A DNA stretch of 64,000 bases from a virus (lineage: Duplodnaviria; Heunggongvirae; Uroviricota; Caudoviricetes): the IMG/VR virus record IMGVR_UViG_3300048091_000424, one strand, 5' to 3'. The notes under the pieces were generated by a model that was not told where the DNA came from, did not search any database, and saw only the letters and a program-made list of their open reading frames with translations. Made by a program: the position numbers and the translations under genes. Positions 1 to 64,000 of this stretch are shown here, in pieces (the stretch's first letter is position 1; each line of letters opens with the position of its first letter).

Positions 1-47
1 ACAAGACTGCGGAATGGGGTATTGACGACATTGGTCACAGCGTCGTC

Positions 48-557
48 ATGAAGCTTAATTATTTGCCGACTGTCCCGGTACCGAACAAGCGGTACATCAA
101 AGACACTCACAGCTTCGACGACCTGCTTTCTGCACCGCAGTCAATTCTTGGCCAAGTCGTCGAGGAACTCAAGGATGTGAGTGCTGAGGACTTCGCCCTC
201 GCCCACTTCTGTGCCTTCAAGCAAATTGAGAACCTGGGTTACCACCAACAAGATCTGAGCGGCTTTGATCCCAACCGCTTCGCGCTTAAAGTCATGCAGG
301 CTTATGAGGCATTCAGTACGCCGGTCGGCGTTTATGCCAACGTGGGCAAGCTTGAAATCGACGACATGGCCCGCGAGGGTGCCAAGGCCCTGGTGTCCTT
401 GCTGGTGCGTGAGCATGACTTTGATCACACCGTGTTCAAGAATCTACAATCGCGCAGTGTCGCGATCCTGGCCAGCGCCGGGCTCGACAAGTCCAGGTTA
501 CCGAAAATGAGCTACCAAGACCTTGGGCAGGTGTTCGGTGAAGATCTCGGGTTATGA
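48..557 (+). CDS. Hypothetical protein (169 aa), member of the C-terminal FxxDLGL-tail family
   Basis: ATG ORF from track; ends ...LGQVFGEDLGL-COOH; internal DFALAHFCAFKQ block resembles DFTLAHFTAMSK in the 16577..17983 product. Confidence 0.6.
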   Translation: MKLNYLPTVPVPNKRYIKDTHSFDDLLSAPQSILGQVVEELKDVSAEDFALAHFCAFKQIENLGYHQQDLSGFDPNRFALKVMQAYEAFSTPVGVYANVGKLEIDDMAREGAKALVSLLVREHDFDHTVFKNLQSRSVAILASAGLDKSRLPKMSYQDLGQVFGEDLGL

Positions 558-630
558 AATGTGACAATTAAGCATCTATGTTGCTTTGCGATGAATGCGC
601 CAGCTATGCTTGAGAAAAGAGGGGAATCCA

Positions 631-1482
631 ATGCCAATTAGTATCCGCGACGCTTTGAAAAACTGTGAAACCAGGGAAGCCAAGACTCCACTGTTCAGCC
701 TGGACAAGGTGAAGCCACTGGTGGTTCCAGTGACGCTGCTTGCCGTCGGCGCCGCGATCCCATTCGCGCCAGGCCTGGATTCCATGTTCCAGTCCATAGC
801 GGACGTCTCTCAACGGGTGGCTGAAAACACTACGCTGATTGCGCAAAAGCATACCTACCTCCTCTACGCCCTGGGCGGAATTTCCGGTACGGTTGGCCTC
901 ATGCTGTCTGGCGTTGGCTTACTTGAGCACCGCGATAGCCAGAAAGGCATAGAAAAAGCGAAGGGCAAAGAAATCATCGTCGCCACGCAAACCGCCTGGA
1001 CAAGCCTAACCCGCACCAACGATAACCTAGCTCTGCAGCTTGCGAACCGCAAGAACTGGCTGGCCAACACGCTGGGCGATAAGAGCGATCTGACCTCCGA
1101 CATCCTGGCGAATCATGGTCTTGATAAAAAGGATCATGCTGCAATGGCGGAACTTGGTCGTGCCTTCGTCTTTGGCACGCAATACGCCGTGGTCGGCGCC
1201 GATCTGCAAGGCATCAAGTTGGATGTCGACAGCTTGAGCAGCCACCCGAAGACGCAGAACGCCATTGCTGAAGGCATGCTCCAGTACTACAAGAGCAAAT
1301 CTGATGTACCAAACGCCTTGACCACCAGCTTGAAAAGCTTTGTTGGTTTAGAATCCAAGGACAACCATGTGGAACTCTTCCGGCTGGTCAGATCTGGACT
1401 GGAAGCTTTGCGTGACTTGCAGGTAGTGCACAAATCACAGGACAAAACTAGCGATCAGAGCGGCCCGAGCCACGGCATGTAG
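631..1482 (+). CDS. Hypothetical membrane-associated protein, paralogue of 1596..2477
   Basis: Track ORF 595..1482; internal ATG at 631 follows AGAGGGG Shine-Dalgarno; N-terminus IRDALKNCETREA matches IQSALRNVVSREA of next gene; hydrophobic segments; shared AFVFG/AYIFG and IAEGM/IIEGM blocks. Confidence 0.6.
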   Translation: MPISIRDALKNCETREAKTPLFSLDKVKPLVVPVTLLAVGAAIPFAPGLDSMFQSIADVSQRVAENTTLIAQKHTYLLYALGGISGTVGLMLSGVGLLEHRDSQKGIEKAKGKEIIVATQTAWTSLTRTNDNLALQLANRKNWLANTLGDKSDLTSDILANHGLDKKDHAAMAELGRAFVFGTQYAVVGADLQGIKLDVDSLSSHPKTQNAIAEGMLQYYKSKSDVPNALTTSLKSFVGLESKDNHVELFRLVRSGLEALRDLQVVHKSQDKTSDQSGPSHGM

Positions 1483-1595
1483 GGCTTAACCCCTCAAAAG
1501 AGAATCCCGATCTAGGTCGGGATTTTCTATTTCTGAACTGTATCTTTAGCCGAGTATTGCCAGCTAAGATAAAAGAAAAGAGAGAGGATCATCTT

Positions 1596-2477
1596 ATGAA
1601 TACCATCCAATCTGCCCTGCGCAACGTGGTTAGCCGTGAAGCAGAGCGCCTGAAGCAATTCGACTTCAGTAGCGAGAAGATGGATGACGCCATCCACCTC
1701 GTGATCCCCGGCATCTTGTGCGGCATTGCGCTGACCGCTTTAACCATTAAGGCGGGCGGCGTCACTGAGTTGCCGGCTTACACCGCCGCTCACCTGCAGA
1801 CCTGGAAAGATCAGGTCGTAAACTTCGCCATGCAAAACCAGACGGCGTTGACCGCTGCGGGTAGCGTGATCGCAGGTGGTGGTGCGGTCATGTTCCTGAA
1901 AGGTCTGAAGGAGGAAAACGATGAACTACGCGCTCGCTGGCGCCATGCGTTCAATCCGAAGGGCCACGGCGCCGCGTACATCAACGAGGTCGAACAGACC
2001 ACGGATAAGTTGTTGTCCACCCAGCAGAACGTAGTCCGAGAAGTAGCCAGACAAGAAAAATGGGCTGACTTCGCCCTAACGGATCTGAAAGTGACGAACT
2101 TGATGATCCTGCGCACCATGGGGTACGACGTCGCCGCTGATGACCAACTCGCCACCCTACAAGATGCTTACATCTTCGGCGTGAAAAAGGCCTGCGCGGA
2201 TGCCCTGGACACCAAGCGAGACATCATCAATGGCTTCGACCAGCCGAACTATCTGGTCGAGCGCTCCATCATCGAGGGTATGACGGAGTACTTCCGCGCC
2301 ACGGCGGTAAAAGAGCCTGGCCTGGCCGACAAGTTGAAGTTCGTGTTCTTCGGGGATGACGAGATTCTGAAGGATCGAACCAAGGCCTATCAGACGGCGC
2401 ATGCCGGCTACAAGGCGATCAAGAAGATCCGTACCATCACTCCGCAGGAAGCTTCAGCGGATGAGTTCAGCCTCTGA
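1596..2477 (+). CDS. Hypothetical membrane-associated protein, paralogue of 631..1482
   Basis: Track ORF 1557..2477; ATG at 1596 follows GAGAGAGGA; same architecture and conserved blocks as 631..1482. Confidence 0.6.
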   Translation: MNTIQSALRNVVSREAERLKQFDFSSEKMDDAIHLVIPGILCGIALTALTIKAGGVTELPAYTAAHLQTWKDQVVNFAMQNQTALTAAGSVIAGGGAVMFLKGLKEENDELRARWRHAFNPKGHGAAYINEVEQTTDKLLSTQQNVVREVARQEKWADFALTDLKVTNLMILRTMGYDVAADDQLATLQDAYIFGVKKACADALDTKRDIINGFDQPNYLVERSIIEGMTEYFRATAVKEPGLADKLKFVFFGDDEILKDRTKAYQTAHAGYKAIKKIRTITPQEASADEFSL

Positions 2478-2485
2478 CCAAAACG

Positions 2486-2510
2486 CCGCCCTCGCCTTGC
2501 GTGAGGGCGG
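2486..2510. terminator. GC-rich hairpin between convergent genes
   Basis: CCGCCCTC-N9-GAGGGCGG inverted repeat between stop of 1596..2477 (+) and stop of 2523..2798 (-); flanking A/T runs are weak. Confidence 0.5.
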
Positions 2511-2522
2511 TGTCCTTTAGGC

Positions 2523-2798
2523 TCAGGCCTCGATCTGAGCAATCTGATCGACGCAGTTTTCGACCACGCCAATGAACTCCATGACTGCCTCAATGTGCAG
2601 CGGGCTCGTGTCGGCCAACATCAGCACGATATCTTGCAGGTAAACGGCAACCCGATCATTCAGCCCACCCAGGGCGACCAAGTCTTCCTTCGGCAGCTTT
2701 TTCATCGAGAGCGTATTGAGCTTGGTGGCACCATCGTTCAGCTCAAGAATGAGCTTGGTGAGTTTTTCGCGAGCGATTGGGCTGAGATCTTCAGTCAT
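2523..2798 (-). CDS. Hypothetical protein (91 aa)
   Basis: ORF with protein-like composition; preferred over the overlapping + strand ORF 2595..2852. Confidence 0.5.
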   Translation of the reverse strand: MTEDLSPIAREKLTKLILELNDGATKLNTLSMKKLPKEDLVALGGLNDRVAVYLQDIVLMLADTSPLHIEAVMEFIGVVENCVDQIAQIEA

Positions 2799-2902
2799 GG
2801 AAAGGCCTTGGAGAGTTTATTGAACCACACCTCACAATATCTCCCTGCCTGACATCACTCAAGACAAATTTGTCTTCGTGATCCCATAACGATTTGCAAT
2901 AA

Positions 2903-3493
2903 TTGCCGCACTCATCTACGCGAGAGCTCATCGTGGTTGTTCTCAAAACGCTGCCTGCACTGATCCTACTCGCCTGCCTTCAGTTCTTCTCGCCTTCCCC
3001 GGCTGAGGCACAGACGCTCGACTGGAAAACCAACCTGTTGAACCAGGATCGCTGCCTTACGCTAACGCGGGTGAAGTCCAAAGAGACCCGGCGTTTTTGC
3101 TACTGGCGAAAAAACAGTGGCCTGGATCGCCAGGGCTACAGCATGGCCAACTGGATGCTCCGCGATGTGGACTACAACGCGGTTGTGTACATGGATCCCA
3201 CACTACTAGACACCTTGTTCATCATCCAACAGTGGTTGATCCTCGAAGGTCGCAATGGCGAAATTCATGTTCTTTCAGGTTACCGGACTCCGGAACACAA
3301 CAAACGCACGAAGGGGTCGGCGAAAAACTCGCAACACATGCGCGGAACGGCCACGGATCTGCACGTACCGGGCGTCTCTACAAAATTGCTTGCCGCGATG
3401 GGTCGGGTGATCGGCGCCGGTGGCGTGGGTATCTACATCAAAAACAATTTCGTCCATGTCGACACGGCAGGTGTTCGTGTCTGGGCCGGTTGA
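2903..3493 (+). CDS. Secreted peptidase M15A / DUF882 (YcbK/MepK-like) family protein
   Basis: N-terminal hydrophobic signal-like segment ending AEAQ; zinc-ligand pattern SQHMRGTATD ... FVHVD typical of M15 cell-wall peptidases; start uncertain (non-ATG in track; GTG near 2930 possible). Confidence 0.7.
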   Translation: MPHSSTRELIVVVLKTLPALILLACLQFFSPSPAEAQTLDWKTNLLNQDRCLTLTRVKSKETRRFCYWRKNSGLDRQGYSMANWMLRDVDYNAVVYMDPTLLDTLFIIQQWLILEGRNGEIHVLSGYRTPEHNKRTKGSAKNSQHMRGTATDLHVPGVSTKLLAAMGRVIGAGGVGIYIKNNFVHVDTAGVRVWAG

Positions 3494-3648
3494 ACACCCC
3501 TTTAATATATGAGCTTTCAACAATTTAATTGGGTGTAATACCCCATAGAAAGAGTCTAGCTTCCAAATACAGAACCGACGAATAACCTCAACTTTGTTCT
3601 CTAAGTAGTTGATTTGACTCTTTCTTATTGCAAGAATGCGGGAAATCT

Positions 3649-4164
3649 ATGCGCCATTTGTTTGCTGGACGGCCTCTATTAGTTGACCTGATCATGGTGA
3701 CTTACGGTTTCTACCTGGAGTATCTGTGTTTGATGGCCTTGCCTTCATACCTGATCTATCTCTGTCTTTACCAGATGCCATCCGAGGCCAAGCTCACTCA
3801 TTTCCTTGCTGAGAACAAGCTACGTTATTGCGATCAGGCGCAGCGGACTTACCCTTGGCGCATGGCCCTGTACAAAATCACACCTAAGACCTCCGGCACC
3901 GACTTGACGTTCCACTATGCATTGGAACTGAATGCAGGGCCCTGGTTTTGGCCGCGCTGGCGCAAAATCTTCGTCGCCAAGGCGGACACTGCCAATCACT
4001 TTCTAAAGAGTGTCCCCTCTTCACTGCGACCCCATATGCTGCCAGCCCAAAGAATTCCGAACCACGTGTACGTCGATGGCGTTCGCCAAAGTCTGCATAT
4101 GGGTGCATTCACCATTGGCCTAGTGCTGTTGTTGAACGTCAGCATTCTCTGGCTTTATTTCTGA
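3649..4164 (+). CDS. Hypothetical membrane protein
   Basis: Track ORF 3628..4164, first ATG at 3649; hydrophobic N- and C-terminal segments; no recognisable domain. Confidence 0.35.
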   Translation: MRHLFAGRPLLVDLIMVTYGFYLEYLCLMALPSYLIYLCLYQMPSEAKLTHFLAENKLRYCDQAQRTYPWRMALYKITPKTSGTDLTFHYALELNAGPWFWPRWRKIFVAKADTANHFLKSVPSSLRPHMLPAQRIPNHVYVDGVRQSLHMGAFTIGLVLLLNVSILWLYF

Positions 4165-4232
4165 GTCATCGGTCACGTAAAATTGACTGCTGGCTCGACC
4201 GCCTTTTTCAGACAAAATGACCTGAGGTTTTA

Positions 4233-4799
4233 ATGAGCATCAAACCAGACAAGTGGATCCGCCGCATGGCGCAGGAACACGGCATGATCGAGCCTTTCGT
4301 TGAGCGCCAGGTACGCGGCAGCGAAGATAGCCGCTTGATCTCCTACGGCGTGTCGAGCTACGGCTACGATGTACGCTGCACCACTCACTTCAAGGTGTTT
4401 ACCAACATCAATTCAGCAGTCGTCGATCCCAAGGCCTTCGATGAAGGCAGCTTCGTCGACGTTCACAGCGACGTGTGCATCATTCCACCGAACTCCTTCG
4501 CCTTGGCCAGCACCGTCGAATATTTCCGCATTCCGCGCAATGTGCTGACCGTATGCCTGGGCAAGAGCACCTACGCCCGCTGCGGCATTATCGTCAACGT
4601 GACGCCGCTTGAGCCCGAATGGGAAGGCCATGTGACTCTGGAGTTCTCCAACACGACCACGCTGCCGGCGAAGATCTACGCCAACGAGGGCGTGGCTCAG
4701 ATGCTGTTCTTCGAATCCGACGAAGACTGTGAAGTGTCGTACAAGGATCGTGGCGGTAAGTACCAGGGCCAACGTGGCGTCACCCTACCTCGCACCTGA
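4233..4799 (+). CDS. dcd: dCTP deaminase
   Basis: Full-length match by recollection to gammaproteobacterial (Pseudomonas-type) Dcd: [22 protein letters not shown]..., [31 protein letters not shown]..., 188 aa. Confidence 0.95.
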
Positions 4800-4811
4800 T
4801 ATGCACCCATG

Positions 4812-4840
4812 AAAAAGGACGAGCTTGCTCGTCCTTTTTG
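4812..4840 (+). terminator. Rho-independent terminator after dcd
   Basis: AGGACGAGC/GCTCGTCCT stem followed by TTTTT. Confidence 0.85.
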
Positions 4841-5132
4841 CTGCCTGCTACTCCACGGTCAAAGATTGTCGCTAAGCCATGGTGTAACTGATTTGTTTGG
4901 CTAGCCGCTGCCTAGCCTGCCACTACTTGCCTGTTATCGGCTGACCATGACGGGTGCCTCGCGGGCCTCTTCTGGTTTTTAAGAGCGAGGAAGCTTTTGC
5001 ACACTCTTGAATGCCAGAATTTCATATTTTACGAGCGTGAGGCATTCACACGCTCGTGGTCATTCTAGCTCCCTCCGATTTTCACCGTCAATTTATGCAC
5101 ATTAAATACTTTATGAATTTGCGAATGTTGAC

Positions 5133-5161
5133 TTGCATGTAAGCCTCCAGAGGCTTACAAT
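5133..5161 (+). promoter_or_regulatory. Sigma70-like promoter TTGCAT-N17-TACAAT whose spacer is a palindrome GTAAGCCT-CCAG-AGGCTTAC
   Basis: Hexamers and 17-nt spacing read directly; 8-bp inverted repeat 5139..5158 overlaps the -10; 66 nt upstream of the nuclease ATG. Confidence 0.45.
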
Positions 5162-5226
5162 TCATTCCATAGGGAGGCGGTTAAACGCTGTCCCAGATGG
5201 CTCAATTCGACAATTAATAGGAAAAA

Positions 5227-6120
5227 ATGATGAAACTACGGACACTTACAAGCAGCGTCGCGGTGGTATTGGCTATGGCCTGTTCTTCTGGCGAAGCCAG
5301 GAGCCTCATGGACTTGATCCCGTCCCCGTACCAGCAGGGTTCCCGCAGCGAACAGCATGAGTCGCGTCAAAGTTCGTTGAGCCAAAGCGAGGCGCTGTCG
5401 CTGTACTCCACCCGCCAGCAACAAAACTCGTTTGACGACTGCGCTGACAAGTTTCCGCAAAACCGTCCGATCTCGATGGCCAGTGTGTCGCCCAAGATGA
5501 AGCCGATGGCACTGTGCTCTGACAACTTCGCCGTCCTCTACTCGCAAACCAGCAAAACCCCGATGGTGGTGGTTGAGCGCCTGAACTCCGCCCTGCTGCG
5601 CGACGCCAAAGGCGAAGAACGCACCAACGCCTTCTACCCGGATCCGCGCATTCCTAAAGGCGCCCGTGCCGAGCTCTCGGATTACCGTGGATCGAACCTT
5701 GACCGTGGTCACCAGTCGCCAGCAGCGGATGCCCCGGATCAAAAGGCCATGGCGCAGTCGTTCGCCCTGTCGAACATGATCCCGCAAGACCCGAACAACA
5801 ACCGTAAAATCTGGAGCAAGGTTGAGAAGGACGTGCGCAAGTACGCCCAGCGCGTTGACGGTAACGTCTTCGTGTTCACCGGCCCGCTGTATGACCAAGG
5901 TTTCCAGACCATCGGTGAGAACAAGGTGTGGGTGCCTACCCGCCTGTTCAAGCTGGTCTACGACGAAAAGACACAACGTGCCTGGGCCTATGTACTGAGC
6001 AACGGTAACACGCCGATTCAGAAACCGATGGATTATGACAGCTTCGTCAAACTCACGGGCCTGCAGTTGCTGGGCAACCTGCCGGTCTCTGGCAGTGTAG
6101 GCCGCGTGACCTCGATCTAA
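5227..6120 (+). CDS. Secreted DNA/RNA non-specific endonuclease (NucA/EndoG-type)
   Basis: Signal/lipobox-like N-terminus (VVLAMACSSG); catalytic NLDRGHQSP motif and downstream SNMIPQDPNNN. Confidence 0.9.
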   Translation: MMKLRTLTSSVAVVLAMACSSGEARSLMDLIPSPYQQGSRSEQHESRQSSLSQSEALSLYSTRQQQNSFDDCADKFPQNRPISMASVSPKMKPMALCSDNFAVLYSQTSKTPMVVVERLNSALLRDAKGEERTNAFYPDPRIPKGARAELSDYRGSNLDRGHQSPAADAPDQKAMAQSFALSNMIPQDPNNNRKIWSKVEKDVRKYAQRVDGNVFVFTGPLYDQGFQTIGENKVWVPTRLFKLVYDEKTQRAWAYVLSNGNTPIQKPMDYDSFVKLTGLQLLGNLPVSGSVGRVTSI

Positions 6121-6236
6121 ATCGAGTCGGCTGAATATGGGTGGCCTCAGGGCCGCCCATTTTTGTTCACGTCCTTCGGATCTTCCAGGATGGCGCTACG
6201 CTTGAACCACAGACAATTTTGTTCAGGAAATACAGC

Positions 6237-6449
6237 ATGACCATGACATTGGTACAATTCGAGACCATCGTAACGGTGTTAGGCGGAACGCTTGATTGTC
6301 CATCCAATCTTGCTGCACGACGGGTCTTGGTAGATGGAGTGACCCAAGCTGACGCCATGCGTGAATGTGGCATCAAACGAGGCACGGTGAACAAGGCCGT
6401 ACGCCGCTATGAGAAAGTTCATGCAAGCCTTCTTGCCGCATACTGCTAA
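6237..6449 (+). CDS. Small helix-turn-helix protein (KorA/TrfB-like repressor?)
   Basis: Track ORF 6141..6449; ATG at 6237 after AGGAAA; segment VTQADAMRECGIKRGTVNKAVRRY looks like an HTH. Confidence 0.45.
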   Translation: MTMTLVQFETIVTVLGGTLDCPSNLAARRVLVDGVTQADAMRECGIKRGTVNKAVRRYEKVHASLLAAYC

Positions 6450-6597
6450 AACCCCAGAGAAGCCGGCAAGCGGGCCTCCTCAGCCACTCTCAGCGGCGCT
6501 GCGCAACAAATCCAAGCAGACTACCAAAAGAGCGACGAAGTCGCCTCAGAGCCACTACAAGGCGCTGATTGATTTCCAAAACTAACATTCAGACAAC

Positions 6598-6624
6598 AAA
6601 AAGCCGCTCCGTAGAGCGGCTTTG
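6598..6624. terminator. Bidirectional hairpin terminator
   Basis: AAAAA-GCCGCTC-CGTA-GAGCGGC-TTT between convergent genes. Confidence 0.7.
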
Positions 6625-6645
6625 GCAGTCCAGTTACCACCGGCG

Positions 6646-7413
6646 CTAATCGTGTTCGCCCTTAGTGTCACTGCCGTCAACGAACAACTGATACCGCTGA
6701 ATGATGGTGATGTTCAACGGCAGGCCCTTGGCCAGGCTTTCATCAAAATGACTCAGGGTGGATGGCGTGTACAGACCCTTGGTCTTTTCGAGGTACAGCG
6801 CCAGTTCTGCCCCGCTAATGTCTTTGACCAAGATCATGTTGATCAGTCGGTTAAATTCAAACACCTGCAGGGACAACAATCCGCTGACCACGACCACCCA
6901 GACCAACAGCATTACCGGAGCCGCCAATAGCACCGAAATCATCAAGAGGAACTGAATCAGCACGAACTTCGCAATGAAGAACAGGAACAAGCTGACTGAC
7001 ATTTTCTGCACATTCTTTTCGTCAAAGCCTTCCTTGTACAGCTTCACCAACTCCTGCCCCTGGAAGAGTGTGTAGATCAGCATCCCGAGGAAAGCAGGAA
7101 TCATCAATACCAGAATATTGGTCAGTTCAGTCCACGCCATCGAGCAGAACAACACCACCGCCGTGAGGCCCATCAACCCCACCAAACCTTTGCCAATCAG
7201 GTCGACATCGATCAGGCGCACCCGAGTCTCATTGATCGAGCGGCCAATAAGATCACTCAACACATGCTGAAAGTAGTCGATGTTCTTGTCGCGCACGCTC
7301 TGCAGCTGCGTGGCGGTCAGTGGCTGATTGTGTGGCATGAAGTGGTTGAAGCGGTTGCTCAGAATGAGGTCGAGCAGATAACCAACGAATAGCCGGTACA
7401 GAGATATCAGCAT
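6646..7413 (-). CDS. Multi-pass membrane protein
   Basis: 255-aa ORF with several long hydrophobic segments. Confidence 0.6.
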   Translation of the reverse strand: MLISLYRLFVGYLLDLILSNRFNHFMPHNQPLTATQLQSVRDKNIDYFQHVLSDLIGRSINETRVRLIDVDLIGKGLVGLMGLTAVVLFCSMAWTELTNILVLMIPAFLGMLIYTLFQGQELVKLYKEGFDEKNVQKMSVSLFLFFIAKFVLIQFLLMISVLLAAPVMLLVWVVVVSGLLSLQVFEFNRLINMILVKDISGAELALYLEKTKGLYTPSTLSHFDESLAKGLPLNITIIQRYQLFVDGSDTKGEHD

Positions 7414-7476
7414 GCTCTTGCTTTCCGTTTCGGGGGCGAATATGAATATCTTATCATGTGAAGATCGAAGGTATCT

Positions 7477-8361
7477 TCAAGATTCCAGTGAAAGTTCACC
7501 GATAAATTCGCGCCAGGCCACCTTGCCCACGGCATCGAATAACCTCAAGGCGTGACAGGCGTAGAGACCTGATGTTGAGAACGCATTAAGCTCAACGACC
7601 TTTGGCTCGCCGGCGAACAGGCCAACATCACAGGTGTACGCCAGGTCAACCTGCCACGGTAGTGCCGCGACCTGCTGTGCGACCTCAAGACACAGCTTAC
7701 TCACCACCGGATCAATACTGCGCTGCCCATTTACATGGTAGCGACTGCCGGTGACCACCTTCCCTTCGACAATGAAGAACCGGTATTCAGCGCGAATGCT
7801 TTGGGCTGGCGCAATCAATACACGGGTATCGTCTGTGACCGAGGTCAGTTGGCGAAGACTGTTGATCTCAACCCCTGCGGTTTCCTGTTCCAGGCATAGC
7901 CCGGTGAACGTCTTTCCTCCTGAGTCAGGTCGGACAAACAGGCGGCTGTCGCCGAAGAGTCGATATATCTGATCACGCCTGCGCACGAAATCACCGAACG
8001 GCAGGTACACCCCTTCTGCATTGCCCAGGAGCTCCAAGGGTAAGCGAGGCATGTAGTGGGAGCACGCCAGGCGATCCTTGGTGTAGTAGGCGCCGGGAAT
8101 GGCGTTTGAGTTACGCAGGCGCTGTTCAACGAACCCAATGCTGCCGTAGAGCACGATGCATTCATCGGCGCTGTAAGCTCGTAGGGGCTCTCTGTACGTA
8201 TCACGGCAGTACTCGGTCACCTCAACGGTGTAACCTAGCCTGCGCAGCGCCATGGGTAGCCTGACGTGGGGTGTGTCGGCGAGCATCCCCTGATCTATGA
8301 CAAAGGTGACCGAGCCACGGCCACGATTCGCCAAGGGTTGCGGCGGGATCACGGGGCGCAT
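7477..8361 (-). CDS. ATP-grasp domain protein (R2K-type/DUF4343-like)
   Basis: LFVRPDSGGKTFTG ... AEYRFFIVEGKVVTGSRY ... VVELNAFSTSGLY pattern typical of small ATP-grasp enzymes. Confidence 0.55.
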   Translation of the reverse strand: MRPVIPPQPLANRGRGSVTFVIDQGMLADTPHVRLPMALRRLGYTVEVTEYCRDTYREPLRAYSADECIVLYGSIGFVEQRLRNSNAIPGAYYTKDRLACSHYMPRLPLELLGNAEGVYLPFGDFVRRRDQIYRLFGDSRLFVRPDSGGKTFTGLCLEQETAGVEINSLRQLTSVTDDTRVLIAPAQSIRAEYRFFIVEGKVVTGSRYHVNGQRSIDPVVSKLCLEVAQQVAALPWQVDLAYTCDVGLFAGEPKVVELNAFSTSGLYACHALRLFDAVGKVAWREFIGELSLES

Positions 8362-8528
8362 TTTACAGCGTCCCGAGACACCCTATTCATTTCCGGCGTG
8401 GCAAACATCAGGCTGCCGACGAACACGACAGCCATTTCCTGACCCACACTGCAACCACCGGTGGCCGGCGTGCTACAGCCTGTGCAAGTCGCCAGAAACA
8501 GGCAACCCAAGAGAAAATGGCGCATCAT
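8349..8528 (-). CDS. Small putative lipoprotein (59 aa; below ORF-track cutoff)
   Basis: My translation: MMRHFLLGCLFLATCTGCSTPATGGCSVGQEM...; lipobox-like LATC; starts 6 nt after the stop of 8535..9278 and overlaps the ATP-grasp start by 13 nt. Confidence 0.45.
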   Translation of the reverse strand: MMRHFLLGCLFLATCTGCSTPATGGCSVGQEMAVVFVGSLMFATPEMNRVSRDAVKCAP

Positions 8529-8534
8529 GCCCCC

Positions 8535-9278
8535 TTAAATCAGCTTCAACCCAGCGGTTAGATGACTGATATTGTCCAGAAACTCGGGGCCGACCGCCAG
8601 CATTTTCACACCGTCCAGTTCAACCAGCGAGGTCGTCGAGCCCATGGCATCAAACTGACCCTGCAGGTCTAGCAATACCTCGTCCGTGGCCACACTCAAA
8701 GAAATCTTGGTGTACCCGTTTTTGATCCAGGAATCAAAAGCGATGTTGGTGTGGCTGGAGATCAGGAACTGCTTGAAGTCCGACTGCGTGTCCGGCTCCA
8801 GCATTTTTGCCATCTGACTCAGGCAACCGATGGCAGCCAGGGCGCAGACGGTTTCCTTCTTCATCGTTCTCGAACGGCTGAAAATGAAGTACTGCCGAGC
8901 TCTGCGTTCAGAGCCTTGTTCTGCGCAGTCGTATGGGGCGTCTTCCCATTTTTCGGAGAAGATCCCGTTGGCCGCGCAGGTGACGGTCTTAACGCCTTTG
9001 AATTCGGTCGCGCCGTTGTCAATGACCTTCTGACCGTCGTCGGCTTGGCCCATAAACGTCTGAACAGCAGCCTCCTCGACAACAAAGCCGAAGTCGACGT
9101 CTGGTGCAGCCAGGAAATTTGTGAGGGTGTTCATCTTCGCGTTGGACAAGCGCAGACCGTCTTTGCTCGGTCTCATGTGGCTGGCTAGCACTTTCATCGC
9201 GGCGTGGCCTGATTGGGAGGCCATCTTTCCCATGCGCATATTCAGATCGCTGCGCATTACGATCCTAAGCTTTCTCAT
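8535..9278 (-). CDS. PTH2-family peptidyl-tRNA hydrolase-like protein with large internal insertion
   Basis: N-terminus KLRIVMRSDLNMRMGKMASQSGHAAMKV resembles PTH2 (..[21 protein letters not shown]..); C-terminus WIKNGYTKISL...LAVGPEFLDNISHLTAGLKLI resembles the PTH2 C-terminal half; 247 aa versus about 115 aa for the domain. Confidence 0.6.
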   Translation of the reverse strand: MRKLRIVMRSDLNMRMGKMASQSGHAAMKVLASHMRPSKDGLRLSNAKMNTLTNFLAAPDVDFGFVVEEAAVQTFMGQADDGQKVIDNGATEFKGVKTVTCAANGIFSEKWEDAPYDCAEQGSERRARQYFIFSRSRTMKKETVCALAAIGCLSQMAKMLEPDTQSDFKQFLISSHTNIAFDSWIKNGYTKISLSVATDEVLLDLQGQFDAMGSTTSLVELDGVKMLAVGPEFLDNISHLTAGLKLI

Positions 9279-9411
9279 TTTTTCCGTATCAGGTGAAGTG
9301 CATCGCCGGTCATTCCGAGCGACTTAAGGCTGGCAATTTATCATCAATATTATATAACTGCAAGCGTTGCCTGCAGTTTCTCCAGGTTTTGTTGTGGGTA
9401 ATCACCTGACT

Positions 9412-9819
9412 CTACTCGATTGGCTTGGGCTTGGGCTTGGGTTTTGGCTTGCGCTTGGGCGTGCGTTCCTCACGTAGGTGATATTTCAAGTCCGTTTGGC
9501 GAGCGGCCACCAGCGCTGACAAAATTTCGGCATAGGTAAGTTTGTACTCGGTAATCACATCAACCAATTCATCGCCGACCTTCGTCGCCACGCTGGGCAG
9601 GGTAAATGTGGTTTTATCGAGGTCTTTCCAGGCGCTGCAAGCGTTCTTGATCGATAGATCATCGATGGAGGCGAGAATCCAAAACCGTTCAATCTGGTTA
9701 GAGATCATATACCCCTGATCGTAAGTCTCGACTTCCTTGATAGCCATGGCCTCTGCCCACTTCAAGCCGAAAATGCCGGAGGCCCGACTATGCAATCTTA
9801 TCCGTGAGTCAATTTCCAT
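9412..9819 (-). CDS. Hypothetical protein with C-terminal (KP)n tail
   Basis: 135-aa ORF ending RKPKPKPKPKPKPIE. Confidence 0.55.
   Translation of the reverse strand: MEIDSRIRLHSRASGIFGLKWAEAMAIKEVETYDQGYMISNQIERFWILASIDDLSIKNACSAWKDLDKTTFTLPSVATKVGDELVDVITEYKLTYAEILSALVAARQTDLKYHLREERTPKRKPKPKPKPKPIE
9421..9460. repeat. Imperfect hexanucleotide repeat (GGCTTG)n encoding the KP tail
   Basis: tggcttgggcttgggcttgggttttggcttgcgcttgggc read directly. Confidence 0.7.
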
Positions 9820-9949
9820 CGAGTTCTTCCGCGTGAGTTATGAGGTGGACTGTATGGTCGAATTGCCATCAAGTATTCAGACAAAATGCCGGGAAATCAA
9901 CCACGACTCAACCGTCACCCCCTACCAGCACCGCTCCACTGATACAGAA

Positions 9950-9976
9950 AACAAAAAAGCACCCCGAGAGGTGCTT
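9950..9976 (-). terminator. Rho-independent terminator for 9997..10389
   Basis: On the minus strand, a GCACC/GGTGC hairpin followed by TTTTTT. Confidence 0.75.
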
Positions 9977-9996
9977 TGGCTGAAGCGATGCCGGCC

Positions 9997-10389
9997 TTAC
10001 TGCTCAGGGCTGAGCGCTTTGGCCTTTTCAGCTTCCGATTTGTGCCTCATATAGGCGCTGGCCGCCTTGCTTTGCTGCTCGGGCGTGAGCATGCCCATGA
10101 CCCTGGTCTGGCGCTTTTTGGCGGCGTCCATATGCTCCTGGTTCATCGCAGCCTTGTCGTTGTCCGACAGCCTGCTAAGGTAGCGCATGTTAATTTCGTA
10201 GTGCGCCCGCATCTCTTCCTGGGTGGCGTCACTCAGAATCGAGGTTTGGTCATTGCTTAAACCCAGCTCTTGCTGAGCCTGCTGCACCATCTGAGCCGGG
10301 CTCGGAGCCCCGCCCTGGCCACCTTGGGCGGCCAACGCCAAGGACGGGACAGCCATGGACAGTGCAACGGCAAGCAGAACATTTTTCAT
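9997..10389 (-). CDS. Secreted LTXXQ-motif (CpxP/Spy-like) periplasmic protein
   Basis: Signal peptide MKNVLLAVALSMAVPSLALA; LTPEQQ and LSNDQT motifs; helical charged composition. Confidence 0.55.
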   Translation of the reverse strand: MKNVLLAVALSMAVPSLALAAQGGQGGAPSPAQMVQQAQQELGLSNDQTSILSDATQEEMRAHYEINMRYLSRLSDNDKAAMNQEHMDAAKKRQTRVMGMLTPEQQSKAASAYMRHKSEAEKAKALSPEQ

Positions 10390-10499
10390 GAAATACTCCT
10401 CAATGAATGTTGATCAATATGCTAGTCAGCATCTTCAATCGGTTCAAATGGTTAGATGTAAACGTTCGGTAAATTAAACACTGACGGGCAAAAACATTG

Positions 10500-10528
10500 T
10501 TTACAAATTGACAAAAGCATCATAGTAT
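10500..10528 (+). promoter_or_regulatory. Sigma70-like promoter TTTACA-N17-TAGTAT upstream of the sigma factor gene
   Basis: Hexamers and spacing read directly; 67 nt upstream of ATG 10595. Confidence 0.5.
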
Positions 10529-10594
10529 TTAGCCATCAACGTGCACCGAGAGATCATCGTGATCAACCCTGTCGTCGCCAAGGAAGCCAGCCCT

Positions 10595-11353
10595 ATGTCC
10601 ACTGAACCATACCTGCGGCCTGATCGCGACGACGTCCTGCAGAAGCTGGAAAGTTACCAGCAAACTGGCTGCCAGAAAACCCTGGCATGGCTGCTGAACG
10701 AACACCGGGACATGTGTTACAGCATCGCCTACCGGTACGATCATCGGTTTGAAGTGGACGATACCTTTCAGGACTGCATGGAAATTCTGATTCATGCCAT
10801 CCGGGATCACGATTTGACCGGGTCGTACCCATTCTTTTCGTACGCCTACACCCGCGTATCCCGTGAGGTTGCTCGCAAGAAAATCCGCCAATGGTCGATT
10901 GTCAGTGTTCCGGACAACCGAGAGCTACTAAAGGTCTTTCGCAAGGTCAACAAAATGGGGATTCCGGCTTACCCGTCAGATGCTAAAGCCAAAGAAGTCG
11001 CCGAAATTCTTGATGTCAAGGTTGAGTACGTTTTCGCCGCTGCGGCGCTTTACTATAAAAAACCGATGTCTCTGGACAGCGGCACTCATAGCGACGTGGT
11101 GAGGTCAACGCTCTATGACGATTCATGCTCTCCTGAGCGAATTGTAAGTGAGCAGGATTTTGAGGCCAAACGTACCGAACTCGCTCAGAGGATGATCGGT
11201 CGACTGAACGAGCGAGAGGCTCTGGTCATCCAGCTGCGACACTTGAACGAGCCACCTTTGAAGTTGCGTGAGGTCGGCGAAGAGCTGGGCATTACCGCAG
11301 CGCGTGTGCAGCAGATCGAAACCAAGGCCATGAAGATGATGATGGCGGCTTGA
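10595..11353 (+). CDS. RNA polymerase sigma-70 family factor
   Basis: ATG at 10595 after AAGGAAG; region-2-like FQDCMEILIHAIRDHD...FFSYAYTRVSREV; region-4.2 HTH LREVGEELGITAARVQQIETKAMKMM. Confidence 0.85.
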   Translation: MSTEPYLRPDRDDVLQKLESYQQTGCQKTLAWLLNEHRDMCYSIAYRYDHRFEVDDTFQDCMEILIHAIRDHDLTGSYPFFSYAYTRVSREVARKKIRQWSIVSVPDNRELLKVFRKVNKMGIPAYPSDAKAKEVAEILDVKVEYVFAAAALYYKKPMSLDSGTHSDVVRSTLYDDSCSPERIVSEQDFEAKRTELAQRMIGRLNEREALVIQLRHLNEPPLKLREVGEELGITAARVQQIETKAMKMMMAA

Positions 11354-11421
11354 CCGTCGGAGAAGACAGCAGGTCGACCAGAATGCCTGCTTCCCCTCCT
11401 TGTCTTTCCAGCGGCTTGCAG

Positions 11422-11440
11422 TGTCAATTTATGCTATAAT
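11422..11440 (+). promoter_or_regulatory. Recurrent motif TGTCAATTTA-N3-TATAAT (candidate element-specific promoter)
   Basis: Exact 10-mer plus -10-like hexamer, 29 nt upstream of ATG 11469. Confidence 0.5.
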
Positions 11441-11468
11441 TTGAGCAGTAAAAATCGAGGGTCTGATC

Positions 11469-12113
11469 ATGCTCGTTACCTCGCATCGCAATATTGAATT
11501 CACCATGGTGTGCGGGCACAAAGAGATTGTGTCTGACGCTATTCGCGGTTCTCGGCAGATGGCCGAGGAAAGGCGAAACCTGGCCAGCATGCTGTGCTCC
11601 ACATGCGTGAGGGTGCTTGAAGGCTGGCTTAAGGCCGATCATGGTCAGCAGGCCTACCCGATGGACTTCCCGGTGCTCAACGGCGCTTCGGATGCCCAGG
11701 TGAGGTTCGCCTCCGACATGCGCCTGAAAGAATTCAAGAAGTACGGCCCCATCATGCAAACCTTGAGCAAAGACAGCACCGAACTGGCCAAGTTTGCCTG
11801 GCGTGCCCTGTACATGTGCTTCATGGTCACCGATAGCCGCTACTGGCTGGACGAACGGAAGCGATTCAACCATCACGTTTGGGGCGGCGAGATCCAGCGC
11901 CTGATGAAGGAGCCTGGGTTCAGCGACCGTGTATCGTCGTCTTCGGCCTACGGTTTCTTTTACAACAGCCGCGCACGTGACTCGATCAGCTACTTCATGG
12001 CGATCAACCCGGCTTGCGATCTTCAGGGTAAAAACCTGCCATTGATGCGGTTCTGGACGAAGGAAATGTTCAAAACCACGGTGGAGGTAGAGGAAGACCG
12101 GCAGGCGAGTTGA
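11469..12113 (+). CDS. Hypothetical protein (214 aa)
   Basis: Protein-like ORF preceded by promoter motif; preferred over antisense ORF 11424..12194. Confidence 0.55.
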   Translation: MLVTSHRNIEFTMVCGHKEIVSDAIRGSRQMAEERRNLASMLCSTCVRVLEGWLKADHGQQAYPMDFPVLNGASDAQVRFASDMRLKEFKKYGPIMQTLSKDSTELAKFAWRALYMCFMVTDSRYWLDERKRFNHHVWGGEIQRLMKEPGFSDRVSSSSAYGFFYNSRARDSISYFMAINPACDLQGKNLPLMRFWTKEMFKTTVEVEEDRQAS

Positions 12114-12246
12114 AAGGTCGCCCCTTCCGCGCAGCGGGCTCGCTCCAAGGGATTGGAGCAATCTCCACGAACATTTCTGGCCAATTGACGGCATTCATAA
12201 TCAGCTGTAGATTTTGCGATCAAAATTGATTGAGGGGAATTTTTCG

Positions 12247-12642
12247 ATGTTTCGTCGTAAGCCAACATCCATCCACCCAGAACTCAACCGAGCTGCTGCC
12301 AAACGTGCCCGCACCTTCAACGTCGGCATGCTGAAAGTGGTAGCTATCGCAGTGGGTTCCTTGTTGGTCATTGGCGGAACGTGGGCCGTAGCCGAAATGA
12401 GCGCCTCAACGCCTGACCCGGCAAAGTTGCGCATGGCTGAACTCAAAGGGCGCTCTGTCGCCCATACGTTTATCATCGATGCCTACGAGCAGTGCATGGC
12501 GCCAAAAGATGCCAACCGCTACCGCTGCTTGAAGTCGACCGCTGACGCAGCCAAAACGAAGACCATGACCTCCTTCCAAATCATCGGGGTGTTCAAGGAC
12601 TACGGCATCAACATCAACGGCTCTGATTTCCCGGAAATCTAA
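12247..12642 (+). CDS. Small membrane-anchored protein, tandem paralogue A
   Basis: ATG 12247 after GAGGGG; one TM segment; AHTFIIDAYEQC...C block matches AHDQILTAYYQC...C in the next gene. Confidence 0.55.
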   Translation: MFRRKPTSIHPELNRAAAKRARTFNVGMLKVVAIAVGSLLVIGGTWAVAEMSASTPDPAKLRMAELKGRSVAHTFIIDAYEQCMAPKDANRYRCLKSTADAAKTKTMTSFQIIGVFKDYGININGSDFPEI

Positions 12643-12677
12643 GGCCAGTTGTACCTTTTGTGATTATGGAGAGTGGC

Positions 12678-13067
12678 ATGGACGAAACAAACGCTGCAGG
12701 AATCGAAACCACTGCCGTTAAGCACCCGGCGAAACTTCTGGACTGGAAGCCGAAGACCTTCGGGGACTTCCTGCTGGTCGGTGTCGGTGTACTGTTATTT
12801 GCCGGCTTGCTTTGGGCATACATTGCAGCAGGCCTTGATGGCGTCCGTACCCAGGAGCGCCTTGACGAGTTGAGGAGCCGATCACCCGCCCATGATCAGA
12901 TTCTGACGGCCTACTATCAGTGCACGGGGCGGATGCCGTCTGCACCCCTCTCCTGCCTTGGGTCTGTTTCCAAGGGTGCTGAGATGAGCGGGATCAAGCC
13001 TGAAGTGGTCAAGTCAGTGTTGGTCGACGCAGGAATTACGCCCCCATCCGAAGTCAAAGCCCCCTGA
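12678..13067 (+). CDS. Small membrane-anchored protein, tandem paralogue B
   Basis: ATG 12678 after GGAGAG; same architecture as 12247..12642. Confidence 0.55.
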   Translation: MDETNAAGIETTAVKHPAKLLDWKPKTFGDFLLVGVGVLLFAGLLWAYIAAGLDGVRTQERLDELRSRSPAHDQILTAYYQCTGRMPSAPLSCLGSVSKGAEMSGIKPEVVKSVLVDAGITPPSEVKAP

Positions 13068-13116
13068 ATGCTATCAGGGGCTCCGAGCAGAGCACCTGTG
13101 GAAAAGGAGATGAATC

Positions 13117-13467
13117 ATGCAAACGGACTACAACATAGGCGTAAAGCGCCTAAACGAGATCACCGCTTGCCAAAAATGCGGCAACAACGAGGTGAAGGAA
13201 AAACGCCAATGGGCATTGCACTCCTGCGGCCATTGGAACGAATCCGTTGAGTTCGTGTGCGGGGCTAAGTACGAATTCACGCCAAATTTCATGAAAGTCG
13301 GCCTGGCGAAAGTCTGCACCTACGACCCTGAATTCAAGGCTCGCCAGGAACTGACCACCTCCGTGAAGGCTGAGTTTTTTAAGCTGGCGGAGAAGCGCGG
13401 CATTCATCCAGAAGAGATGAAAAGCCTGAGGGACAAGCTCCAATACTGGTATCCCTCAAGCTGGTGA
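13117..13467 (+). CDS. Hypothetical Cys-rich (zinc-ribbon-like) protein
   Basis: AAGGAGA RBS; CQKCG ... HSCGHW ... C pattern. Confidence 0.55.
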   Translation: MQTDYNIGVKRLNEITACQKCGNNEVKEKRQWALHSCGHWNESVEFVCGAKYEFTPNFMKVGLAKVCTYDPEFKARQELTTSVKAEFFKLAEKRGIHPEEMKSLRDKLQYWYPSSW

Positions 13468-13470
13468 ACA

Positions 13471-15204
13471 CTAAAGGTAGGCTGACAACAGCGAGTCTAG
13501 GGGCTTTGAAACCTGGGCCTTAGCAACCTGAACCGTTTCGACAGGCTTCAGGTTGTAGTCGGCTGCCATGTCTTTGTAAACCGCAATCGATGCGTCGACA
13601 TCCGCTTGACTGGCAACCCCGGTGTACCTGGAGTAATGATTCTCCATCGTGGTGTGAATGTCCTCGGCCAATTTCATGGCCAACGGATCATCAGTGCGCT
13701 TGAACAGCATTTTCCTCGTCGCAGAAATCTCGCTCCACATCGCCTTCACTGCGGGTGTGAACATCGTATCCGAGTTAAGGCGCAACTCCCCAGGAAAATA
13801 GGTTCCATCCTTGGCCATGAAGTTCTTCTCCATAAGGAACTTGGCAATCTCCGGAATTTCTTCTTTGGTTTTCATATGGATCGCCGCAGGATCTATCTGC
13901 GGAAAAATCTCATCGAGTGCCCAAGCGGTTTTGTGCGCGTAGTCGTTTACCGTCGAGATTCGCATGGGGCGAATGAGGTCGGTGTACAAATCATTGGTGC
14001 CTGTTTCACGCATGTAATCCAGGCTGGCAACCAGGTCACCGAAGGTTTCCTCAAGGCTGCGTTGATAAGCCAGTTGCATATCAGACAGATCCCTGTCCCC
14101 AGCACCTGGTTGATCCAGCTGGAAGAAACAATGACCCCCTTCGTGTGATTTCATAAAGAAATCCCAAAGGTTTTTGTCTACTAGCATCTCCGGCATGTTG
14201 CTGAATTTGTAGAAATTACCGTCTTTTGTGACCGGGGCAATCTGGTGGTGGTGGACTATACAAAGTGCGCTCTCCGAGGCCTCACCAGGCTCAACCATTT
14301 GAGCTAGGCCTCCCACCTTGTCCGCTGTAAAACTGTCGATGGATTTCTGCAAGGTGTGATCACGGGCATAATTCTTAACCATCTGAATGCCGTCAAATTC
14401 GCCGAACTGGACAATCTTGCGTTCCGAGACCTTGTCCTTGGACAACACTGTTTCTATCGTTGGCCGCGATTGCAGGTCAACCAGACCAAATCCACTGGTG
14501 GTATTCGCAAACCCAGTGGCATAAATGCCGCCAAGAGTAATGCTGGCCAGCACCGCTGCCACCACCCCAAGCTTTAGACCCTTTTTCAGGTAAAGGGTCA
14601 GTGGCTTGTCCTTGAGTGCTTCCACGTCCACAGACGCCGGCGCCGAATCGACCATGGTCAGGAAGTCGCGGCTCTCTGCGCGGTTCTTGTCCACCCACTG
14701 TGATTCTGAAATTTCAGTTTTAACGCTGGTCAGCGACAGGCCTGGGTGGATTGAGGCACAAATTCTGCTGAAACCGCTGTTGAAGTGCTCCAGTGAACCG
14801 ATGTCGTGGCATGCACGCCTGGTCATTTCAACCAATCCGTCGCGAGCGTGCTCGCCGCCTAGCAACGACGTCAGGTCTTGCGCATACATCTCGCCCAGGT
14901 GATTGTTGATGCCACTGTGAAGCGGCTTATAGAGGCGCTCATTGTCGGTCAGCAGTGCACTGGTCAGCATCATGCCCTTTGACTTTGGGCTCAAAGCGTT
15001 CATGAACTCGAGTGATGGGTAGTTGATCTCGGGGTGACTTGCCGTAGCTGACAGGTCGACCAGGCTAGCCAAGACCGGTGAGTAGCCCGCCGAGTCGACG
15101 ACATCTTCAAGGCGAACCTGCCCAACCGCGTATCCGCTTAATGCACCCGACAAATGTAACTTCAGCGCTTCGTTAACCATGTTTTGGGATCTCCTTTCCG
15201 ACAT
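13471..15204 (-). CDS. Membrane-anchored protein with HExxH metalloprotease-type motif
   Basis: 577-aa ORF; one TM segment (LGVVAAVLASITLGGIYATGF); FMKSHEGGHCF contains H-E-x-x-H. Confidence 0.5.
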   Translation of the reverse strand: MSERRSQNMVNEALKLHLSGALSGYAVGQVRLEDVVDSAGYSPVLASLVDLSATASHPEINYPSLEFMNALSPKSKGMMLTSALLTDNERLYKPLHSGINNHLGEMYAQDLTSLLGGEHARDGLVEMTRRACHDIGSLEHFNSGFSRICASIHPGLSLTSVKTEISESQWVDKNRAESRDFLTMVDSAPASVDVEALKDKPLTLYLKKGLKLGVVAAVLASITLGGIYATGFANTTSGFGLVDLQSRPTIETVLSKDKVSERKIVQFGEFDGIQMVKNYARDHTLQKSIDSFTADKVGGLAQMVEPGEASESALCIVHHHQIAPVTKDGNFYKFSNMPEMLVDKNLWDFFMKSHEGGHCFFQLDQPGAGDRDLSDMQLAYQRSLEETFGDLVASLDYMRETGTNDLYTDLIRPMRISTVNDYAHKTAWALDEIFPQIDPAAIHMKTKEEIPEIAKFLMEKNFMAKDGTYFPGELRLNSDTMFTPAVKAMWSEISATRKMLFKRTDDPLAMKLAEDIHTTMENHYSRYTGVASQADVDASIAVYKDMAADYNLKPVETVQVAKAQVSKPLDSLLSAYL

Positions 15205-15260
15205 AATCTCATAGCCGCCTCATGTTGTTCAAAATCCTCGTTTGCATTACATAAAATGGT

Positions 15261-15279
15261 TGTCAATTTAGCCTATATG
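15261..15279 (+). promoter_or_regulatory. Recurrent motif TGTCAATTTA-N3-TATATG (TATAAT also at 15282)
   Basis: Exact 10-mer upstream of the RNA ligase gene. Confidence 0.45.
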
Positions 15280-15433
15280 CTTATAATGATGGCCATTCAT
15301 TCACCTAACCTTTTGCGAGTCGATCATTTGATCAATTCCATGACATTCGCCGGCAGGATCAACTGCCTCGTTTCAGCCTAGCGCCCTTCCCTCGCACATT
15401 TTTGCGGGCCCGGCGCCTGTAGAGATTGCGATC

Positions 15434-16462
15434 ATGAACACCCAATACCTTTTTGATGCCGAACAGTTCCGCGACGCCGTGTTCAAACGGGATCGACGTG
15501 TCTGTGTGTTTTGCTCGGCACCGGCTGAATCAGCCGCACACATCCTGGAATCCCAGCTGTGGGACGACGGCGGCCACTACCTGCAAAATGGCGCCAGCGT
15601 CTGCAGAGAGCACCGACTCGCTTTTGAAATGACACATCTGTTGCCTAAGCAAATTCGGATTGCTGCTCGTATCCCGGAAATACTGGTACCTCAGGACTAC
15701 TTTCCGACCACGCCCTATGACCACTGGGGCAACGAGATTTTGCACAATGGAATGCGTCTGCGCGGTGAGCTGTTTCTCGATGATAATGTCCAGCAGCTAC
15801 TGAGCCAGGGCCGCGTACTGGATCAGTTCACCTGGCAGGTGAAGTACCCAACCACCCCTCACCTACCATGGTCAGAAGGGATTCAGCGGGATGACCGCCT
15901 TCTGCGTGACGTGCTTCACTTCCTGGGTAAGCGCGTCGTCGTCACAATGAAGATGGATGGCGAAAACACCTCGCTTTACAGTGACTACATCCACGCTCGT
16001 TCGCTGGATTCAAGGCACCACGAATCTCGTGACTGGGTGAAAAACTTCTGGGCCAGATTCAAATGGCAAATCCCTGAAGGTTGGAGGATCTGCGGTGAAA
16101 ACCTGTTTGCCCAGCACTCGATCCGGTACAACGATCTGGTGAGCTACTTCAATGGCTTCTCGATCTGGAACGAACGCAACAAGGCGTTGGACTGGGATGA
16201 CACCCTGGGCTACTTCGACATCCTTGGGATCACCCCGGTCGAGGAAATCTACCGTGGCGTCTTTGACCAGAAGTTGATCCACACAGCCTACCTGGAAAAG
16301 TCAAAAGGCAAGGTGTGCGAAGGCTATGTCGTACGCGTGGAGGACGAGTTCGACTTCCGAGATTTCCGCCGTTCGGTGGCCAAGTTTGTCCGCAAAGACC
16401 ATGTGCAAACCAAAGATCACTGGATGACCAGTGAGATCATCCCCAACAAGCTGAAAGGTTGA
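15434..16462 (+). CDS. RNA ligase family protein with N-terminal HNH-like Cys/His module
   Basis: Nucleotidyltransferase motif I KMDGEN, CGEN, EGYVVR, KFVRKDH; N-terminus CVFC...AAHILE...GG...N...C..H resembles an HNH motif. Confidence 0.75.
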   Translation: MNTQYLFDAEQFRDAVFKRDRRVCVFCSAPAESAAHILESQLWDDGGHYLQNGASVCREHRLAFEMTHLLPKQIRIAARIPEILVPQDYFPTTPYDHWGNEILHNGMRLRGELFLDDNVQQLLSQGRVLDQFTWQVKYPTTPHLPWSEGIQRDDRLLRDVLHFLGKRVVVTMKMDGENTSLYSDYIHARSLDSRHHESRDWVKNFWARFKWQIPEGWRICGENLFAQHSIRYNDLVSYFNGFSIWNERNKALDWDDTLGYFDILGITPVEEIYRGVFDQKLIHTAYLEKSKGKVCEGYVVRVEDEFDFRDFRRSVAKFVRKDHVQTKDHWMTSEIIPNKLKG

Positions 16463-16576
16463 TCGCTGCACCACCAGCGGAGTTCGCTGCTTCGCTGTTT
16501 TCAGCGCCTGTTCCCTTGGACTTATTGCCATTAAATTGATATAAGATGGCATAACGAAATCACCAAGGATCTGGCC

Positions 16577-17983
16577 ATGTACATTCGCCCTAAACGCAAT
16601 CACCCTAACGCCGGCCCCCTGCTCACCCGCACCTTGATGCGCCGCGAGGGGTCGGCGTTTGATGCCGCGATTTTTCGTGACGACGGTGATCACTACGCTG
16701 AAGACATTAAGTTCGAGTATCTCCTCTACACGGTACCCTTCTGCCTTCAGCCTGCGTTATTTGGGATTTTTCTGGGCTTCTCCAAGCCGGCCATCACCCG
16801 ATTTTTGAGCCAGGCTGAAGTCAACCTGAGCGACATCGCAGGCCTGGCAACTGATGCGTTTGATCGCGCCGTCATGATTGCGGAAACCGGTGAAGAATTT
16901 ACCCTGTGGCAATTGCAGCGTTACCTGATCGAAGCCATGTCTGGTTGCCCGGTGCGAACCCACGCCATGATCAAGGAACTGCGGTCGAAAGAATTCAGCG
17001 GTAGCATCGGCGAGTCGCTGCTGCACTGTGAAGTACCCGCGTTGTGGGTTAGTAGCCGATTTGGTGGTGATGAGACCTTCACCATGCAGCGCCTACCAAA
17101 AAACATCAATCCAAACCTCTCTTACGAGAGCAATCTGGATATTCCCAATCACTCCTTTCCCGATCTTCTCCGTAGATCCGGTGTACTCAAAGATCAGTAC
17201 ATTCGCAAAGTCTTCGCCCTTCATGATTTCTACGAAGACCTGCTGATCAACCTCAGGGATGGGGAAGGATTAGCATTGCGCATCGTCAACAGCCTGGAGT
17301 TCCTCGATGACGATGAGGTCACCTCCTTTGCTTGGGGGCTGACCAATGCTGTGTTCATCCCAGACACCGACCGCATCGCGCCCCTGGGCGAAGAAAACAG
17401 TACCAATCCCCGTCCGTTGTTCCAGGTGCTGAAAACGCTGATCGAAGAGATGGAGTGCTTTGAGTCAGCCGACACGGTGACAGTAGCGCTCAACTACCTG
17501 CCAGCCGATTACATCGGCAACATTGACCGTGTGCAAGCGGACGAGCTCTACGCTCCTCTCCACGACTTCACCACGGTACTCAATCGTTTCTGTGAGGAAC
17601 TGCTAGAGCTTAATCCACTGGACTTCACCTTGGCCCATTTCACAGCCATGTCGAAGCTGCGCAATTTCCATTTTGCGGACTTCGAGCGGCCACGCCTGAG
17701 TAACACCTGCGTGCTGAGGCACGTAGCCTCCGCCGTTAAAGCTTTCAAGCCTTTTTTCAGCGAGGCGCCGACGCCGAAATGGGAAATCGACAAGCTGGTC
17801 GTGGCTTGCTGGAGGGACTTTGCTGACTTGTTCCGCGAGAAAGATTTTCGCCTCCTGTATGACGCGTCAGAGTTCATCTCCTCTGCGGTGCTCCCTATGA
17901 ACATGATCATGGAATATGACCGAAAATTCCCTGATCTGTGCGAGGATGACAAGAAAATATTGGCACGCTTCGAGGCACTTTAG
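16577..17983 (+). CDS. Hypothetical protein (468 aa), probable divergent relative of the tail family with degenerate C-terminus
   Basis: AAGGA RBS; C-terminal third resembles 48..557 (DFTLAHFTAMSK); ends ILARFEAL instead of FxxDLGL. Confidence 0.6.
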   Translation: MYIRPKRNHPNAGPLLTRTLMRREGSAFDAAIFRDDGDHYAEDIKFEYLLYTVPFCLQPALFGIFLGFSKPAITRFLSQAEVNLSDIAGLATDAFDRAVMIAETGEEFTLWQLQRYLIEAMSGCPVRTHAMIKELRSKEFSGSIGESLLHCEVPALWVSSRFGGDETFTMQRLPKNINPNLSYESNLDIPNHSFPDLLRRSGVLKDQYIRKVFALHDFYEDLLINLRDGEGLALRIVNSLEFLDDDEVTSFAWGLTNAVFIPDTDRIAPLGEENSTNPRPLFQVLKTLIEEMECFESADTVTVALNYLPADYIGNIDRVQADELYAPLHDFTTVLNRFCEELLELNPLDFTLAHFTAMSKLRNFHFADFERPRLSNTCVLRHVASAVKAFKPFFSEAPTPKWEIDKLVVACWRDFADLFREKDFRLLYDASEFISSAVLPMNMIMEYDRKFPDLCEDDKKILARFEAL

Positions 17984-18143
17984 ATCCTTTGAACTTGGGG
18001 TTTTCCACGTGCACAAGGATGAGCAGTGGATCACCTTCGAGGTCATTCAGGAGGATCTGAAGGGTCGCTGAGATACCGATGTGTATTATCTTGATTCCTG
18101 TATACAGCTAAACACAGAATAATATGAAATTCATATGAAGTTA

Positions 18144-18169
18144 ATAGGATAATAATATTATTATCCTAT
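18144..18169. promoter_or_regulatory. Perfect 26-bp palindrome ATAGGATAATAATATTATTATCCTAT (operator-like)
   Basis: Self-complementary by direct reading; a half-site copy ATAGGATTAAAAAATATTAT lies at about 18253..18272 next to TTGACC-N17-TACCAT. Confidence 0.6.
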
Positions 18170-18343
18170 GTATATCGAGTCATGAGTTACTAATTATCTT
18201 CAAGCTGATACTAGTGCAGTCATGGCTCTCGATGTAAAAATGTAAGTTTTTACATAGGATTAAAAAATATTATTTGATGTATTGACCTGCAAAAATCTCA
18301 TCATTACCATTTTATGAAGCTGAAGCTCATATAGGTAATCTTT

Positions 18344-20767
18344 ATGCAAGACTCTCATACGATAAAAATAGAAGCCGCTAAGAAGTCTATCGCCTCAGGA
18401 ATTTTCAACCTGAGCCACCTCGAAGACTTTCGGAGTGAATTTGATAACCTGAGTTGGAAGAAGCTCACTGCCTTCGGCGGTGAGAATATGAATGCCCTTT
18501 CCTCTTCTGACCAGGTTTTTATCAAGGATATTCTGGCCAAAGCCCTTGGGATTGATATTCAGGATTTGACACCTGACAGCTTGTTCAGCCCGCATAGGTC
18601 GTTACAGATTTTGCAGTCCATCAGAGTCGGCCAACCCGTACACGAGTTAATGTGGGAGCTATCAGTAGAGGCCAAGAGATACATCGATCATTTGATACAT
18701 GCTCATGGTGAGGAAAAACCAGTTTTTAAATTCCTGGTCGGAAACCCTGGTTCAGGGAAGACGACCTTTAGAAATCTGCTGCAATCTAAACTAGATCCGA
18801 GTTCTCCAATCATCCATAACACATTTGGCGCACAAACGACTGGGAACACTATTCACCTTGCGTGTGCATTCCTGTTCGATAAGGTAATGATTGATTCAGC
18901 GGCGAAAAAACTAAAGGAAACGAAGCTTCGTGATGCGCGGGCCTACGGGAATATAAAGAAATACGCAATGTCCCACAATTACTATCAGGTGCTGTCTCCT
19001 TTATTTGGCTACGCTGAATCAGATAAAGATGGATCGCTGGCCGAATTTGTTAATGAATATCACAACGCCGTGAACTGTTGGATTAAGAAAGACACAGTTG
19101 GAGAACTTAAATCACTTCAAAGACATTATGGTGAACCCTGCGAGGTAATGCCTAGACCAAAAGAGTCGAATTCAATAAACTTTACTGCACAGATAATGAG
19201 TTTCTATAGCAAGATCGGACTTTATCCGGTTTGGTTAATGGACGAGTTCGAGGCTCACGAATCTCTTTACCGCGCTTATAGAATTAAAGTTTTGGACTAT
19301 TTCCGTGGGTTCTTTGACATTTTATCTGACCCGAGTTCTAAAGGCTTCTGCCTGATTTTCTCCACTGAAGCTGGCATGCACATCATTGATAGCTATCCAG
19401 CTTTAAGTGACAGACTCTCTTCTGGTAAGTATTTTTCGCTCACTCAAGCCATCTGGAGGCTGTCGGCACTAGATAAATGGAATAATGAGTATGCAATCAA
19501 GGTCATAAAGGAGTTGTACCACGCATCAGCTCAAATTGACGATATTTCTGAGGCTGTAGATAGAGCCATAAGCGAACTTGGTGGTGAACTTGACCTTGTA
19601 TTGAACAGAGAGTTCAACAAGGAAGTCGCTAGAAATCGTTTGACCCCAACTGTGACTGGCCTACTTGATCCACTATCTGAACCAGACTCGACAATAAAAA
19701 CAGACATCAAGAAAATCGCCGACAAAATTAAGTCGATTGAAGCCGCTGCAACTCAAGTGACTCGTGCTTGTTATGAACCAGAAATGGAAAACATTAAATC
19801 ACCAACTAGTGACCAGCAACACGCTGGTAACCTAGTCTTAGCTAAGGAAAATTACGACCCTACAGCAGCTGTTGTATTGATGGAGTATGCTGCCGGCAAG
19901 GATCGTAACCGTGATCCGTTCGAAGACGATCCATTCGGTGATGATCAGTTAGTAGAATCTTCAGAAGATGATGACTTCGACAGTTTTGATGGGTTCGAAC
20001 TGCCAAACCTGTACGCAAGTGATTATCGAGGTGAAGCTGATTTTATTGAATACCTAATTAGCTTCGAACATAACATCACCAATATTACAGTCGACAACTT
20101 GAGACCGCAGCAAATCAAGGAAAGTTCAATATTCAACTTCTTTGCGCGTAACAAGCACAAACACTCAGCCAAGTGGCCGGCACAACTGCAATTTAATAAA
20201 AAACCTCTAGAGTTTTCTGGCGAGCTAAATAGTAGTGATTTAAAATTCATTATCAGCGATTTCGAAAAATCCAGGTCACCCTCAAGCCTGGCTAAGAAAT
20301 ACGCAAGGTTTCGTGATTTGGGTGGCCGTTACGAAAACCTTCCATTGCAAATTCAGACTGCGATAGAAGATAAACTACCAGAAATCAACAAGCAATTTAA
20401 CTTCAACCTTAATCTTATTTTATCAGCTGTGGCGAGCGACCACCTCCTACCAACGGTTAAGATAACAGACCTGAAAAGGATACAGTCGGATGGAGACAAC
20501 ATAATCTCTATCCAAGGTCAGTCAGTCACACAACTCGTTCGGTGGAATGTGTTTGAGACGCTGTCTCTTACCAGATCACTTGTTTATGCCTACGCGTTCA
20601 ACTCAGGATATTTCCCACCTGATGCAGAGGTGGATGAGTATGTCCTTGAATGGCACGAAAAATTGGGGATGACGAAAATTACGCCAGATCGAAATGGGGT
20701 TTTCTTCTACTCGAAAGATGGCCTATGGGATAAGGAACTCCAGAATATCCGTAATACGTGGGAATGA
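18344..20767 (+). CDS. Large P-loop NTPase (807 aa) in an AT-rich island
   Basis: Walker A FLVGNPGSGKTTF, Walker B-like VWLMDEFE; acidic linker DPFEDDPFGDDQLVESSEDDDFDSFDGFE; composition visibly AT-richer than the flanks. Confidence 0.8.
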   Translation: MQDSHTIKIEAAKKSIASGIFNLSHLEDFRSEFDNLSWKKLTAFGGENMNALSSSDQVFIKDILAKALGIDIQDLTPDSLFSPHRSLQILQSIRVGQPVHELMWELSVEAKRYIDHLIHAHGEEKPVFKFLVGNPGSGKTTFRNLLQSKLDPSSPIIHNTFGAQTTGNTIHLACAFLFDKVMIDSAAKKLKETKLRDARAYGNIKKYAMSHNYYQVLSPLFGYAESDKDGSLAEFVNEYHNAVNCWIKKDTVGELKSLQRHYGEPCEVMPRPKESNSINFTAQIMSFYSKIGLYPVWLMDEFEAHESLYRAYRIKVLDYFRGFFDILSDPSSKGFCLIFSTEAGMHIIDSYPALSDRLSSGKYFSLTQAIWRLSALDKWNNEYAIKVIKELYHASAQIDDISEAVDRAISELGGELDLVLNREFNKEVARNRLTPTVTGLLDPLSEPDSTIKTDIKKIADKIKSIEAAATQVTRACYEPEMENIKSPTSDQQHAGNLVLAKENYDPTAAVVLMEYAAGKDRNRDPFEDDPFGDDQLVESSEDDDFDSFDGFELPNLYASDYRGEADFIEYLISFEHNITNITVDNLRPQQIKESSIFNFFARNKHKHSAKWPAQLQFNKKPLEFSGELNSSDLKFIISDFEKSRSPSSLAKKYARFRDLGGRYENLPLQIQTAIEDKLPEINKQFNFNLNLILSAVASDHLLPTVKITDLKRIQSDGDNIISIQGQSVTQLVRWNVFETLSLTRSLVYAYAFNSGYFPPDAEVDEYVLEWHEKLGMTKITPDRNGVFFYSKDGLWDKELQNIRNTWE

Positions 20768-20780
20768 CCTTCTCTTAGGC

Positions 20781-20806
20781 AAAAAACCGCCCCCTTCGGG
20801 GGCGGT
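20781..20806. terminator. Strong GC hairpin after the NTPase gene
   Basis: AAAAAA-ACCGCCCC-cttcg-GGGGCGGT; the A-run precedes it, so the U-tract is better on the minus strand. Confidence 0.7.
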
Positions 20807-20910
20807 CTATTGCGCATCCTGGGAAATTTCGAGGCCCAGAAAAGCAACTTTGACGCAGGAATGACGCGCCCCATAAACTGGGGTATGGCAACGTATTTTG
20901 AGTCCAACCC

Positions 20911-21516
20911 ATGCGCAAGCTGCCCAACTTGAAAGATCGGTTTTTCTACCACGGATCCCCGTGCTCCATTGATGTCTTCGACTACAAGTTCGCCGAGAAC
21001 GGGCAGGGATTTGGCTTTTACTTCACCACGGATAAATCCGGCGCCGCAGGCTTTTGCTCCGAAAACCCCATCACCAAGGCGGCGGGGTTACCTTTCGTCC
21101 CGACACTTCACAAAGTCCGCCTAAAGGTAGAAAACCCACTGGGTCACCAGCATGTCCAGGCGCTGACGAAGGCCCAATGCCGGGAGATCATTAAACGCGC
21201 TCCAAACCTCGAGGAAAGGCTCTGGAACACCTGGGATGTCGATAGCCTCGGTGCAGACAAAGCGCTGGATGAGGCAGCCAAGCTCTTTAGCGGCAAGGAT
21301 TGCATCCTCATCAGTACACTCAACCAAATCGCCAACGAATTCTTTGAGGGCGAGATGGGGGCGCTCAGCTCTGCCCTGCGCGACGTGACTGGTTACGACG
21401 GCTTGATCCGCACATGCGGTAAAGATGTGACGATCATGGCCTGGTTCCCTGACCAGGTCGAAATCGTGTCTCGCATCGACCCAGCTCTCGAACTGGATGA
21501 GGCGCCTGCACCATGA
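20911..21516 (+). CDS. Hypothetical protein; possible ADP-ribosyltransferase-like (ART-PolyVal-type) enzyme
   Basis: FYHGS...GFGFYFTT...GYDGLIR...AWFPDQVEIV recalls the H-Y-E ART pattern of polyvalent-protein ARTs (from memory, unverified); stop overlaps next start (ATGA). Confidence 0.5.
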   Translation: MRKLPNLKDRFFYHGSPCSIDVFDYKFAENGQGFGFYFTTDKSGAAGFCSENPITKAAGLPFVPTLHKVRLKVENPLGHQHVQALTKAQCREIIKRAPNLEERLWNTWDVDSLGADKALDEAAKLFSGKDCILISTLNQIANEFFEGEMGALSSALRDVTGYDGLIRTCGKDVTIMAWFPDQVEIVSRIDPALELDEAPAP

Positions 21517-22634
21517 GTGACACTACCCCAAGCGCCTTCGACCAGTTGGTAAAAATCCGCGTTGAAATCCGCAAGCATTGTAAGTCTCAGACTGGCGGCG
21601 ATCCGATGGACGTCTACGACCTCCTGTCCGACTACTGTGACATCTTGGAGCGCCTGGCCACCCAGCGGCAATATTCGGTCATGGCCACGGCCATGGATCG
21701 CCTCAACACCGTCGCTGAAGATTTGTTTCAGCGTCCGCACATGGTGCCGGTGATCGCCGATTTGTTTTTGGAGCGCCTCCCCTTTAGTCACCGCACGGTA
21801 TTCAACCTCGCTGGAAGTTTGACCGGCGTGCTGCGTGAAAACCTGTCGCAACTTGCTGTCGAAAACCTCATAGCCCACGAGGCATTTCTTTCAGATAGGG
21901 ATGAGCATCTCGCAGGTGGCGTTATCCGAAATCTGCTGCGCTATTGCGATAGTCCAGCACCGGCTTTGCAGTACGCGCAGTCGATCCTGCCCCTGTTCAA
22001 TAGTAAGACGTCGGGTTTTGAGTCAGTCCTAAGCGCCATACTCGACAGTAGAACATTGAAAAATATGCCTCATGAGAAATTCCAGCCTTTGGTGGAATGG
22101 GTGTCAGAGCTCGATGTTCTTACCTTGTGCCAAGGGCTAAAGCCGGGCTATGCCACGAAAGAGAGAGTCGCCATCTTCCGCGAAGCGGGCTTACCTCTTC
22201 TCGCCGATGGCCTCTACTATAAAAACAACCAGGTGAACGCTCGGGAGATGATCGAAATCCATAGGCGAACAGGCCTTAAACCCGACGCGGCATACCTTGA
22301 TCAATTCTTCGGCCAGGGTAAAACCCCTGAGGCGAGGGAGCTTCGCGAGCTGCTGAAGTATTCTTTGGCAGTTGAGAACGTTTTCCCACTGGACTGGGAG
22401 GGAATCAAAGCACCGTGGGTCACCAGCTCCCTGGTAGATGCTTTTGCCCGCCTCGAGCAGATGGGTGTAAGACCCCGCTCTCCTGAGGAATGCGAACCGC
22501 TGATTTCACAGTTGGGCGATCACCTTAGAAGCTCGGAAAACATGGACTCGCTGCTCAACAAAAAGACTAAGCCATACCTGCAGATCTCCCATAAATTTAA
22601 CGGCAAGCTGTTTGGCCTAGAACTCGGCCTTTAG
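21513..22634 (+). CDS. FxxDLGL-tail family protein (373 aa), subtype A
   Basis: Ends KLFGLELGL; shares LLKYSLAVENVFP and PRSPEECEPLIS with 25072..26253. Confidence 0.75.
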   Translation: MSDTTPSAFDQLVKIRVEIRKHCKSQTGGDPMDVYDLLSDYCDILERLATQRQYSVMATAMDRLNTVAEDLFQRPHMVPVIADLFLERLPFSHRTVFNLAGSLTGVLRENLSQLAVENLIAHEAFLSDRDEHLAGGVIRNLLRYCDSPAPALQYAQSILPLFNSKTSGFESVLSAILDSRTLKNMPHEKFQPLVEWVSELDVLTLCQGLKPGYATKERVAIFREAGLPLLADGLYYKNNQVNAREMIEIHRRTGLKPDAAYLDQFFGQGKTPEARELRELLKYSLAVENVFPLDWEGIKAPWVTSSLVDAFARLEQMGVRPRSPEECEPLISQLGDHLRSSENMDSLLNKKTKPYLQISHKFNGKLFGLELGL

Positions 22635-22644
22635 GGAATTTTCA

Positions 22645-23841
22645 ATGTCAAACCAAATTGCCCGTGATCTGACGCAAGCCGCACAAGCGCTGATCCGAAC
22701 CGTGAACGGCACCAATCCGGGCGAAGATGTTCTGCACCAACAATTATGGGATCTGGCTAATGCGTGCCATCTGGCCAAGCAAAATGACAGCCTCAATCTC
22801 CTGGCGCGTGCTCACCAGGCGGTAAAGGAAACGACACGAGGGTTCATGAACCTGGTCACACGTCGTGGATGTCCCGATGTCATCGCTCAGTACCTGGAGT
22901 TGTTTCCTCTCCATGAGCAATACGCTGAGGAGTTTTTGCAGATCATTCACGAATCGGAGTGTCTCAATGCGGCAGATAAGAGCCGCTTGCTTGGGGATCT
23001 GGTCGACAATGTTATCAAGCATGAAACCTTCACCGTGAAAAATCAGTTTGGGGGCACCGACTTCTACGACGCCCGCAAGTTTCTGGTGATGAATCTGAAT
23101 GGCTTCGAATTCGAAGAGGGCAAAAGCCTCGACTCCACGCCGCTTGGCAAATTCTGTACGAATCTCTGCGAGATCCGAAACGATGCCGCCGCCATCATAA
23201 TCACCACGTTGAACACGGCGGAAAGTGCCCGGTCGGCCAATGCGGCTGTTGGATACAAAGCTCTAGGATATTGGTTCAATGGTCATCAGCCGGATCTGTT
23301 TTTGGGTGTGATGCGCAACAATCCGTCTGACTACAATACCTTTAACATTGTGCAAACAACGAGGGATACGCTTGAGGCGCCCTACCTCGCCGCTTGCCTC
23401 AATATGCGTTCAATCGATCCTGATTTTGAGATCCTGATCGAAGGCCTTAAAACCTATGAACTCAGGGTTGATGAGACCTTTAAACGCACGATGGCGTACG
23501 ACTCTGATGGAGAGTCAATGCGAACTCTTTCTGAGGGAACTCTGGAGACATTGATCGCATACTCACTCACCGTCGAACATGTCTTGCCCCACGCCATACA
23601 GACTGTTGGGACGAAGTACGACCTCATCACAGCATTGGTCAACGCCGGTCGAGAAGTGGCGAAGCCCGAGTACCAGGCGTTTGATAGCAAAGCCAGGGCT
23701 CAAGAGGTCGTCGACTTTGTAATGGACAGGGTCACCGGGAAAGAGGACTTCTCCCAGATGGAGACCAGTTGGCTACTGCCGTATGCTCAAAAGAACCTTA
23801 CCTACCTCAAGCACGCGTTCAGTCGTGACCTAGGATTGTGA
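22645..23841 (+). CDS. FxxDLGL-tail family protein (398 aa), subtype B
   Basis: Ends NLTYLKHAFSRDLGL; collinear with 23882..25069. Confidence 0.75.
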   Translation: MSNQIARDLTQAAQALIRTVNGTNPGEDVLHQQLWDLANACHLAKQNDSLNLLARAHQAVKETTRGFMNLVTRRGCPDVIAQYLELFPLHEQYAEEFLQIIHESECLNAADKSRLLGDLVDNVIKHETFTVKNQFGGTDFYDARKFLVMNLNGFEFEEGKSLDSTPLGKFCTNLCEIRNDAAAIIITTLNTAESARSANAAVGYKALGYWFNGHQPDLFLGVMRNNPSDYNTFNIVQTTRDTLEAPYLAACLNMRSIDPDFEILIEGLKTYELRVDETFKRTMAYDSDGESMRTLSEGTLETLIAYSLTVEHVLPHAIQTVGTKYDLITALVNAGREVAKPEYQAFDSKARAQEVVDFVMDRVTGKEDFSQMETSWLLPYAQKNLTYLKHAFSRDLGL

Positions 23842-23881
23842 AATGTCTACCCGCCACCCATATCAACGAAGGAACGGATAA

Positions 23882-25069
23882 ATGACAACTCTGACGAGTA
23901 GACTCGCCACAGCGACCAAGGCTTTGCAATCCAGCCTAGAGCTCCGACATCCTTCCCCCGAGGTGTTGATGCAGCAACTGCACGACCTGGCGGAGATCGG
24001 GTATCAAGCCCATGGCACATTCAGCGTCAACCTCTTGGCAAAGCTTGATGGTGCGTTGAAGGACTGCACGCGAGGGCTGATGAGCAACCTGGAACGCAAC
24101 GAACATCCCGAAGTCATCGAGCTATTCCTTCAGCTGTTTCCTGTAAACGACCATTACGTCGTTGAGTTTATGGAAACAATCTGTCGTTGCGGGACTCTGG
24201 ACATAATTGAAAAAAGGAACCTGAGGGAGAAGCTGATTGCCAATGTGATCAATCATGAGACCTTGGCCACCTATGGTCGCGACGCCATCCTGAACCATAG
24301 CGCCGCGATAAACTTCATAGAGGCCAGCATGGACGGGTATGGCGATGGCGGCGAATCAGCTACTGTCGACAAGGTCTTCACTGACTTTTTCAAGTCAATC
24401 GTGCAGACACGATACGAGGGTGCCAATGTGCTTATGCGTGCGCTAAGCGCCAAAGAAGCCAATCCAGGCATCACCAAGCTGGACGGGTGGAAAAAGCTCA
24501 AGGCATGGCTCCTGGACAATGAACAGTTCGTAATCAGTTGCGTGCTAGCCAACGGGATGTCGGATTACAATTCCGCATCCAGCATCCTGCATGCTCAAAA
24601 TAGCTTGGGCTTACCTCACCTGGCCGCTGCCTTGAACCTACGGTCTTCAGATCCAATTTTGAAGGTTCTGGTTGAGGGTCACACCATCTATGGTTTGTCA
24701 GTGGATGAAAGCTTCATGCAGGGTATTGGCCTTACCGACGGTGGAACCCAGCGCAAGTTTGATCATCTTACCCTCGAGTGTCTCCTCGCCTACTCCTTGA
24801 TGATAAAACCCATTTTGCCTGACCCGCTGGAGCCCAAGGCCGCGAACAGCTTGGTTGAGTCTCTTTGCGCGGCTGCCAACATAGTTACTTTTGAGCAGTA
24901 TGAGAGGTTTGACTGCAAACCTAACGCTCAAGCGGTTGTCGACTTTGTGATGGAACGTGTGACCGGAAAAGAGAATTTTGCCCTGCTCGAAGACAGCTGG
25001 CTGCGCCCTTACGCCGAGAAGAACCTGACCTACTTGAAACACGCGTTCACTCGCGATTTGGGATTGTGA
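23882..25069 (+). CDS. FxxDLGL-tail family protein (395 aa), subtype B
   Basis: AAGGAA RBS; ends NLTYLKHAFTRDLGL; AQAVVDFVMERVTGKENF matches AQEVVDFVMDRVTGKEDF. Confidence 0.75.
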   Translation: MTTLTSRLATATKALQSSLELRHPSPEVLMQQLHDLAEIGYQAHGTFSVNLLAKLDGALKDCTRGLMSNLERNEHPEVIELFLQLFPVNDHYVVEFMETICRCGTLDIIEKRNLREKLIANVINHETLATYGRDAILNHSAAINFIEASMDGYGDGGESATVDKVFTDFFKSIVQTRYEGANVLMRALSAKEANPGITKLDGWKKLKAWLLDNEQFVISCVLANGMSDYNSASSILHAQNSLGLPHLAAALNLRSSDPILKVLVEGHTIYGLSVDESFMQGIGLTDGGTQRKFDHLTLECLLAYSLMIKPILPDPLEPKAANSLVESLCAAANIVTFEQYERFDCKPNAQAVVDFVMERVTGKENFALLEDSWLRPYAEKNLTYLKHAFTRDLGL

Positions 25070-25071
25070 TT

Positions 25072-26253
25072 ATGCCCACTCAGAACGCCCTACCCCCCAT
25101 TGTCCGTGACATCAGCCGGTACAATGACTTGCTCACAATCAATAATGAGTTGTACCGATTGGTTGTGACTGATGACCCGGATCCGCTCCTCGTTCACGCG
25201 CTGATGGTCGACTTCATTCAGGGAATGGATGACCTTGCGACCCAGCGCCTGCATGTCCTGGTGGGGAAAGCAGCCGCGATGATGGATGTGACCATTCTGG
25301 ATCTGTTCAAGCGTCCGGCAATTGCTGAAGTCATTTCTGAGTTGTACTTCCAACATTTTCAGGCACCGATTCGTCTGGTGTTCAGTATCGCTGCCGGGCC
25401 GGAAGGCCAACTGCTGACGGATGCATATAGCGATGAGCTGCGTGATGCTTTGGTGGCTCGGGGCGTCGAGAACTTGATCGCCTACGATGCTTTTACCACT
25501 GACACCGACCAGCATCTCATGGATTCGTTGATCATCCACATTCTTCGACTTAGCGAGCAAACTCAGCCAGCAGTGGACTTGTGCGACGCTATTGTGGGAC
25601 GTCGTAATGACAAAAAAGCAGGCATCGATGTCATATTTTCAGCGGTTTACATCGCCATCCAGGACGCAAAATATAAACCCGACGCTACCAGGCCTTTATT
25701 GGCTTGGATGCAGGGCAGGCAAGCTGATTTGGTCAACCAGATGGTCAATACCAAGCAGGGAATTTGGATGGCTATGGAACTGACTGACTTTTTTCAAAGC
25801 AACGGGCTGCAAGATCTTGCGGATCGCTGGTACCTTCGCTCCAGCTACTTGGATTTTCAGCGTTTGTACGCCATTCATCAGCGCTGTGGCTTGAAACCTG
25901 ATCAGGATTATCTGCAGCAATTCATCGCTGCCGATTGCAGCCCATCCATTAAGCTACTGGGTGACTTGCTCAAGTATTCGCTTGCAGTCGAAAATTTTAT
26001 CCCTGACGCCAGTAAACTCACCTTCAAGCCGACCTGGGTCACCAAATCCTTGGTGGATGCCTTCAACACCTTCCGCGAAATGGGCATTGAACCCCGCTCA
26101 CCAAAAGAGTGTGAGCCACTGATTTCCCTTTTGGCTGGGCATTTGAAAAGCGAAGAAACCATGACTCCCCTAATGGCCAAGGAAATCCAGCCCTACATCG
26201 CGATCTCGAATAGCTTCCAGACTAAAATGTTCGGCATGGACTTGGGTCTGTAG
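25072..26253 (+). CDS. FxxDLGL-tail family protein (about 393 aa), subtype A
   Basis: Track ORF 25066..26253; ATG at 25072; ends KMFGMDLGL. Confidence 0.75.
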   Translation: MPTQNALPPIVRDISRYNDLLTINNELYRLVVTDDPDPLLVHALMVDFIQGMDDLATQRLHVLVGKAAAMMDVTILDLFKRPAIAEVISELYFQHFQAPIRLVFSIAAGPEGQLLTDAYSDELRDALVARGVENLIAYDAFTTDTDQHLMDSLIIHILRLSEQTQPAVDLCDAIVGRRNDKKAGIDVIFSAVYIAIQDAKYKPDATRPLLAWMQGRQADLVNQMVNTKQGIWMAMELTDFFQSNGLQDLADRWYLRSSYLDFQRLYAIHQRCGLKPDQDYLQQFIAADCSPSIKLLGDLLKYSLAVENFIPDASKLTFKPTWVTKSLVDAFNTFREMGIEPRSPKECEPLISLLAGHLKSEETMTPLMAKEIQPYIAISNSFQTKMFGMDLGL

Positions 26254-26311
26254 GCCACCACACAAAAAGGGCCATGTAAATTTTTCTGGCTTAAGAATTA
26301 CGGAGTTAACA

Positions 26312-27514
26312 ATGTCAACTGATCCATTTGCCCGGCTCGAAAACATCAACCCCGGCATGGGCCGACAAGCCATGTGCGATGCCATCGTGGATGTCGGCAA
26401 GGCCCTTGAGGCAGCGCTACCAGCGTACGGCAGGATCACCTTGATCTCGCTGAGTCAGCAGATATTACAACTGCGCACGGAGCTGCTGGAAGCATTCCCG
26501 CTGATGGAGGATCCTGCCCCGTACCTGGCGCTGATTTCAGCCCTTCCGCTTGATATGAAGGCAGCACACCAGCTGACCTATGATTTTGGCAAGCTTGGTG
26601 ATGATCCCGGTCATGGGCCGGTGCTTTTTGAATTGACCCGTGCGCTGGTGGATAACTTAAAACGCAACAATACCCTCGAGCGCGAGGCTGAATTTTTCAA
26701 GCACTCACACACCCCTCGGGCAGCTGGAGATATCGTGTGGACAACCACCGATTTTGAAAGGGATTTTGATGACTTTGCTTACCTCCTGCTGGATAGTCAG
26801 GCGAAAGACCCACACTGCTGCCTCGACCTGGTCGAGCACGTATTTTCTTTTTCCATCAATTGCCGCGACCTCAATCTTCAAGGAGGCTTGCTAACGGCAA
26901 TGCTGGCCCTCAACACGACATTCAACCATGAATCCGCATGCTGGCCAGCCGTGAAGCAATGGCTCAAGACCCACGAAGATCGGGTCTGCACGAGCTTGTT
27001 GAGCCAAGGCTGGAGCCGACAATTCAAACCGGAGCTGGCCCAGAAGGCCTTGGCACTTGGCTACCCGAAACTGCACAATGCGATAGTGCTCCGCAGTTGC
27101 CGGCACAATGAAAGCAACTTTCTGGCGCTTAAGCGGTTCCACGGGATCGATCCCGATCAAACCTGCTACGACATCATCTTGAAAAATCATCGTGACGAGG
27201 CCTGTGGAGCAGACAGCACGAGTCTTACAGCCTTGTTGGCGCACGCCCTGGTGTACGACCACCAGATCCCGGAAGACTGGATGATCAAGGCTTCAGACTC
27301 ACCGCTGAAATTGCTGGATAGCGCATATCAGGAAGTCAAAAAGAATGGCTTAGTGCCATCCATTGACAAACTCCACGACTTGTTTGAGAAGTCCTTACGA
27401 AAGTTGCGTAATGATCGAGATTTGACGTGGCTGGAGTCGTCAATATTTGCCCCATTTCTCCGTCAGTCATTGGCCTATCAGGCTGAGCGCTTCGGGCAGG
27501 ATTTAGGCCTTTAG
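26312..27514 (+). CDS. FxxDLGL-tail family protein (400 aa), subtype C
   Basis: GGAG RBS; ends ERFGQDLGL. Confidence 0.75.
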   Translation: MSTDPFARLENINPGMGRQAMCDAIVDVGKALEAALPAYGRITLISLSQQILQLRTELLEAFPLMEDPAPYLALISALPLDMKAAHQLTYDFGKLGDDPGHGPVLFELTRALVDNLKRNNTLEREAEFFKHSHTPRAAGDIVWTTTDFERDFDDFAYLLLDSQAKDPHCCLDLVEHVFSFSINCRDLNLQGGLLTAMLALNTTFNHESACWPAVKQWLKTHEDRVCTSLLSQGWSRQFKPELAQKALALGYPKLHNAIVLRSCRHNESNFLALKRFHGIDPDQTCYDIILKNHRDEACGADSTSLTALLAHALVYDHQIPEDWMIKASDSPLKLLDSAYQEVKKNGLVPSIDKLHDLFEKSLRKLRNDRDLTWLESSIFAPFLRQSLAYQAERFGQDLGL

Positions 27515-27592
27515 TCCTATAATTCACTTGTATTGACTACAAGTCCATGAGCGATATACTTAGGTTACTTTTATTACGCCTGGATCAATACC

Positions 27593-28108
27593 ATGAGTTG
27601 GATTGAAAAACCGAGGCTGGAACGTAAGGCTGAAGTTGAACAGATGTTTCAACGCCTGGAAGAGGAGTCGCCAGATCGTTTCTGGATCTCCAATGACCAG
27701 GACGGGCCCGACACCCAGCTGATGAACATCATTTTGCCGTTGGTGGAAACCGACGCAATCTACTACATCACGATGATGACGGCCCAGCTCAAAGCAGCCC
27801 GCCTGATCGCCTACGACTTGGGGCAACTGCCCGGCGAGATGCTCGCCATCACGCCTAGCCTTCTCGACCGCGTCGGCATTGTGGGTGAAGAGATTTTTGC
27901 GCTCAACACCAACCATGAGACTGGCATCGGCCTGGAAATCGTCCTCGATGAGCCGGGTCTTACCCATCAGATCATTGACGACGTTCTCCTCCGCTTCATT
28001 GATGGCGGTGAGATGCCGCTGCCAACCCGCAAGATCTATGCACTGGATCTGGCGAAGCGCTTAGCCAAGGCACGTGAAGAGAAGCAACACGCACTGTACC
28101 CTCTTTGA
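27593..28108 (+). CDS. Hypothetical acidic protein (171 aa)
   Basis: ORF preceded by TTGACT-N16-TATACT at about 27535..27562; preferred over antisense ORF. Confidence 0.5.
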   Translation: MSWIEKPRLERKAEVEQMFQRLEEESPDRFWISNDQDGPDTQLMNIILPLVETDAIYYITMMTAQLKAARLIAYDLGQLPGEMLAITPSLLDRVGIVGEEIFALNTNHETGIGLEIVLDEPGLTHQIIDDVLLRFIDGGEMPLPTRKIYALDLAKRLAKAREEKQHALYPL

Positions 28109-28173
28109 TAAAATAAAAAGGTGTACTGAAGTACTGTTTTATCCATAAAAACAATAACAAAGGATAATTCGTT

Positions 28174-28662
28174 TTGAACTCGCAATTGCATTTGATCGCT
28201 GCTTTCGGGATCCAGGGTCAGGTCGGATTGAAAAACTCCAGCCCCTGGAACATCCCAGCAGAGCAGCAACACTCGACTGAAACGATTGCAAACGCGACCG
28301 TGATCATGTGCCTCCCGACGTTTCAATCGCTTGGCTATGCGTTGCCGAAGCGTCGAAACATTGTCGTGACGGATGAAATCGGCTTTTTGCCTGGATGCGA
28401 GGTGGTCACCACCATCGAACAGGCGCTCGAGCTGGTCAAGCATGATCGACGTGTTTATGTAATCGGCGGCGTGCCACTGTGGAGCCAAGCACTGGCCCAT
28501 GCCACCCATTTGGTGTTGAGTGAGGTCAACTACAACGGCGAGGCCGACACCCTGCTGCCTGAGCCTTTCTTCACCCGTGTGCGCAGCGAGTTTCGCTTGA
28601 ACCATCTGCGGCATCAGGAAGAGTTCACGGCAACCTACTGGATAAGACATGGTCACCGCTAA
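28174..28662 (+). CDS. folA: Dihydrofolate reductase
   Basis: LIAAFG...PW.IP......T....VIM...TF.S....LP.R.NIV...; VYVIGG; about 160 aa; TTG start after AAAGGA. Confidence 0.8.
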   Translation: MNSQLHLIAAFGIQGQVGLKNSSPWNIPAEQQHSTETIANATVIMCLPTFQSLGYALPKRRNIVVTDEIGFLPGCEVVTTIEQALELVKHDRRVYVIGGVPLWSQALAHATHLVLSEVNYNGEADTLLPEPFFTRVRSEFRLNHLRHQEEFTATYWIRHGHR

Positions 28663-29152
28663 CACCGCTGAAGCTCAACCGAATCCCCGCCGCTTGCTCC
28701 ATTTCATCGCCTGCGGCTTCGGCTCCGGGCTGATGCGCCCCGCTCCTGGTACTTGGGGTAGCTTAGCGGCTATCCCCTTTATCCTGGCTCTCCAGGGGCT
28801 CTCTACGCCGGTTTATACATTGATCCTTTTCTTAGCCACTTTGTTTGGCATTTGGGTTTGCCAGCGTGTGTCCGAGGATCTTGGCGTTGACGATCACCCA
28901 GCCATTGTTTGGGATGAATTTGTCGGCATGGGCTTTGCCCTGATCTGCCTGCCAGCAGAACATCAATTCCTGGGCGCAGCCCTGGGCTTTGGTTTGTTCC
29001 GCTTTTTCGACGTCGTGAAGCCAGGCCCGGTGGGCTGGCTGGACAGAAATCTAAGGGGCGGCATGGGCATCATGCTTGATGATGTTCTCGCGGGTATTTT
29101 TGCAGGCGTCTGCCTCCAACTGGCATTCTTTGGTTGGGCCTGGATGATTTAG
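28649..29152 (+). CDS. pgpA: Phosphatidylglycerophosphatase A
   Basis: PGTWGSLAAIPF, DHPAIVWDEFVGM, FRFFDVVKP, GMGIMLDDVLAG; overlaps the folA stop. Confidence 0.9.
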   Translation: MVTANTAEAQPNPRRLLHFIACGFGSGLMRPAPGTWGSLAAIPFILALQGLSTPVYTLILFLATLFGIWVCQRVSEDLGVDDHPAIVWDEFVGMGFALICLPAEHQFLGAALGFGLFRFFDVVKPGPVGWLDRNLRGGMGIMLDDVLAGIFAGVCLQLAFFGWAWMI

Positions 29153-29170
29153 TCACCAGCCACTAACTAT

Positions 29171-29713
29171 TTAGTGCAATGATTGTATAATGACTTTCGA
29201 GTATGGAGTTTTTGTAACATGAATAAAGCCAGAGACGGCTGACACTAATTTTATAAAGTTTGGATGTGTTATAGTATCTTTTGGCAATTCATTATAAAGT
29301 TCCATGAGTCTACATGAAACATTAAACGGATCAGGCAACTGCAATGGATCTTTATCCAAAAATGTTACCTTCCCGCTCTCAATAGTATATCGCCGTCCTA
29401 CAACATATGCTTTTCTCTTCTTTGACACAATAGCCGCAGATATCCAATTTACTCCGTCGCCACCATTATCGCTATACGAATTGGATGAATTATTCTCGAC
29501 AACTAAGTAAGCATCAGGATTTAATGTGCTTATTACTGCATTTGCGTAGGTGACATAAAGAGGACTAGGTTTTAATAATAGAGGAGAATAGCCGTCATTA
29601 AATAAAAGATGACAAGACACCGACACCGACCTTCCTTCAAGTAAGTCTTTGGAGACTTTAGAAAGCAAGATAGTGACGATTGGCATATAAAACATAAAGC
29701 CCATCCACTGCAC
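29171..29713 (-). CDS. Hypothetical protein (180 aa) in a short AT-rich patch
   Basis: ORF with N/S/K/I-rich composition unlike neighbours; no recognisable motif. Confidence 0.45.
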   Translation of the reverse strand: MQWMGFMFYMPIVTILLSKVSKDLLEGRSVSVSCHLLFNDGYSPLLLKPSPLYVTYANAVISTLNPDAYLVVENNSSNSYSDNGGDGVNWISAAIVSKKRKAYVVGRRYTIESGKVTFLDKDPLQLPDPFNVSCRLMELYNELPKDTITHPNFIKLVSAVSGFIHVTKTPYSKVIIQSLH

Positions 29714-29840
29714 TCATATCCGCTTGGTTTGACGCCACGATACCCTCTGCAGAAGGTAACATCAAGACGCCACCTTTCCTGGGCGACGCGCCACAAGGGC
29801 CGGGCCAGCCCTAGGTGGCTTTGACCTGATCACAGGATTC

Positions 29841-31406
29841 TCACAAGCCTAGGTCATTGGCGAAAGCGTGGCCGATCACCTTCAATGGAAGGTGGGGCAA
29901 GACCAGAGATTTCTCTAGTCCACCTTTGGACGTTATGGTGTTGAATTGCTGGATTGACTTAATATTGGCGCCAATTTCACTGATAGACAATGCGTTCAGT
30001 TTTACAATCTCAGCCATTATCTCAGGGTCTTTGTCGGTCACCGCATGTTTGATTACATGAAAAATAAGTTCTGATACTTTTCGCTTGGCCTGATCGCTTT
30101 CCGGGAAGGATCCCAGGAGCATTTTTGCATAAGCCATCCCACATCGACCCCTGGAATTCGTATGTGTGATCCCATATTCGAACCGTTCCAACAAGAACTC
30201 CAAGAATTCCTGCTTGGCATCCTCATTCAACAAGTTAACCCAGCGCTTCAATTTTCTTGTCGTTGCCAAGGAATTGGAGTCGCTGCATTCGGCGGAATAA
30301 TCTCTGCACCATAGAATAATACTGTCAACAGTAGAAACTTCTCGCAGAAGGTCAGCGCAGGAAGGATTTGCGGCCAACTTATCGAACCAATCTTCGTCCC
30401 ATTCAAACGCGTGCTCATTGAGCATCATGCGCAAAGGAGTCATTTCGGAACCGTCTCTGATTGCGAGTAACTCAGGTATGGGCGCGGGATTGTAATCCCA
30501 ACTAACCGCTGAGGCTAAAATACAGGACGCCAACTCCAAATGATTATCCGCAATAACCTGTCTGCCAAGATAACTGCCAATGAGTTGCTGTCGGCTGATG
30601 TCGTCGAGCACGTACAACCCGTACCTGAAATTCCGACGTGAAAAATCATCTCCAGTTAGCGTGAAGGCACGTGAAAAGCCGCCATAGGAGAGGTCGTACA
30701 GGGTGGCATCGGTGAAACGTTTGATGGAGGCGCCCACCATCTCTTGATCGAGCACGCCGGCGAGTACCATCAGCATGGGTATGCGACACAGACTGCCCTC
30801 GCCGGTTTCCAGGTTCTTGTAGGCCTTGGTTACCTTGAATTGGCTGCTAAACGGTTTGGAGTATTTTGAGCCTGGTCGTTCGCAGCGTTTGATGCCACGA
30901 ACCCATTCTTGAACCCAGGTGTCTAGATGCAACTCGTCCTGCAAAATGATCGGGACAATCCGTCCGGCCAGTAGCATCTGCCCATCCATAGTGCTGCTGT
31001 TACGACCAGGCATCGCGTCGCACTGCTTTAAGATGTTGACCTGTTCAAGCGGGGTGTATCGGTTGTTCAGTGCCTTGACGGTGTGCGGCAGCCAGATGAA
31101 GTAGCTGGTCATTTCCATGTGATGGATCAGATGGCTTAACAGCGCAATGCTGTCAGAAGAATTATCTGAGGTAAGGAAGATCCTCTTCCATTCGATCCGC
31201 TGATCCGCAATCAGCTCCGCGACCTCTTCATCACTGAACCATGGCCAGTAAAATTCAGTGTGCGCCTGGCTGGTGCTAATCAGCTCATCGATGGCCTTAC
31301 GCTTTACGAAGATTTCTTCGCCAGCGAGATCTTGCTCTTCGATATGCATCAGCAGTGGCGTAATGAACCGCTCTCGCACGTCAGCGGGCTTCATGATGGT
31401 TGTCAT
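29841..31406 (-). CDS. FxxDLGL-tail family protein (521 aa)
   Basis: Ends VIGHAFANDLGL; start overlaps upstream stop (ATGA). Confidence 0.75.
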   Translation of the reverse strand: MTTIMKPADVRERFITPLLMHIEEQDLAGEEIFVKRKAIDELISTSQAHTEFYWPWFSDEEVAELIADQRIEWKRIFLTSDNSSDSIALLSHLIHHMEMTSYFIWLPHTVKALNNRYTPLEQVNILKQCDAMPGRNSSTMDGQMLLAGRIVPIILQDELHLDTWVQEWVRGIKRCERPGSKYSKPFSSQFKVTKAYKNLETGEGSLCRIPMLMVLAGVLDQEMVGASIKRFTDATLYDLSYGGFSRAFTLTGDDFSRRNFRYGLYVLDDISRQQLIGSYLGRQVIADNHLELASCILASAVSWDYNPAPIPELLAIRDGSEMTPLRMMLNEHAFEWDEDWFDKLAANPSCADLLREVSTVDSIILWCRDYSAECSDSNSLATTRKLKRWVNLLNEDAKQEFLEFLLERFEYGITHTNSRGRCGMAYAKMLLGSFPESDQAKRKVSELIFHVIKHAVTDKDPEIMAEIVKLNALSISEIGANIKSIQQFNTITSKGGLEKSLVLPHLPLKVIGHAFANDLGL

Positions 31407-32485
31407 AGCCCGAGGTCAGCCGAGAAGGCGCCGCCAAGCGCTTCTACGCTGAAATCTCGTTTATCCAGGCGATCCAAGTCAATACCCGGAATGGCGTTCA
31501 GCAGATCGAAGTCCTGAAGGGTCTTGAGTCCTGTTGCCAAAGCCTTCGCGTCCATCTGATTGAAGTACTTCGCATAACTCACGCCCGCCAGATGTGCGCG
31601 CCCTACTCCCAAGGCCAGGCCCACACTGTCACCCAAAGCCAGATCAGCTCGTATGCCTTTCATGAGTTCTGACTTGAATGCGTTCATGCGATCATCAGTA
31701 TCCAGCAGCAACTGCAACAGGTGCTCGGCATGATCACTGTCGAATGCACCCTCCAAGCGCTCTTTGAGAAAACCGGCCAGGCGGTTGATGAACGAAGGCC
31801 CTGGGTTATCGTCTGTTGAGGACGTCGCCAACTGTAGGTCAAGGAATAACGCTTTGCTGTTCTCGTCGTACTCCCGTCCCATCAGGCTGCCCAACAGGGC
31901 GTCATCCAGGAAGGTCATAAAGGGCGGCGCAGTCTGCTCATGCGCGGTCACACGCCGCAACTCACCAACGAGTCGATAAGCATTACAGTCAAGACTGGTG
32001 GCCGCCTGGCCGAGCTCACTCAAACCATTCTTTACCAGCAGGTTAGGAGCAGCGCGGCCAAGGCCTTCCATGAGCGACTTTGCGATGCTCGAAAGTGCTG
32101 CAGGGCTTACCGGGTCGGTCGATGAAGCAACAGAACGCAGCAGTGAACGCGCAGAGAAGCCGGCAGACTTGGTCAGGCCTTTGTCCATATCCGCAAGGCC
32201 CAGCGATGAGCCCACCACAGGAGTCAGAGGCTTGACGAGATCCGCGTTCAGGCTTGCTGCAGCGACATCCAGTTGATGGTAATCACAGGACACTTTGAAG
32301 AGGATCGGTACAGTGATATCGAAGTGGCCGGTGAGCGCGGCCAACTCCGTCTGAACCAAAGAAGTGGGCAGACCTGTCGTCAGGCCACCCCCTTCGGATA
32401 AAAACGAAAATACTGCCTGGTTCAGCGCGTTCAGTGAGTCTTCAGGAAGCGCCTCGTTTACTGGATTTGACATTGGATTTGCCAC
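31403..32485 (-). CDS. FxxDLGL-tail family protein (360 aa)
   Basis: Ends ALGGAFSADLGL. Confidence 0.75.
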   Translation of the reverse strand: MANPMSNPVNEALPEDSLNALNQAVFSFLSEGGGLTTGLPTSLVQTELAALTGHFDITVPILFKVSCDYHQLDVAAASLNADLVKPLTPVVGSSLGLADMDKGLTKSAGFSARSLLRSVASSTDPVSPAALSSIAKSLMEGLGRAAPNLLVKNGLSELGQAATSLDCNAYRLVGELRRVTAHEQTAPPFMTFLDDALLGSLMGREYDENSKALFLDLQLATSSTDDNPGPSFINRLAGFLKERLEGAFDSDHAEHLLQLLLDTDDRMNAFKSELMKGIRADLALGDSVGLALGVGRAHLAGVSYAKYFNQMDAKALATGLKTLQDFDLLNAIPGIDLDRLDKRDFSVEALGGAFSADLGL

Positions 32486-33005
32486 TCTTCGTCGTCATCC
32501 CGGCCTTAGCTGCGCTCAAGCCAGCTGGGGTCACTCGGGCGGGCTGCGCCTGGTGTTCGGGGTGCTTAGACAGCCAATTACTAATCACCAGCTTAACATA
32601 GGGCTGGAAGGCCACGTAAACAGGCCGATTGAAAATCCCCCAGCTAAGCACTGTAAAGCGCCGGTGCTTATCAAGGTCAATGTCGCACCCACATTCATCG
32701 CGCAGGCGACCTATCCAGGTTTGGGCGCTGAGCTTGCTGACACCCATCATCTGGCCAAGCAACTCGCCCGTGACGATGTTTTGTAGCCCCTCGATGAGCA
32801 TCAGGAACAGGCACATGTCCATGCTGCTGAAGCGCGAGGCTCGAGGCAGTCCGTATTCGTTTAGGTAGCTATTGCCATCACCATCTACAAAAAGGAGGGC
32901 TTTCTTGACTTTGAAGGCAATCGCCTGATTCTCAACGCCGGTATAGGAGCGAATCAGCTCATCCATCTCGGCGGATTGTAGGAAAGCTATCGGGTCGATT
33001 GTCAT
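32442..33005 (-). CDS. Hypothetical protein (187 aa), possible HTH, basic C-terminal tail
   Basis: First gene of the minus-strand operon 33005 to 29841; GELLGQMMGVSKLSAQTWIGRLRDE segment is HTH-like. Confidence 0.5.
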   Translation of the reverse strand: MTIDPIAFLQSAEMDELIRSYTGVENQAIAFKVKKALLFVDGDGNSYLNEYGLPRASRFSSMDMCLFLMLIEGLQNIVTGELLGQMMGVSKLSAQTWIGRLRDECGCDIDLDKHRRFTVLSWGIFNRPVYVAFQPYVKLVISNWLSKHPEHQAQPARVTPAGLSAAKAGMTTKSGKSNVKSSKRGAS

Positions 33006-33125
33006 GGTGACTTTTCCTAAGGTTTGATTTTGAGTCCGAGCCTTTTCTGTCTGGGGTCTCGCTTTCTGTCAGTATAGCCATACTATACTCGAAAATCCAG
33101 CCACCAACAAAACAATGACATTCTA

Positions 33126-33154
33126 TTGACACCTTTTTTGGTGGCCAGTAGACT
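33126..33154 (+). promoter_or_regulatory. Sigma70-like promoter TTGACA-N17-TAGACT for tRNA cluster 1
   Basis: Hexamers and spacing read directly; 18 nt upstream of tRNA-Asn. Confidence 0.6.
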
Positions 33155-33171
33155 TGATCTTGCAAGGCCAT

Positions 33172-33247
33172 TCCGTGATAGCTCAGTCGGTAGAGCATCG
33201 GACTGTTAATCCGAGTGTCCCTGGTTCGAGTCCAGGTCACGGAGCCA
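33172..33247 (+). tRNA. tRNA-Asn(GTT)
   Basis: Hand-folded cloverleaf: acceptor TCCGTGA/TCACGGA, anticodon arm TCGGA-CTGTTAA-TCCGA, TTCGAGT T-loop, encoded CCA. Confidence 0.9.
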
Positions 33248-33259
33248 GCCTTACGCACT

Positions 33260-33346
33260 GCCCGAATGGCGAAACTGGTAGACGCATGGGACTTAAAATC
33301 CTCTGCTCGAAAGGGCGTCCCGGTTCGACTCCGGGTTCGGGCACCA
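33260..33346 (+). tRNA. tRNA-Leu(TAA), class II
   Basis: Acceptor GCCCGAA/TTCGGGC, loop CTTAAAA, long variable arm, encoded CCA. Confidence 0.85.
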
Positions 33347-33356
33347 AGAATTCAAA

Positions 33357-33440
33357 GCCGAAGTGGTGGAATTGGTAGACGCGGCTGATTCAAAATCAGT
33401 TGCCTACGGCGTGCGGGTTCGAGTCCCGCCTTCGGCACCA
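33357..33440 (+). tRNA. tRNA-Leu(CAA), class II
   Basis: Acceptor GCCGAAG/CTTCGGC, loop TTCAAAA, long variable arm, encoded CCA. Confidence 0.85.
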
Positions 33441-33448
33441 AACAAGAA

Positions 33449-33476
33449 AGGCCCAGCATATGTCTGGGCCTTTTTC
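33449..33476 (+). terminator. Rho-independent terminator after tRNA cluster 1
   Basis: AGGCCCAG-catatgt-CTGGGCCT followed by TTTTT. Confidence 0.85.
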
Positions 33477-33504
33477 ATTTTACTGCGCCCTGGATGTCGT
33501 CATC

Positions 33505-33717
33505 ATGAAACGCCTGTTTAGTCTGTTGTCCGAGCTTACGCGCCCTGCCCCACAACCAAACCTGGAAGGTCGCATCGAACCTACCGTGCCACGGCACATA
33601 GCAGCCTCACCCTTCGAAATGGCCTCAGATGAGCTGGCCAGAGATGGCGCCCGTCGCTTCAGCAATATCGATCAATTACGCGACAGAGTGAAGGGAACGC
33701 TTAGTCCCAATAATTAA
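33505..33717 (+). CDS. Possible small protein (70 aa)
   Basis: In-frame ATG within track ORF 33400..33717, downstream of the tRNA/terminator; no clear RBS. Confidence 0.25.
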   Translation: MKRLFSLLSELTRPAPQPNLEGRIEPTVPRHIAASPFEMASDELARDGARRFSNIDQLRDRVKGTLSPNN

Positions 33718-33741
33718 TTTCAAATATTTTTAAAATTGCTG

Positions 33742-33771
33742 TTGACAGTGTTTCAGGATTAGTTCTATCTT
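33742..33771 (+). promoter_or_regulatory. Sigma70-like promoter TTGACA-N18-TATCTT upstream of micro-ORFs and tRNA cluster 2
   Basis: Hexamers read directly. Confidence 0.5.
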
Positions 33772-33803
33772 AGCTACATCACTAGTTCAACCGAGTTTTT
33801 GAC

Positions 33804-33896
33804 ATGACCACTTTCACTCAACGCGATGATGCACGGCAGCAGGACGAACGTCCTGATATCTGCTCGCGTGATGAACGCTCTGTCAAAACTTTCTAG
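33804..33896 (+). CDS. Leader-peptide-like micro-ORF 1 (30 aa, 12 of 30 residues D/E/R)
   Basis: My translation: MTTFTQRDDARQQDERPDICSRDERSVKTF; internal hairpin CAGGAC-GAAC-GTCCTG at 33840..33855. Confidence 0.35.
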   Translation: MTTFTQRDDARQQDERPDICSRDERSVKTF

Positions 33897-33908
33897 CATC
33901 TCAGATTT

Positions 33909-33970
33909 GAGGGCTAGACGCCCTCTTCTGCTAAAACAGCCGGGGGCCCAAACCTCCGGCTTTTTGTTTT
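33909..33970 (+). terminator. Hairpin (GAGGGC-tagac-GCCCTC) plus intrinsic terminator (AGCCGGGGG-cccaaa-CCTCCGGCT-TTTTTGTTTT)
   Basis: Inverted repeats and U-tract read directly; terminator stem 33938..33961. Confidence 0.7.
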
Positions 33971-33983
33971 AAGGATTTCTATC

Positions 33984-34061
33984 ATGGCTACTTACACTAA
34001 CTTCGCTGACCGGACTGATCGTGACGAACGTCGCGATGAGCGCGAGTGCCTGACTGTCTAG
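33984..34061 (+). CDS. Leader-peptide-like micro-ORF 2 (25 aa, 12 of 25 residues D/E/R)
   Basis: My translation: MATYTNFADRTDRDERRDERECLTV; AAGGA RBS 10 nt upstream; internal hairpin 34018..34037 centred on GACGAACGTC. Confidence 0.4.
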   Translation: MATYTNFADRTDRDERRDERECLTV

Positions 34062-34072
34062 TGCCGTGATAC

Positions 34073-34128
34073 GGGGCTAGAAGCCCCCAGACCGACGAAC
34101 CGGGGGCCATGGCTCCCGGTTTTTTTTG
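34073..34128 (+). terminator. Hairpin (GGGGC-tagaa-GCCCC) plus intrinsic terminator (ACCGGGGG-ccatgg-CTCCCGGT-TTTTTTT)
   Basis: Same two-hairpin layout as unit 1, with compensatory base changes; ends 12 nt before the first tRNA of cluster 2. Confidence 0.7.
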
Positions 34129-34139
34129 AGTGTTATTTT

Positions 34140-34215
34140 GTCCCTCTCGTCTAATGGCTCAGGATATCTGGTTCTCAACCAGGTGATTGGGGTTCGAGTC
34201 CCCAGAGGGAAACCA
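34140..34215 (+). tRNA. tRNA-Glu(CTC)
   Basis: Glu-type body GTCCCTC-TC-GTCT...; anticodon arm TCTGG-TTCTCAA-CCAGG; G1/A72 mismatch; encoded CCA. Confidence 0.75.
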
Positions 34216-34292
34216 ATTAGTGGTCATTGCCAGGTTAGAGGCGATGCCAGCAAGGAATAAAGCGCTCATTAAGGTGAGTGTCAAGTTTACAA

Positions 34293-34368
34293 GGCCCGTT
34301 AGCCAAGTTGGAAAGGTACGTGACTGTCTATCACGCATGCAGGGGTTCGAGCCCCCTACGGGTCGCCA
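34293..34368 (+). tRNA. tRNA with anticodon GTC (Asp by anticodon), non-canonical loop CUGUCUA (U37), Gln-like D-arm
   Basis: Acceptor GGCCCGT/ACGGGTC, D-arm GCC-AAGTTGGAAA-GGC, anticodon arm CGTGA-CTGTCTA-TCACG, encoded CCA. Confidence 0.65.
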
Positions 34369-34413
34369 CTTAGTTACACTTTTCGAAACTGAAAAGTGTG
34401 TTTTAAAAGTTAC

Positions 34414-34489
34414 GCTCCATTCGTCTAGCGGCCTAGGACGGAGGGTCTTCGCCCCTCTAACACCGGTTCGAATCCGGTATGGAGAACCA
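34414..34489 (+). tRNA. tRNA-Glu(TTC) with C33 (loop UCUUCGC)
   Basis: GCTCCAT-TC-GTCT-AGCGGCCTA-GGAC; arm GAGGG-TCTTCGC-CCCTC; G1/A72 mismatch; encoded CCA. Confidence 0.7.
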
Positions 34490-34529
34490 GTTATAGCTAC
34501 ACGTTTTATAAAGGTTTATAAGTTACAAA

Positions 34530-34604
34530 GGCCCGTTAGCCAAGTTGGAAAGGCATATGACTGTCTATCATACATCAGGGGTTCGAGCCCCCTACGGGTC
34601 GCCA
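34530..34604 (+). tRNA. Second copy of the GTC tRNA with loop CUGUCUA
   Basis: Anticodon stem TATGA/TCATA versus CGTGA/TCACG in copy 1, i.e. compensatory changes that preserve pairing. Confidence 0.65.
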
Positions 34605-34652
34605 TTTAAGTTGCACTCTGATGCATTTCAAAGTGTTGGTTTTAATAGTTTT

Positions 34653-34728
34653 GTTCCATTCGTCTAGTGGCCTAGGACAGAGGGTCTTCACCCCTCAAAC
34701 GCCGGTTCGAGTCCGGTATGGAACTCCA
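34653..34728 (+). tRNA. tRNA-Glu(TTC) with C33 (loop UCUUCAC)
   Basis: Acceptor GTTCCAT/ATGGAAC fully paired; arm GAGGG-TCTTCAC-CCCTC; encoded CCA. Confidence 0.7.
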
Positions 34729-34812
34729 ATTTTGTTCGTTGTGTGGAGTAATTTCTGTGTCGGCAATCGAAACATAGACACAATTAAAGCTGTCACTTTG
34801 GACACAAAACAC

Positions 34813-34890
34813 GGTTTGTTAGCTCAGCTGGATATGAGCGCCGGCTTGTCACGCCGGAGGTCGCGGGTTCGAGCCCCGTACAAACCGCCA
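34813..34890 (+). tRNA. tRNA-Asp(GTC), canonical
   Basis: Acceptor GGTTTGT/ACAAACC; arm CCGGC-TTGTCAC-GCCGG; GGTCGCGGGTTCGAGCCCCGT as in bacterial tRNA-Asp; encoded CCA. Confidence 0.9.
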
Positions 34891-34896
34891 CTTACC

Positions 34897-34973
34897 GCTT
34901 CTGTAGCTCAACTGGATAGAGCAGCGCCCTACGAAGGCGAAGGTTAGAGGTTCGAGCCCTCTCAGAAGCACCA
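34897..34973 (+). tRNA. tRNA-Arg(ACG)
   Basis: Acceptor GCTTCTG/CAGAAGC; loop CTACGAA; encoded CCA. Confidence 0.9.
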
Positions 34974-35004
34974 TTTCAAACGCCTGGCTCACCCCAGACG
35001 ATCT

Positions 35005-35083
35005 ACCCCAGTCGCCAAACTGGATTAAGGCACCGGTCTTCGAAACCGGTCATGTGCAAGTTCGAATCTTGCCTGGGGTACCA
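35005..35083 (+). tRNA. tRNA-Arg(TCG), Gln-like D-arm
   Basis: Acceptor ACCCCAG/CTGGGGT; arm CCGGT-CTTCGAA-ACCGG; T-arm GCAAG-TTCGAAT-CTTGC; encoded CCA. Confidence 0.75.
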
Positions 35084-35178
35084 CCTTCTCGTCGCCTGTC
35101 CAGAAGCCACAATTGATTCCTTCGGTCAGCGTTGAAAATTAACTGGACAGGTGACTGCCAACTGGGTTTTTGGCAGCA

Positions 35179-35760
35179 TCAATGCTCCCACCACTTCGAC
35201 TTCGGTATGGCCGGATTCATCAGTCGGATTCGGTTTACCATCCCACCCGTCACATGCGAGTCCAGGAAGGTTAGAGGGTATTCCTTTCCCTTCAGCCACA
35301 GGGTTAGATTATACGTTGGGTTCCGGTAACCACTCCTCCCCGTCTGAGCTGTCTCGATCAACTCTGCGGGAACAATGGCGATACGAGCCGAAAAACGCTC
35401 GTAATACACGACAGCTCCGAGATCAAAGCACAAAAGAAGGTTTTTATCCCTGCCACGCCGTTCGGGGTCGCCGCTTAGCAGGTCACCCAGCACGAAATCA
35501 GCTCTTTTGCTGTGCAAATAAAGCCATTCGCTGACGGCGTAGATCCCCACCAGAATAATGGCCAGGGATAGCTCTGAAGCCACGGCGGTCAGCAGCCCGA
35601 CGACGCCCACCGCCCAGCGCCAGCGAAGTGTTACGAGACGCATCTGCTGCTTAAAATCAGCAAAGTACGCATCCGGAAGATCGTAGGTCACCACGCTCCT
35701 CGCGCCGGCGCCCTGATCCAAGGCTTTCGCCAACACACTGCTCAGCGATGTATCTGACAT
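35179..35760 (-). CDS. Hypothetical membrane protein (193 aa)
   Basis: Two adjacent hydrophobic helices; last gene of the minus-strand SPFH operon. Confidence 0.55.
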   Translation of the reverse strand: MSDTSLSSVLAKALDQGAGARSVVTYDLPDAYFADFKQQMRLVTLRWRWAVGVVGLLTAVASELSLAIILVGIYAVSEWLYLHSKRADFVLGDLLSGDPERRGRDKNLLLCFDLGAVVYYERFSARIAIVPAELIETAQTGRSGYRNPTYNLTLWLKGKEYPLTFLDSHVTGGMVNRIRLMNPAIPKSKWWEH

Positions 35761-35819
35761 ATCGATCCCCCAAGTGCGTCTTCCTACTGAGGCCTGCGAA
35801 TGCTGCCGTCAGGGCGAAC

Positions 35820-36272
35820 CTATTTGGATGTTGCGGAAGTTAGCAGCCCTATCGCTTGAAGCTCCGCCTTGACTGCAGCCTGGAAAGCATCCGTCTTGAC
35901 GGTGCTCAGGTTAAGAATTTTCTCCGCGCAAGCTTCGTCGCTGAGTTCTTGGTACACAATCACTTTGGCAGCCACAAAACTCTTTGCCGCCACCACCACA
36001 CGCTCAGGATTGGTCGGATCGAAACCTTTCACCGCCATAGCCAGCAAGTACATGCCCAGCGTAAACACAAGGGCAATGGGCGCCATCATGCAGATCACAA
36101 GCGTAACAAGCGCCTCTGGCTTTGCGCCATTCAGCAATGCCTGGAGGGTCACTGCCTCAAAAGCCCTGTGTCCAAAAAAGAAACAAACCGTGGAGAACAA
36201 CACCAATAGCACGCCATAAACCAAATTCCCGAATGCTGCATTTTTTTGCACGTCAGCTTTGCTCATCATCAT
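35820..36272 (-). CDS. Hypothetical multi-pass membrane protein
   Basis: Track ORF 35820..36323; ATGATGATG at 36272 after GAGG; hydrophobic segments. Confidence 0.55.
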   Translation of the reverse strand: MMMSKADVQKNAAFGNLVYGVLLVLFSTVCFFFGHRAFEAVTLQALLNGAKPEALVTLVICMMAPIALVFTLGMYLLAMAVKGFDPTNPERVVVAAKSFVAAKVIVYQELSDEACAEKILNLSTVKTDAFQAAVKAELQAIGLLTSATSK

Positions 36273-36323
36273 TGCCTCAAAAGGTCGTGCGGAGAACGGG
36301 GGCCGACGCCGGCCCCCATGCAA

Positions 36324-37262
36324 TCATTCATTGACTGATATGGTGGGTGTAGCGGCCTTCTCACTGATCATCACGGTCAGCAAGTTGGTCACGAGCGTGG
36401 CTTTTTGCGACTCGGTGAACTCGACCGTAGGGCCATGATCGCTTTCTTCACCCAGTTGCTTGATCACCTGACGTACCAGGGGTACGGAAGCATCCAGGAT
36501 CGCAGTACGGGCCGAGACCATCGCGCTCGCCTGCTGGCGCAGAAGCATCAAGCCAGCGATCTCCTGCGCATACGCAATATTGCTCAACCGGACATCGAGT
36601 ACACGAATACCGATGATGAACAGCTTCTTCTGGATCTTCTCCCGCATTTCATTCGCGATTTGTTCGGAGTTCTGGCGAAGGCAGGTTTTATCCGTCTTCT
36701 CCTTCATCTCCGCATCCGACAGATCGAATGGGTAGATCGACACCGATTCACGCAGGACGACTTCCATGGCATTGGCGACGATTGAATCCGGGTCATCGGC
36801 GTTAAAAATGTAGGACTCAGGGTTTACCACCCGATAGTTCAAGACAGCGCCAACGGTGATTGGACGTCCATCACTGTCGGTCATTTTAACGCTGGCCGTG
36901 GTTAGGGTCTTGGCTTTCAGACTGACCCTGGAACCGTCCATGAAGGGGTTAATCCAGAAAAAACCACTATCGAGCGCCGAGCCTTTCCGAGTGCCGAAAA
37001 ACGTCAGCACCACCGATTCGTTCGGGTTGATCTGCGTGAATCCACTCCACGACAGCATGAGTACAATCAGTGCCAGCGGGCACGCAAAGTCATAAATGTC
37101 GCCGATAAGATACGCGTGACTGCCATCAGCACGAATACCGTAGCCAATGAACGGCATGTAGATGATGCAGGCCAATGCCAGGATCATCACCAATACCATG
37201 GCACCACCGTTGAAGGGGGTGTAGCGTCGGATTTCATGCTTATGGTCTTGCTCTTGTTCCAT
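36324..37262 (-). CDS. SPFH/band-7 (stomatin-prohibitin-like) domain membrane protein
   Basis: N-terminal TM helices followed by an SPFH-like core and the A/Q-rich helix IAYAQEIAGLMLLRQQASAMV. Confidence 0.75.
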   Translation of the reverse strand: MEQEQDHKHEIRRYTPFNGGAMVLVMILALACIIYMPFIGYGIRADGSHAYLIGDIYDFACPLALIVLMLSWSGFTQINPNESVVLTFFGTRKGSALDSGFFWINPFMDGSRVSLKAKTLTTASVKMTDSDGRPITVGAVLNYRVVNPESYIFNADDPDSIVANAMEVVLRESVSIYPFDLSDAEMKEKTDKTCLRQNSEQIANEMREKIQKKLFIIGIRVLDVRLSNIAYAQEIAGLMLLRQQASAMVSARTAILDASVPLVRQVIKQLGEESDHGPTVEFTESQKATLVTNLLTVMISEKAATPTISVNE

Positions 37263-37435
37263 GAAAAGTACCTATGTGAATGAAGGTTACAGCCGCAGCT
37301 GGCTCGCTTTGCACAACTCACAAACTATACCGATATATTGACACTGCGACAAACAACATGCCTGTGACACTGGCGCCAGCCAGACCGCGTGCGTCACACT
37401 TAAATATCGTCGCAATCACTTCAGGCTGCCGCAGC

Positions 37436-38308
37436 ATGACCCCGGATTATCGCCAGCTCTCTGATGAGGATCTTCTGGATCTTGTGCTCTACGACAAGAT
37501 CGAGGTTCAGGACATTCCGCCAGCCAGAATGACTCGATCTTTCATACTCGAGGGCTCCCGGCAATTGCAGCGGTTTACCAAGAAGCTCACCCCGGAGCAA
37601 TTCACTCCGGAAGTGCAGACGATTGAGATCGAGCATTTACTCAAATCGCTTAGTTTTGTGGAGCTGGCCACGCTTCCCGAGAAGGCCGGTTACGCTGTGG
37701 TCGCCAGGCTGTATTTGAAGCGGTTCTCGGACAACATTCATGAAATACATCCGTCCTACCTGACTGATGATGACATCCAGACCGCCATCCTGAAAAATCC
37801 TGACTTGGTGAAATTACACAACCCTGCTCTCTTTGTTGCTGCACTCACACCGGCCCTGGCCAATCAACTGATTGAACATGACATTGCCAAGATCGATATG
37901 GTCGACCCATGGGTCATCACCGACGAATCTCTAAAGGCCGGCATTCACAAGAGGCCGCTCCGACTCCCCCATTTCGGAAAAGGCGAAGCGTTTCGACGCC
38001 TCATGGCTTTGCTCAAAACTGGATACTGGCCAGATCCAGACAACAACATCTGGATTACCTACCACAAACCCAGGACAGTGGCTGAGGCCGTAAAGAACAG
38101 ACTGGCTGACCACAATCAGCTGGCTGATATAACTCTACTCGATGCATATCTTTGCATTCAGCCGCTGACGTCTCTGAAGCTTCACGTGAGCAACAATGAG
38201 CTCCTCTTGCGCCTGATGCCCTGGTATCCGAAAGAAGAGGTGCTATCGACCTTCAAGGAGAACCTGGTGGTGGTCGGCGATGTGTTCAAAGCAGACCTCG
38301 GTCTCTAA
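37436..38308 (+). CDS. FxxDLGL-tail family protein
   Basis: Track ORF 37280..38308, start uncertain (ATG 37358 or 37436); ends VVGDVFKADLGL; GYWPDPDNNIW matches SGYWPEHWHDI in the next gene. Confidence 0.7.
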   Translation: MTPDYRQLSDEDLLDLVLYDKIEVQDIPPARMTRSFILEGSRQLQRFTKKLTPEQFTPEVQTIEIEHLLKSLSFVELATLPEKAGYAVVARLYLKRFSDNIHEIHPSYLTDDDIQTAILKNPDLVKLHNPALFVAALTPALANQLIEHDIAKIDMVDPWVITDESLKAGIHKRPLRLPHFGKGEAFRRLMALLKTGYWPDPDNNIWITYHKPRTVAEAVKNRLADHNQLADITLLDAYLCIQPLTSLKLHVSNNELLLRLMPWYPKEEVLSTFKENLVVVGDVFKADLGL

Positions 38309-38326
38309 CCAAAAAGGATTTTCCCG

Positions 38327-39277
38327 ATGACCGACGCGCACGAAAGCTATGACCACTACGATTACGAACCGTCGCCATTTGAGACCAAACCAAAGGGTGA
38401 CTGGACTGACCAGGACTACGCCGATGCTTTGGGTGAGCAGAAAATCGTCTGGAATGAGATTCCTGGGTCATTCAGAACCAGCACAGTCTACCAGGTGGCC
38501 GTGACTCAGGATCGTACGTTGTACGGGCAAATACCGAAGGATCATCTGAACACCGAAATTCAGCTGAATGCGATCCGAACTTTCCCCGCGTTGTTCGCTG
38601 AGCAGAAGTTCTTTAACCCAAAGCTCTGCGATAACTACTACACCCTGGCGTGCGCGGCGGTCGCGACTGACGCCCAAAATATCTACGAGGTCAGCATTCA
38701 GTGCATTGATCGTCGTCTAGTGAGCGAGGCCATCCTCACCCAGCCGACCGTGGTGTACCACCTGTGGCAAAGATCGGAAGAACTGTGCAAAGAATTGGTG
38801 GATCAAGCCTTCGTCGAAGAGGCGGCTATCGATAACCTCAGCTGCATAGTCCTGCACAAATCGTTTAAGGGCAGAAACTACCTCGCTGACTTCCCTCTCC
38901 CGGATGAGGTTCTGATCAAAGCCGTCGAGGCACAACCGAAGAAAGCACGCTTGCTCGCAGAACTTGGCAGGGAGGGACTGCTCACTGAAATGATCAGGTC
39001 TGGCTACTGGCCTGAACACTGGCATGACATATCCAGGCCACAAGACCTGGATGCAGGCATTACGGCGTTCATCCGGAACAAGGAATCTGCAATTCAGCGA
39101 GCCTACTACAAGGCCTACATCAACCAGTGGCCATCGAGTGAAGTCATTCCCCTGATGCTCAACTGGCCGAGGAAAAACTACCTCCCGGACTTGTTCCCCA
39201 AGGAGGAATTGTTTGACGTGTTCAAGGGCGATCTGCAGACCCTGGGCAAATGGTTCAGCGAAGACCTTGGACTGTAA
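38327..39277 (+). CDS. FxxDLGL-tail family protein (316 aa)
   Basis: AAAGGA RBS; ends LGKWFSEDLGL. Confidence 0.75.
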   Translation: MTDAHESYDHYDYEPSPFETKPKGDWTDQDYADALGEQKIVWNEIPGSFRTSTVYQVAVTQDRTLYGQIPKDHLNTEIQLNAIRTFPALFAEQKFFNPKLCDNYYTLACAAVATDAQNIYEVSIQCIDRRLVSEAILTQPTVVYHLWQRSEELCKELVDQAFVEEAAIDNLSCIVLHKSFKGRNYLADFPLPDEVLIKAVEAQPKKARLLAELGREGLLTEMIRSGYWPEHWHDISRPQDLDAGITAFIRNKESAIQRAYYKAYINQWPSSEVIPLMLNWPRKNYLPDLFPKEELFDVFKGDLQTLGKWFSEDLGL

Positions 39278-39673
39278 TCATTTACGCAGGATGAGCCAGG
39301 CCACGACCAGCAGCACGACGGCGAGGACTTTGACGCTCGTCTTCACCTCCCAGGGATTAATGGGCTTAAACCTCTCCTGAGAGGCCTTGCCGGCCCCTTC
39401 CCTGTCTGCACCATTACTCTGACCGAACACCTTTCTCCCCTCCAGCGCTTTCTGCTGGTACAGCTTGGTGTCATAGCTCATGCGCTTCTGAGGATCCATC
39501 AGCGTGGTGTACGCCAAGTTGAGCATGGTCATGACACGCACCGCCTCAGGCGAACCTTGATGGCGGTCAGGATGGTGCCGCTGAGCCAGACGCTTGAAGG
39601 CAGTCCTGATCTCAGTGGTCGTCGCGTTTTGGCTCACTCCGAGCCGGTCGTAATGCGTAATGGTGTGTTCCAT
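39278..39673 (-). CDS. J-domain (DnaJ-like) protein with C-terminal transmembrane anchor
   Basis: YDRLGVSQNATTTEIRTAFKRLAQRHHPDR contains the HPD motif; C-terminal VLAVVLLVVAWLIL. Confidence 0.9.
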   Translation of the reverse strand: MEHTITHYDRLGVSQNATTTEIRTAFKRLAQRHHPDRHQGSPEAVRVMTMLNLAYTTLMDPQKRMSYDTKLYQQKALEGRKVFGQSNGADREGAGKASQERFKPINPWEVKTSVKVLAVVLLVVAWLILRK

Positions 39674-39712
39674 AGGGGTATCATCGTGCTAATTGTTCGT
39701 AGGGTGTCTGCC

Positions 39713-40441
39713 TCAGGGTGTTTCCAGGGTTAACGTAGAACTCTCGTACGTTTCGTTGCTGTTCATCTCGACCAAGGTCAGGAAACCGTGCTGCTCGGGG
39801 TAGCAGACGCCGGTGTCGATGTAGCAGATATTGCCAAGCCTTTGTCGACTTTTAAGGGACGTGTGACCAACAAATAATATGTCTAAATTGCCTATCGTTT
39901 TGTTGTACCTGTCAACACGCCATACGGTCGATTCAGCCAAATGACTCCCCCTCAATAACTCGGGAGAGTAGTGGCTGATTTCCAGAACGAAATCATCCCA
40001 ATCATCCATAGGACATTGTGCGTGCACGATCCCAAATCGACGCCCATCTTGAGCTTCCACCTCGATAGCCAAGGGTAATCGCTGAAACGCGTGAATGATT
40101 GCCGCTCGGGTACCGGATGGCAGTTCATAGAACCAGGCTCCGCCATGATTGACATGCCTCTGCCGACGGCCTTGCAGATCTACGCCTGCAGCAATACACA
40201 TCAGATCGTGGTTGCCAATAACCGCATGCACCCAGGGTTTGGCCAGCCATTCGAGAACTTTTATGGAGAATGGGCCACGGTCGACCAGATCGCCGGCGAG
40301 AAACAAGCGGTCTTTTTCCGGGTCAAAACTGACATGCTCTAGCAGCGCTTCCAGTTCACAGAAATGCCCATGGACATCACTGGCAATGAAGTCTCGGCCA
40401 CGCGTGTTTTTTGAGAACTTGAGGTAGTTTTTATTGGTCAC
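39713..40441 (-). CDS. Ser/Thr protein phosphatase (lambda PP/PrpA-type metallophosphoesterase)
   Basis: DVHGH, GDLVDRGP, GNHD, VHAQ, GHT motifs; GTG start at 40441 after GAGGA (track start 40465). Confidence 0.85.
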   Translation of the reverse strand: MTNKNYLKFSKNTRGRDFIASDVHGHFCELEALLEHVSFDPEKDRLFLAGDLVDRGPFSIKVLEWLAKPWVHAVIGNHDLMCIAAGVDLQGRRQRHVNHGGAWFYELPSGTRAAIIHAFQRLPLAIEVEAQDGRRFGIVHAQCPMDDWDDFVLEISHYSPELLRGSHLAESTVWRVDRYNKTIGNLDILFVGHTSLKSRQRLGNICYIDTGVCYPEQHGFLTLVEMNSNETYESSTLTLETP

Positions 40442-40619
40442 GCGAGGCCATCCTCGACAACTCACAACCGCTATCGGGATGGGCCATCAATCAACTTACG
40501 ACAGCATTGAACCTGCAGGACGAAACGCCGCAAGGGACTCAACAAACTGGAGAGAAGAAGTTGACACAGGTAACCGACTTCGGAGGAGATTTTTGATGGC
40601 CCAGGTTAACACTTATTAT

Positions 40620-40660
40620 AGACAAAACAAAGTCTTAAGCGGACTCTTAACATCCGCTTA
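40620..40660 (-). terminator. Hairpin terminator after 40694..41005
   Basis: TAAGCGGA-N9-TCCGCTTA, followed on the minus strand by a T-rich tract. Confidence 0.55.
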
Positions 40661-40693
40661 GATGGAGGGGCAAATCGATGGTTTTACAGTCGG

Positions 40694-41005
40694 CTATTCA
40701 TTAGCGCACAAGAACTCGAGGCATCCTATCAACCAGAAAAATGCACCCCAGGCAGCAATTGATCCAACACACTTAAGGGCAAGAATTGCCCACTCACCCA
40801 GTGTTTGGTCTGCTAGAACAGGGACTTGCAGGAAAAAGTTAACCACGGCGATCACCAAAATGACCAACGAGGTCGGCACCGCAATCATCACGAAGCGACC
40901 CACTTTATTCAGGCGTGGCTCACGCAGTCCGCATTGGCAGTAAGGACAATGCTGCGGGTCATTGCGTAATTCTGTCTTGCATTCCGGGCAGGTAACAGTG
41001 GCCAT
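40694..41005 (-). CDS. Zinc-ribbon membrane protein (103 aa)
   Basis: CPECKTEL...CPYCQC followed by two hydrophobic helices. Confidence 0.6.
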   Translation of the reverse strand: MATVTCPECKTELRNDPQHCPYCQCGLREPRLNKVGRFVMIAVPTSLVILVIAVVNFFLQVPVLADQTLGEWAILALKCVGSIAAWGAFFWLIGCLEFLCANE

Positions 41006-41073
41006 GGGAAAATCACCTGAGTGGTTTCCCTTATTAACAACTATTCACGCTCATTAGTCAATTGTCCGTATAG

Positions 41074-41098
41074 CAAAAAGCCGCCATCTGGCGGCTTT
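41074..41098 (-). terminator. Rho-independent terminator after 41108..41692
   Basis: AGCCGCC-atct-GGCGGCT, with TTTTT on the minus strand. Confidence 0.8.
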
Positions 41099-41107
41099 AG
41101 ATGATGC

Positions 41108-41692
41108 TTAATGCGTCAACTCACCGCGAATCGTGTCGATTCGACCGAGCAGTCCTTCAAGGGGATAGCCCTCTTCAATCAAGCGGGACACATCGCCCTT
41201 CAACGAGAGAACGTGTGAGGAGGCTGAATTCAGTTTTTTAGCCACGTCACGATCTTTGGTGTGGGCGTAAGACGCACCCAGGTCGGGACGAATATCAAAC
41301 GGCTGAACCTTCAGCAGGTTGGCCAGGGAGACCAGTACCGATTGCGTCAGCGGGCGCTTGCCGTTCAAAGCAATGGTCAAGTTGGAGCGATCAACCCCAA
41401 TGTTTTTGGCCGCCGCGCAACGAGTGATGCGGTTGGAGCGCTGATACAATGCCCAGGCGCCAACTAGACGCTCCCAAGTTTCGCGGTCAGAGCCTTTGAC
41501 GGCGACGTCGATGGGCGTTTTAAGAATTTCTTCACAAGCTTTGATGATGGCTTTGCCGAAAAAACGCAGGTTTTCATGCTGTCCCGGCATCTTGAGCGGT
41601 TCGAGCTCGCGCAGGTAACTATTCTCTGGCAGCCGACTCCAAATGCCATCCAGCAGCTGCCCCAAATTAGGCTTGGTGGGCTTTCTCGCCAT
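41108..41692 (-). CDS. XRE-type helix-turn-helix domain protein (194 aa)
   Basis: ITRCAAAKNIGVDRSNLTIALNGKRPLTQSVLVSLANLLKV is a typical Cro/C1 HTH. Confidence 0.6.
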   Translation of the reverse strand: MARKPTKPNLGQLLDGIWSRLPENSYLRELEPLKMPGQHENLRFFGKAIIKACEEILKTPIDVAVKGSDRETWERLVGAWALYQRSNRITRCAAAKNIGVDRSNLTIALNGKRPLTQSVLVSLANLLKVQPFDIRPDLGASYAHTKDRDVAKKLNSASSHVLSLKGDVSRLIEEGYPLEGLLGRIDTIRGELTH

Positions 41693-41773
41693 GTTAAACA
41701 GGCCTCCCTTGTGAGTGGGCCGCGAATGCAGTCGTGGCTGGGTTACGAGTGGAAAAGTAAGTGATCATCGAGT

Positions 41774-42175
41774 TCACTGCTTTGGTGCTCCCTGGTTAGG
41801 TTCAGGGTTGCAGTTCGGAATGACGACATCCCCTTCCACCAGCCCCATACGGGAAAATTCTTTGAAGACGCATCGCTTGGCTTGCGGCTCGAAGTAGGAC
41901 ACCCACAGTGAATCTTCTTTCCAGGTGGCGCCGAGGAACTGAGCATTGGTGGGGAGCTCAACGGTAAGCGTGCCCCCGAAGCGGCGAGCGACTGTGTTTC
42001 CCAGGTAGAACTGCCAGAAACTCCAGCCGACGACGCCGACCAACAGCGCTGAGCAGAAGGCCTTGCCCAGACGAGTCAACTGACTGCCGCTTGCGTACTG
42101 TAAGACAACGAAACCCACGAGGCCCATAACCACCAGCAACGCGATGAAATAGACGTAAATAGCCATAAATACCAA
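41774..42175 (-). CDS. Hypothetical membrane protein (133 aa)
   Basis: Two N-terminal TM helices; preceded by promoter motif at 42219..42237. Confidence 0.55.
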   Translation of the reverse strand: MVFMAIYVYFIALLVVMGLVGFVVLQYASGSQLTRLGKAFCSALLVGVVGWSFWQFYLGNTVARRFGGTLTVELPTNAQFLGATWKEDSLWVSYFEPQAKRCVFKEFSRMGLVEGDVVIPNCNPEPNQGAPKQ

Positions 42176-42218
42176 CGTAACAGTGAGCCCCCTCCTTGGC
42201 GGAGGGTATCTAGCCGGA

Positions 42219-42237
42219 AATATACCTTAAATTGACA
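42219..42237 (-). promoter_or_regulatory. Recurrent motif TGTCAATTTA-N3-TATATT (minus strand)
   Basis: Exact 10-mer; 44 nt upstream of start 42175. Confidence 0.5.
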
Positions 42238-42276
42238 AAAATATGAAATCGGTTTTTCCGCTAACCGTCCAGGGCC

Positions 42277-42651
42277 TCAGGCCATGTCCAGCAGATCGGC
42301 ATGCACACTGTCCCACTGCTCTTTTGCCGTTTTGCGCAGGGTTGCGCTAGTCACGGCGGCAAAGGTGTTCAGCGATTCTTCCAGATCCAACGGCGGTATC
42401 CGGCGCACCCGATTCAGCGACACCCAGAAGGCATCCAGGGCGTCGAGGTTGAACTCCCCCGCGTCTTCCACATCCAGGGCGGACTCTGGATCATCCAATG
42501 CCTCATGCCACGGGTACAGCTCCCCGTCGATAATAAGATCGCAGCACACTTGCTCGTCCACCAGGCGGGCGCGCTGCATCACCAGCCAACGGCCACAGCA
42601 TTCATAGCGGACGTCGGTATCCTGGGTAGGCACTGGAATCGGTTGACTCAT
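42277..42651 (-). CDS. Hypothetical acidic protein (124 aa)
   Basis: ORF with D/E-rich composition; preferred over + strand shadows. Confidence 0.5.
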   Translation of the reverse strand: MSQPIPVPTQDTDVRYECCGRWLVMQRARLVDEQVCCDLIIDGELYPWHEALDDPESALDVEDAGEFNLDALDAFWVSLNRVRRIPPLDLEESLNTFAAVTSATLRKTAKEQWDSVHADLLDMA

Positions 42652-42872
42652 GTTCAGAATCCTTCTTGGAATTAGGTGCCAGGTCAGGCCTCCCGGTGTT
42701 GGGTGGCCGCCCCGCTGTGTTTGTTACCAACCTGACAGCGCTTGGAGCCACGGCGGGCGATATTGCGCTCAAGGGATAGCTCTGACAGTACAAACAGATA
42801 TCGCCGCTAGAACGGCCACGGGGGAGCTTCAAGCCGGCCTGCCTGCGGCGATCCGGAGATACGACTTCTCTC

Positions 42873-44021
42873 TTACGCCACGCCCACGGCTTCACTCACT
42901 CCCGCCGTCGGCAACATTACCGCTTTCGACCACGAGAACAATCGGCGTCCGATCTGAGGCGTCGGCAACTCGCCAATGCTCTGACCTTTAGACGCGTGCA
43001 GCTTCAACCACAGCCACGGCAGGTTAACCCCGCACAGCAGACTAAGGCCCAGGCCATCACTGAAGCGTGGGCTGGCGCTGAGCACCTTACAGCGACCCTC
43101 GCTGTCGAGCTTGAATTTGGCGTTGAACAAACCGGAAAATCCAAATTCACGGACGATTATTTGCAGCTGACGGCGCAGCTCCGGGTTGTCGACAATTAAC
43201 TCACCCTCCTCCTCGCCTTCCGGTTTCTGGCGAGCGACGTAGGTCACCAGCTGACCTTTCCACGCCAGGCAATCCACGGAGAATTCTTGGCCAGGCAGGT
43301 ACTCCATCACGATCCAGTTATTGGCGGCGCCGGCTTTGATCGAAGCCTGGTGCGCCAGCAAACCGAAATCAGGGAAGCGCATGACCTTGTTCTCGGGAAA
43401 GAACAGTTGCTGGTGTGGATCAGGGTGGTCGTCGAAACGGTAGAACGCTTTGCCGAGTAGCCGATTGGACGGTTTTGCGCACACGGCTTTAAGTTCGTCC
43501 GGAACAGCCACCATGCGTGTTTTGATGGTCGCCACGCTGTCATTCAACTGGGTCTCATAGTCGTCGTTCCAGATCAGCCAGGCCGGCACCATGTCGCCAT
43601 AGTAGGCCTGCTCAAGCCGGTGGTAGAACTCAGCCTTAACGTCGAGCACCGCCAGTTCCTTTGGCGAGCAGCTGTACAGCAACTCCACGCCGATGGCCCG
43701 GAAGTCTTCACGGCGCTCGATCATCGCTGCATAGAAACGACTGACGACGATACAGTCGATGCCATGCTCGGCGGCATAGCCCAGGGCCCAGTCAGTGTAA
43801 TCCTGCGCCGAAATGCTCGAAGCTTCGACCGCGACCTGGTCAGCCAGGGTGAAACCGATGAAGTTCGGATTGTGGTGCGTCACATGGATTTGTTGCAGAA
43901 TACGCTCGCTTTCATGGAGCATCGACTCATGTTGCTTGATGGACTGAATGGCTTCGGCGATCACTGCCATTCCGTCGTTGAACCAGACCTTGAGCTTCAC
44001 GTACACCACACCCTGAGCCAT
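42873..44021 (-). CDS. ATP-grasp enzyme (382 aa)
   Basis: WIVMEYLPGQEFSVDCLAWKG...VARQK...GLFNAKFKLD...KVLSASPRFSDG follows the ATP-grasp_4/CPSase-like pattern. Confidence 0.65.
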   Translation of the reverse strand: MAQGVVYVKLKVWFNDGMAVIAEAIQSIKQHESMLHESERILQQIHVTHHNPNFIGFTLADQVAVEASSISAQDYTDWALGYAAEHGIDCIVVSRFYAAMIERREDFRAIGVELLYSCSPKELAVLDVKAEFYHRLEQAYYGDMVPAWLIWNDDYETQLNDSVATIKTRMVAVPDELKAVCAKPSNRLLGKAFYRFDDHPDPHQQLFFPENKVMRFPDFGLLAHQASIKAGAANNWIVMEYLPGQEFSVDCLAWKGQLVTYVARQKPEGEEEGELIVDNPELRRQLQIIVREFGFSGLFNAKFKLDSEGRCKVLSASPRFSDGLGLSLLCGVNLPWLWLKLHASKGQSIGELPTPQIGRRLFSWSKAVMLPTAGVSEAVGVA

Positions 44022-44108
44022 AAAATATGGGCGGATGGTACGTAGCAGATTGATAAACTGTCAATATATACGTATTGTTTCAAGGGGTTAAACACACCTC
44101 ATTCATGC

Positions 44109-44792
44109 ATGGAGAAGGCGGTGAACAAGGCTTGCAGCGTCAGCAAAATAAAGACAGCGACATTGTCATTTACCGCATCACCCCCTGTGGGGATGTCCGT
44201 GTGCACAGAAAGCCAGGAAGAATACCGTCAGCGCCTGAACACCATCATCAAATGGGAAGTGGCCCAGTATTTCGATACCGGCAAGAAAGAACCGGCAAAC
44301 TGGGGACAGTTTAGCCTCCAGCGCAGCATGGTATTTCCCGTCCACAAAGGAACCACCGCCTACTCCTATCAGGGAAAAGGCCTAATCCACGCCTATGATC
44401 TGAGCATGCTCAAGCCGGCGTTGATGAAAACCAAGGGAAAGAAGCTGAAGGATTATCAGGAGGCTGTAGACCGATTCACTCGCGTCGTAAGCACTCTATC
44501 CGTCAATGACCTTCATGAGCTGAAGATCCACTACCAGGGTGACCTGACGCTCGCACTCAGAGTGAAAGACAGGCAACTCCATTGGATTACCGGGGAAGAA
44601 ACCCACGAGACCCTCACCTTCCAGGACTCGGAAACCGCTGAAGGCCTGATGACCGCGTTGGAGCAATACGGGGAAACTGGCGAGATCGATGATGCCTACA
44701 CGATGTTCATGCTAACGCCATTCGATCTGCACAAATCGGAGATGAACCTCAATCAGAGGGGCCGACTGTTCGCCATCGATCTTGGGCTTTGA
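44109..44792 (+). CDS. FxxDLGL-tail family protein (227 aa)
   Basis: Ends RGRLFAIDLGL; start uncertain. Confidence 0.65.
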   Translation: MEKAVNKACSVSKIKTATLSFTASPPVGMSVCTESQEEYRQRLNTIIKWEVAQYFDTGKKEPANWGQFSLQRSMVFPVHKGTTAYSYQGKGLIHAYDLSMLKPALMKTKGKKLKDYQEAVDRFTRVVSTLSVNDLHELKIHYQGDLTLALRVKDRQLHWITGEETHETLTFQDSETAEGLMTALEQYGETGEIDDAYTMFMLTPFDLHKSEMNLNQRGRLFAIDLGL

Positions 44793-44853
44793 ATCGTCTC
44801 AGGAAATTGTGGTGTATTCCAAGTTGACGTGTACCAAATGACAATACATGTAA

Positions 44854-44882
44854 TTGACTCTTTCTTGCTGTCACTTTAATAT
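44854..44882 (+). promoter_or_regulatory. Sigma70-like promoter TTGACT-N17-TAATAT
   Basis: Hexamers and spacing read directly; 29 nt upstream of ATG 44911. Confidence 0.6.
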
Positions 44883-44910
44883 CACTCACATAACTCCAGG
44901 AGTGTTAGTG

Positions 44911-46038
44911 ATGGATGCGGATTTTCTAAAGGCGATAGAAGCCGAGCGGGCCAAACAAGAAAGTTTCCAAAATGCTGTCGCAGCGGAAGCGGCCAAGCAG
45001 CAAAAAGTGGTCAATGGCAAGCTGCTCAACTACCGCTCAATCTGGTTCATGTTTATGGTGCTGGTGTTTGCGCCAGCCTGGTTCCTGGCTTCCAGTGTTG
45101 AGGGCATTTCCTTCGGCCTTGCCGTCGATGTCGTGCACGCCGGGCTTGAGGGCCTGTACTTCCCCGGCTGGCTCGCCAGCCTGGTCAGCTACCCTGTGAC
45201 CGCGATGGCAACCCTGATTCCAGGATCGAGCAGGTCGGCCTATTGGGCCGTGTACATGGTCTTTTCATCCTTCAGCGTGGTCATCTTTTTTGTGTATTTC
45301 ATGCTGGTTGAGCCCCCGAACTACCGGAGGATGAAGTTCGAGGCCGACCCGCTGTGGGAAGAGAAACTTCTCGTCAAGTACCCGGTTCCCAGTAAACTGA
45401 GACCGGTTTCTTTCAGCAGCATGATCGTCTTCCTGATCCTCTCTTCGCTGTTCGGGGAAGTGGTGTCCGGCTACAACCGAGATCCGCTGGCTGACACTTA
45501 TGTTGGCTCCATCTACCTCATCGACAAGAATCGCAACGAGACGCCACTCCGGGCCACCATCAAACTGGACATGATCGATCCTGGCTACATCTACGATAGA
45601 AAGCCCGGTGTGAATACTCGCAGCTGGCACATCGAATTCAGCGGTGAAGACCTGCCCATGCTGAAATCCATCGGGATCGATGAAAAGTTCTTCAAAGGTA
45701 ATGTCGACTTCGATGGCTATGGCAGCGTGGTCTGCTCTGCGAGTATCGGTACCGCGCAGTATTACGTGCCAAGCTTCCTGGGCGGGACGATCTTGCTGAT
45801 CCGCAATCACTATGTGAATGCTCCGGACAGATACTCCGACTACAAGTGCCCGGAAAACATGCACTTCGGCCTTGAAAACTTGAACCAGGGTCATTTCGCC
45901 ATCGCGGACATTTCAAAGAAATACATCATTGCCGCGAAAATCGAGCGCGATTCCCGGTTTAGCTGGATCCAGCGCAAAATTATGGAATATCGCTATCAGA
46001 AGATCGGCACGAACTTCTTTGACCGAAGGAACCGATAA
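44911..46038 (+). CDS. Membrane protein; C-terminal domain paralogous to 61623..62288
   Basis: AGGAG RBS; several TM helices; ERDSRFSWIQRKIMEYRY matches ERDSRVSFIQRMVMRMRF. Confidence 0.65.
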   Translation: MDADFLKAIEAERAKQESFQNAVAAEAAKQQKVVNGKLLNYRSIWFMFMVLVFAPAWFLASSVEGISFGLAVDVVHAGLEGLYFPGWLASLVSYPVTAMATLIPGSSRSAYWAVYMVFSSFSVVIFFVYFMLVEPPNYRRMKFEADPLWEEKLLVKYPVPSKLRPVSFSSMIVFLILSSLFGEVVSGYNRDPLADTYVGSIYLIDKNRNETPLRATIKLDMIDPGYIYDRKPGVNTRSWHIEFSGEDLPMLKSIGIDEKFFKGNVDFDGYGSVVCSASIGTAQYYVPSFLGGTILLIRNHYVNAPDRYSDYKCPENMHFGLENLNQGHFAIADISKKYIIAAKIERDSRFSWIQRKIMEYRYQKIGTNFFDRRNR

Positions 46039-46056
46039 GCCTTCCTGATTGATGCG

Positions 46057-46086
46057 AAAAGCCCGCTTCGATGCGGGCTTTTTTTA
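46057..46086. terminator. Bidirectional rho-independent terminator
   Basis: AAAA-GCCCGC-ttcgat-GCGGGC-TTTTTTT. Confidence 0.85.
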
Positions 46087-46125
46087 TGCGTGTTTGGGTG
46101 GTTGAATCCTAGAAATTTGTGCCAG

Positions 46126-46350
46126 CTACTTTGGCTTTTTACCGCTCTTGTGCACCAGGCGCTCGCTAATTTCGGTCGTCGAGTAGACCGTGGCGAAGTC
46201 AGCATCCCAGTGATTCGAGCAGTCGAAGTGGCCCTGGCCCTTCAGGCCGCTGGCATCGACCAACCCTTCGTACCAAAATCCGATCATCCACTCCTCCGAG
46301 CCTTCCGGGCGGATCCAGTAATATCCGGAATCACGCACATTGTCAGTCAT
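46126..46350 (-). CDS. Small hypothetical protein (74 aa)
   Basis: ORF overlapping the upstream gene by 8 nt. Confidence 0.5.
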   Translation of the reverse strand: MTDNVRDSGYYWIRPEGSEEWMIGFWYEGLVDASGLKGQGHFDCSNHWDADFATVYSTTEISERLVHKSGKKPK

Positions 46351-46567
46351 TGGCCGCCACCTTTTCGCGCTCTACCTGGGCGAGGTAAGCAGTAAAACCT
46401 TTAATTTTCTCTTCAACCCAGCTGTCTGGCGTCTCAGCATCCAGAGATCCGCCGTTGGTGAAGTACCAGTCGGCGTATTCCCAGCCGGCGAGATAGTCTT
46501 CTGTGCAGTCTGCCGGGGGCGATTTCTGAAGCTGGTGTAGAGGCAGCGTCTTGGCAGCGTTAGACAT
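46343..46567 (-). CDS. Small hypothetical protein (74 aa)
   Basis: ORF; W/Y/E-rich. Confidence 0.5.
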   Translation of the reverse strand: MSNAAKTLPLHQLQKSPPADCTEDYLAGWEYADWYFTNGGSLDAETPDSWVEEKIKGFTAYLAQVEREKVAAND

Positions 46568-46655
46568 GGCGAAATCCCTTTGTGTCGTTCGGTGCAGATG
46601 AATGCACAGACTGTATGCCTCTAGAGGTTAATCGTCAAGGGAGTACCAAGAAATG

Positions 46656-47963
46656 CTATAGCTCGGGTGCGCTAGGATCGAGTGTGGTTTTTCCGAACTC
46701 GACCCATTTGACTTTGGAGACACCTTTCAGCGCCACCTCATCATCCGGAAAACCATCAACCGCAGTTAGGCCGGACACCTCAAAAGGAAAGAGGCCAGCA
46801 CAAGGCGCCACGCCCTTATACGGGTCGTGCGGGTCTCGCCAGTAAACACCGGAGATGACCTCAGGGAATTTTTCCTTGGCCCATTCAATAATCGCAAATT
46901 CCACACCAATGATGTCGTGCGGACGAAAACCATGCCTGGCCAACAATTCAGAGGTACCCACCTGGATGCAGGCCTGCGACAGCGTTTTATCATCACCCTC
47001 CTCCATTTCGGCCTCAGCGTCCTCTCGGGTTTTGTAGCTGTAGCTTTGAACGCCATCCATCTCGTCGTCGTACCAACTGAGACTGAAAATCGTCCGAGGT
47101 TCCAGCAAACCCTGGGCAATCCCCCATTCGGTTATTTCTTGCTTCAGCGCTTCAGCAGTCGACGTCATGGGATCGAGGATCGAATACAAGTCTAGCAGCG
47201 TTGTGCTGTCTGCCTTGAGGTGGAGCTTCTTACCGCCGAATTTGGAGATACGCTGCCAAGCTTCAGGACAGGCAGACATGGAGAATAGATTCCCTTCGTA
47301 GCTTGTCCCTCGCTCGAACTTATGACTGGCGTCGAGGGATCCCCAGTGCCAGAGCGAAGCCACTTTGATTACTGGGATCTTAGATCCTCCGGGTATTGAA
47401 GCCACTGGAGAAGAAGACCCTGACGAGAGTGCCTGTCCAACTGAAATGAAGTTTTCCTGAATGAAGTCAGCAATGATCGAGAAGTCTTCAAGGGCGATCT
47501 CTGCAGACGATTCATCGCAGCCAGAGATGCCATACAACTCGTCCACTTCCATAAGCCTGGCACTGCATGGCTGACGTGTAATCCCGCTCCAGAACGCCAC
47601 CGCCGCCTCTATGGTGTGAACACCATTGGCATCAAGGATCAGTTGGGCTGCGCTGTTGTACAAGCCACTGTGCACCGGCATCCCAGCGTCATCGACAATG
47701 GCAATCACCGCTTCCTGGCTCAGCGCATCAGCCAGTCCGATGGTTAGGTCGTGGCACGAGCCATGCGCCAGCTCCATCACTGCGGACTCAATCGAGGCGT
47801 TTTTCTCGCTGTAAGTCTCGGAGAGCTTCGCGAAAGCTTGCGTGTCTTCGATGGGTAAATCGAACGCTTTCACCGCGCCGGCAAGAAACTTTTTGGCGAA
47901 ATCAATACCAGTACTCATTGCGGCCTCTTTCCACGGAAACTCAAGAAACGCCGGCAGAGCCAC
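46656..47963 (-). CDS. Hypothetical protein (435 aa)
   Basis: Long ORF with protein-like composition; no motif recognised. Confidence 0.6.
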   Translation of the reverse strand: MALPAFLEFPWKEAAMSTGIDFAKKFLAGAVKAFDLPIEDTQAFAKLSETYSEKNASIESAVMELAHGSCHDLTIGLADALSQEAVIAIVDDAGMPVHSGLYNSAAQLILDANGVHTIEAAVAFWSGITRQPCSARLMEVDELYGISGCDESSAEIALEDFSIIADFIQENFISVGQALSSGSSSPVASIPGGSKIPVIKVASLWHWGSLDASHKFERGTSYEGNLFSMSACPEAWQRISKFGGKKLHLKADSTTLLDLYSILDPMTSTAEALKQEITEWGIAQGLLEPRTIFSLSWYDDEMDGVQSYSYKTREDAEAEMEEGDDKTLSQACIQVGTSELLARHGFRPHDIIGVEFAIIEWAKEKFPEVISGVYWRDPHDPYKGVAPCAGLFPFEVSGLTAVDGFPDDEVALKGVSKVKWVEFGKTTLDPSAPEL

Positions 47964-48027
47964 TGCCTGCCGGCCATTTCTCTATGGTAACGAAGGAGCT
48001 CAACGAATGGCGAACAGCATAAACCGC

Positions 48028-48285
48028 TCAGTTGAATCGAATGACTTCTCCCCTGGTCAACTGCCGATGAGATTCCAGGGCGCCAGCATCGCTGCGTTTG
48101 GGATTATCAGGCTGGTAGTGCCGGGCCTTCTCTGGATCGTTCGTCCAGCAGAACGAATGACCATAGCCAGTGGCGTACGAACTACCTTTCAGGTACTTGC
48201 CACGCTTCTTGATGGTGTACAACGGTGCTTTTCTGTCCATTGCGTTCGACATGGTGGGCTCCAGATTATTTCGATCAAAAAGCAA
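48028..48285 (-). CDS. Small hypothetical protein (85 aa)
   Basis: ORF in the same orientation as its neighbours. Confidence 0.45.
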   Translation of the reverse strand: MLFDRNNLEPTMSNAMDRKAPLYTIKKRGKYLKGSSYATGYGHSFCWTNDPEKARHYQPDNPKRSDAGALESHRQLTRGEVIRFN

Positions 48286-48413
48286 TATGGCTCAGGTTTG
48301 CCAGAATGCAAGAAATGGCGAAGTTCGCAGTCAATTATTTAACAATATTGCCGGCCTAGTCTTTGGCCGGAATATCAGGAACAACAGGGCAAGGGCCTTG
48401 GCACCCTACCCCG

Positions 48414-49820
48414 TTAACGCCCTGGCCCGAAGTCAGTTTCCGGCTGCTCCTTGAGAAAGCGACTAACCGCATCGCGACGAGCTGTCCTCACCGCCGTCTT
48501 GGCAGCCTCCAGAATCAACGCCTTATCCGGTGTCCGGTTCCTTGCAATGGCCCGTGCCTCTTCCTTCGCCATGGTGGCCTGCATGATCGGGCCTGGCTTG
48601 ACCGAACTCACCGCTTCCATGGCGCTCAGCAGGTAAGCTCCCTGCAGATACGTTTCTGGCCTTTTGGTCGAACCATCCTTTTGACGAATACGTCGGCCAA
48701 AGTTATCCGCTGCGCACATCGTCGCCACATCCCCTAAAAAGGCCTTGTCGTGGCGCTGAATTCGATCAAGGTCAAGGCGCTCATATAGCGCCTGAAGGCC
48801 CTGGCGACCTGCTGACGAAATGCGGTGTACTTCTTGATGGGTCAACGCACATTTGTGCACAAAGTACTGGATTTCAGACGGCATCTTGATGCGGGCGGCC
48901 AGCGTGTCAAGAAGCCCCTCAAAACGTTCTACATTTTCGTGCCCATGGTGATGGCCACGAACGGAGCCGTCCGCGTACCACAGCAAATCGGCTGGTGTCT
49001 TGATCTTGCCCAGGTCATGGAGCAAAGCAGCCATGCGAATCCGCAGAGAGCTCGCCGTTGAATGGCCCGTCGTTAGCTTGGCCGCTTCATCGAGAACCAT
49101 CTTGGTATGGATCCAGACATCACCCTCGGCGTGGTAATCATCCCGCTGTGGAACGCCCTTCATCTGCTCCAGTTCAGGGAACAGGACTTTCAGCGCCCCA
49201 CAGGCATCCAGCACATCAAAATAGACGTGTGGGTTGGGTGTCAGCATCGCCTTCTCGGTTTCTTTCCAAATCCGTTCTGGCTTGATGTTGGGCTTGCCGC
49301 TCGGCGTCGTTGGATTGAGCATCCCTTTGGACGTCATCTCAGTCATCAGAGACATGGTCTCTGGCGCCACAGAGAAGTCGTACCTTGCCGCGAAGCGGGC
49401 TACGCGCAGAATGCGCAACGGATCCTCAGCAAAGCTCGGGCCGACATGCCGCAGCGTGCGATTTTGAAGGTCTTGTTGGCCGCCGTAGGGATCGAACACC
49501 GTTCCGTCATCCAGCTCGGCCATGGCGTTGATGGTGCAATCCCGGCGCCCAAGATCTTGCTCCAGCGTGATGCCTTCCCACTTGTACTTGAAGTCGTTGT
49601 AACCATCACCGGTGCTGATTTCCGAGCGGCCAAGGGCGTACTCGTCGCCGGTTTCTGGGTGCAGAAAGACCGGGAAATCCCCGCCCACCTGGGTAAAGCC
49701 GCGACTCAACATTGACTCCGGTGATTCGCCGATCACCACATAGTCGATATCCGTGGGCTCAAGGCCAAGCAGCCTATCCCGGACACAACCCCCCACTCTG
49801 TAGCACTTCTCAAATGTCAT
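48414..49820 (-). CDS. cca: CCA-adding tRNA nucleotidyltransferase with HD domain
   Basis: ATG 49820 after GGGAGGA; YRVGGCVRDRLLG...DIDYVV head motif; HD motif AALLHDLGK. Confidence 0.9.
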   Translation of the reverse strand: MTFEKCYRVGGCVRDRLLGLEPTDIDYVVIGESPESMLSRGFTQVGGDFPVFLHPETGDEYALGRSEISTGDGYNDFKYKWEGITLEQDLGRRDCTINAMAELDDGTVFDPYGGQQDLQNRTLRHVGPSFAEDPLRILRVARFAARYDFSVAPETMSLMTEMTSKGMLNPTTPSGKPNIKPERIWKETEKAMLTPNPHVYFDVLDACGALKVLFPELEQMKGVPQRDDYHAEGDVWIHTKMVLDEAAKLTTGHSTASSLRIRMAALLHDLGKIKTPADLLWYADGSVRGHHHGHENVERFEGLLDTLAARIKMPSEIQYFVHKCALTHQEVHRISSAGRQGLQALYERLDLDRIQRHDKAFLGDVATMCAADNFGRRIRQKDGSTKRPETYLQGAYLLSAMEAVSSVKPGPIMQATMAKEEARAIARNRTPDKALILEAAKTAVRTARRDAVSRFLKEQPETDFGPGR

Positions 49821-49930
49821 AGGCCTATATCCTCCCTGACGGGTACCAAGTGCGTGTGTCTTACGCACGCGCTCACATGTTAAATTCAAGTATGACTCAC
49901 GCCGCAACGGCAAAGAAGAGATTCTCGTGC

Positions 49931-51289
49931 ATGGACAACACCTTCCTCGGGCAATATTACCCAGCAGCCTCTGATCGTGAGCGCCGAGCCCTGGCCGAGA
50001 GGATCAGACACATCTCTGATGAAGATCGAGCCGCCCTGTTCAATGACCTGTCGAAAATGTCCGCTGATACCCTATTCTACTTCGTTGAGGGTATGACTCA
50101 GGCTCAGGCATTACCGCACCTGGTCACCATGGCTATCGAATCCAGGCCAACTTTAACGGGTTTCAACTACAACAACACCCTCTCCATGATCAACTTGGCG
50201 CTAAAAACCCCTTTCGACGAAAAATTCGACAAGGCCGCTGCCGTCTCGGGCGTTGCTAAGCTGATCAAAGGGTATGTGCACCGCACCAACATGAACCTCA
50301 TCGAAGGTATCTCAACGTCGCTGACGAAGGAATCGATAACCCTCTTGTCGGGTCATCACGAGATCGACGCGGCATTTGTTGAACACCTCGGGCGTGCATT
50401 AACTAAAAAACCAAGTTTCGCGCAGACCCAAAACATCATTTATGGCCTGCGTGATCTTGATATTCCACTCTCGTTCGCAACCTTCCTCGTTACGATCAAG
50501 GAGCCTGAGCAATACGCCATTCGTTCGAACCTCTTAAACGACTTTTACCACGGCAATGCCTTGACGCCCGCCTACATCAAAACCATTCGTGCCGAGTTGG
50601 GCGATGACGTTCTGATTAACCTGGCCAGGTTGAACATTAACGAAAAGAAAGCCGGCCTCACATCCTTCAACTGGATAGTGAGTGAATTGACAGAAGCGGT
50701 TGTGATCAACCAGGCCACCCTGGATCAGCAGCTTGCAGCTTCTATCAAGGCGAAAAAGGCCTGTGATTTTTTCAGCGACATTCTGGCGGGAACCAAAGGC
50801 TCTGGGATCTACGAACAATCTGCCACGTTTGTGTTGAACAACCTGGCTACCCTCATCAAGCACGAAAAACTGGCACCGAGTGAATCTTTTGCCTACTTTG
50901 CCAGGGATTCAAAACGGGGCCAGGAGCTGGTAAGCGTTTACCTGGACAAAATAGCGTCCATGATTTCGGGGCTGGATGATTTCCGCGATGTGAACCCTGA
51001 GCATCGCTTCGACGCTAAGGCCAATACCCAAGGCGCGGTGTTGAGCGAGGTGTTCAACATTCGCTATGAGCTGCCTGAAGCTCGGGACATCAAAACCTGG
51101 CGCAACGCAACCATCCGGGCTATCACCACCACTGGTGTGCTGGAGTTTGCCGAGAGCCTAGCCGACATCCATGAACCAGCTGCGATGGCGATCTACAAGG
51201 ACATGGGCACCGTAGCGAACCGAGATGAAATCCTGAAGAAGTTCATGAAGATTCGCCAGGTCGCGTTCTGTTCCGACTTAGGTATGTGA
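49931..51289 (+). CDS. FxxDLGL-tail family protein (variant ...AFCSDLGM)
   Basis: ATG 49931 gives MDNTFLGQYY, parallel to MQNTFLGENF of the next gene; collinear paralogues. Confidence 0.75.
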   Translation: MDNTFLGQYYPAASDRERRALAERIRHISDEDRAALFNDLSKMSADTLFYFVEGMTQAQALPHLVTMAIESRPTLTGFNYNNTLSMINLALKTPFDEKFDKAAAVSGVAKLIKGYVHRTNMNLIEGISTSLTKESITLLSGHHEIDAAFVEHLGRALTKKPSFAQTQNIIYGLRDLDIPLSFATFLVTIKEPEQYAIRSNLLNDFYHGNALTPAYIKTIRAELGDDVLINLARLNINEKKAGLTSFNWIVSELTEAVVINQATLDQQLAASIKAKKACDFFSDILAGTKGSGIYEQSATFVLNNLATLIKHEKLAPSESFAYFARDSKRGQELVSVYLDKIASMISGLDDFRDVNPEHRFDAKANTQGAVLSEVFNIRYELPEARDIKTWRNATIRAITTTGVLEFAESLADIHEPAAMAIYKDMGTVANRDEILKKFMKIRQVAFCSDLGM

Positions 51290-51320
51290 AACATCCCCCA
51301 ACCACGAAAGAGACGTAAGC

Positions 51321-52667
51321 ATGCAGAACACCTTCCTCGGGGAAAATTTCACTCTCCCAGCATTTTCAGAAAAGGCGCTGCTGGGAGAAAGAATCAAGAA
51401 TATGACCGCCGAAGAGCGGACTTACCTTGAAAATGACCTGGCGGCCATGAGTGCTGAAGCTGTGTATCACATCGTCTCCCAAATGGCTGTCGCCACCCGT
51501 CTGCCAAATCTGGCCAGTGCGGCTGTAGCCTCTCGCCCTGTGCCCACGGGTTTTTGCTTTAATCACACCTTGTCGATGCTCAATTACGTCCTGGTCAATC
51601 AGGATGAAGAGGAGTTTGACGCCGACCAAGCGCTCCTCGACGCCGCTAGCCTGATCAAAGGCTATCAGCACCGGACGAACATGAACCTGCTGGAAGAAGT
51701 TTCATCCCAGGTGACCAAAAAGTCGAAGGCGTTGATGGCCGGGAACGCAGGCATCGACGAAGCCTTTGTCGAACACCTTGGCCGAGCGCTGGAGAAAAGG
51801 TTAGTTTTCAGCAAAGCGGAAGGCATGATCGCCGGCCTATGTGAACTAAACCTTCCCCAGTCACTTAAATGCGTACTGGCTGCCTTCAAGGCGTCAGAGC
51901 ATGTGCACCTCCTCCATACAACACTCCAGGATTTGTACACAAAGGACGCGCTCAACCCGGCTTACATCGAAGTGGTGAGGTCTGTGTTGGGCGACCAGAG
52001 CTTGATCAGCCTGGCCAGGACGCACCTGAATGACAACTCTGGGCAGAAGTCTTTTGTTTGGCTACTGGAAGCATTTTCAGAGAAGACACTGCTCGATCAC
52101 CTTACCCTGGGTGATCATCTGGAATATTCGATCAAACTGAAGAAGCCCTGTTTCTTCTTCAACAGCATTCTGAGAGGGAACAAAGAGCTAGGTCTTCTCC
52201 AGAATACTGGGAACTTTGTGTTGGACAACCTCGCGGTTTTGGTCGCGAGCGAAGCATTTCCGCCTAGCGATAAGCTGGTCGAGTTTGCCATCGAGCAAGG
52301 ACGCGGCGCCGAATTGGTTAGTCTGTATCTGGACAATATTCGGGCACAGATCACTCGTATGGAGGATCGTGTTCACGCCGAAGATCGTTTCGATTCGATA
52401 GGCGCCACACCGGGCCAGGTGTTGAATGAAGTCCTCAAGAATCGCTATAGCATTGAGGCTCCGGAGATTACCCGGTGGCGTGATGCGACCATCCGAGCCG
52501 TCATCAAAATTGGCGTGCTGGAGTTTCAGACGGTACTGGCTGACATGAACGAGGAGCTGGCCACCACCCTTCACAAGCAAATTGGTAATGCGCCGAACCG
52601 TATGGAAATTCTGGAGAAGTGCCTCAAGATTCGGCAGGTCGCGTTCAGCCACGACCTGGGCTTGTAG
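51321..52667 (+). CDS. FxxDLGL-tail family protein (448 aa)
   Basis: Ends KIRQVAFSHDLGL; paralogue of 49931..51289. Confidence 0.75.
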   Translation: MQNTFLGENFTLPAFSEKALLGERIKNMTAEERTYLENDLAAMSAEAVYHIVSQMAVATRLPNLASAAVASRPVPTGFCFNHTLSMLNYVLVNQDEEEFDADQALLDAASLIKGYQHRTNMNLLEEVSSQVTKKSKALMAGNAGIDEAFVEHLGRALEKRLVFSKAEGMIAGLCELNLPQSLKCVLAAFKASEHVHLLHTTLQDLYTKDALNPAYIEVVRSVLGDQSLISLARTHLNDNSGQKSFVWLLEAFSEKTLLDHLTLGDHLEYSIKLKKPCFFFNSILRGNKELGLLQNTGNFVLDNLAVLVASEAFPPSDKLVEFAIEQGRGAELVSLYLDNIRAQITRMEDRVHAEDRFDSIGATPGQVLNEVLKNRYSIEAPEITRWRDATIRAVIKIGVLEFQTVLADMNEELATTLHKQIGNAPNRMEILEKCLKIRQVAFSHDLGL

Positions 52668-52681
52668 CGAGTCGCTGGCAG

Positions 52682-53236
52682 TTACGCGCCCTGCTCAGCT
52701 GCCCGTCGCTCATCCCCTTCTCGTAGCCATTGCGCTACCGTCTCAGGGTCTTCAAGACGCATGAAGACTTTTACGTTGACCGAAGCGATGGTTTCCTTCC
52801 TGCCGAGCAGCACGTCGATAAACCATTGGCCTTTTTCGCCGTGCTTGGCCACATAGGCGGCTTCGATATCTTCAGGTACGGTCACCACCAGCCCTTCCTT
52901 TCGAGCGAACGCGAGGTTGGGATACATCGGCTCCAAGTCTTCCAAGACTCGGATGGCAACCTTCTCAAAATCACCCAGCCGCTTCCAGACTTTTACGATC
53001 ACCGATAAGTTGGCATCCTTTCTGCCGAGCAACACGTCGATGAACCCCTGGGCCTTCTCGCCGTGCTTGGCCACATATTCGGCTTCGATGTGTTCCGGCA
53101 CGGTCACCACAAGCCCTGCCACGCGAATATAGGCAAGGTTGGAAGACATGGGCGACAAGGCCTCCAACACATGGAGGGAGACCTGGGTTTCTACCGATGG
53201 AAGCTCGTCAACGCGCTGTGCAGGTACCGTATGCAT
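52682..53236 (-). CDS. Hypothetical protein made of two tandem 74-aa repeats
   Basis: aa 24-97 and 98-171 align (GLVVTVPE.IEA.YVAKHGEK.Q.FIDVLLGRK). Confidence 0.6.
   Translation of the reverse strand: MHTVPAQRVDELPSVETQVSLHVLEALSPMSSNLAYIRVAGLVVTVPEHIEAEYVAKHGEKAQGFIDVLLGRKDANLSVIVKVWKRLGDFEKVAIRVLEDLEPMYPNLAFARKEGLVVTVPEDIEAAYVAKHGEKGQWFIDVLLGRKETIASVNVKVFMRLEDPETVAQWLREGDERRAAEQGA
52724..53167 (-). repeat. Intragenic tandem duplication (2 x 222 nt)
   Basis: Derived from the protein self-alignment above. Confidence 0.6.
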
Positions 53237-53277
53237 GGGGCTCTCGAATAGTCAGTGAATGTCATTGGTGATCCGGT

Positions 53278-53712
53278 CTACAACGAAAAATCCGGATGTT
53301 CCATCTTCAGGTAAACGCTTTCGTCTATTTTTTTAACCCTGTCTTCAAGCTGCTCAAGCGTAAGAATCTCCCCCAACGGTGGGCGCATCCCCCATTTCTT
53401 GGTTTTGTGGCTGAAGCCAATGGCCGCGTAGAAGTCCCACAGCGATGCCTGAAGAAAATGGGGATCGTCGCGCCAGTCATACACGTAGTCTTCACGCTTT
53501 TTCCGCTCCGCTTCCATACGGGCAACCAGGCGTAGCGGCTCGAAAATAACTGACAGGTCTTCCGTAAAGTCACGACTGCCAAACCAACCGATACTGGTCA
53601 AGGCTCGGTAATCACTGCGATTTGGATCGGCCTCAAGCGGAAAACGATGGATCTCAAGTCCTTCGCCGATTAAGACCGTGGCCTGATACCAGTTAAATTG
53701 GCCTTTGCGCAT
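53278..53712 (-). CDS. Hypothetical protein (144 aa)
   Basis: ORF in an operon with 53723..54757. Confidence 0.55.
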   Translation of the reverse strand: MRKGQFNWYQATVLIGEGLEIHRFPLEADPNRSDYRALTSIGWFGSRDFTEDLSVIFEPLRLVARMEAERKKREDYVYDWRDDPHFLQASLWDFYAAIGFSHKTKKWGMRPPLGEILTLEQLEDRVKKIDESVYLKMEHPDFSL

Positions 53713-53722
53713 TCAACTCCCC

Positions 53723-54757
53723 TCAACGCTTTTCGAGCAACGCCCGCATCGCCACTCCAAGGTCGCAGAACTGCCCCTTGGCGCTCTCCGTACGGCCCTT
53801 AGCCCAGGCGTCAAAGACAAACGCTTCACGGTGGTAGTCTTCCAGCATACGCATGTCCCCAGAAAGCCCATAGCTCAGGCGGGATTGCTCAGCACGCTCT
53901 CCAATCTCCACCTGGTGCCGGCGTAGCGGAGTTCCGAACAGCGGCAGACCCAGCTCAATGGCCTTGGATGACCACAACATGTCGTATTGGGTGATGATCA
54001 GTGGTGCAGCCTCGGCAATCGACTCAATGCTGTACCCATCGGTGAAGGCTTCCTCAGGGGAAATCATGACAAACCCATCACCCCACAGCGACTGCCCCTT
54101 TTCCATCAGCTCAGGGGTGTTCACATGCCGGGTGTCCCAGATCGCCAGCACCTGACCTTTGAAGTCCTTCTTGCCGACGCCCGCCAAATCCGGAGCAACT
54201 CGCAGGATCAACCCGGTACGATCACGGTCGAGGCTTTTGGCTGCAAAAACGACGCCGGGCTTGTCGATGAGCTGACCCGCAGTTCTCCCTGTGATGTTGT
54301 GTAGCCAATGCTCCAGCTCTGGGAATGAGGACTCCTTCGGCCAGTCTTTCACATCAGCAATCAATTGACTGTCACCGACCTGAATCACTCTGATGTTTTC
54401 CAGGACAGCCACCAGCATGGCGCTGTGGGCGCCGGAGGCCACAATGGCATCAGGCTTGAGTTTGCGCAGGAGTACAGACCAGGATTGATAAATGGTCTGC
54501 CGAAGGGTCGGATCCGTCCAGCCAGCGTTGTGCAGGTGGCGCCAAGGGCCTTCTGCGACGTGATTGGTTTGGATCTTGACCGTTACGGTTGAATAGACCT
54601 TGTCAACCCAGGTCAGGTCGACATCCGGGAGGTTGTTGTTAGTCGCCAGGATGATTCTGACGCCTTCGAACTGAGCCCTCAGCGCCTGCGCACAACACTT
54701 AAGCTGGTGCAGGGATTGCTGAGCAGGGCCCTGTTCGTAGATGAACAATACACGCAT
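53723..54757 (-). CDS. GT-B-fold glycosyltransferase-like protein (GT1/MGT-like?)
   Basis: MRVLFIY N-terminus, KPDAIVASGAHSA, C-terminal ...SSKAIELGLPLFGTPLRRHQVEIGERAE resembles the nucleotide-sugar binding region of GT1 enzymes. Confidence 0.45.
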   Translation of the reverse strand: MRVLFIYEQGPAQQSLHQLKCCAQALRAQFEGVRIILATNNNLPDVDLTWVDKVYSTVTVKIQTNHVAEGPWRHLHNAGWTDPTLRQTIYQSWSVLLRKLKPDAIVASGAHSAMLVAVLENIRVIQVGDSQLIADVKDWPKESSFPELEHWLHNITGRTAGQLIDKPGVVFAAKSLDRDRTGLILRVAPDLAGVGKKDFKGQVLAIWDTRHVNTPELMEKGQSLWGDGFVMISPEEAFTDGYSIESIAEAAPLIITQYDMLWSSKAIELGLPLFGTPLRRHQVEIGERAEQSRLSYGLSGDMRMLEDYHREAFVFDAWAKGRTESAKGQFCDLGVAMRALLEKR

Positions 54758-54783
54758 GATCCAACCTCTTAGTCTGTTGCCAT

Positions 54784-54802
54784 CATACGCGATAAATTGA
54801 CA
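54784..54802 (-). promoter_or_regulatory. Recurrent motif TGTCAATTTA followed by TCGCGTATGAT (minus strand)
   Basis: Exact 10-mer; 27 nt upstream of start 54757; the -10-like element is less clear. Confidence 0.4.
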
Positions 54803-54841
54803 GGTTAACCAGGTTGCGAGTTAACCGTGTTGCTTTGCCTT

Positions 54842-55252
54842 TTAAGCTGTGCGCCGCTCACTGGTTTTAGGAATGTCCTTCAACGGATATTTCTCGGACA
54901 ACACCGCTGGAGCGAGACTCAACAACTTAAGGATCGTATGCAGGCTCTTGTAGTCCCAGACCAGGTTGACATCATGGTTGGGGGTTTCCATGCAGGTTAC
55001 GCCTACCATTGCAGCCGACTCTTGGGCCGTTCCAGCGTTCTCAAGCATCAATAGAGTGCTGAATTTCGCTTTCAGATCCTTGTGCAGCATCTTGGCCATG
55101 TCGACTGACAAGTTCGCCGCCGTCACGTCATGAACCTGCTTGTAAGGGTTTTCCACTTTGATGACAGCAATCGGGCCATTTGCCGTGGGTACCGGCCACA
55201 ACAACGTCGCCGTAACGCCGACCTTAGTAGGCACACGATATTCTTTGGTCAT
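54842..55252 (-). CDS. Hypothetical protein (136 aa)
   Basis: Track ORF 54842..55390; internal ATG 55252 avoids overlap with the upstream gene. Confidence 0.5.
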   Translation of the reverse strand: MTKEYRVPTKVGVTATLLWPVPTANGPIAVIKVENPYKQVHDVTAANLSVDMAKMLHKDLKAKFSTLLMLENAGTAQESAAMVGVTCMETPNHDVNLVWDYKSLHTILKLLSLAPAVLSEKYPLKDIPKTSERRTA

Positions 55253-55338
55253 GGCAATAGCGATCCTGAATAATTGAGAGTTACATGCATACACAGACAC
55301 GAGCAAAAACGAACCAGGCCCCTTCGGGGAAGGATCGA

Positions 55339-56277
55339 CTAGTTGAAGTATACGGGGTACCAGACCTGCCGGCCATAGTCGAAATTCCACTTCTGCCTTA
55401 ATTCAACCGTGTCTGCAGCATTTATATACGAAGGGCCCGTGGCGTCGACTATCAAGTAGCGTTTTCCGTCTTTGATGTAGGCCAATTCGTCAGGAACTTC
55501 AGGCATTTCTACCGCCGAGACGATGTGTTCTTTGTCCGGCAAAAGCACCAAAAATACCGAGCGGTTCGGATACATCTTTTTTAACAAACCGGCCATGTAG
55601 ACCTGTTTGCTCTCGCAATCCCCTTGCTTCTCCACCAGCATTCGGATGGGCGTCAGCATGCCAAACTCGTTGTTCTGAAGGGCGTCGTAAGGGATCGACT
55701 GGAGAAAATTGAGCCGGTCGTTGATCATCTGCGATTGCGTTTTACCGGGGTCTCGCCGCTGAAAGAACTGATGGGTGACACCTATGATGTCGGCATAGTC
55801 GAGGATGATGTCCTCGTAGTTGATGATCAGCTCTTTCAGCTCCTGGTCATAACGGTAGTAGGTGATCGGGCGCAGCTCGTCGAACGCGCCATCGATGTAA
55901 GCTTTGACCTTGAGATAGGCCTCCTTGGCCATGGCTTCACTGCCCTCCCTGTAGGTGTAACTGATCTCGTAGGATTCGCCAAAGGTTCTGAGACTCACTT
56001 GCACATCAGCCGAAGAGAGTTGCTGGGACAGGATCTTGGCTTCGTCCATGACCTTATCTCGCAATTGTTCATGGCCATACATGTCTCGGCCAGCTGTCAT
56101 GGCTATGCGCATCCTGGACTCACCGATAGTAAGGCCAAAATGCTGCGTCTCCCCCGCCTCGTCTTTCCACCAGTGCTCTAGGTAGTAAGGCTCTGCCTGA
56201 CTGTGGCCAGCGAAGACCAAGTTGATTACTAGGGGCAAAAGGAGTTTCGTGAAGTGTCGGCGCATGATAATAGACAA
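55339..56277 (-). CDS. Secreted protein, possible transglutaminase-like cysteine peptidase
   Basis: Signal peptide ...LVFAGHSQA; ordered GDCES ... EHIVSAV ... IVDATG resembles a Cys-His-Asp triad. Confidence 0.45.
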   Translation of the reverse strand: MSIIMRRHFTKLLLPLVINLVFAGHSQAEPYYLEHWWKDEAGETQHFGLTIGESRMRIAMTAGRDMYGHEQLRDKVMDEAKILSQQLSSADVQVSLRTFGESYEISYTYREGSEAMAKEAYLKVKAYIDGAFDELRPITYYRYDQELKELIINYEDIILDYADIIGVTHQFFQRRDPGKTQSQMINDRLNFLQSIPYDALQNNEFGMLTPIRMLVEKQGDCESKQVYMAGLLKKMYPNRSVFLVLLPDKEHIVSAVEMPEVPDELAYIKDGKRYLIVDATGPSYINAADTVELRQKWNFDYGRQVWYPVYFN

Positions 56278-56365
56278 CGATCTAATATTGGGCGTGTTCG
56301 CCAGATACTTAGATTATCTCAATACGAGACTGACAATACACATGAATTGTTAGTTTGCTCGGTGG

Positions 56366-56392
56366 ATAAAAACCCCGGCCAGGCCGGGTTTC
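56366..56392 (-). terminator. Rho-independent terminator (minus strand)
   Basis: CCCGG/CCGGG hairpin, followed on the minus strand by TTTTT. Confidence 0.7.
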
Positions 56393-56415
56393 GTAGTTTT
56401 TAACCGGTCAGACGG

Positions 56416-57733
56416 TTAAGGCGCCGTACCATCCCAGTAATGCAGCGGCACCTTCGGCCCTGTGGAGGCCAACCAGCCTGTTCTCCCGCCAATCAAGGTC
56501 GTCACCGCATGGTTGCGCACAAACCCGACGTGCTGGGCCGCCAGCAACGCTGCGTCGCGAATAAGCGGTGTAATCGAGCTCGCGGACTGGAAAAGCGGCG
56601 TCAAATGACGACTGGCGGACTGGTAATACCCGAGGTGCTTGCGGCGGTACTTGGAGTATTGCGCAAAAATCGCGGGCCAGTGCAACACTTGGGGCTCCTC
56701 CGCGATCTCGCGTTCGATGATGACCTCGGCAATAGACATGGCGTCCACCAGGCCCATGTTGGCGCCCTGCCCCAGTTGTGGGCTCATCGAGTGCGCACAA
56801 TCACCGATGGCCAACACCCTGCCGCAATGCCAGCCAGGCATCTCGATGTCGGTGTAGGTGGCCAGGGAAAATTGATCCTCCGACTGCAATTGCTCCAACA
56901 AGGGATTGACGTGGGTGCCCACCAGGGCTCTGACGTCGCGCTTCCAACCGTCCAGTGACCCACTCGACCCAAAGAGGCCGTGGCCGTATTCAACAGGTCG
57001 GCTCCAAAACAGGCTGCACAGCCGCTGCGTGTTATTGGCAGCTTCGCCTATCGGCATGATTCCAAACATCTGCCGGCTCTGCTTGTACCATTGGCGCAGA
57101 ACGCTTTCGTTCAGGCGGTCTGGCAGCTCGACCGTCGCCCACAAGGCACCCCCACGTATAAGGCTTCGCCCGGTGCTGGATTGATGACTTGTATTGCAGC
57201 GTGGAGTTACGCCCGCTTGCGAGGATCAACGCGTCGTATTCGGATGAAATCTGCCGGGTTGCAACGATGCTGTCTAACACGGATTGGCTGGCCGGGGACG
57301 GATTGCGCTCCGTAAGCGTGATCTCGATCACTTCAGCACTGACAAAATCACTGACATTAACCCCGAAGAAGAACTTCACGCCGCAGCGCTTGGCTTCTTC
57401 ATACAACACCTCGAGGAGAACACTGCGATGAATGCCCAGGCCGTGTGCCCCACGCTTCCAGTGTTCATACCGGGTATCGAGAATCAGTCGCTCACCGAGC
57501 TTGGAAGTGCCCAGCACGCCCTTGAGTGGAGCGCCCTTCCTCAGGCATTGATCCAACAGCCCCAATTCGTGAAGAACAGCCATCCCGGACGGTTGCAACA
57601 TGATTCCTGAACCGACCGCCTCGAGCGTAGATGCCCGCTCAAGGACATGAACTTCCAGGCCTGAACGTTTGAGGAAAATTGACGTGGCAATCCCTGCCAC
57701 CCCAGCGCCAACAACTGCTATGGCCATACGCAT
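56416..57733 (-). pseudogene. FAD-dependent monooxygenase interrupted by a +1 frameshift
   Basis: N-terminal ORF (57032..57733) has VVGAGVAGIATS; C-terminal ORF (56416..57144) has IGDCAHSMSPQLGQGANMGLVDA; frames meet at a run of five C at 57149..57153. Confidence 0.7.
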
Positions 57734-57781
57734 TCCTTTTCGGGGGATCTGATCGCGTCTAAATTACACAGATTTGCGGAA

Positions 57782-57812
57782 ACAAAAAAGCCCGGACATG
57801 TCCGGGCTTCTC
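57782..57812 (-). terminator. Rho-independent terminator after the TerD gene
   Basis: AGCCCGGAC-at-GTCCGGGCT, with TTTTTT on the minus strand. Confidence 0.85.
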
Positions 57813-57827
57813 TGACGACGAGCGTGA

Positions 57828-58421
57828 TTACAGCGCGGACTTCACCGCTGCGATCATGTCAGTAACGACGTTGCCAGGGGTCGCCTTGGCCAGTGCAATG
57901 ACCTTCCAGCCGCCAGCTACACGCTCCAGCGCGGCCATAACCATCCCGGTATTGTTACCCTTCTCGGAGATGTTCATGAACGTAAGCTTGGTCTTGCGGC
58001 CCGCTTCCATGTCATAGATGGAGCAGTGGGCGTTTTCGACCTCGTTAAAGGTCTGATTACGAAACGAGTTAACTGTGAAAACCAGGTACTTGGCCCGTGG
58101 GTTCAAACGATCCAGATCGACATCGATGGTCTCGTCATCGCCGTCGCCGGCGCCGGTCAGGTTGTCACCGCCGTGACGGATGGAGCCACAGGCGCTGATC
58201 TTGTTGCGGAACCAGATCGTATCGAGCAGTTGTTTGTCGTCATCCAGCACCAAGCAGGATGCATCCAGGTCGATTTCCTTGGCTGTACCACCAAAACCAA
58301 GAAAACCTTTGGACTTCGCCGGATCCCAACCCAGGCCCATGGCGATTTTGGACAGCGGCAGGCCATTAGGCTTGGACAGGCTTACACGATCACCTTTCGA
58401 AAGACTGACTACGTTACTCAT
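57828..58421 (-). CDS. TerD-family stress protein
   Basis: VSLSKGDRVSL..., DLDASCLVLD, calcium-site motif GDNLTGAGDGDDETI. Confidence 0.9.
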   Translation of the reverse strand: MSNVVSLSKGDRVSLSKPNGLPLSKIAMGLGWDPAKSKGFLGFGGTAKEIDLDASCLVLDDDKQLLDTIWFRNKISACGSIRHGGDNLTGAGDGDDETIDVDLDRLNPRAKYLVFTVNSFRNQTFNEVENAHCSIYDMEAGRKTKLTFMNISEKGNNTGMVMAALERVAGGWKVIALAKATPGNVVTDMIAAVKSAL

Positions 58422-58479
58422 AAAAATGTTCCCTTTTTGAGAAAAGAAGCCGGCAGCAAGTGCGTGCCGGCATTAGCAG

Positions 58480-59073
58480 TTAGCCCGCGACCAGACCGAC
58501 TTCCTTCAGGACGCCCTGCAGGCCATCACGGTAACCCTGGCCGACAGCACGAACTTTCCAGGCGTTGCCTTCACGGTAGATATCGGCCATCACGACTCCG
58601 GTCTCTGGCTTGTAGTCTTCGGTGAGGGAGAAACGGATCAGGGTTTTGCCGGTGTCCATATCGTCGATATGGAACACAGCGGTGGGCACCTGACCGAAGT
58701 CGTGGCCGCGCTCTTTGGCTTCGTGGATGCTTACCACATAGCGCAAAATCGAAACGGTTTCAGGCAGGCGTGCACGCTTGAAGGTGATTTGTTCATCGTC
58801 ACCCTCACCTGCGCCGTCCAGGCTGTCCTTACCACACTTGAGGGAGCCGCACGCCGATTCCGGGTTGCCATAGAAAATGAAGTTCTTGGCGCCGTGGCAT
58901 TTGCCGTTGGCATCGAGCATCAGCACGCTGGCGTCCAGGTCGAATTTATGGCCGTTGACCGGTTCCTTTGGTGCATCCCAGCTCAAACCCACGCGCAGGT
59001 TTTGCAGATCATCGGCACGCTTGGTCAAGTCCACAAATTGGTCTTTGGAAAGATTTACGATCATATCGCTCAT
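58480..59073 (-). CDS. TerD-family stress protein
   Basis: FDLDASVLMLD, GKDSLDGAGEGDDEQI. Confidence 0.9.
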   Translation of the reverse strand: MSDMIVNLSKDQFVDLTKRADDLQNLRVGLSWDAPKEPVNGHKFDLDASVLMLDANGKCHGAKNFIFYGNPESACGSLKCGKDSLDGAGEGDDEQITFKRARLPETVSILRYVVSIHEAKERGHDFGQVPTAVFHIDDMDTGKTLIRFSLTEDYKPETGVVMADIYREGNAWKVRAVGQGYRDGLQGVLKEVGLVAG

Positions 59074-59149
59074 GGAAATTACCCTATCAGACAGTGAATT
59101 AAATGGTGTGAATTGGCGGGGCCTAATTGCGGCCCCACCGAGTGGCCAG

Positions 59150-60175
59150 TTAGGCCGTTACCGGAGCTTTGCTCTCTTCAGCCTTTTTGTGGCGGAAGGA
59201 AGAAAAGATCGCCAGGGCAATCAAGACTGCGCCAGCCAGACCGGTGAACATCTCTGGCACGTGCATGAAGTTGTGGCAGAGCATGATTGCAGCCAGGACA
59301 CCGATGGCGTAGTGAGCGCCGTGCTCCAGGTAGACCAGTTCAGCCAGTACACCAGCACGAACCAGGTGGATCGTGATCGAACGCACGAACCAAGCGCCGA
59401 TGGCCAGACCCAGCATGATGATGATCGGGTCATTGCTCATCGCGAAGGCGCCAATCACACCGTCCAACGAGAAGGACGCATCAACGACCTCAAGATAGAG
59501 AAAACTCATGAACCCACCGCGCTTGATAGTTTCCGTCACTGCCTCGCCAGTGTCTTTGTCTTCGAAGGCGTTCTTCAGCAGACCCATCACGAAGTACAGA
59601 GCGATACCGAAGACGCCGGCGAACAAGAACGTGCCAACCTTGCCTGCTTCAATACCCATGGACACGCTAATCAGGACAACCAGGGCCACAATCGAGCTCA
59701 TCGTCTGGTGCTCGCCAAAGCGGCCCATAAGACGCTCTACGCCACCCAGCCAGTGGTGTTCTTTTTCGGAGTCGAACAGGAAGTCGAGGAAGATCATCAG
59801 CAGGAACATGCCGCCGAATGCGGTAATCGCGGTGCTCGCTTCGTCCAGGTGTTTGGAGTACGACGCGGTGTCATTGAACACCATGTTGGCCGTTTCCATG
59901 AAGCCCAGGTTGGCGGTGACTGCAACGATGAGCACCGGCAGTAGCAAACGCACGCCTACCACTGCAATCAAGATACCCAGCCAAAGGAACAGGTTCTGCC
60001 AAAAAACACTCATATTTTGGAGGATTTTAGCGTTGAACACGGCGTTATCAAAGCTCACGCTCACTTCAAGCACGCCCAGGATCGCGACGATGAAGGCACC
60101 TTCCACCCCATGGAAGTAGTAACCCAGACAAATACCGATGATGGCGACCAGCGCCGACGTCCAATAATTTCGCAT
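59150..60175 (-). CDS. TerC-family/DUF475 integral membrane protein
   Basis: ATG at 60175; multi-TM; paired motifs EVSVSFDNAVF and VDASFSLDGVIGAFA. Confidence 0.8.
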   Translation of the reverse strand: MRNYWTSALVAIIGICLGYYFHGVEGAFIVAILGVLEVSVSFDNAVFNAKILQNMSVFWQNLFLWLGILIAVVGVRLLLPVLIVAVTANLGFMETANMVFNDTASYSKHLDEASTAITAFGGMFLLMIFLDFLFDSEKEHHWLGGVERLMGRFGEHQTMSSIVALVVLISVSMGIEAGKVGTFLFAGVFGIALYFVMGLLKNAFEDKDTGEAVTETIKRGGFMSFLYLEVVDASFSLDGVIGAFAMSNDPIIIMLGLAIGAWFVRSITIHLVRAGVLAELVYLEHGAHYAIGVLAAIMLCHNFMHVPEMFTGLAGAVLIALAIFSSFRHKKAEESKAPVTA

Positions 60176-60410
60176 TGCCAAACCTCTAGTTTTAGGAAGC
60201 GAGGCGAGACACCGGTAGGAGCCCTTTCTCGACTTTTGAGTGAGTGGAGTAGCCCCGAGCATTCAATCCGATAGGATCGGTACTGGGCCAGAGCCAAACG
60301 CGAGAGGGATTATTGCGAATATTGACGACTTGTCAATACATGTGGAATGTTTTTATGGCGTTTTGATGCCAGCCTGCCGAACAGTGGTGCCCGGCAGGAG
60401 GTGCGATAGG

Positions 60411-61457
60411 TCAATCGATGTCAGACGGTGAGCGCGGATTGCGAACTCGGCGGCTGTTTGCTTCACGCTTTTTCCGGACAGATTCAAAAGCTCGCCAGAT
60501 CGACATCGCTGCCAACGTCTGAGCGCAGTTAATGCGCCTGTCGTAGCCACCTTCGTACAGTCCGTCCTCAGTGATCCGTTTCACATCACGAATCAATTTG
60601 GTATTGGGAACGATGTTCTCTTCCAGGTCGAAGGTGCCGTAGTACACCTCGCACATGCCAGAGATCATGTGGCTGTCAGGGCGCATCTCACCGATCTTTT
60701 CCAGGCCACGGAGTGGCAGGCCGGTCAATTCCTGCAAGACAATCGCGGCAGCGGTTTCACGGTTGTGCATTTTCGACGCCGGCACCCGTGGAAACTCGAG
60801 CACGTGCAGACTGTCAATTTCACTGAATCGTTCCACCATGAGGAAATGTCCATCACGTGGATCATGCATGAGAATGATCGCGGTCTTCCCGTCCGGGTAG
60901 CGCATCACGTACTGATATTTGGGCCCAACAACAATTTCAAAGCCAGGCCCCTCCAGCACCACATCGCCTGGACGGCTGGAGCGCTTCTGCCCTGCCATCG
61001 AATCATTGCCCTGCAGGCGCCTAAGGAGTGTGCTGATGCTTTGTTCGATAATGACAGTGAGGTTGGCATGGCTCTGCACCGCTGACGGTGACAAGGCCTT
61101 GTTAACGTCCTTTACACCTGGGAGGGTCATCAGGTAGCTCTCAAAGGCCACTTGAAACTGAGTGCCGATTGATTGTGCCCGTAAATACTCAATATCAAGG
61201 AGTTGCCGAAACTTGTTGAGACCACTACTCACATCGGTACGGTGCCAGGGGTGGATCTCGCACATCAGCTCCAGTAATTGGCTTAGTGATTTAAGCCAGT
61301 GTTCACCCAGGTCGGGGATCTCATAAATCGGGCTGGAGAAGAGTTGATACAACGCCGAGGAACTGAAATTATTCAGCATGAAATCAAGGCGTTCTTCAGG
61401 CGTAGCGATGGCCATCAATGTGGCTTCAGCAGATACATTTGGCATGGTTATACCCAT
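60411..61457 (-). CDS. Protein with degenerate Nudix-like domain (348 aa)
   Basis: LEFPRV-x8-RETAAAIVLQELTGL approximates the Nudix box but lacks the REx2EE glutamates. Confidence 0.4.
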   Translation of the reverse strand: MGITMPNVSAEATLMAIATPEERLDFMLNNFSSSALYQLFSSPIYEIPDLGEHWLKSLSQLLELMCEIHPWHRTDVSSGLNKFRQLLDIEYLRAQSIGTQFQVAFESYLMTLPGVKDVNKALSPSAVQSHANLTVIIEQSISTLLRRLQGNDSMAGQKRSSRPGDVVLEGPGFEIVVGPKYQYVMRYPDGKTAIILMHDPRDGHFLMVERFSEIDSLHVLEFPRVPASKMHNRETAAAIVLQELTGLPLRGLEKIGEMRPDSHMISGMCEVYYGTFDLEENIVPNTKLIRDVKRITEDGLYEGGYDRRINCAQTLAAMSIWRAFESVRKKREANSRRVRNPRSPSDID

Positions 61458-61561
61458 TCCTATTTTTCTTATTGATTTATAATGACAAAATTCACGAAGA
61501 AAACAATCTATTTGTTGTCAATTGAATGCAGAAAAAACATTAAAAAAAGATGCACCATCAA

Positions 61562-61589
61562 TTGACACACGGTAAAGGCCAGGTATACT
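61562..61589 (+). promoter_or_regulatory. Sigma70-like promoter TTGACA-N16-TATACT
   Basis: Hexamers read directly; 34 nt upstream of ATG 61623. Confidence 0.6.
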
Positions 61590-61622
61590 GACACCAAGAA
61601 CGTCAAATCTTGGAGAACGACG

Positions 61623-62288
61623 ATGAAAATCCGTAGCTTTAGTACCGCAGCTGCTGTGGTCGTGACCGTCTTGGTGGTCATCGAGATCTTTTTAGGTTTT
61701 GCTCGCAACCCATTGGATGACCGCTGGGTGGGTAAAGTCGAATTGGTGACCATTTCCAAGGTTAAGCCACTCGACGTCACCATGACCTATGAGATGCTCG
61801 ATCCAGGTTTCGTGATGAACATTCGTCCAGACGTTACCCGTCCTGGCGTGAGGATCACCTACGAAGGGCCAGATGCTGACGTCCTGCGTAAAATGAACAT
61901 CAAGCCTGAATTGTTTGCCAGCCCGGATCGGTGGAAATTCAGCCAGGGCTACTGCAACCTCCATGTCGAGAAGAAGTTGGCGTGGCAGGGAACCAGCTAC
62001 CTCGGTGGCCCAGAAGTCAACATGTACGCAATGCGTTACCAGACCGAGCCGAAAGATCCGTGCGAGACCTACGAGCTTGGCGTGGTTGACTTTAACCACC
62101 TCGACTTCAAAATCTTGCGTCCTGGTGAAGGCCAGTACAGCATGAACGGTATCAGTCTGAAAGACATGGTTCATGTGTCGCTGGAGCGTGATAGTCGCGT
62201 AAGCTTCATTCAACGGATGGTTATGCGGATGCGGTTCGGATGGTGGCTTGAACAACCAACTTTCCAGAAAGATGGTTCAAACACCTGA
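61623..62288 (+). CDS. Membrane-anchored protein, paralogue of the C-terminal domain of 44911..46038
   Basis: N-terminal TM; shared blocks MLDPGF/MIDPGY and ERDSRVSFIQR. Confidence 0.65.
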   Translation: MKIRSFSTAAAVVVTVLVVIEIFLGFARNPLDDRWVGKVELVTISKVKPLDVTMTYEMLDPGFVMNIRPDVTRPGVRITYEGPDADVLRKMNIKPELFASPDRWKFSQGYCNLHVEKKLAWQGTSYLGGPEVNMYAMRYQTEPKDPCETYELGVVDFNHLDFKILRPGEGQYSMNGISLKDMVHVSLERDSRVSFIQRMVMRMRFGWWLEQPTFQKDGSNT

Positions 62289-62306
62289 CGATTAACGTAG
62301 GTAAAC

Positions 62307-62336
62307 AAAAGCCCTGGCATGCCAGGGCTTTTTTAT
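62307..62336. terminator. Bidirectional rho-independent terminator
   Basis: AAAA-GCCCTGGC-at-GCCAGGGC-TTTTTT between convergent genes. Confidence 0.85.
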
Positions 62337-62345
62337 TGTGTGAAT

Positions 62346-63665
62346 TTACAACCCAAGGTCTTTGCTGAAGGCTTTGCCCAAATCCTTTGTTGCCAGATAC
62401 TTGGTGTAGTAGCTGGAGTCGTCAAACTCAGTTATAAGTTGTGCGCGCCCCTTCGCATTTAACGTTGACACGCAATACTCCCAATCAATCAAATCCTTTG
62501 CGATTGACAACACTCTTTTTACCGAATCAGATTGCATTTTATCACTACGCCCATTGAGCAAAGTAATAAAGACCTGGCCGATCAACTTTTTTTGCACAGC
62601 TGGATCAAGAGCCGACCCCCAAACTTTACCGATGAGATTAAACATCTCATTAGGGATTTGAGCTGCAGAGGCTTTTTGTGTTGGAACACCGAAACATTGC
62701 AGCGCTATTGAGCTTTTTTGACTGAGTGTTTCAATCAACTGCTCAGCGGAGGCATGGAGTGCCTCACTCATCACCTTACGGATTACCGGCACATGGTAGC
62801 CTTTCCGATCTTTCGGCAGGGCGTCATCATAATGGCCAAAGCGATTTCTGATGCGTGATGGTCTGTCATCAGGTTCATCACTAATGCTCTTGAACAACGC
62901 ATAGCGCTGCAGCCATGCCTTCACCTCTGGGGCGTCGTTACCTGGGTGCATTTTGAAGCCAAGATAATTAGGCTCTCCCTCGGCAGCGTTAATGGCCATT
63001 GGGAGGCGTTCCAGAAGGTTCAACTCAGCACCATAGCGACTGGCCTTCACAGTGTCTGGAGACAGCACCCCTTCCAACGCCTTGTAAATGATCTTCGCCT
63101 CTGCCGGCTCGAACAGTGCCGCCACGAGGTTAAATAACTTGCCCGTCCTGAACCCATTCTCGAGATGATCCGAGCGTACACCCCGGTTATCTTCATCCCC
63201 ATGAACCTCTAAATGACTACCGTATTCACGGATAAATTGTCTCAAGAAGAGGTGATCTGGATGGGGCGGTTGCCGCCAGACGCCATCCCTGTCCAGCCAA
63301 CTACTGGACTCGTAACAAAGACCAGTAAGGAGGAGCCAGAATTCATCCGCCTTTAGCGCTTCGAGAAAGAACCTGAAGTCATCTGCTGACAACAGATCTG
63401 GTCGTGAAAAAACTTCCAATTCGCGGGGTGCTTGCGCCATATTGTGGCGCTGTACCTGAAAACGAACTTCGTTACCTTGGCGCTCCTGAATGGCATACAC
63501 CAGAGGGCCAATCGGTTCGACAAATTCACCCGCCTTTTCCATGGCGTTTAATTTTTTACGAAACTCAATGAACGGCGGACTTTTGCGGGGCAACTCAGGC
63601 TGTTTTTGTTCCACGATCAGGGCTCCTAGGCTATTGATCCAGGTTAGCACTGCCGCAACGGTCAC
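62346..63665 (-). CDS. FxxDLGL-tail family protein (up to 439 aa)
   Basis: Ends DLGKAFSKDLGL; start uncertain (GTG 63614 after TAGGAG is an alternative). Confidence 0.7.
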   Translation of the reverse strand: MTVAAVLTWINSLGALIVEQKQPELPRKSPPFIEFRKKLNAMEKAGEFVEPIGPLVYAIQERQGNEVRFQVQRHNMAQAPRELEVFSRPDLLSADDFRFFLEALKADEFWLLLTGLCYESSSWLDRDGVWRQPPHPDHLFLRQFIREYGSHLEVHGDEDNRGVRSDHLENGFRTGKLFNLVAALFEPAEAKIIYKALEGVLSPDTVKASRYGAELNLLERLPMAINAAEGEPNYLGFKMHPGNDAPEVKAWLQRYALFKSISDEPDDRPSRIRNRFGHYDDALPKDRKGYHVPVIRKVMSEALHASAEQLIETLSQKSSIALQCFGVPTQKASAAQIPNEMFNLIGKVWGSALDPAVQKKLIGQVFITLLNGRSDKMQSDSVKRVLSIAKDLIDWEYCVSTLNAKGRAQLITEFDDSSYYTKYLATKDLGKAFSKDLGL

Positions 63666-63712
63666 CTCAAACGACCGGAAGCATCCCTCCCCGTTTTAAT
63701 CACCCCCTTGCC

Positions 63713-64000
63713 CTACGCGGTCGGGAAACGCGGCACGATGTTCAACGGACTATCCCAGGGGCTGCCGGTGCAGCGACCACGGTCATGCGGACGGTTGTAG
63801 CGCCAGGCGCCATCGCTAAACCGCGCACACTCATAACCTCGCAGCTTGTCCGAAAGCTCAGTACAGATAACCTCTTCACCGCCGAGCGTGATGCAACGAT
63901 CCCCCAGCTCAAAAGCCATGGAGCCCTTCATCCCATTCTCCGGTGTTACGCCGGCGATCTCCAACATTCCGAGCGGAGTGCTCATTTCCGACTGGTTCAT
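63713..64000 (-). CDS. Hypothetical protein (95 aa or longer; touches the window edge)
   Basis: ORF whose ATG lies exactly at the window end; may extend upstream. Confidence 0.4.
   Translation of the reverse strand: MNQSEMSTPLGMLEIAGVTPENGMKGSMAFELGDRCITLGGEEVICTELSDKLRGYECARFSDGAWRYNRPHDRGRCTGSPWDSPLNIVPRFPTA

Follow-up and report, generated by a model that had tools for sequence, protein, structure and literature searches.

A probable seal-only phage enzyme of the RNA-ligase type with an N-terminal HNH nuclease-type domain

Introduction

The 64,000-nt stretch of phage DNA analysed here, referred to as the window, has an ORF at 15434..16462 on the plus strand, which starts with ATG and comprises 342 codons plus a stop. 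A sequence-only reading had described the product as an RNA ligase fused to an HNH-like module, and had proposed that it might cut and seal damaged tRNA. The question raised by this locus is whether the HNH module cuts what the ligase joins. Judged from its sequence, this jumbo-phage gene specifies an enzyme for sealing RNA that also has an HNH nuclease-type domain, and the enzyme most likely only seals.

The existence of such a gene is no news, as the domain fusion has already been catalogued. Rnl2-family ligases with N-terminal HNH domains were described by Iyer et al. 2021 (PMC7824862), where Burroughs & Aravind 2016 is cited for the HNH-Rnl2 fusion. The family is very abundant (5698 database hits), and we found no biochemical work on any of its members in the searchable literature. 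Natural variants in which the ligase, the HNH fold, and the zinc site are intact and the metal ligands are missing provide ready-made separation-of-function alleles.

Domain architecture and family

The window protein matches PHROG 24030 ("RNA ligase") with an E value of 3.1e-119, with aa 9-341 aligned to profile positions 6-341 of 342. The AF2 model of the full-length protein has a pLDDT of 92.5 and a pTM of 0.86. The protein is divided into three parts as follows.

15434..16462, plus strand: whole ORF, HNH-fold module, connector, and Rnl2-like RNA ligase domain (PHROG 24030 match, AF2 model)
15434..15658, plus strand: HNH (beta-beta-alpha-metal) fold module, aa 1-75
15659..15841, plus strand: conserved connector, aa 76-136
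15842..16459, plus strand: Rnl2-like adenylyltransferase (ligase) domain, aa 137-342

An uninterrupted ORF and dN/dS values of 0.07-0.14 rule out a pseudogene. The fusion of HNH module and ligase resides in a single ORF and is conserved in many homologues, as the sequence-only reading had assumed, and the survey of the domain combination which that reading had called for retrieved full-length fusions from plasmids and an archaeal virus as well as from jumbo phages. The fusion is not the oddity it had been taken for. PHROG 24030, the annotation of HGTV-1 gp233 as "RNA ligase; HNH endonuclease domain", and the description in PMC7824862 demonstrate that it is an already recognised, normal architecture of a large family. 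Among the best 120 of the 5698 hits, the N-terminal module and the connector are conserved at full length in all 120 homologues, and related contigs have the module in the corresponding, syntenic place. We therefore ruled out both an accidental gene fusion and a homing HNH endonuclease inserted 5' of the ligase. Nine of the ten longest proteins among the best 150 representatives checked by Pfam have the N-terminal module together with the ligase; the tenth, P0143, has a BACON match only, and the shorter representatives look like truncated metagenomic proteins. Ligase-only homologues occur in other jumbo phages (XacN1, Atu_ph07, and Lak phages), with matches that start from query aa 122-138.

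We then compared the window protein with HNH-fused Rnl2-family ligases of named phages and viruses, namely HGTV-1 gp233 (Halogranum virus), CcrBL9 gp226 (Caulobacter phage), ME3 gp200 (Acinetobacter phage), RsoM2USA gp242 (Ralstonia phage), and SCTP-2 gp101 (Salicola phage). Their identity to the window protein is 29-53% at 95-98% coverage, and they share its three-part architecture, its ligase motifs, and its zinc site. All five aligned fusions keep the pattern HH...N...C-x-x-(H/C)-H...E, whereas in the window protein these positions include A35 and R61, and several of the conserved basic residues are missing. What is specific to the window protein is an apparently decayed HNH active site beside intact ligase motifs.

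The HNH module

The stretch RRVCVFC...CREHRLAFE, from which an HNH/zinc-finger-like layout had been proposed, is located at aa 21-65 (15494-15628), and the layout is real. PHROG HNH matches, albeit weak, cover aa 10-74 of the window protein (E 4.7e-4 and 2.3e-3). A search of PDB sequences with the family profile reached the HNH domain of IscB (E 0.0085), with CxxC, HH, N, and CxxHH matching motif for motif. Specifically, OgeuIscB aligns residue for residue with the family motif CxxC..HH..N..CxxHH, and H36 is placed on its H247, a residue equated with Cas9 H840 (PMC9640706). The suggested check against Pfam gave a divided result: the RNA_ligase model (PF09414) is matched with an E value of 7e-28 (98.3 bits, cutoff 27), but the HNH models give no match to the window protein at a cutoff as permissive as E <= 10, and such models weakly match a few intact relatives, with a best E value of 0.0015. 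The HNH assignment is hence based on the fold search, the PHROG hits, and the family profile.

The zinc ligands C24, C27, C57, and H60 are all present in the window protein. The three cysteines are invariant in the family, and position 60 alternates between His and Cys, as a zinc ligand should; this makes H61 the canonical C-x-x-C-H position, nine residues past N52. The family consensus of the module is CxxC...HH...N...Cxx(H/C)H...E. Aside from the zinc site, the window protein has kept His36 at the general-base position, where strand beta-1 ends, the structural Asn52, and E65, and C64 is replaced by Phe. The beta-beta-alpha-metal fold and the structural zinc site (CxxC ... Cxx[C/H]) are both found in the window protein, and the HNH domains of IscB/Cas9, phage GVE2 HNH, McrA, and Cap5 have the same fold and a CxxC...CxxH site. 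These results support a true HNH fold of the beta-beta-alpha-metal kind at the N-terminus, complete with its CxxC...CxxH zinc site. The earlier reading had allowed for a normal N-terminal domain of this ligase family with no HNH relationship; the module is indeed the normal N-terminal domain, but the HNH relationship is there.

The connector hosts the conserved residues P86, Y95-D96, W98-G99-N100, R108, G111-E112-L-F, and V119-Q120. It accompanies the HNH module and is missing in the ligase-only homologues. A structural search yielded no match for it.

Probable decay of the nuclease site

In HNH nucleases the catalytic metal is bound by the residue just before the general base and by a His or Asn on the alpha-helix. 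These ligands, conserved in the family consensus, are absent from the window protein, in which both aligned positions are substituted (H35A and H61R). In the 120 closest of the 5698 hits, from which the conservation statistics were drawn, position 35 is His in 119 homologues and position 61 is His in 116. Compared with HNH nucleases, the window protein has lost both metal-ligand positions but has kept the general-base His. Six near-invariant basic residues, R9, R40, R41, K97, K121, and R140, are lost as well. The two close relatives P0001 (93% identical) and P0002 (73%) are altered at the same catalytic positions by differing substitutions, which are H35T, H61R, and E65K in the former, and H36Y, H61Q, and E65N in the latter. 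At positions conserved to at least 90% in 117 other homologues, deviations of the window protein amount to 9 of 36 in the HNH core, 6 of 30 in the connector, and 6 of 84 in the ligase (p 0.013 and 0.009 by Fisher test). P0021 and P0099, which represent two other lineages, have lost H61 along with R9 and R40 (P0099 also R41), and neither is a nearest relative of the query clade in the ligase domain.

The module is nonetheless maintained. Measured against P0001, dN/dS is 0.14 for the HNH core, 0.08 for the connector, and 0.07 for the ligase, and the value of about 0.12-0.14 for the N-terminal module indicates purifying selection. His36, Asn52, Glu65, Glu39, and Asp45 remain, and a rewired, weak metal site is possible. 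His48 is a change from Tyr shared by the clade. We consider it less likely that Y48H supplies a metal ligand in place of H61, because P0041 has H48 beside an intact H61, and P0099 lost H61 yet keeps Y48.

As the metal ligands are replaced and the basic residues lost while the module is still selected, a nuclease-dead appendage with a structural or substrate-handling role is most likely. Loss of the six basic residues would argue against a module simply retained for nucleic-acid binding; it may instead be kept for a wholly structural function or for protein-protein contacts. The substitutions suggest that the lineage of this phage has seen its nuclease active site decay with the HNH module still under purifying selection. 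The module would serve as an accessory domain, as do the C-domain for T4 Rnl2 and the N-domain for Rnl5. Taken as a whole, we regard it as probable that the window protein is an active Rnl2-like ligase with a nuclease-dead N-terminal HNH accessory module, which seals without cutting in phage RNA repair. A syntenic orthologue with an intact HNH, P0011, is present in L001, a related jumbo-phage-like contig, and its comparison with the window protein would inform whether the HNH cuts, and whether the ligase needs the HNH to bind and seal.

Alternative roles of the HNH module

Two independent activities have been hypothesised for Rnl2-HNH fusions by Iyer et al. 2021 (PMC7824862). The HNH would be an offensive DNase against host or competing-phage DNA, the ligase would repair RNA, and the two would be fused for co-expression only; in the window protein, the weapon would be disarmed and the domain kept for folding. 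The repeated loss of catalytic residues with the ligase kept fits such a history, and XacN1, Atu_ph07, and the Lak phages indicate that the ligase domain can stand alone, but the HNH and a dedicated connector accompany the ligase in nine of the ten long representatives, and the pTM of the full-length model suggests a fixed interdomain arrangement. The dN/dS values of the degenerate module, 0.12-0.14, are not neutral either. We consider this explanation unlikely.

HNH nucleases leave 3'-OH/5'-PO4 ends, which are the substrate of ATP-dependent ligases. An HNH that is still active could accordingly trim or cleave damaged RNA (or DNA) to such ends for the fused ligase to join, and its products would match what the ligase uses. 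However, A35 and R61 are non-ligands at both metal-ligand positions, and SpCas9 can dispense with neither of its corresponding residues, D839 and N863. The retained His36, Asn52, zinc site, and Glu65 speak for activity, but the differing substitutions in the close relatives, which in P0002 extend to the general base (H36Y), have the pattern of relaxed constraint on catalysis, and where the catalytic site is lost, conserved basic residues tend to be lost too. Purifying selection on the module also speaks for activity, and its presence with the ligase in the nine long representatives suggests functional coupling in the family, yet no Pfam HNH model recognises the window protein. Also in favour of cutting, PtuB of Retron-Eco7, an HNH nuclease, was reported to degrade specific tRNAs (PMC12409363). 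On balance, a window protein that still cuts is quite unlikely. The sealing half of the earlier proposal is supported by the intact ligase motifs, and the cutting half is made unlikely by H35A, H61R, and the lost basic residues.

The ligase domain

The preferred reading, sealing without cutting, relies on an intact ligase half. Four motifs had been named from the sequence, and all of them are at the expected codons of the ORF.

15950..15967, plus strand: motif I KMDGEN, aa 173-178, K173 being the predicted AMP-accepting lysine (string check, homologue alignment)
16091..16102, plus strand: motif III region CGEN, aa 220-223, E222 invariant (string check, homologue alignment)
16319..16336, plus strand: motif IV EGYVVR, aa 296-301, E296 and G297 invariant (string check, homologue alignment)
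16382..16402, plus strand: motif V KFVRKDH, aa 317-323, K317, V319, R320, and H323 invariant (string check, homologue alignment)

K173, D175, G176, and E177 are invariant across 72 aligned homologues, and the window protein keeps every ligase motif residue that is invariant in these 72. Its adenylyltransferase fold, the intact motifs, and the PF09414 score bear out the RNA ligase identity given by the sequence-only reading, and support the assignment as an RNA-ligase-type covalent nucleotidyltransferase with a full motif set, which is a prediction from sequence and modelled structure. A single-sequence search of PDB sequences with the window protein gave nothing useful, and the family-profile search found the IscB HNH domain but no RNA ligase; therefore, the ligase domain was placed by structure. 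Some family members have LAGLIDADG inteins within the ligase domain near motif I (intein from about aa 180-210), and in them the Pfam RNA_ligase match resumes at about aa 530-575. Inteins usually occupy conserved, functionally important sites.

T4 Rnl2 (PDB 1S68, 2HVQ, and 2HVR) has Pfam PF09414 and the motif set in common with the window protein, but the identity is only about 15%. Its accessory domain is C-terminal, whereas that of the window protein is N-terminal and has the HNH fold; the window protein ends about 20 aa past motif V and lacks the signature C-terminal domain of the Rnl2 type. The Rnl5 ligases (Naegleria gruberi NgrRnl, PDB 5COT; Deinococcus DraRnl) are of similar size (about 340 aa) and have the same order, an N-terminal accessory module followed by a C-terminal adenylyltransferase. 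The Rnl5-type N-terminal accessory domain itself is absent from the window protein.

From homology and the intact motifs, ATP would adenylylate K173, the AMP would be passed to a 5'-phosphate RNA end, and attack by a 3'-OH would close the break; an enzyme working in these steps would therefore require 3'-OH/5'-PO4 ends. Ligase activity and its preference for RNA or DNA, and for nicks or single strands, are predictions here, as is nuclease activity of the intact relatives. That the ligase half instead acts on DNA nicks or in other adenylyl transfer, with the tRNA-related genes of the window unrelated to it, is very unlikely, even though HNH domains are typically DNA-binding, the neighbours are orphans without an RNA-repair signature, and the scanned ORFs of the window yielded neither a Pnk nor a phosphoesterase as a healing partner, because RNA ligases (Pfam RNA_ligase, T4 Rnl2, NgrRnl, Rnl3, and TbREL1) rank above DNA ligases among the sequence and structure matches, the window protein has no OB domain of the DNA-ligase type, and the family co-occurs with tRNA-rich jumbo phages.

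Possible tRNA-repair context

The sealing enzyme would mend RNA, probably tRNA, broken while the phage infects a host with RNA-targeting defences. The gene had been placed next to a tRNA set, a CCA-adding enzyme, and a PTH2 homologue, which overstates their proximity. PTH2 (8535-9278) is about 6 kb upstream, and downstream the array of 11 tRNAs (33172-35083) follows after about 17 kb and the CCA-type nucleotidyltransferase (48414-49913) after about 32 kb. Pfam searches of about 50 ORFs of the window, which is part of the phage genome, revealed no Pnk-like kinase/phosphatase, RtcB, or 2H phosphoesterase; the sole phosphoesterase, at 39713-40465, is of the NinI-like Ser/Thr phosphatase type. The phage may have a Pnk gene in the part of its genome beyond the window. 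The proposed tRNA repair kit is thus plausible as a loose idea, and the healing half that it has in T4 Pnk/Rnl is absent from the window. The T4 pathway of Pnk and Rnl1, directed against the anticodon nuclease PrrC, likewise has an ATP-dependent RNA ligase that is encoded by the phage, which here accompanies genes for the supply and upkeep of tRNA, namely the 11 tRNAs, the CCA-type nucleotidyltransferase, and PTH2. It differs in having a Pnk-type healing enzyme, in that its ligase is Rnl1 whereas the window protein is Rnl2-like, and in its organisation, as the tRNA-related genes of the window are dispersed and form no operon.

Since the window shows no enzyme for healing ends, breaks made by metal-dependent nucleases, which already have 3'-OH/5'-PO4 ends, would be the most direct substrates. 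If it is true that the ligase alone handles such breaks, this points to a Pnk-free phage counter-defence against metal-dependent tRNA nucleases. A broader and rather doubtful reading, offered tentatively, is that the HNH-connector-ligase family are break-and-rejoin enzymes in which the HNH mainly senses breaks or ends for the ligase instead of being a free-standing weapon. The metal ligands were lost, with the module under purifying selection, in at least three lineages that look independent, this phage among them; they would represent a natural "pseudo-nuclease" state that recognises, without any longer cutting, 3'-OH/5'-PO4 RNA breaks made by host metal-dependent tRNA nucleases (HNH PtuB, Toprim AriB, and PIN types), and would conduct Pnk-independent phage tRNA repair.

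The adjoining ORFs, 13471-15204 (minus strand) and 16577-17983 (plus strand), have no Pfam or PHROG match. When 20 kb of the window were compared by megablast with a collection of 50,697 phage records, no match resulted, so that this collection does not include the phage itself. Family members in isolated phages have no conserved gene partner beside them, their neighbours being unannotated small ORFs. Two regulatory candidates flank the gene.

15260..15287, plus strand: sigma-70-like promoter candidate, TTGTCA-16-TATAAT, 11/12 matches (consensus match only)
16476..16501, plus strand: weak terminator-like hairpin with a T-rich tail, 14 nt past the stop (consensus match only, 5-bp stem, low confidence)

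The promoter candidate lies inside the 229-bp divergent intergenic region 5' of the ligase gene; the consensus scan saw two sites, compared with 1.1 expected in shuffles. Read from these elements, the ligase gene at 15434..16462 may be monocistronic.

Ligase domain and its fusion partner

The ORF and its flanking signals are laid out as follows, and every string quoted in the sequence-only reading was found in place.

15434..16462 (+), ORF with ATG start, 342 aa (window sequence)
aa 21-65 (+), N-terminal string RRVCVFCSAPAESAAHILESQLWDDGGHYLQNGASVCREHRLAFE (located in the ORF translation, as are the four below)
aa 173-178 (+), KMDGEN
aa 220-223 (+), CGEN
aa 296-301 (+), EGYVVR
aa 317-323 (+), KFVRKDH
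15260-15287, candidate sigma-70-like promoter TTGTCA-16-TATAAT in the divergent intergenic region upstream (consensus match only)
3' of the ORF stop, candidate weak hairpin plus T-tract (consensus match only)

The earlier observation is confirmed, and its interpretation is right in part. Pfam RNA_ligase (PF09414) matches aa 167-319 with an E of 7e-28 (98 bits vs a cutoff of 27). Invariant columns of a 72-homologue alignment include K173, D175, G176, E177, E222, E296, G297, K317, V319, and R320, and the window protein has every one of them, that is, the full nucleotidyltransferase motif set. The AlphaFold2 model predicted from this alignment is confident (pLDDT 92.5, pTM 0.86), and a Foldseek search of the PDB placed T4 Rnl2 as the top match (E 6e-6); archaeal Rnl3 and Naegleria Rnl5 followed closely. 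Together, these results assign aa 137-342 as a predicted Rnl2-like adenylyltransferase domain. Different from T4 Rnl2, the window ligase has no C-terminal domain, as the protein ends about 20 residues past motif V.

The fusion, which the earlier reading wished to see verified, is real but not unusual. PHROG 24030 ("RNA ligase") matches aa 9-341 with an E of 3e-119, and tblastn found full-length homologues of 29-53% identity in Salicola phage SCTP-2, Ralstonia phage RsoM2USA, the Caulobacter CcrBL9/CcrSC group, Acinetobacter phage ME3, and the haloarchaeal virus HGTV-1, whose gp233 already bears the annotation "RNA ligase" and, as a remark, "HNH endonuclease domain". A large protein database returned 5698 hits, the best 120 of which are nearly all about 340 aa long with a query coverage of 95-100%. 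The homologue P0011, encoded in locus L001 under the source name Pseudomonas putida, is phage-like because L001 is syntenic with the window; a second record of it is on a 463-kb contig that bears the label Pseudomonas putida and probably represents a phage-plasmid or a jumbo phage. Another homologue, P0077, lies on a Paucibacter contig that is plasmid-like given the adjoining Rep3_C/ParA/ParB-family genes. The window protein hence belongs to a family that has been recognised before and that occurs in phages, in an archaeal virus, and on plasmid-like contigs, and judging from these matches the HNH-ligase architecture is known and common. Rnl2-family ligases bearing an HNH domain at the N-terminus have been described by Iyer et al. 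2021 (PMC7824862); we found no published assay of any such protein in the searchable literature.

Searching 1.84 billion representatives with an N-module profile gave 188 clusters at E < 1e-30. Among the ten longest of the best 150 representatives, nine carry an RNA_ligase domain in a Pfam check, and the tenth (P0143) matched only BACON. In five of the nine, an intein interrupts the ligase domain, and four of these inteins include a LAGLIDADG endonuclease. In these members, P0124, P0132, P0176, P0194 (about 700 aa), and P0185, the intein lies near motif I, from about aa 180-210, and the RNA_ligase match resumes at about aa 530-575.

The HNH-fold module and its probably degenerate metal site

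With the window sequence as query, aa 10-74 match PHROG "HNH endonuclease" families weakly (E 4.7e-4, 2.3e-3, others weaker). Among all PDB sequences, the sole match of the family profile is the IscB HNH domain (E 0.0085), with CxxC, HH, N, and CxxHH pairing up motif by motif. These matches bear out the proposed HNH-like N-terminus at the fold level. No Pfam HNH model matched the window protein. The connector (aa 76-136) accompanies the HNH module; P86, Y95-D96, W98-G99-N100, R108, G111-E112, and V119-Q120 are conserved, and no structural match to it was found. In XacN1, Atu_ph07, and Lak phages, tblastn matched the ligase part only, from query aa 122-138 onward.

The N-module consensus among the best 120 of 5698 hits comprises C24, C27, D33, H35, H36, E39, R40, R41, N52, C57, H/C60, H61, C64, and E65. 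In the IscB profile alignment, H36 is opposite OgeuIscB H247, which Kato et al. 2022 (PMC9640706) give as catalytic and as the counterpart of Cas9 H840. By this pairing, H35 corresponds to the metal ligand just before the general base, with Cas9 D839 and colicin E9 H102 as counterparts. H61, at the canonical "C-x-x-C-H" position nine residues past N52, is the third residue of the HNH triad and matches Cas9 N863, and E65, four residues further, sits where the last His of H-x3-H stands. Position 60 is H or C in phage homologues ("CGECH", "CDSCH", "CNDCH"), and this alternation marks it as the fourth zinc ligand.

The window protein keeps the zinc ligands C24, C27, C57, and H60 as well as H36, N52, and E65, and carries H35A, H61R, C64F, D33S, R40S, and R41Q; its lost basic residues include R9, R40, R41, K97, K121, and R140. 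Only six of the best 120 of 5698 hits deviate at any core position. The two closest relatives among these 120 are P0001 (93% identical; H35T, H61R, E65K) and P0002 (73% identical; H36Y, H61Q, E65N), whose different substitutions at the same sites point to a loss of constraint on catalysis and not to a new motif. Of the positions conserved to 90% or more in the other 117 homologues, the window protein differs at 9/36 HNH-core, 6/30 connector, and 6/84 ligase positions (Fisher p 0.013 and 0.009). Correlated losses like these also occur in the lineages of P0021 (H61R, C64S, E65D, R9Q, R40S) and P0099 (H61L, C64Y, E65Q, R9A, R40M, R41A), neither of which is nearest to the window clade by ligase domain.

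We then inspected selection, taking the DNA of P0001, P0002, and P0011 from syntenic contigs. Comparing the window with P0001, the Nei-Gojobori dN/dS comes to 0.14 in the HNH core, 0.08 in the connector, and 0.07 in the ligase domain; vs P0002, with dS near saturation, it is 0.10 for the N-module and 0.12 for the ligase. Such low values argue against neutral decay. By sequence, both HNH metal ligands are lost in the window lineage while the module persists under selection, and it would keep some function independent of the metal site. The "cut" half of the proposed cut-and-seal enzyme is unlikely for this copy, since H35A and H61R hit metal-ligand positions, and the window enzyme most likely seals without cutting. 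Such a putative, naturally nuclease-dead variant would be a minor addition, though a helpful one for dissecting the HNH-ligase family.

Genome context and tRNA repair

The following genes surround the ligase.

7477-9278 (-), R2K ATP-grasp and PTH2-like genes, forming with the next-but-one entry a conserved block upstream of the ligase, syntenic in loci L001 and L008
8535-9278 (-), PTH2, E 4.8e-16; 247 aa, Pfam match split over two stretches
10541-11353 (+), sigma-70 family factor
16577-17983 (+), 468 aa, directly downstream of the ligase, without family match
33172-35083, tRNA array of 11 genes: Asn, Leu x2, Glu x3, Asp x3, Arg x2
48414-49913, CCA-type nucleotidyltransferase bearing an HD domain

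The window also encodes ART-PolyVal, dCTP deaminase, and a non-specific endonuclease, and its gene set, including the sigma-70-type factor, PTH2, and 11 tRNAs, suggests a segment of a jumbo phage. The order R2K - PTH2 - sigma70 - ... - ligase - ... - ART-PolyVal is common to the window, L001, and L008, and locus L011 keeps it from the ligase onward. The HNH is intact in P0011, the L001 orthologue. PTH2, tRNAs, and the CCA enzyme, held to neighbour the ligase in a tRNA repair kit, are all present but dispersed, and neither Pfam nor PHROG matches the genes immediately flanking the ligase. Analogy makes a role in repair of RNA or tRNA plausible, but gene linkage in the window does not support it.

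A Pfam scan of about 50 ORFs of the window detected neither a polynucleotide kinase/phosphatase nor RtcB nor a 2H phosphoesterase, a NinI-like Ser/Thr phosphatase being the only phosphoesterase. As an ATP-dependent ligase requires 3'-OH/5'-PO4 ends, direct repair by a ligase without a healing enzyme would be limited to breaks from metal-dependent nucleases. HNH, Toprim, and PIN types are among tRNA-targeting defence nucleases (PMC12409363); their end chemistry is inferred from general nuclease mechanism.

The threefold Glu-Asp alternation of tRNA genes at 34140-34890 suggests tandem duplication. The 16577-17983 gene is conserved beside the ligase in L008 and L011; its product ends in ...RFEAL and is similar to ORF 48-557 (BLASTP E 1.6e-6), which is tagged as described next.

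Other features of the window

Thirteen of 76 window ORFs share the C-terminal end [F/L]-x-x-[D/E]-L-G-L-stop: 48-557, five tandem genes in 21513-27514, 29841-31406 (-), 31403-32485 (-), 37280-38308, 38327-39277, 44109-44792, 51321-52667, and 62346-63665 (-). Some have no other detectable mutual similarity. The 12 searched, 25066-26253 and 26312-27514 not among them, gave no family match (11 against Pfam, one also against PHROGs); for 29841-31406, the query came from outside the C-terminal end. The motif looks like a shared C-terminal tag of this jumbo phage, with a conceivable part in sorting, packaging, or processing.

The 807-aa product of 18344-20767 (+) has a P-loop in its N-terminal part (GNPGSGKTT, about aa 133-141). 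Its only Pfam matches, to AAA_22, Zeta_toxin, BrxC/D, and DUF6035, are sub-threshold, and PHROGs gave none. The DNA/RNA non-specific endonuclease at 5227-6120 (+) (Pfam Endonuclease_NS, E 1e-45) has a signal-like hydrophobic segment at its N-terminus. Two tellurite-resistance-associated genes occur here in a phage context, a Ter-operon-type ATP-grasp at 42873-44021 (-) (ATPgrasp_Ter, E 2.5e-28) and, at 59150-60262 (-), a membrane protein of the DUF475/TerC family (E 3e-97).

Follow-up and report, generated by a model that had tools for sequence, protein, structure and literature searches.

A recently acquired one-gene island on a Pseudomonas megaplasmid encodes a divergent BrxC/BrxD-type ATPase with a possible role in genetic conflict

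We analysed a stretch of 64,000 nucleotides (hereafter the window) from a Pseudomonas megaplasmid of ~1 Mb, in which a co-directional gene cluster is interrupted by a recently acquired, self-contained cassette of one gene (Table 1). The 807-aa product (P0001) is a divergent BrxC/BrxD-type (PF10923) AAA+ ATPase of the ORC/Cdc6 clade. From the ATPase class, the solitary and sporadic distribution of the gene and the neighbourhoods of its homologues, we infer a role in conflict between genetic elements, and we tentatively favour a stand-alone exclusion or defence factor that is carried by mobile elements and directed against phages or rival plasmids.

Results

Composition and boundaries of the island

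The GC content of positions 17977–20847 is 0.421, compared with 0.530 ± 0.015 in 20 equal-size non-overlapping windows of the same stretch (z = −7.2), the lowest of which outside the island reaches 0.487. A 500-bp GC profile dips to 0.37–0.45 between ~17750 and 20750, GC3 of the 807-aa gene is 0.443 (0.649 ± 0.065 for the 54 other ORFs; z = −3.2) and the tetranucleotide distance of the island from the remaining window corresponds to z = 12.5. Together with the sliding-window check, these GC, GC3 and tetranucleotide statistics bear out an AT-rich island at ~18000–20770 that had been proposed in a first-pass annotation made from the sequence alone.

Comparison using blastn showed that the island is missing from two related plasmids of ~1.1 Mb, P. 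serbica IT-P366 (85 bp in place of the island; flanks 93.8% and 95.2% identical) and P. silesiensis pPL1 (90 bp; flanks 72–85% identical). Because both related megaplasmids have only 85–90 bp at this site, the acquisition is recent, and the island is the sole large indel over ~20 kb of flanks that are 94–95% identical. The junctions, predicted near 18000 and 20810, map to 17983/17984 and ~20816–20847; homology to the empty site starts again at TCCTGGG (~20817), and the island-bearing sequence lacks 45 bp of the empty site. ATCCT at 17984–17988 recurs at 20816–20820, a weak 5-bp repeat that may be due to chance. The left-junction segment is touched by short ORFs only (22–59 aa) and is possibly left over from the donor context. 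No Rfam match was obtained on the island, and a transposon, insertion sequence or integrative cassette was rejected because the island contains no terminal inverted repeats, recombinase or convincing target duplication.

The first-pass annotation had proposed a horizontally acquired conflict gene and had named three outcomes that would speak against it, namely ordinary composition, a gene belonging to the conserved core of all relatives or a housekeeping function assigned by profile searches. None of these was found: the composition deviates, the gene lies outside the conserved core and is missing from both related megaplasmids found, and curated profile searches of the protein assigned no housekeeping function. 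The 468-aa gene upstream of the island is retained in the relatives that lack the island and was therefore rejected as a partner; an ART-PolyVal gene lies directly downstream. The related plasmid pPL1 is typed as non-mobilizable, and no relaxase or type IV secretion system (T4SS) domains were detected among the window ORFs scanned. The window is also rich in tRNA-repair and tRNA-supply functions (an RNA ligase, a nucleotidyltransferase of the poly(A)/CCA-adding family, PTH2 and 11 tRNAs).

Table 1. Positions of the island, its gene and the associated sequence elements (numbered from the first nucleotide of the window).
Feature	Position	Strand	Basis or remark
Acquired island, 2.9 kb, one gene	17984–20847	.	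blastn breakpoints versus empty sites; low GC
Left-junction segment, ordinary GC, no counterpart at empty sites	17984–18075	.	sequence comparison
AT-rich upstream (candidate regulatory) region	18076–18343	+	GC 0.37 in the 18000–18499 window
Perfect 26-bp palindrome ATAGGATAATAATATTATTATCCTAT	18144–18169	.	single occurrence in the window; 0/100 shuffles match
Third half-site CATAGGAT	18253–18260	.	palindrome half-site search
Sigma-70-like promoter candidate, TTGACC / 17-bp spacer / TACCAT	18282–18310	+	consensus match only
CDS, 807-aa protein (P0001)	18344–20767	+	ORF call
N-terminal helical extension, aa 1–122	18344–18709	+	AlphaFold pLDDT mostly 88–97; 75–78 in two 10-residue blocks
Family motif LRxGQP, aa 89–99 (ILQSIRVGQPV)	18608–18640	+	R94, G96, Q97 and P98 nearly invariant
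AAA+ core, aa 123–376	18710–19471	+	invariant columns; fold matches
Walker A GNPGSGKTT; FLVGNPGSGKTTF at aa 130–142	18731–18769	+	motif
Walker B VWLMDEFE, aa 296–303	19229–19252	+	motif
FSTEAG, putative sensor 1	19358–19375	+	inferred from ORC/Cdc6-clade motif order
YPALSDRL, putative arginine finger R357	19394–19417	+	inferred from ORC/Cdc6-clade motif order
Helical lid, aa 377–476, carrying R430 (putative sensor 2) and D442, both invariant	19472–19771	+	alignment, AlphaFold; PF10923 hits of relatives reach profile position ~400–409 of 414
Disordered acidic linker, aa 477–594, ~118 aa	19772–20125	+	pLDDT < 50
C-terminal alpha/beta domain, aa 595–807, ~213 aa	20126–20764	+	pLDDT mostly 81–95 over aa 611–800, lower in three blocks
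GC-rich hairpin right after the stop codon, GCAAAAAACCGCCCCC-TTC-GGGGGCGGTCTATTGC	20779–20813	+	inverted-repeat search
Right junction, with the ancestral intergenic hairpin CTGGG...CCCAG in diverged form	20816–20847	.	same hairpin at empty sites

Architecture of the 807-aa protein

The single P-loop ORF with an acidic linker that had been described from the sequence is present, together with all the motifs quoted for it, and an identical protein is encoded on five metagenomic contigs from at least four different samples. An AlphaFold model of the protein has a pLDDT of 81.2 and a pTM of 0.72 (single-sequence prediction was uninformative, with a pLDDT of 36.7). The AAA+ core carries a helical insert of ~135 aa between strand 2 and strand 3. 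Across 37 family sequences, G133, G136, G138, K139, E301, E303, R321, D325 and R357 are invariant columns of the core; invariance extends to the lid residue R430, and D300 and T341 are almost invariant.

What had been taken for a C-terminal domain of about 270 aa consists of a disordered acidic linker of ~118 aa (477–594) and a folded domain of ~213 aa (595–807). The linker contains 29 D/E versus 8 K/R (pI 4.05), with an acidic stretch at aa 524–552 and the motifs DPF, DDPF and DDDFDSFDGFE. Its sequence is not conserved, and it is net negative in 35 of the 37 family members. The pattern [DE]x0-1PF, which was picked post hoc, occurs in 12 of the 37 linkers versus 2.9 ± 1.6 in shuffles. In the C-terminal domain, R657, D658, R744, Y748, D760, D764, R783, G785 and F788 are conserved. 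A profile of this domain matched nothing in Pfam or among PDB sequences and displayed no recognisable effector motif, and a word-indexed protein search with the domain alignment gave no return; on these sequence comparisons, the domain has no detectable relatives outside the family.

ATPase class and comparison with known systems

Individually, the protein falls below curated thresholds: it scores 17.9 bits on PF10923 (BrxC_BrxD, formerly DUF2791; gathering cutoff, 22.2) and 12.5 bits on the NCBIfam BrxD model NF033438 (cutoff, 350), and aligns with the PADLOC BrxD model over aa 82–148 only (E = 0.005). PADLOC-DB v2.0.0 returned this BrxD match and IetA (E = 0.019) only, with partner genes absent. 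Its homologues (E down to 4e-132) are more readily classified. PF10923 matches 28 of the 37 family members (best E = 1.9e-14), eight of ten re-tested relatives pass the gathering score (profile positions 41–86 and 191–409 of 414), the PADLOC BrxD model matches 19 of 37, and one relative is labelled by NCBI as a 'BREX system ATP-binding domain-containing protein'. Judged by these profiles, membership of the PF10923 superfamily follows by transitivity through the homologues, although the query itself is sub-threshold. The top fold matches of the AlphaFold model are ORC4 and Cdc6, with Orc1, TnsC and BrxC also found; a likeness to ORC/Cdc6 or BrxD/DUF2791 ATPases, noted in the first-pass annotation, is borne out by both the profile and the fold matches. 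Placement in the ORC/Cdc6 clade is based on the closest AAA+ fold and on conserved Walker A and B motifs, sensor 1, arginine finger and sensor 2, labels that were assigned from motif order. The protein itself had no match among PDB sequences, the family profile had P-loop matches only, and a search of viral folds in BFVD gave no significant match.

BrxD and BrxC are the characterised PF10923 members, and BrxD is a stand-alone ATPase of ~420–440 aa that has no extra domains and is paired with the BrxHI helicase in a BREX operon (PMC12839542). The 807-aa protein resembles BrxD, the ATPase of type-2 BREX/Pgl, in its sequence superfamily (at the level of the family), its ORC/Cdc6-type AAA+ fold and a conserved R-x-G-x-P-type segment before the P-loop, where the BrxD models align (aa 82–148). 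It differs in having the acidic disordered linker and the novel C-terminal domain, neither of which is present in BrxD, and its gene is solitary and below all curated cutoffs, whereas brxD sits in a BREX operon. Assignment to BrxD or to a BREX system was rejected on the basis of the missed cutoffs, the extra domains and the lack of BrxHI/BREX linkage. BrxC/PglY, the core ATPase of BREX, bears different C-terminal domains and acts together with BrxB, PglZ and PglX, all of which are absent here. With Orc1/Cdc6 and ORC4, the protein shares Walker A and B, sensor 1, the SRL-like arginine-finger motif YPALSDRL, the sensor-2 arginine and the order of ATPase then C-terminal domain; it differs from them in the lack of sequence-level similarity (identity 9–14%), in having the ~135-aa helical insert in place of a short initiator-specific motif and the ~118-aa acidic disordered linker between ATPase and C-terminal domain, and in being dispensable for the replicon. 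Unlike TnsC/MuB, AAA+ ATPases that select transposition targets, it is accompanied by neither a transposase nor TniQ, and transposon ends are missing from the island. IetA is likewise a defence-associated ATPase and is matched weakly (aa 82–150, E = 0.019, far from significant), but no IetS-type protease partner is present at the 807-aa gene.

Upstream region and terminator

The region upstream of the gene had been described as a dedicated regulatory region with operators. It contains a unique 26-bp palindrome, a further half-site and a sigma-70-like site, in partial agreement with this description; the candidate operators amount to one palindrome. A dimeric DNA-binding protein may use ATAGGATAATAATATTATTATCCTAT as its operator. 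Sigma-70-like sites number 7 in the region versus 6.1 expected. No plausibly coding ORF was found in the region, and a small upstream regulator gene was rejected on this ground; no direct-repeat family or iteron-like repeats were found upstream of the gene, only palindromes. A different palindrome (32 bp) lies upstream of the gene at the locus of the closest homologue. The hairpin that follows the stop codon is probably a terminator that forms part of the island; it was not called by a simple terminator scan because it lacks a T-run.

Distribution and genomic neighbourhoods

This is a very rare family, made up mostly of singleton clusters. Word-indexed protein searches with the protein or the family alignment returned the query alone; tblastn gave no match in 72,556 PLSDB plasmids or in INPHARED phages; locus scans with the family detected nothing in GTDB species genomes or IMG/VR viral contigs and a single additional locus in JGI metagenomes. 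The closest homologue (36% identity) is also a low-GC gene (0.39 versus 0.53) and lies in an unrelated context; kinship of its locus with the megaplasmid was rejected, as the gene alone is in common.

All-against-all BLASTP of neighbours at 12 loci revealed no conserved neighbour or partner, and no BREX genes (BrxHI, BrxC, PglX, PglZ or PglW) were found in the island, its flanks or 10 homologous loci. The homologous loci include defence-type neighbours (type I restriction–modification, GmrSD_N, an Mrr_N-methylase, a RES toxin and a HEC-07-like protein), and PADLOC on 10 neighbours gave weak matches only, to HEC-07 and helicase models. About half of the loci carry counter-defence or establishment genes and no defence genes. 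A PF03230 Antirestrict (ArdA-like) protein is encoded by the divergently oriented neighbour of homologue P0021; P0006 adjoins ArdC-N and MPTase-PolyVal, TraD and Fic genes, with a homologue of the window's ART-PolyVal gene also nearby; P0010 adjoins an orphan DNA methylase; a 6240-aa LPD23/ART-PolyVal polyvalent protein is encoded near P0011; and the surroundings of P0019 include ParB_N and Prok-E2/ThiF/Ub genes. This evidence consists of individual loci, as the family is too rare for enrichment statistics. The gene is always solitary, on mobile elements and amid anti-restriction/polyvalent and defence genes.

Discussion

Proposed function and its alternatives

The PF10923 class is tied to defence because its characterised members are BrxD and BrxC, and a stand-alone exclusion or defence factor is a possible, if tentative, explanation of the gene. 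By analogy with ORC/Cdc6, TnsC and BrxC, the ATPase would probably act as an ATP-dependent, oligomerising DNA-binding switch, and the acidic linker would probably serve as an intramolecular DNA mimic that holds the DNA-binding surface closed. The role of sensor or effector would fall to the C-terminal domain, which would link the switch to recognition of a foreign DNA or protein. Incoming DNA would perhaps be sequestered or marked, given that no nuclease motif is present. A repressor bound at the upstream palindrome, possibly the 807-aa protein itself, could keep expression low.

A somewhat unlikely alternative is that the protein is a counter-defence or establishment factor that aids the survival of the mobile element in its host, whether by poisoning BREX-type complexes as a decoy that resembles BrxC/BrxD, by coating or marking the element's own DNA, or through a linker that mimics DNA or an SSB tail and titrates host restriction or repair proteins. 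The recurring anti-restriction/polyvalent neighbours (at the P0021, P0006, P0010, P0011 and P0019 loci, and the ART-PolyVal gene downstream in the window) point in this direction, but because the hotspots of defence genes are also those of anti-defence genes, neighbourhood cannot tell one from the other; the gene was, moreover, inserted alone, with no accompanying anti-defence island. The abundance of tRNA-repair and tRNA-supply functions in the window would also fit. The leading regions of plasmids, beside oriT, are where anti-defence genes concentrate, encoded on the T-strand and often with single-stranded DNA promoters (PMC11541004); prediction places the megaplasmid type among the non-mobilizable ones, and this logic is therefore inapplicable to the copy studied here. 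The strongly acidic linker with its enriched [DE]PF motif is suggestive, although the motif was chosen post hoc and is internal, whereas that of SSB is C-terminal. An 800-aa AAA+ enzyme with intact catalytic residues would also be atypical among known anti-defence proteins. Between these two readings, we lean towards exclusion or defence.

That the cassette serves DNA maintenance—as an ORC/Cdc6-like initiator, a partition ATPase or a transcription-regulatory ATPase that binds the upstream palindromic region, within a captured rep–ori-like or autoregulated cassette—seems clearly unlikely to us. The best structural matches are initiators (ORC4, Cdc6 and Orc1), the perfect 26-bp palindrome sits in an AT-rich region immediately before the gene, the closest homologue likewise has a long upstream palindrome, and the C-terminal end of the model (helix, helix, two strands) would be compatible with a winged-helix-like unit. 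The sequence family, however, is that of the BREX BrxC/BrxD ATPases rather than Orc1/Cdc6 or DnaA, and the neighbours are conflict genes rather than replication or partition genes, with one ParB_N exception. Absence of the family from 72,556 PLSDB plasmids would be odd for a replicon type. A rep–ori module or replication initiator with a cognate origin was rejected since the upstream region lacks iteron-like direct repeats and both sister megaplasmids persist without the gene. The least probable account is a functionless passenger, a recently transferred gene that stays silent, for instance through silencing of its AT-rich DNA as foreign in Pseudomonas, and plays no part in this replicon. The strongly atypical GC content, the close relatives that lack the gene with no visible consequence, and the rarity of a family of mostly singleton clusters are consistent with a passenger, but the 807-aa ORF is intact and retains all family-invariant residues, the identical protein recurs on five contigs from at least four samples, and a promoter-like site, a palindrome and a terminator hairpin all lie within the cassette.

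A more specific proposal, which we regard as doubtful when taken as a whole, is an undescribed single-gene conflict system in which a BrxD-like, ORC-type AAA+ DNA clamp, a [DE]PF linker that mimics DNA or an SSB tail and a new sensor/effector domain would form a nuclease-free exclusion factor that sequesters DNA, or a BREX decoy, encoded by an autoregulated one-gene cassette that moves between mobile elements.

Implications

Little is understood of how the BREX-type ATPases BrxC and BrxD work biochemically, and these proteins have so far been known inside multi-gene systems only. The protein described here represents a solitary, mobile version of this class, fused to a new domain through an acidic linker that is conserved in the family. 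The island is an unusually clean case of recent single-gene gain by ~1-Mb Pseudomonas megaplasmids, the accessory biology of which is largely unknown. If the gene has a phenotype, it would provide a minimal, genetically tractable model for what the BREX-type ATPase class detects and what it does, and a new entry in the catalogue of defence or anti-defence systems.

Composition and acquisition of the island

Sliding-window analysis (500 bp) showed that GC content drops from 0.52–0.55 to 0.37–0.45 at approximately 17750–20750 and then recovers to 0.54–0.57. The segment at 17977–20847 has a GC content of 0.421, compared with 0.530 ± 0.015 in 20 equal-sized non-overlapping windows (z = −7.2), and the lowest value among sliding windows outside the island was 0.487. 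The island holds a single long open reading frame (ORF; 807 amino acids), whose GC3 (0.443 versus 0.649 ± 0.065 in 54 other ORFs; z = −3.2) and tetranucleotide distance from the remaining window (z = 12.5) are likewise atypical, confirming the compositional island that the first-pass annotation had described by eye; the protein motifs quoted there were all found in the translated ORF, in the order given. A regulatory region with dedicated operators had also been proposed. A palindrome, a third half-site and a sigma-70-like site indeed lie upstream of the gene, and an ORF check of the 360 bp 5′ of it found no credible ORF; the operators themselves are putative.

Metagenomic contigs, the longest of 1,077,129 bp, encode the identical 807-amino-acid protein, and two named plasmids proved to be relatives of this replicon: pPL1 of Pseudomonas silesiensis (1.17 Mb) and 'plasmid unnamed1' of P. 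serbica IT-P366 (1.06 Mb). The island is missing from both. The P. serbica plasmid aligns with window positions 8561–17983 (93.8% identity) and 20848–28754 (95.2%) and carries 85 bp in place of the intervening 2,864 bp, and pPL1 aligns in blocks (15260–17976 and 20848–23030) with the same breakpoints and 90 bp at the site. Comparison of the empty sites with the window placed the left junction directly 3′ of the stop codon that ends the 468-amino-acid gene upstream; homology on the right restarts at around 20817, at a conserved intergenic hairpin; it revealed no terminal inverted repeats, recombinase or convincing target duplication at the island. The two island ends share nothing more than ATCCT, and the window lacks 45 bp of the empty-site sequence. 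The empty-site comparison and the foreign composition together indicate recent gain of the island rather than loss in the relatives.

Features of the window
Feature	Coordinates	Strand	Remark
807-aa ATPase gene	18344–20767	+	
Perfect 26-bp palindrome	18144–18169		Unique in window; candidate operator
Third half-site of palindrome	18253–18260		Upstream region
Sigma-70-like site	18282–18310		Upstream region; candidate promoter
GC-rich hairpin	20779–20813		Directly 3′ of stop codon
Acidic linker (coding)	19772–20125		
Peptidase M15	2903–3493		
dCTP deaminase	4233–4799		
Non-specific endonuclease	5227–6120		
R2K ATP-grasp protein	7477–8361		
PTH2-like hydrolase	8535–9278	−	
Sigma-70 factor	10541–11353		
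577-aa ORF	13471–15204	−	
RNA ligase	15434–16462		
Five tandem paralogues	21513–27514		373–400 aa
DHFR	28174–28662		
PgpA	28649–29152		
180-aa ORF	29171–29713	−	
11-tRNA array	33172–35083		Asn, Leu ×2, Glu ×3, Asp ×3, Arg ×2

Other features of the window

None of the window ORFs scanned had phage structural or type IV secretion domains. The megaplasmid carries an array of 11 tRNA genes which, with the RNA ligase, the PTH2-like hydrolase and a PolyA_pol-family (poly(A)/CCA-adding) nucleotidyltransferase, resembles the sets of tRNA supply and repair functions seen in jumbo phages. Ter-type stress/conflict genes (two TerD, TerC, DUF475 and ATPgrasp_Ter) and a Band_7 gene are also encoded. Directly 3′ of the ART-PolyVal gene, five tandem paralogues with C termini of the type KNLTYLKHAF(S/T)RDLGL or similar are kept in both related plasmids, and none of the four scanned matched Pfam. 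A second indel (13638–15260) separates the window from pPL1, in which approximately 27 bp stand in place of most of the 577-amino-acid ORF; this region has ordinary GC content, and the P. serbica plasmid retains it. With a GC content of 0.372 (GC3 0.337), the 180-amino-acid ORF is the lowest in the window, and it matched nothing in Pfam; the equivalent region of pPL1 is also low in GC, making this a conserved feature, unlike the 807-amino-acid gene.

A rare family of ORC/Cdc6-clade ATPases

Searches of curated libraries gave the query protein sub-threshold matches alone, centred on the P-loop: 17.9 bits against a cutoff of 22.2 for PF10923 (BrxC_BrxD) and 12.5 bits against 350 for NCBIfam BrxD, with PADLOC BrxD (E = 0.005) and IetA (E = 0.019) both matching residues 82–150. 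Scanning 1.84 billion cluster representatives exhaustively with HMMER recovered 37 further proteins (22–36% identity to the query; E-values of 4e-132 to 1e-3), all of 677–1061 amino acids save one fragment of 280. The family is real and extremely rare: each of ten clusters looked up had one or two members, and no homologues were found in 72,556 PLSDB plasmids, INPHARED phages, IMG/VR or (by motif) GTDB species genomes. One relative, from Geopseudomonas aromaticivorans, is annotated as 'BREX system ATP-binding domain-containing protein', and another is a hypothetical protein of a Marinobacter metagenome-assembled genome. In the 280-residue member (P0035; L015, 294–1136, on a 1.3-kb contig) the ATPase is seemingly absent: a segment weakly matching the N-terminal extension (residues 13–76; E = 0.012) appears to lead straight into the C-terminal domain (residues 612–780; E = 1e-18). 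A natural variant lacking the ATPase and a decayed copy are both conceivable.

Among the 37 relatives, 28 match PF10923 (best E-value, 1.9e-14) and 19 the PADLOC BrxD model; eight of ten re-tested passed the Pfam gathering score, with coverage of the P-loop region and profile positions 191–409 of 414. An AlphaFold2 model built with the 37-sequence alignment was confident overall (pLDDT 81.2, pTM 0.72), with values mostly above 85–90 for residues 1–476 and approximately 81–95 for most of residues 595–807, a disordered stretch between them (477–594) and a helical insert of around 135 residues between strands 2 and 3. On the basis of these matches and the model, the ATPase is therefore an AAA+ of the ORC/Cdc6 clade that belongs by sequence to the BrxC/BrxD family, in line with the resemblance noted in the first-pass annotation; the query itself, with its sub-threshold score, would be a PF10923 superfamily member by transitivity, by way of its relatives. 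Conserved motifs of the ATPase part include LRxGQP N-terminal to the P-loop, Walker A (GxxGxGKTT), Walker B (YPVWLxDEFE), LGFFRDxxD, FSTxDG, YPALxDRL, SPTW, R430 and D442. K139, D300/E301, T341, R357 and R430 are invariant or nearly so and, with motif names assigned from the ORC/Cdc6 motif order, probably represent the full set expected for ATP hydrolysis and inter-subunit communication. Identity with BrxD was rejected, given scores below cutoffs, a different architecture and no BrxHI or BREX linkage.

The linker (residues 477–594) has 29 D/E against 8 K/R (pI 4.05). Net negative charge is kept in 35/37 members although neither length (28–226 residues) nor sequence is conserved, so acidity is a selected physical property. 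Short acidic–aromatic motifs (DPF, DDPF, DDDF, DLPF and EPF) recur in the disordered linkers of the family alignment; [DE]x0-1PF occurs in 12/37 linkers versus 2.9 ± 1.6 in composition-preserving shuffles, a possible lead only, because the pattern was chosen post hoc. These motifs resemble the acidic C-terminal tip of SSB. The C-terminal domain (residues 595–807) has invariant residues (R657, D658, R744, Y748, D760, D764, R783, G785 and F788) and conserved motifs (RDxGG, RxFxY, D..VD..VL and SRxGxxF), no match among Pfam and PDB sequences, and no evident nuclease-type motif.

Genomic neighbourhoods of the homologues

When neighbours were compared all against all, no conserved partner emerged for the gene, which is solitary in each of the ten further loci. 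Its surroundings are accessory regions of mobile elements. Neighbours of counter-defence or establishment type comprise an ArdA-like Antirestrict protein, PAPS reductase and RES toxin; ArdC-N/MPTase-PolyVal, TraD and Fic; an orphan DNA methylase; a 6240-amino-acid polyvalent protein; and ParB_N with Prok-E2/ThiF/Ub genes. Those of defence type are a type I restriction–modification system, GmrSD_N and Mrr_N-methylase, and an HEC-07-like protein. Near family member P0006 lies a homologue of the ART-PolyVal gene that is found downstream in the window, and a Fic protein is common to two loci. Four homologues are 9–14 GC points below their own flanks, including the closest, whose context is unrelated to that of the window. 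Approximately 135–165 bp 5′ of the start codon of this closest homologue lies a 32-bp near-perfect palindrome (L006, 5065–5096; AATACCCTAACACATA/TATCTGTTAGGGTATT), which parallels the 26-bp palindrome of the window in a different sequence. The 6240-amino-acid protein, in which LPD23 and ART-PolyVal domains are repeated (L013, 1–3890), lies around 6 kb 5′ of homologue P0011 on a 504-kb Geopseudomonas aromaticivorans contig, with an IS605-type TnpA/TnpB pair between the two.

Possible function

The island is a recently acquired, solitary, mobile-element-borne one-gene cassette, and its product combines an ORC-clade AAA+ ATPase of BrxC/BrxD type with a disordered linker, conserved in its acidity, and a novel C-terminal domain. 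We tentatively favour a role in exclusion or defence, at somewhat less than an even chance, because defence is the role of every characterized member of this ATPase family (PMC12839542) and the gene occurs sporadically, as defence cargo does. A role in counter-defence or establishment is rather unlikely: anti-restriction and polyvalent-protein neighbours, read through the context concept for anti-defence neighbourhoods (PMC11541004), and the DNA-mimic-like linker speak for it, but it is weakened by the prediction that plasmids of this type are non-mobilizable, and a large AAA+ enzyme with intact catalytic residues would be unusual for such a task.

Replication or partition is improbable for a dispensable gene that lacks iterons and is absent from plasmid databases, and a silent passenger is a still fainter prospect given the intact motifs and the fact that contigs from several samples encode the identical protein.

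The ATPase probably acts as an ATP-dependent, oligomerizing DNA-binding switch, similar in working mode to ORC/Cdc6, TnsC and BrxC-type switches, that the acidic linker would hold in check and for which the C-terminal domain would serve as sensor or effector. Neither this architecture nor the solitary way in which the cassette occurs is represented in Pfam, NCBIfam, PADLOC 2023 or PHROGs, and the cassette is a well-defined, testable candidate.

What the first reader, a model, noticed from the sequence alone, without database searches (positions are those of the whole stretch)
20911..27514. Tandem five-gene array of tail-family paralogues in mirrored order A-B-B'-A'-C, translationally coupled to an ART-like gene
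Genes 21513, 22645, 23882, 25072 and 26312 are all 373-400 aa and lie head-to-tail with 0-60 nt spacers.
- The outer pair 21513 and 25072 share LLKYSLAVEN(V/F) and PRSP(E/K)ECEPLIS.
- The inner pair 22645 and 23882 share AQ(E/A)VVDFVM(D/E)RVTGKE(D/N)F and EKNLTYLKHAF(S/T)RDLGL.
- 26312 is a third subtype.

The first array gene starts inside the stop of 20911..21516 (ATGA overlap). That protein, with FYHGS...GFGFYFTT...GYDGLIR...FPDQVEIV, reminds me of the H-Y-E ADP-ribosyltransferases found in polyvalent proteins of phages and conjugative elements. I cannot verify this from memory.

The layout suggests diversification of a multi-copy effector or cargo set expressed as one operon.
Basis: partly seen in the sequence, partly recalled or inferred. 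Interest (0 to 1): 0.6.

Follow-up and report, generated by a model that had tools for sequence, protein, structure and literature searches.

The report
Megaplasmid ART operon with tailed paralogues
A small ADP-ribosyltransferase gene on a ~1-Mb Pseudomonas megaplasmid is fused into one operon with five fast-evolving helical-repeat paralogues. They carry the same strict C-terminal peptide (F-x-x-D-L-G-L-end) as about 90 other orphan proteins of the closest complete relative, most plausibly a delivery tag for the Dot/Icm-type secretion system that this relative encodes.

Summary
Genes 21513, 22645, 23882, 25072 and 26312 are full-length homologues: A/A' 35.5% identity, B/B' 37%, C about 22% to the others. 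They sit head-to-tail behind a 201-aa gene whose stop overlaps the first start (ATGA).

That gene scores above Pfam's threshold for ART-PolyVal. It keeps an invariant H14-Y37-D163 triad (H-Y-D, not H-Y-E), and its model matches PARP and diphtheria-toxin folds.

The five proteins are all-alpha solenoids with no Pfam or PDB relative, and the family is rare: 33 clusters among 1.84 billion representatives. The ART/first-gene overlap holds in five of the six related elements examined (a sixth, pPLMAXa, was not resolved), while copy number runs 1, 3, 5. The "mirror" order is two separate duplications of an A-B-C array.

The tail is the key feature. Fourteen ORFs in the window and 88 on the related 1.17-Mb plasmid pPL1 end in F-[SG]-x-D-L-G-L-COOH, across at least 43 unrelated families. 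None has a Pfam domain, and the motif is almost only terminal and selected at the protein level.

pPL1 encodes DotB, D, G, H, I, a DotL-like coupling protein and DotM. Best reading, inferred and not shown: these are type IVB substrates, and the array is a diversifying, tag-bearing partner set for the ART.

The parts
20783..20808 (+). GC-rich hairpin plus T-rich tail (terminator-like) that closes the upstream inserted gene and separates it from the ART operon
   Evidence: Read directly from the sequence: aaaaaaccgcccccttcgggggcggtctatt.
20850..20879 (+). Sigma-70-like promoter candidate (TTGACG, 18 nt, TAAACT), 31 nt upstream of the ART start
   Evidence: Consensus scan. It matches 9 of 12 positions, and the number of such sites in the region is no higher than in shuffles, so this is weak evidence.
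20911..21516 (+). Stand-alone ADP-ribosyltransferase of the ART-PolyVal / Tox-ART-HYD2 type (201 aa); it has no DLGL tail
   Evidence: - Pfam PF18760: E 6.2e-9, 37.2 bits against a cutoff of 31.2.
- All 5 database homologues also carry PF18760.
- H14, Y37 and D163 are invariant.
- AF2 model, pLDDT 69.
- dN/dS 0.065 against pPL1.
21513..22634 (+). Array gene A (373 aa), ends in FGLELGL; its start overlaps the ART stop (ATGA)
   Evidence: The overlap is seen in L001, L028, L030, L031, L032 and L033.
22645..23841 (+). Array gene B (398 aa), ends in FSRDLGL; all-alpha solenoid
   Evidence: - AF2 model: pLDDT 78.9, 22 helices.
- No Pfam or NCBIfam hit.
23882..25069 (+). Array gene B' (395 aa), ends in FTRDLGL
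   Evidence: 37% identical to B, E 3e-82. It is the slowest-evolving array member: 82% aa identity to the pPL1 orthologue.
25072..26253 (+). Array gene A' (393 aa from ATG 25072; alternative GTG start at 25066), ends in FGMDLGL
   Evidence: 35.5% identical to A, E 3e-75. Junction sequence.
26312..27514 (+). Array gene C (400 aa), ends in FGQDLGL
   Evidence: 21-24% identity to A, A', B and B'. The C subtype is present in all related loci, on the opposite strand upstream of the ART in L028 and L031.

Best explanation
**What it is.** The window comes from a ~1-Mb Pseudomonas megaplasmid. It is 95-97% identical to the Pseudomonas serbica IT-P366 plasmid, and it is related to P. silesiensis pPL1 and, more distantly, to pMPPla107.

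The locus is one operon. A stand-alone ART-PolyVal-type ADP-ribosyltransferase is translationally coupled to an array of helical-repeat (solenoid) paralogues.

**The tail.** Each paralogue ends in a roughly 14-residue peptide, L-K-x-[LRQ]-[GA]-x-x-F-[SG]-x-D-L-G-L-COOH. The same peptide ends about 8% of all proteins of pPL1, the one complete relative that was censused.

**Proposed mechanism (inferred, not shown).**
- The tail is a docking and translocation tag that needs a free C-terminus.
- It is read by the coupling complex (DotL-like ATPase plus DotM) of the Dot/Icm-type type IVB system found on pPL1.
- The tailed proteins would then be delivered into the recipient or target cell.
- The untagged ART would either ride with its tagged partner or be controlled by it.
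- The array grew from 1 to 3 to 5 copies, and it evolves fast because the proteins meet variable targets in the cells they enter.
For: **Shown**
- *Paralogy and operon layout:*.
- *ART identity:*.
- *Conserved coupling:* the 4-nt overlap between the ART and the first array gene persists down to 39% ART identity, while array size is 1, 3 or 5.
- *Tail census:* 14 ORFs in the window. On pPL1, 88 ORFs fall into at least 43 BLAST families and none has a Pfam domain. With tails removed, only 1 of the 12 other multi-member families is profile-related to the array.
- *Position of the motif:* 86 terminal against 4 internal occurrences in ORFs. In six-frame translation, 91 of 106 occurrences are followed directly by a stop.
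- *Selection on the peptide, not the DNA:* codons are synonymously scrambled, all three stop codons are used, and nothing is conserved 3' of the stop.
- *Conservation:* the last 7 residues are 86% identical between orthologues, against 67% for the bodies.
- *Protein properties:* tail proteins are soluble and acidic.
- *Secretion machinery on pPL1:* DotB, DotD, DotG/TrbI, DotH/IcmK, DotI/IcmL, a DotL/TrbC-like coupling protein and DotM/IcmP.
- *Machinery across the family:* the same DotM is shared at 53-59% identity by FeN3W, pMPPla107 and pBASL58. pMPPla107 is typed MPF_I and also has DLGL-tailed ORFs.

**From the literature**
- pMPPla107 has a complete Dot/Icm-like system, and no known effectors were found on it (PMC3136466).
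- ARTs of this clade are predicted to be delivered with invading DNA (PMC5512222).
Against: - No experiment or structure links the tail to DotL or DotM.
- The tail does not resemble known Legionella signals (E-block, FxxxLxxxK). Known Dot/Icm signals are loose, whereas this one is strict.
- No tailed protein has a recognisable effector, toxin or eukaryote-like domain.
- Tailed genes are not clustered near the secretion genes on pPL1.
- The ART itself has no tail.
- The window's own replicon was not checked for a T4BSS; only its relatives were.
- A 50-kb sample of a Vibrio megaplasmid with the next-closest DotM shows no such tail.
Confidence: 0.45

Rival explanations
1. The tail is a docking peptide for some other plasmid-encoded hub, not for secretion. 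Candidates are a tail-specific or AAA+ protease (a common degron giving coordinated turnover), a chaperone, or a protein compartment whose cargo carries a C-terminal loading peptide, as in encapsulins or microcompartments. On this reading the array proteins act inside the donor cell.
For: - The motif is strictly terminal, which fits domains that read a free C-terminus, such as PDZ-like or TPR-like domains and protease adaptors.
- The hydrophobic positions at -13, -10, -6, -2 and 0 give an amphipathic pattern like encapsulation peptides. This comparison is from my own knowledge.
- Such a strict motif is unlike the loose Dot/Icm signals.
Against:
- About 90 clients in at least 43 families is large for a degron or cargo set.
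- The one machine shown to be shared by these replicons that is known to read C-terminal signals is the T4B coupling complex.
Confidence: 0.25
2. The locus is a toxin-immunity (or toxin-antitoxin) module. The ART is a toxin, the overlapping downstream gene neutralises it, and the extra paralogues are an expanded immunity array of the kind seen next to polymorphic toxins.
For: - The toxin-first 4-nt overlap is conserved across distant elements.
- Copy number of the downstream gene varies.
- The Tox-ART-HYD2 clade includes polymorphic toxins and toxin-antitoxin toxins (PMC5512222).
Against: - The downstream proteins belong to a plasmid-wide set of about 90 tailed proteins, nearly all of them not next to any toxin-like gene.
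- The ART is 92% identical between the window and pPL1, but its partner A is only 56% identical. That is unusual for a tight cognate pair.
- At 370-400 aa, the proteins are large for immunity proteins.
Confidence: 0.12
3. The tail has no targeting role. It is the last helix of an old, very divergent protein superfamily (for example an oligomerisation element). The array would then be an ordinary set of plasmid-specific structural or regulatory paralogues that happens to lie next to an ART.
For: - All tailed proteins are orphans without known domains.
- One other tailed family is remotely related to the array beyond the tail: hhalign probability 72%, E 3.5e-5.
Against: - Eleven of the 12 other multi-member families show no profile similarity once the tail is removed.
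- Lengths range from 113 to 633 aa.
- The requirement that the stop codon follow the motif directly points to recognition of a free end, not to a packing helix.
- The tail is far better conserved than the bodies.
Confidence: 0.1

Closest known systems
ART-PolyVal (Pfam PF18760), Tox-ART-HYD2 clade; Iyer, Burroughs, Anand, de Souza and Aravind 2017, PMC5512222
   Same: - The profile match is above Pfam's threshold.
- H in strand 1 and Y in strand 2 are present and invariant, together with a conserved D (GYDG).
- The model has an ART fold.
- The gene is carried on a conjugative-type element.
- The best structural match is a phage protein that is ejected into the host (cyanophage A4 pre-ejectosome).
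   Different: - It is a 201-aa stand-alone protein, not one domain of a large multidomain polyvalent protein.
- It is translationally coupled to a separate tag-bearing solenoid protein.
Dot/Icm (type IVB) effector repertoires of Legionella and Coxiella, with recruitment by the DotL-DotM-DotN coupling complex (PMC5802825, PMC7280309)
   Same: - A large set of otherwise unrelated, mostly orphan, soluble proteins, about 8% of the replicon.
- Many paralogue arrays.
- Shared information lies at the extreme C-terminus and includes an acidic residue and hydrophobic residues.
- DotB, D, G, H, I, L-like and M genes are present on the closest complete relative.
   Different: - The signal here is a strict, near-invariant terminal peptide (F-[SG]-x-D-L-G-L-COOH), not a loose compositional signal or an E-block.
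- No eukaryote-like domains are present.
- The host is a free-living or plant-associated Pseudomonas, and the system sits on a self-transmissible-type megaplasmid.
- Translocation is untested.
pMPPla107 family of ~1-Mb Pseudomonas megaplasmids (Baltrus et al. 2011, PMC3136466; Smith et al. 2019, PMC6482414)
   Same: - Size about 1 Mb, GC about 52-53%.
- Large tRNA arrays, a majority of hypothetical genes, and scattered housekeeping-like genes.
- A Dot/Icm-like system.
- DotM at 53% identity.
- DLGL-tailed ORFs are present in the sampled 40 kb.
   Different: - It is only distantly related. There is no megablast match, and a 577-aa marker protein is 26% identical.
- tblastn with window proteins B (22645) and 51321 found no match on pMPPla107.
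- The held papers that were read do not mention the tail.
Beta-clamp-binding C-terminal peptides, for example E. coli Pol IV ...QLVLGL-COOH (from my own knowledge)
   Same: A short linear motif at the very C-terminus that ends in L-G-L.
   Different: The defining Q-L at positions -5 and -4 is absent. Here -6 is F, -5 is S or G, and -3 is D. About 90 orphan clients is implausible for a clamp.

Membership tests
ART-PolyVal (PF18760) / Tox-ART-HYD2 | Profile score above Pfam's gathering threshold | tested here: met
   37.2 bits against 31.2, E 6.2e-9, profile positions 9-130 of 140. All 5 homologues found are precomputed as PF18760.
ART-PolyVal (PF18760) / Tox-ART-HYD2 | Active site with H in strand 1 and Y in strand 2 (PMC5512222) | tested here: met
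   H14 (FYHGS) lies in predicted strand 12-16 and Y37 (GFYFT) in strand 36-39. Both are invariant in 6 sequences that go down to 39% identity.
ART-PolyVal (PF18760) / Tox-ART-HYD2 | Aspartate in strand 5 as the third catalytic residue | tested here: inconclusive
   D163 (GYDG) is invariant and sits at the start of predicted strand 164-169. The strand numbering was not checked by superposition. Q182 is also invariant, and E184 varies between E and Q.
ART-PolyVal (PF18760) / Tox-ART-HYD2 | ADP-ribosyltransferase fold | tested here: met
ART-PolyVal (PF18760) / Tox-ART-HYD2 | Occurs as one domain of a large multidomain 'polyvalent' protein | tested here: not met
   It is a 201-aa single-domain ORF in every relative found.
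ART-PolyVal (PF18760) / Tox-ART-HYD2 | NAD+-dependent ADP-ribosylation of a target | not testable with these tools
   This needs a biochemical assay.
Type IVB (Dot/Icm) secretion substrates | A Dot/Icm-type system encoded by the same replicon | tested here: inconclusive
   The feature is met for the closest complete relative, pPL1:
- DotB, E 4e-89.
- DotD, above Pfam's cutoff.
- DotG/TrbI.
- DotH, E 1e-34.
- DotI, E 3e-28.
- TrbC/DotL-like coupling protein, E 4e-103.
- DotM, E 2e-37.

The 64-kb window itself holds no such gene, and the rest of its replicon was not available.
Type IVB (Dot/Icm) secretion substrates | Translocation signal within the last 20-35 residues | tested here: inconclusive
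   A conserved 14-residue terminal peptide exists, but it does not match the described E-block or FxxxLxxxK signals.
Type IVB (Dot/Icm) secretion substrates | Dot/Icm-dependent transfer into another cell | not testable with these tools
   This needs reporter-fusion translocation assays.
Toxin-immunity / toxin-antitoxin module | Toxin gene directly coupled to a neutralising partner gene | tested here: inconclusive
   The 4-nt overlap is conserved. Neutralisation is untested, and the partner is much less conserved than the ART (56% against 92% identity).
Toxin-immunity / toxin-antitoxin module | The partner family is dedicated to that toxin | tested here: not met
   The partner's defining tail is shared by 88 proteins in at least 43 families across pPL1, and almost none of them is next to a toxin-like gene.
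Beta-clamp-binding motif (QL[SD]LF / QLxLxL) | Q-L at the start of the penta- or hexapeptide | tested here: not met
   Tail logo: -6 is F (86 of 88), -5 is S or G, -4 is variable, -3 is D.
HEAT/ARM-type alpha-solenoids | Recognisable repeat units and specific structural similarity | tested here: inconclusive

The most novel reading that the evidence does not exclude
Megaplasmids of the pMPPla107 group carry a previously unrecognised repertoire of roughly 90-100 type IVB secretion substrates. The repertoire is defined by a strict, free-carboxyl terminal tag: F-[SG]-x-D-L-G-L-COOH, with lineage-specific variants such as L-E-x-D-L-G-M.

The ART plus array operon would then be a 'split polyvalent protein'. 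The enzyme travels into the recipient or target cell on a tag-bearing solenoid adaptor, and that adaptor has diversified into five copies.
Probability: 0.35. Interest if true: 0.8.

Novelty: new variant of a known kind. Interest (0 to 1): 0.62.

Why it matters
In 2011 Baltrus et al. asked whether the Dot/Icm-like system of these 1-Mb Pseudomonas megaplasmids only conjugates DNA or also secretes proteins. They found no known effectors (PMC3136466).

A strict, easily searchable C-terminal tag on about 8% of pPL1's genes makes that question directly testable. It supplies a candidate substrate list and a minimal signal for reporter fusions.

If confirmed, three things would follow:
- It would be the first sharply defined linear signal for a type IVB system.
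- It would explain a large part of the 'dark' gene content of these plasmids.
- It would show how a stand-alone ART of the 'polyvalent protein' class can be delivered by a separate tagged partner.

If the tail serves another hub instead, that would reveal a plasmid-wide targeting code of a kind not described in bacteria.

Tried and rejected
- **Phage origin:** there is no megablast match in 50,697 phage records, despite phage-like genes such as dCTP deaminase, DHFR, RNA ligase and tRNAs.
- **DNA or RNA element at gene ends:** rejected. Codons of the tail are synonymously scrambled, and nothing is conserved after the stop.
- **Clamp-binding motif:** rejected on the logo.
- **Known domains in tailed proteins:** none in 88 proteins. 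There are no NCBIfam hits for the array and no PDB sequence relatives for the array, the ART or the tail profile.
- **Wider hunt for the tail:** a 42-column tail profile against the 5.8-billion-protein set returned one fragment.
- **Literature:** searches for the motif or for a tail on megaplasmid proteins found nothing.
- **Type I secretion:** considered, because some T1SS substrates end in D plus hydrophobic residues. No ABC-exporter-like Walker A protein appeared in the pPL1 scan, and there are no RTX repeats. It was not pursued.
- **The 1013-aa P-loop protein next to DotD** (a candidate DotO/IcmB): no family hit.

Full report
**Where the window comes from**

The 64-kb window has 52-53% GC. 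Its best public DNA match is the 1.06-Mb plasmid of Pseudomonas serbica IT-P366, at 95.5-96.7% identity. Next is the 1.17-Mb plasmid pPL1 of P. silesiensis G3, at 78% identity and syntenic. No phage record matches.

A 577-aa marker protein has relatives only on four ~1-Mb Pseudomonas megaplasmids, including pMPPla107 and pBASL58.

The gene content fits the published description of that plasmid group (PMC6482414; PMC3136466):
- an 11-gene tRNA array;
- dCTP deaminase, DHFR, PgpA, RNA ligase, PTH2, an R2K ATP-grasp, a sigma factor and a CCA/polyA polymerase;
- Ter proteins;
- many orphan genes.

**The observation**

The six ORFs are as described.
- A (21513) and A' (25072) are 35.5% identical over their full length, E 3e-75.
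- B (22645) and B' (23882) are 37% identical, E 3e-82.
- C (26312) is 21-24% identical to each of the others.
- A and B' align over 324 residues, E 6e-6.

Fifteen columns are invariant across a 13-sequence alignment, so the five genes are homologous along the body and not only at the tail.

The ART stop and the A start overlap as ATGA. The other junctions are 10, 40, 2 and 58 nt, mostly with Shine-Dalgarno-like sequences.

A strong hairpin at 20783-20808 ends the upstream gene, and a weak promoter-like site lies at 20850-20879. This suggests the unit begins just before the ART. Co-transcription itself was not testable.

**The ART gene**

- The 201-aa protein scores 37.2 bits on Pfam ART-PolyVal, above the gathering score of 31.2.
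- Only five homologues were found in 5.8 billion proteins, and all are precomputed as PF18760.
- H14, Y37 and D163 are invariant.
- The gene is under strong purifying selection: dN/dS 0.065 and 92% aa identity to pPL1.
- It is a single domain, not part of a polyvalent protein, and it has no tail.

**The array proteins**

- There is no Pfam, NCBIfam or PDB sequence relative.
- An exhaustive profile search of 1.84 billion cluster representatives found only 33 members. All 14 of the 33 whose sequences were read end in the tail or a close variant, such as RLE-x-DLGM.
- Against pPL1, A, B, A' and C are 56-63% identical, with dN about 0.29-0.32 and saturated dS. B' is 82% identical.
- dN/dS is 0.12-0.19 for A, B', A' and C (not computable for B). 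The genes are therefore real and constrained, but they change three to six times faster than the ART.

**History of the array**

The same site lies between the RNA-ligase neighbourhood and a conserved 171-aa gene plus DHFR. Its content in related elements is:

| Element | Array after the ART |
|---|---|
| Window, P. serbica plasmid, pPL1, one metagenome contig | five genes, A-B-B'-A'-C |
| One contig | three genes, A-B-C |
| pPLMAXa | A and B, with the C-type gene split by an inserted reverse-strand ORF |
| Two more distant elements | one gene downstream, with one or two C-like genes on the opposite strand upstream |

In every locus where the junction was checked, the first array gene starts inside the ART stop (ATGA or GTGA), down to 39% ART identity; the pPLMAXa junction was not resolved. 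A neighbour-joining tree groups the proteins as A, B and C types.

The mirrored order is therefore the result of duplicating B and A within an A-B-C array. One random order in three would be mirrored, so I attach no meaning to it. The conserved unit is the ART plus one tailed partner.

**The tail is the main feature**

- *Numbers:* fourteen ORFs in the window end in F-x-x-[DE]-L-G-[LM]. I fetched all of pPL1 and found 88 such ORFs among 1,325. LGL is by far the commonest terminal tripeptide.
- *Logo:* L(-13) K(-12) [LRQ](-10) [GA](-9) F(-6; 86 of 88) [SG](-5) x D(-3) L(-2) G(-1) L/M/I(0).
- *Diversity:* with tails removed, the 88 proteins form at least 43 BLAST families, many in tandem arrays. 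Only one of the 12 other multi-member families is profile-related to the array. None of the 88 has a Pfam domain.
- *Position:* the motif is terminal in 86 cases and internal in 4. In six-frame translation, 91 of 106 occurrences are followed at once by a stop.
- *Level of selection:* codons are synonymously scrambled, all three stops are used and nothing is conserved downstream. Selection therefore acts on the peptide and on its free end.
- *Conservation:* between orthologues, the last seven residues are 86% identical against 67% for the bodies.
- *Properties:* tailed proteins are mostly soluble and acidic.
- *Other replicons:* pMPPla107 has DLGL tails in a 40-kb sample. The FeN3W plasmid has a degenerate variant, and a 952-kb metagenome scaffold uses L-E-x-D-L-G-M.

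**Which machine could read it**

pPL1 encodes the following Dot/Icm-type components:

| Component | Evidence | Location on pPL1 |
|---|---|---|
| DotB | E 4e-89 | 40-54 kb |
| DotD | above Pfam's cutoff | 40-54 kb |
| DotG/TrbI | Pfam hit above cutoff (E 3.4e-10) | 40-54 kb |
| DotH/IcmK | E 1e-34 | 40-54 kb |
| DotI/IcmL | E 3e-28 | 40-54 kb |
| TrbC/DotL-like coupling protein | E 4e-103 | 1.107-1.111 Mb |
| DotM/IcmP, adjacent to the coupling protein | E 2e-37 | 1.107-1.111 Mb |

R64-like thin-pilus genes are also present.

The DotM is shared at 53-59% identity by FeN3W, pMPPla107 and pBASL58, and pMPPla107 is typed MPF_I. [quoted passage not shown] Baltrus et al. left open whether the megaplasmid system secretes proteins, and they found no known effectors.

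I therefore propose, as an inference, that the tail is the translocation tag of this system. On that reading, the ART operon encodes an enzyme plus a diversifying set of tagged partners.

A few other tailed genes are also tightly coupled to untagged enzymes: an alpha/beta hydrolase, an RNase T-like exonuclease and a GHKL ATPase. This is weakly consistent with an 'enzyme plus tagged partner' layout.

**What weighs against the proposal**

- The tail is unlike any described Dot/Icm signal and is much stricter.
- No tailed protein has an effector-like domain.
- Tailed genes are not near the secretion genes.
- The window's own replicon was not checked for the system.
- A Vibrio megaplasmid with the next-closest DotM shows no such tail in a 50-kb sample.

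**Rivals**

- Another docking hub (degron, chaperone or compartment cargo peptide) remains open, because most of pPL1 could not be scanned with family models.
- A toxin-immunity reading fits the conserved overlap and the copy-number variation. It does not fit the plasmid-wide spread of the tail, or the much faster evolution of the partner.
- A purely structural tail is hard to square with the strict requirement for a stop codon directly after the motif.

**Verdict**

The array is a new, narrowly distributed protein family on pMPPla107-group megaplasmids. The held literature does not mention its tail. The tail turns an open question about these plasmids into a testable one.

Noticed in passing
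window 18344-20767 (+), with hairpin at 20783-20808: An 807-aa P-loop protein with only weak AAA_22, Zeta-toxin and BrxC/D-like hits. Its GC is 42% against 52% around it. It is absent from the same site in the P. serbica plasmid and in pPL1, so it looks like a recent ~2.9-kb insertion just upstream of the ART operon.
   Followed up: partly
window 48-557, 29841-31406(-), 31403-32473(-), 37280-38308, 38327-39277, 44109-44792, 49877-51289, 51321-52667, 62346-63542(-): Nine further ORFs outside the finding end in the same F-x-x-D-L-G-[LM] tail. They include two more paralogue pairs: 49877/51321 at 45% identity, and 37280/38327, which are only weakly related.
   Followed up: partly
window 33172-35083 (+): An array of 11 tRNA genes: Asn, Leu x2, Glu x3, Asp x3 and Arg x2. 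This is typical of the pMPPla107-type megaplasmids.
   Followed up: no
window 56416-57144 and 57032-57733 (-): An FAD-dependent monooxygenase is split over two overlapping ORFs, each matching a different part of FAD_binding_3. This is a probable frameshift or pseudogene.
   Followed up: no
window 42873-44021(-), 57828-60262(-): A Ter-type stress cluster: two TerD genes, a DUF475/TerC membrane protein, and the ATP-grasp that accompanies Ter operons.
   Followed up: no
L027 (CP136011.1, FeN3W plasmid) and L028 (952-kb metagenome scaffold): The tail differs by lineage. FeN3W uses S-x-D-[LFM]-[DS]-[LIM], and the SHEN23 scaffold uses L-E-x-D-L-G-M. Co-variation with DotM or DotL would be a cheap computational test of the receptor.
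   Followed up: no
L037 (Vibrio parahaemolyticus pVP-19-VB00998, 400-450 kb): Vibrio megaplasmids of ~0.9 Mb carry the next-closest DotM (27% identity). The 50-kb sample has no DLGL tails, and only two ORFs end in [DE]-F-S-[IV].
   Followed up: partly
L028 20335-20633 and L029 11857-12155: A WGR plus PARP-domain gene lies about 10 kb downstream of the ART in the distant relatives. It is a second NAD+/ADP-ribose enzyme in the same neighbourhood.
   Followed up: no
L034 (pPLMAXa) 10893-13436: The C-type array gene is interrupted by an inserted reverse-strand ORF of 291 aa, probably a mobile element. Loss of C is therefore tolerated there.
   Followed up: no
L002 43352-46393 (-) on pPL1: A 1013-aa P-loop protein lies between DotD and the DotG/H/I genes, where DotO/IcmB would be expected. 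It has no Pfam or NCBIfam hit.
   Followed up: partly
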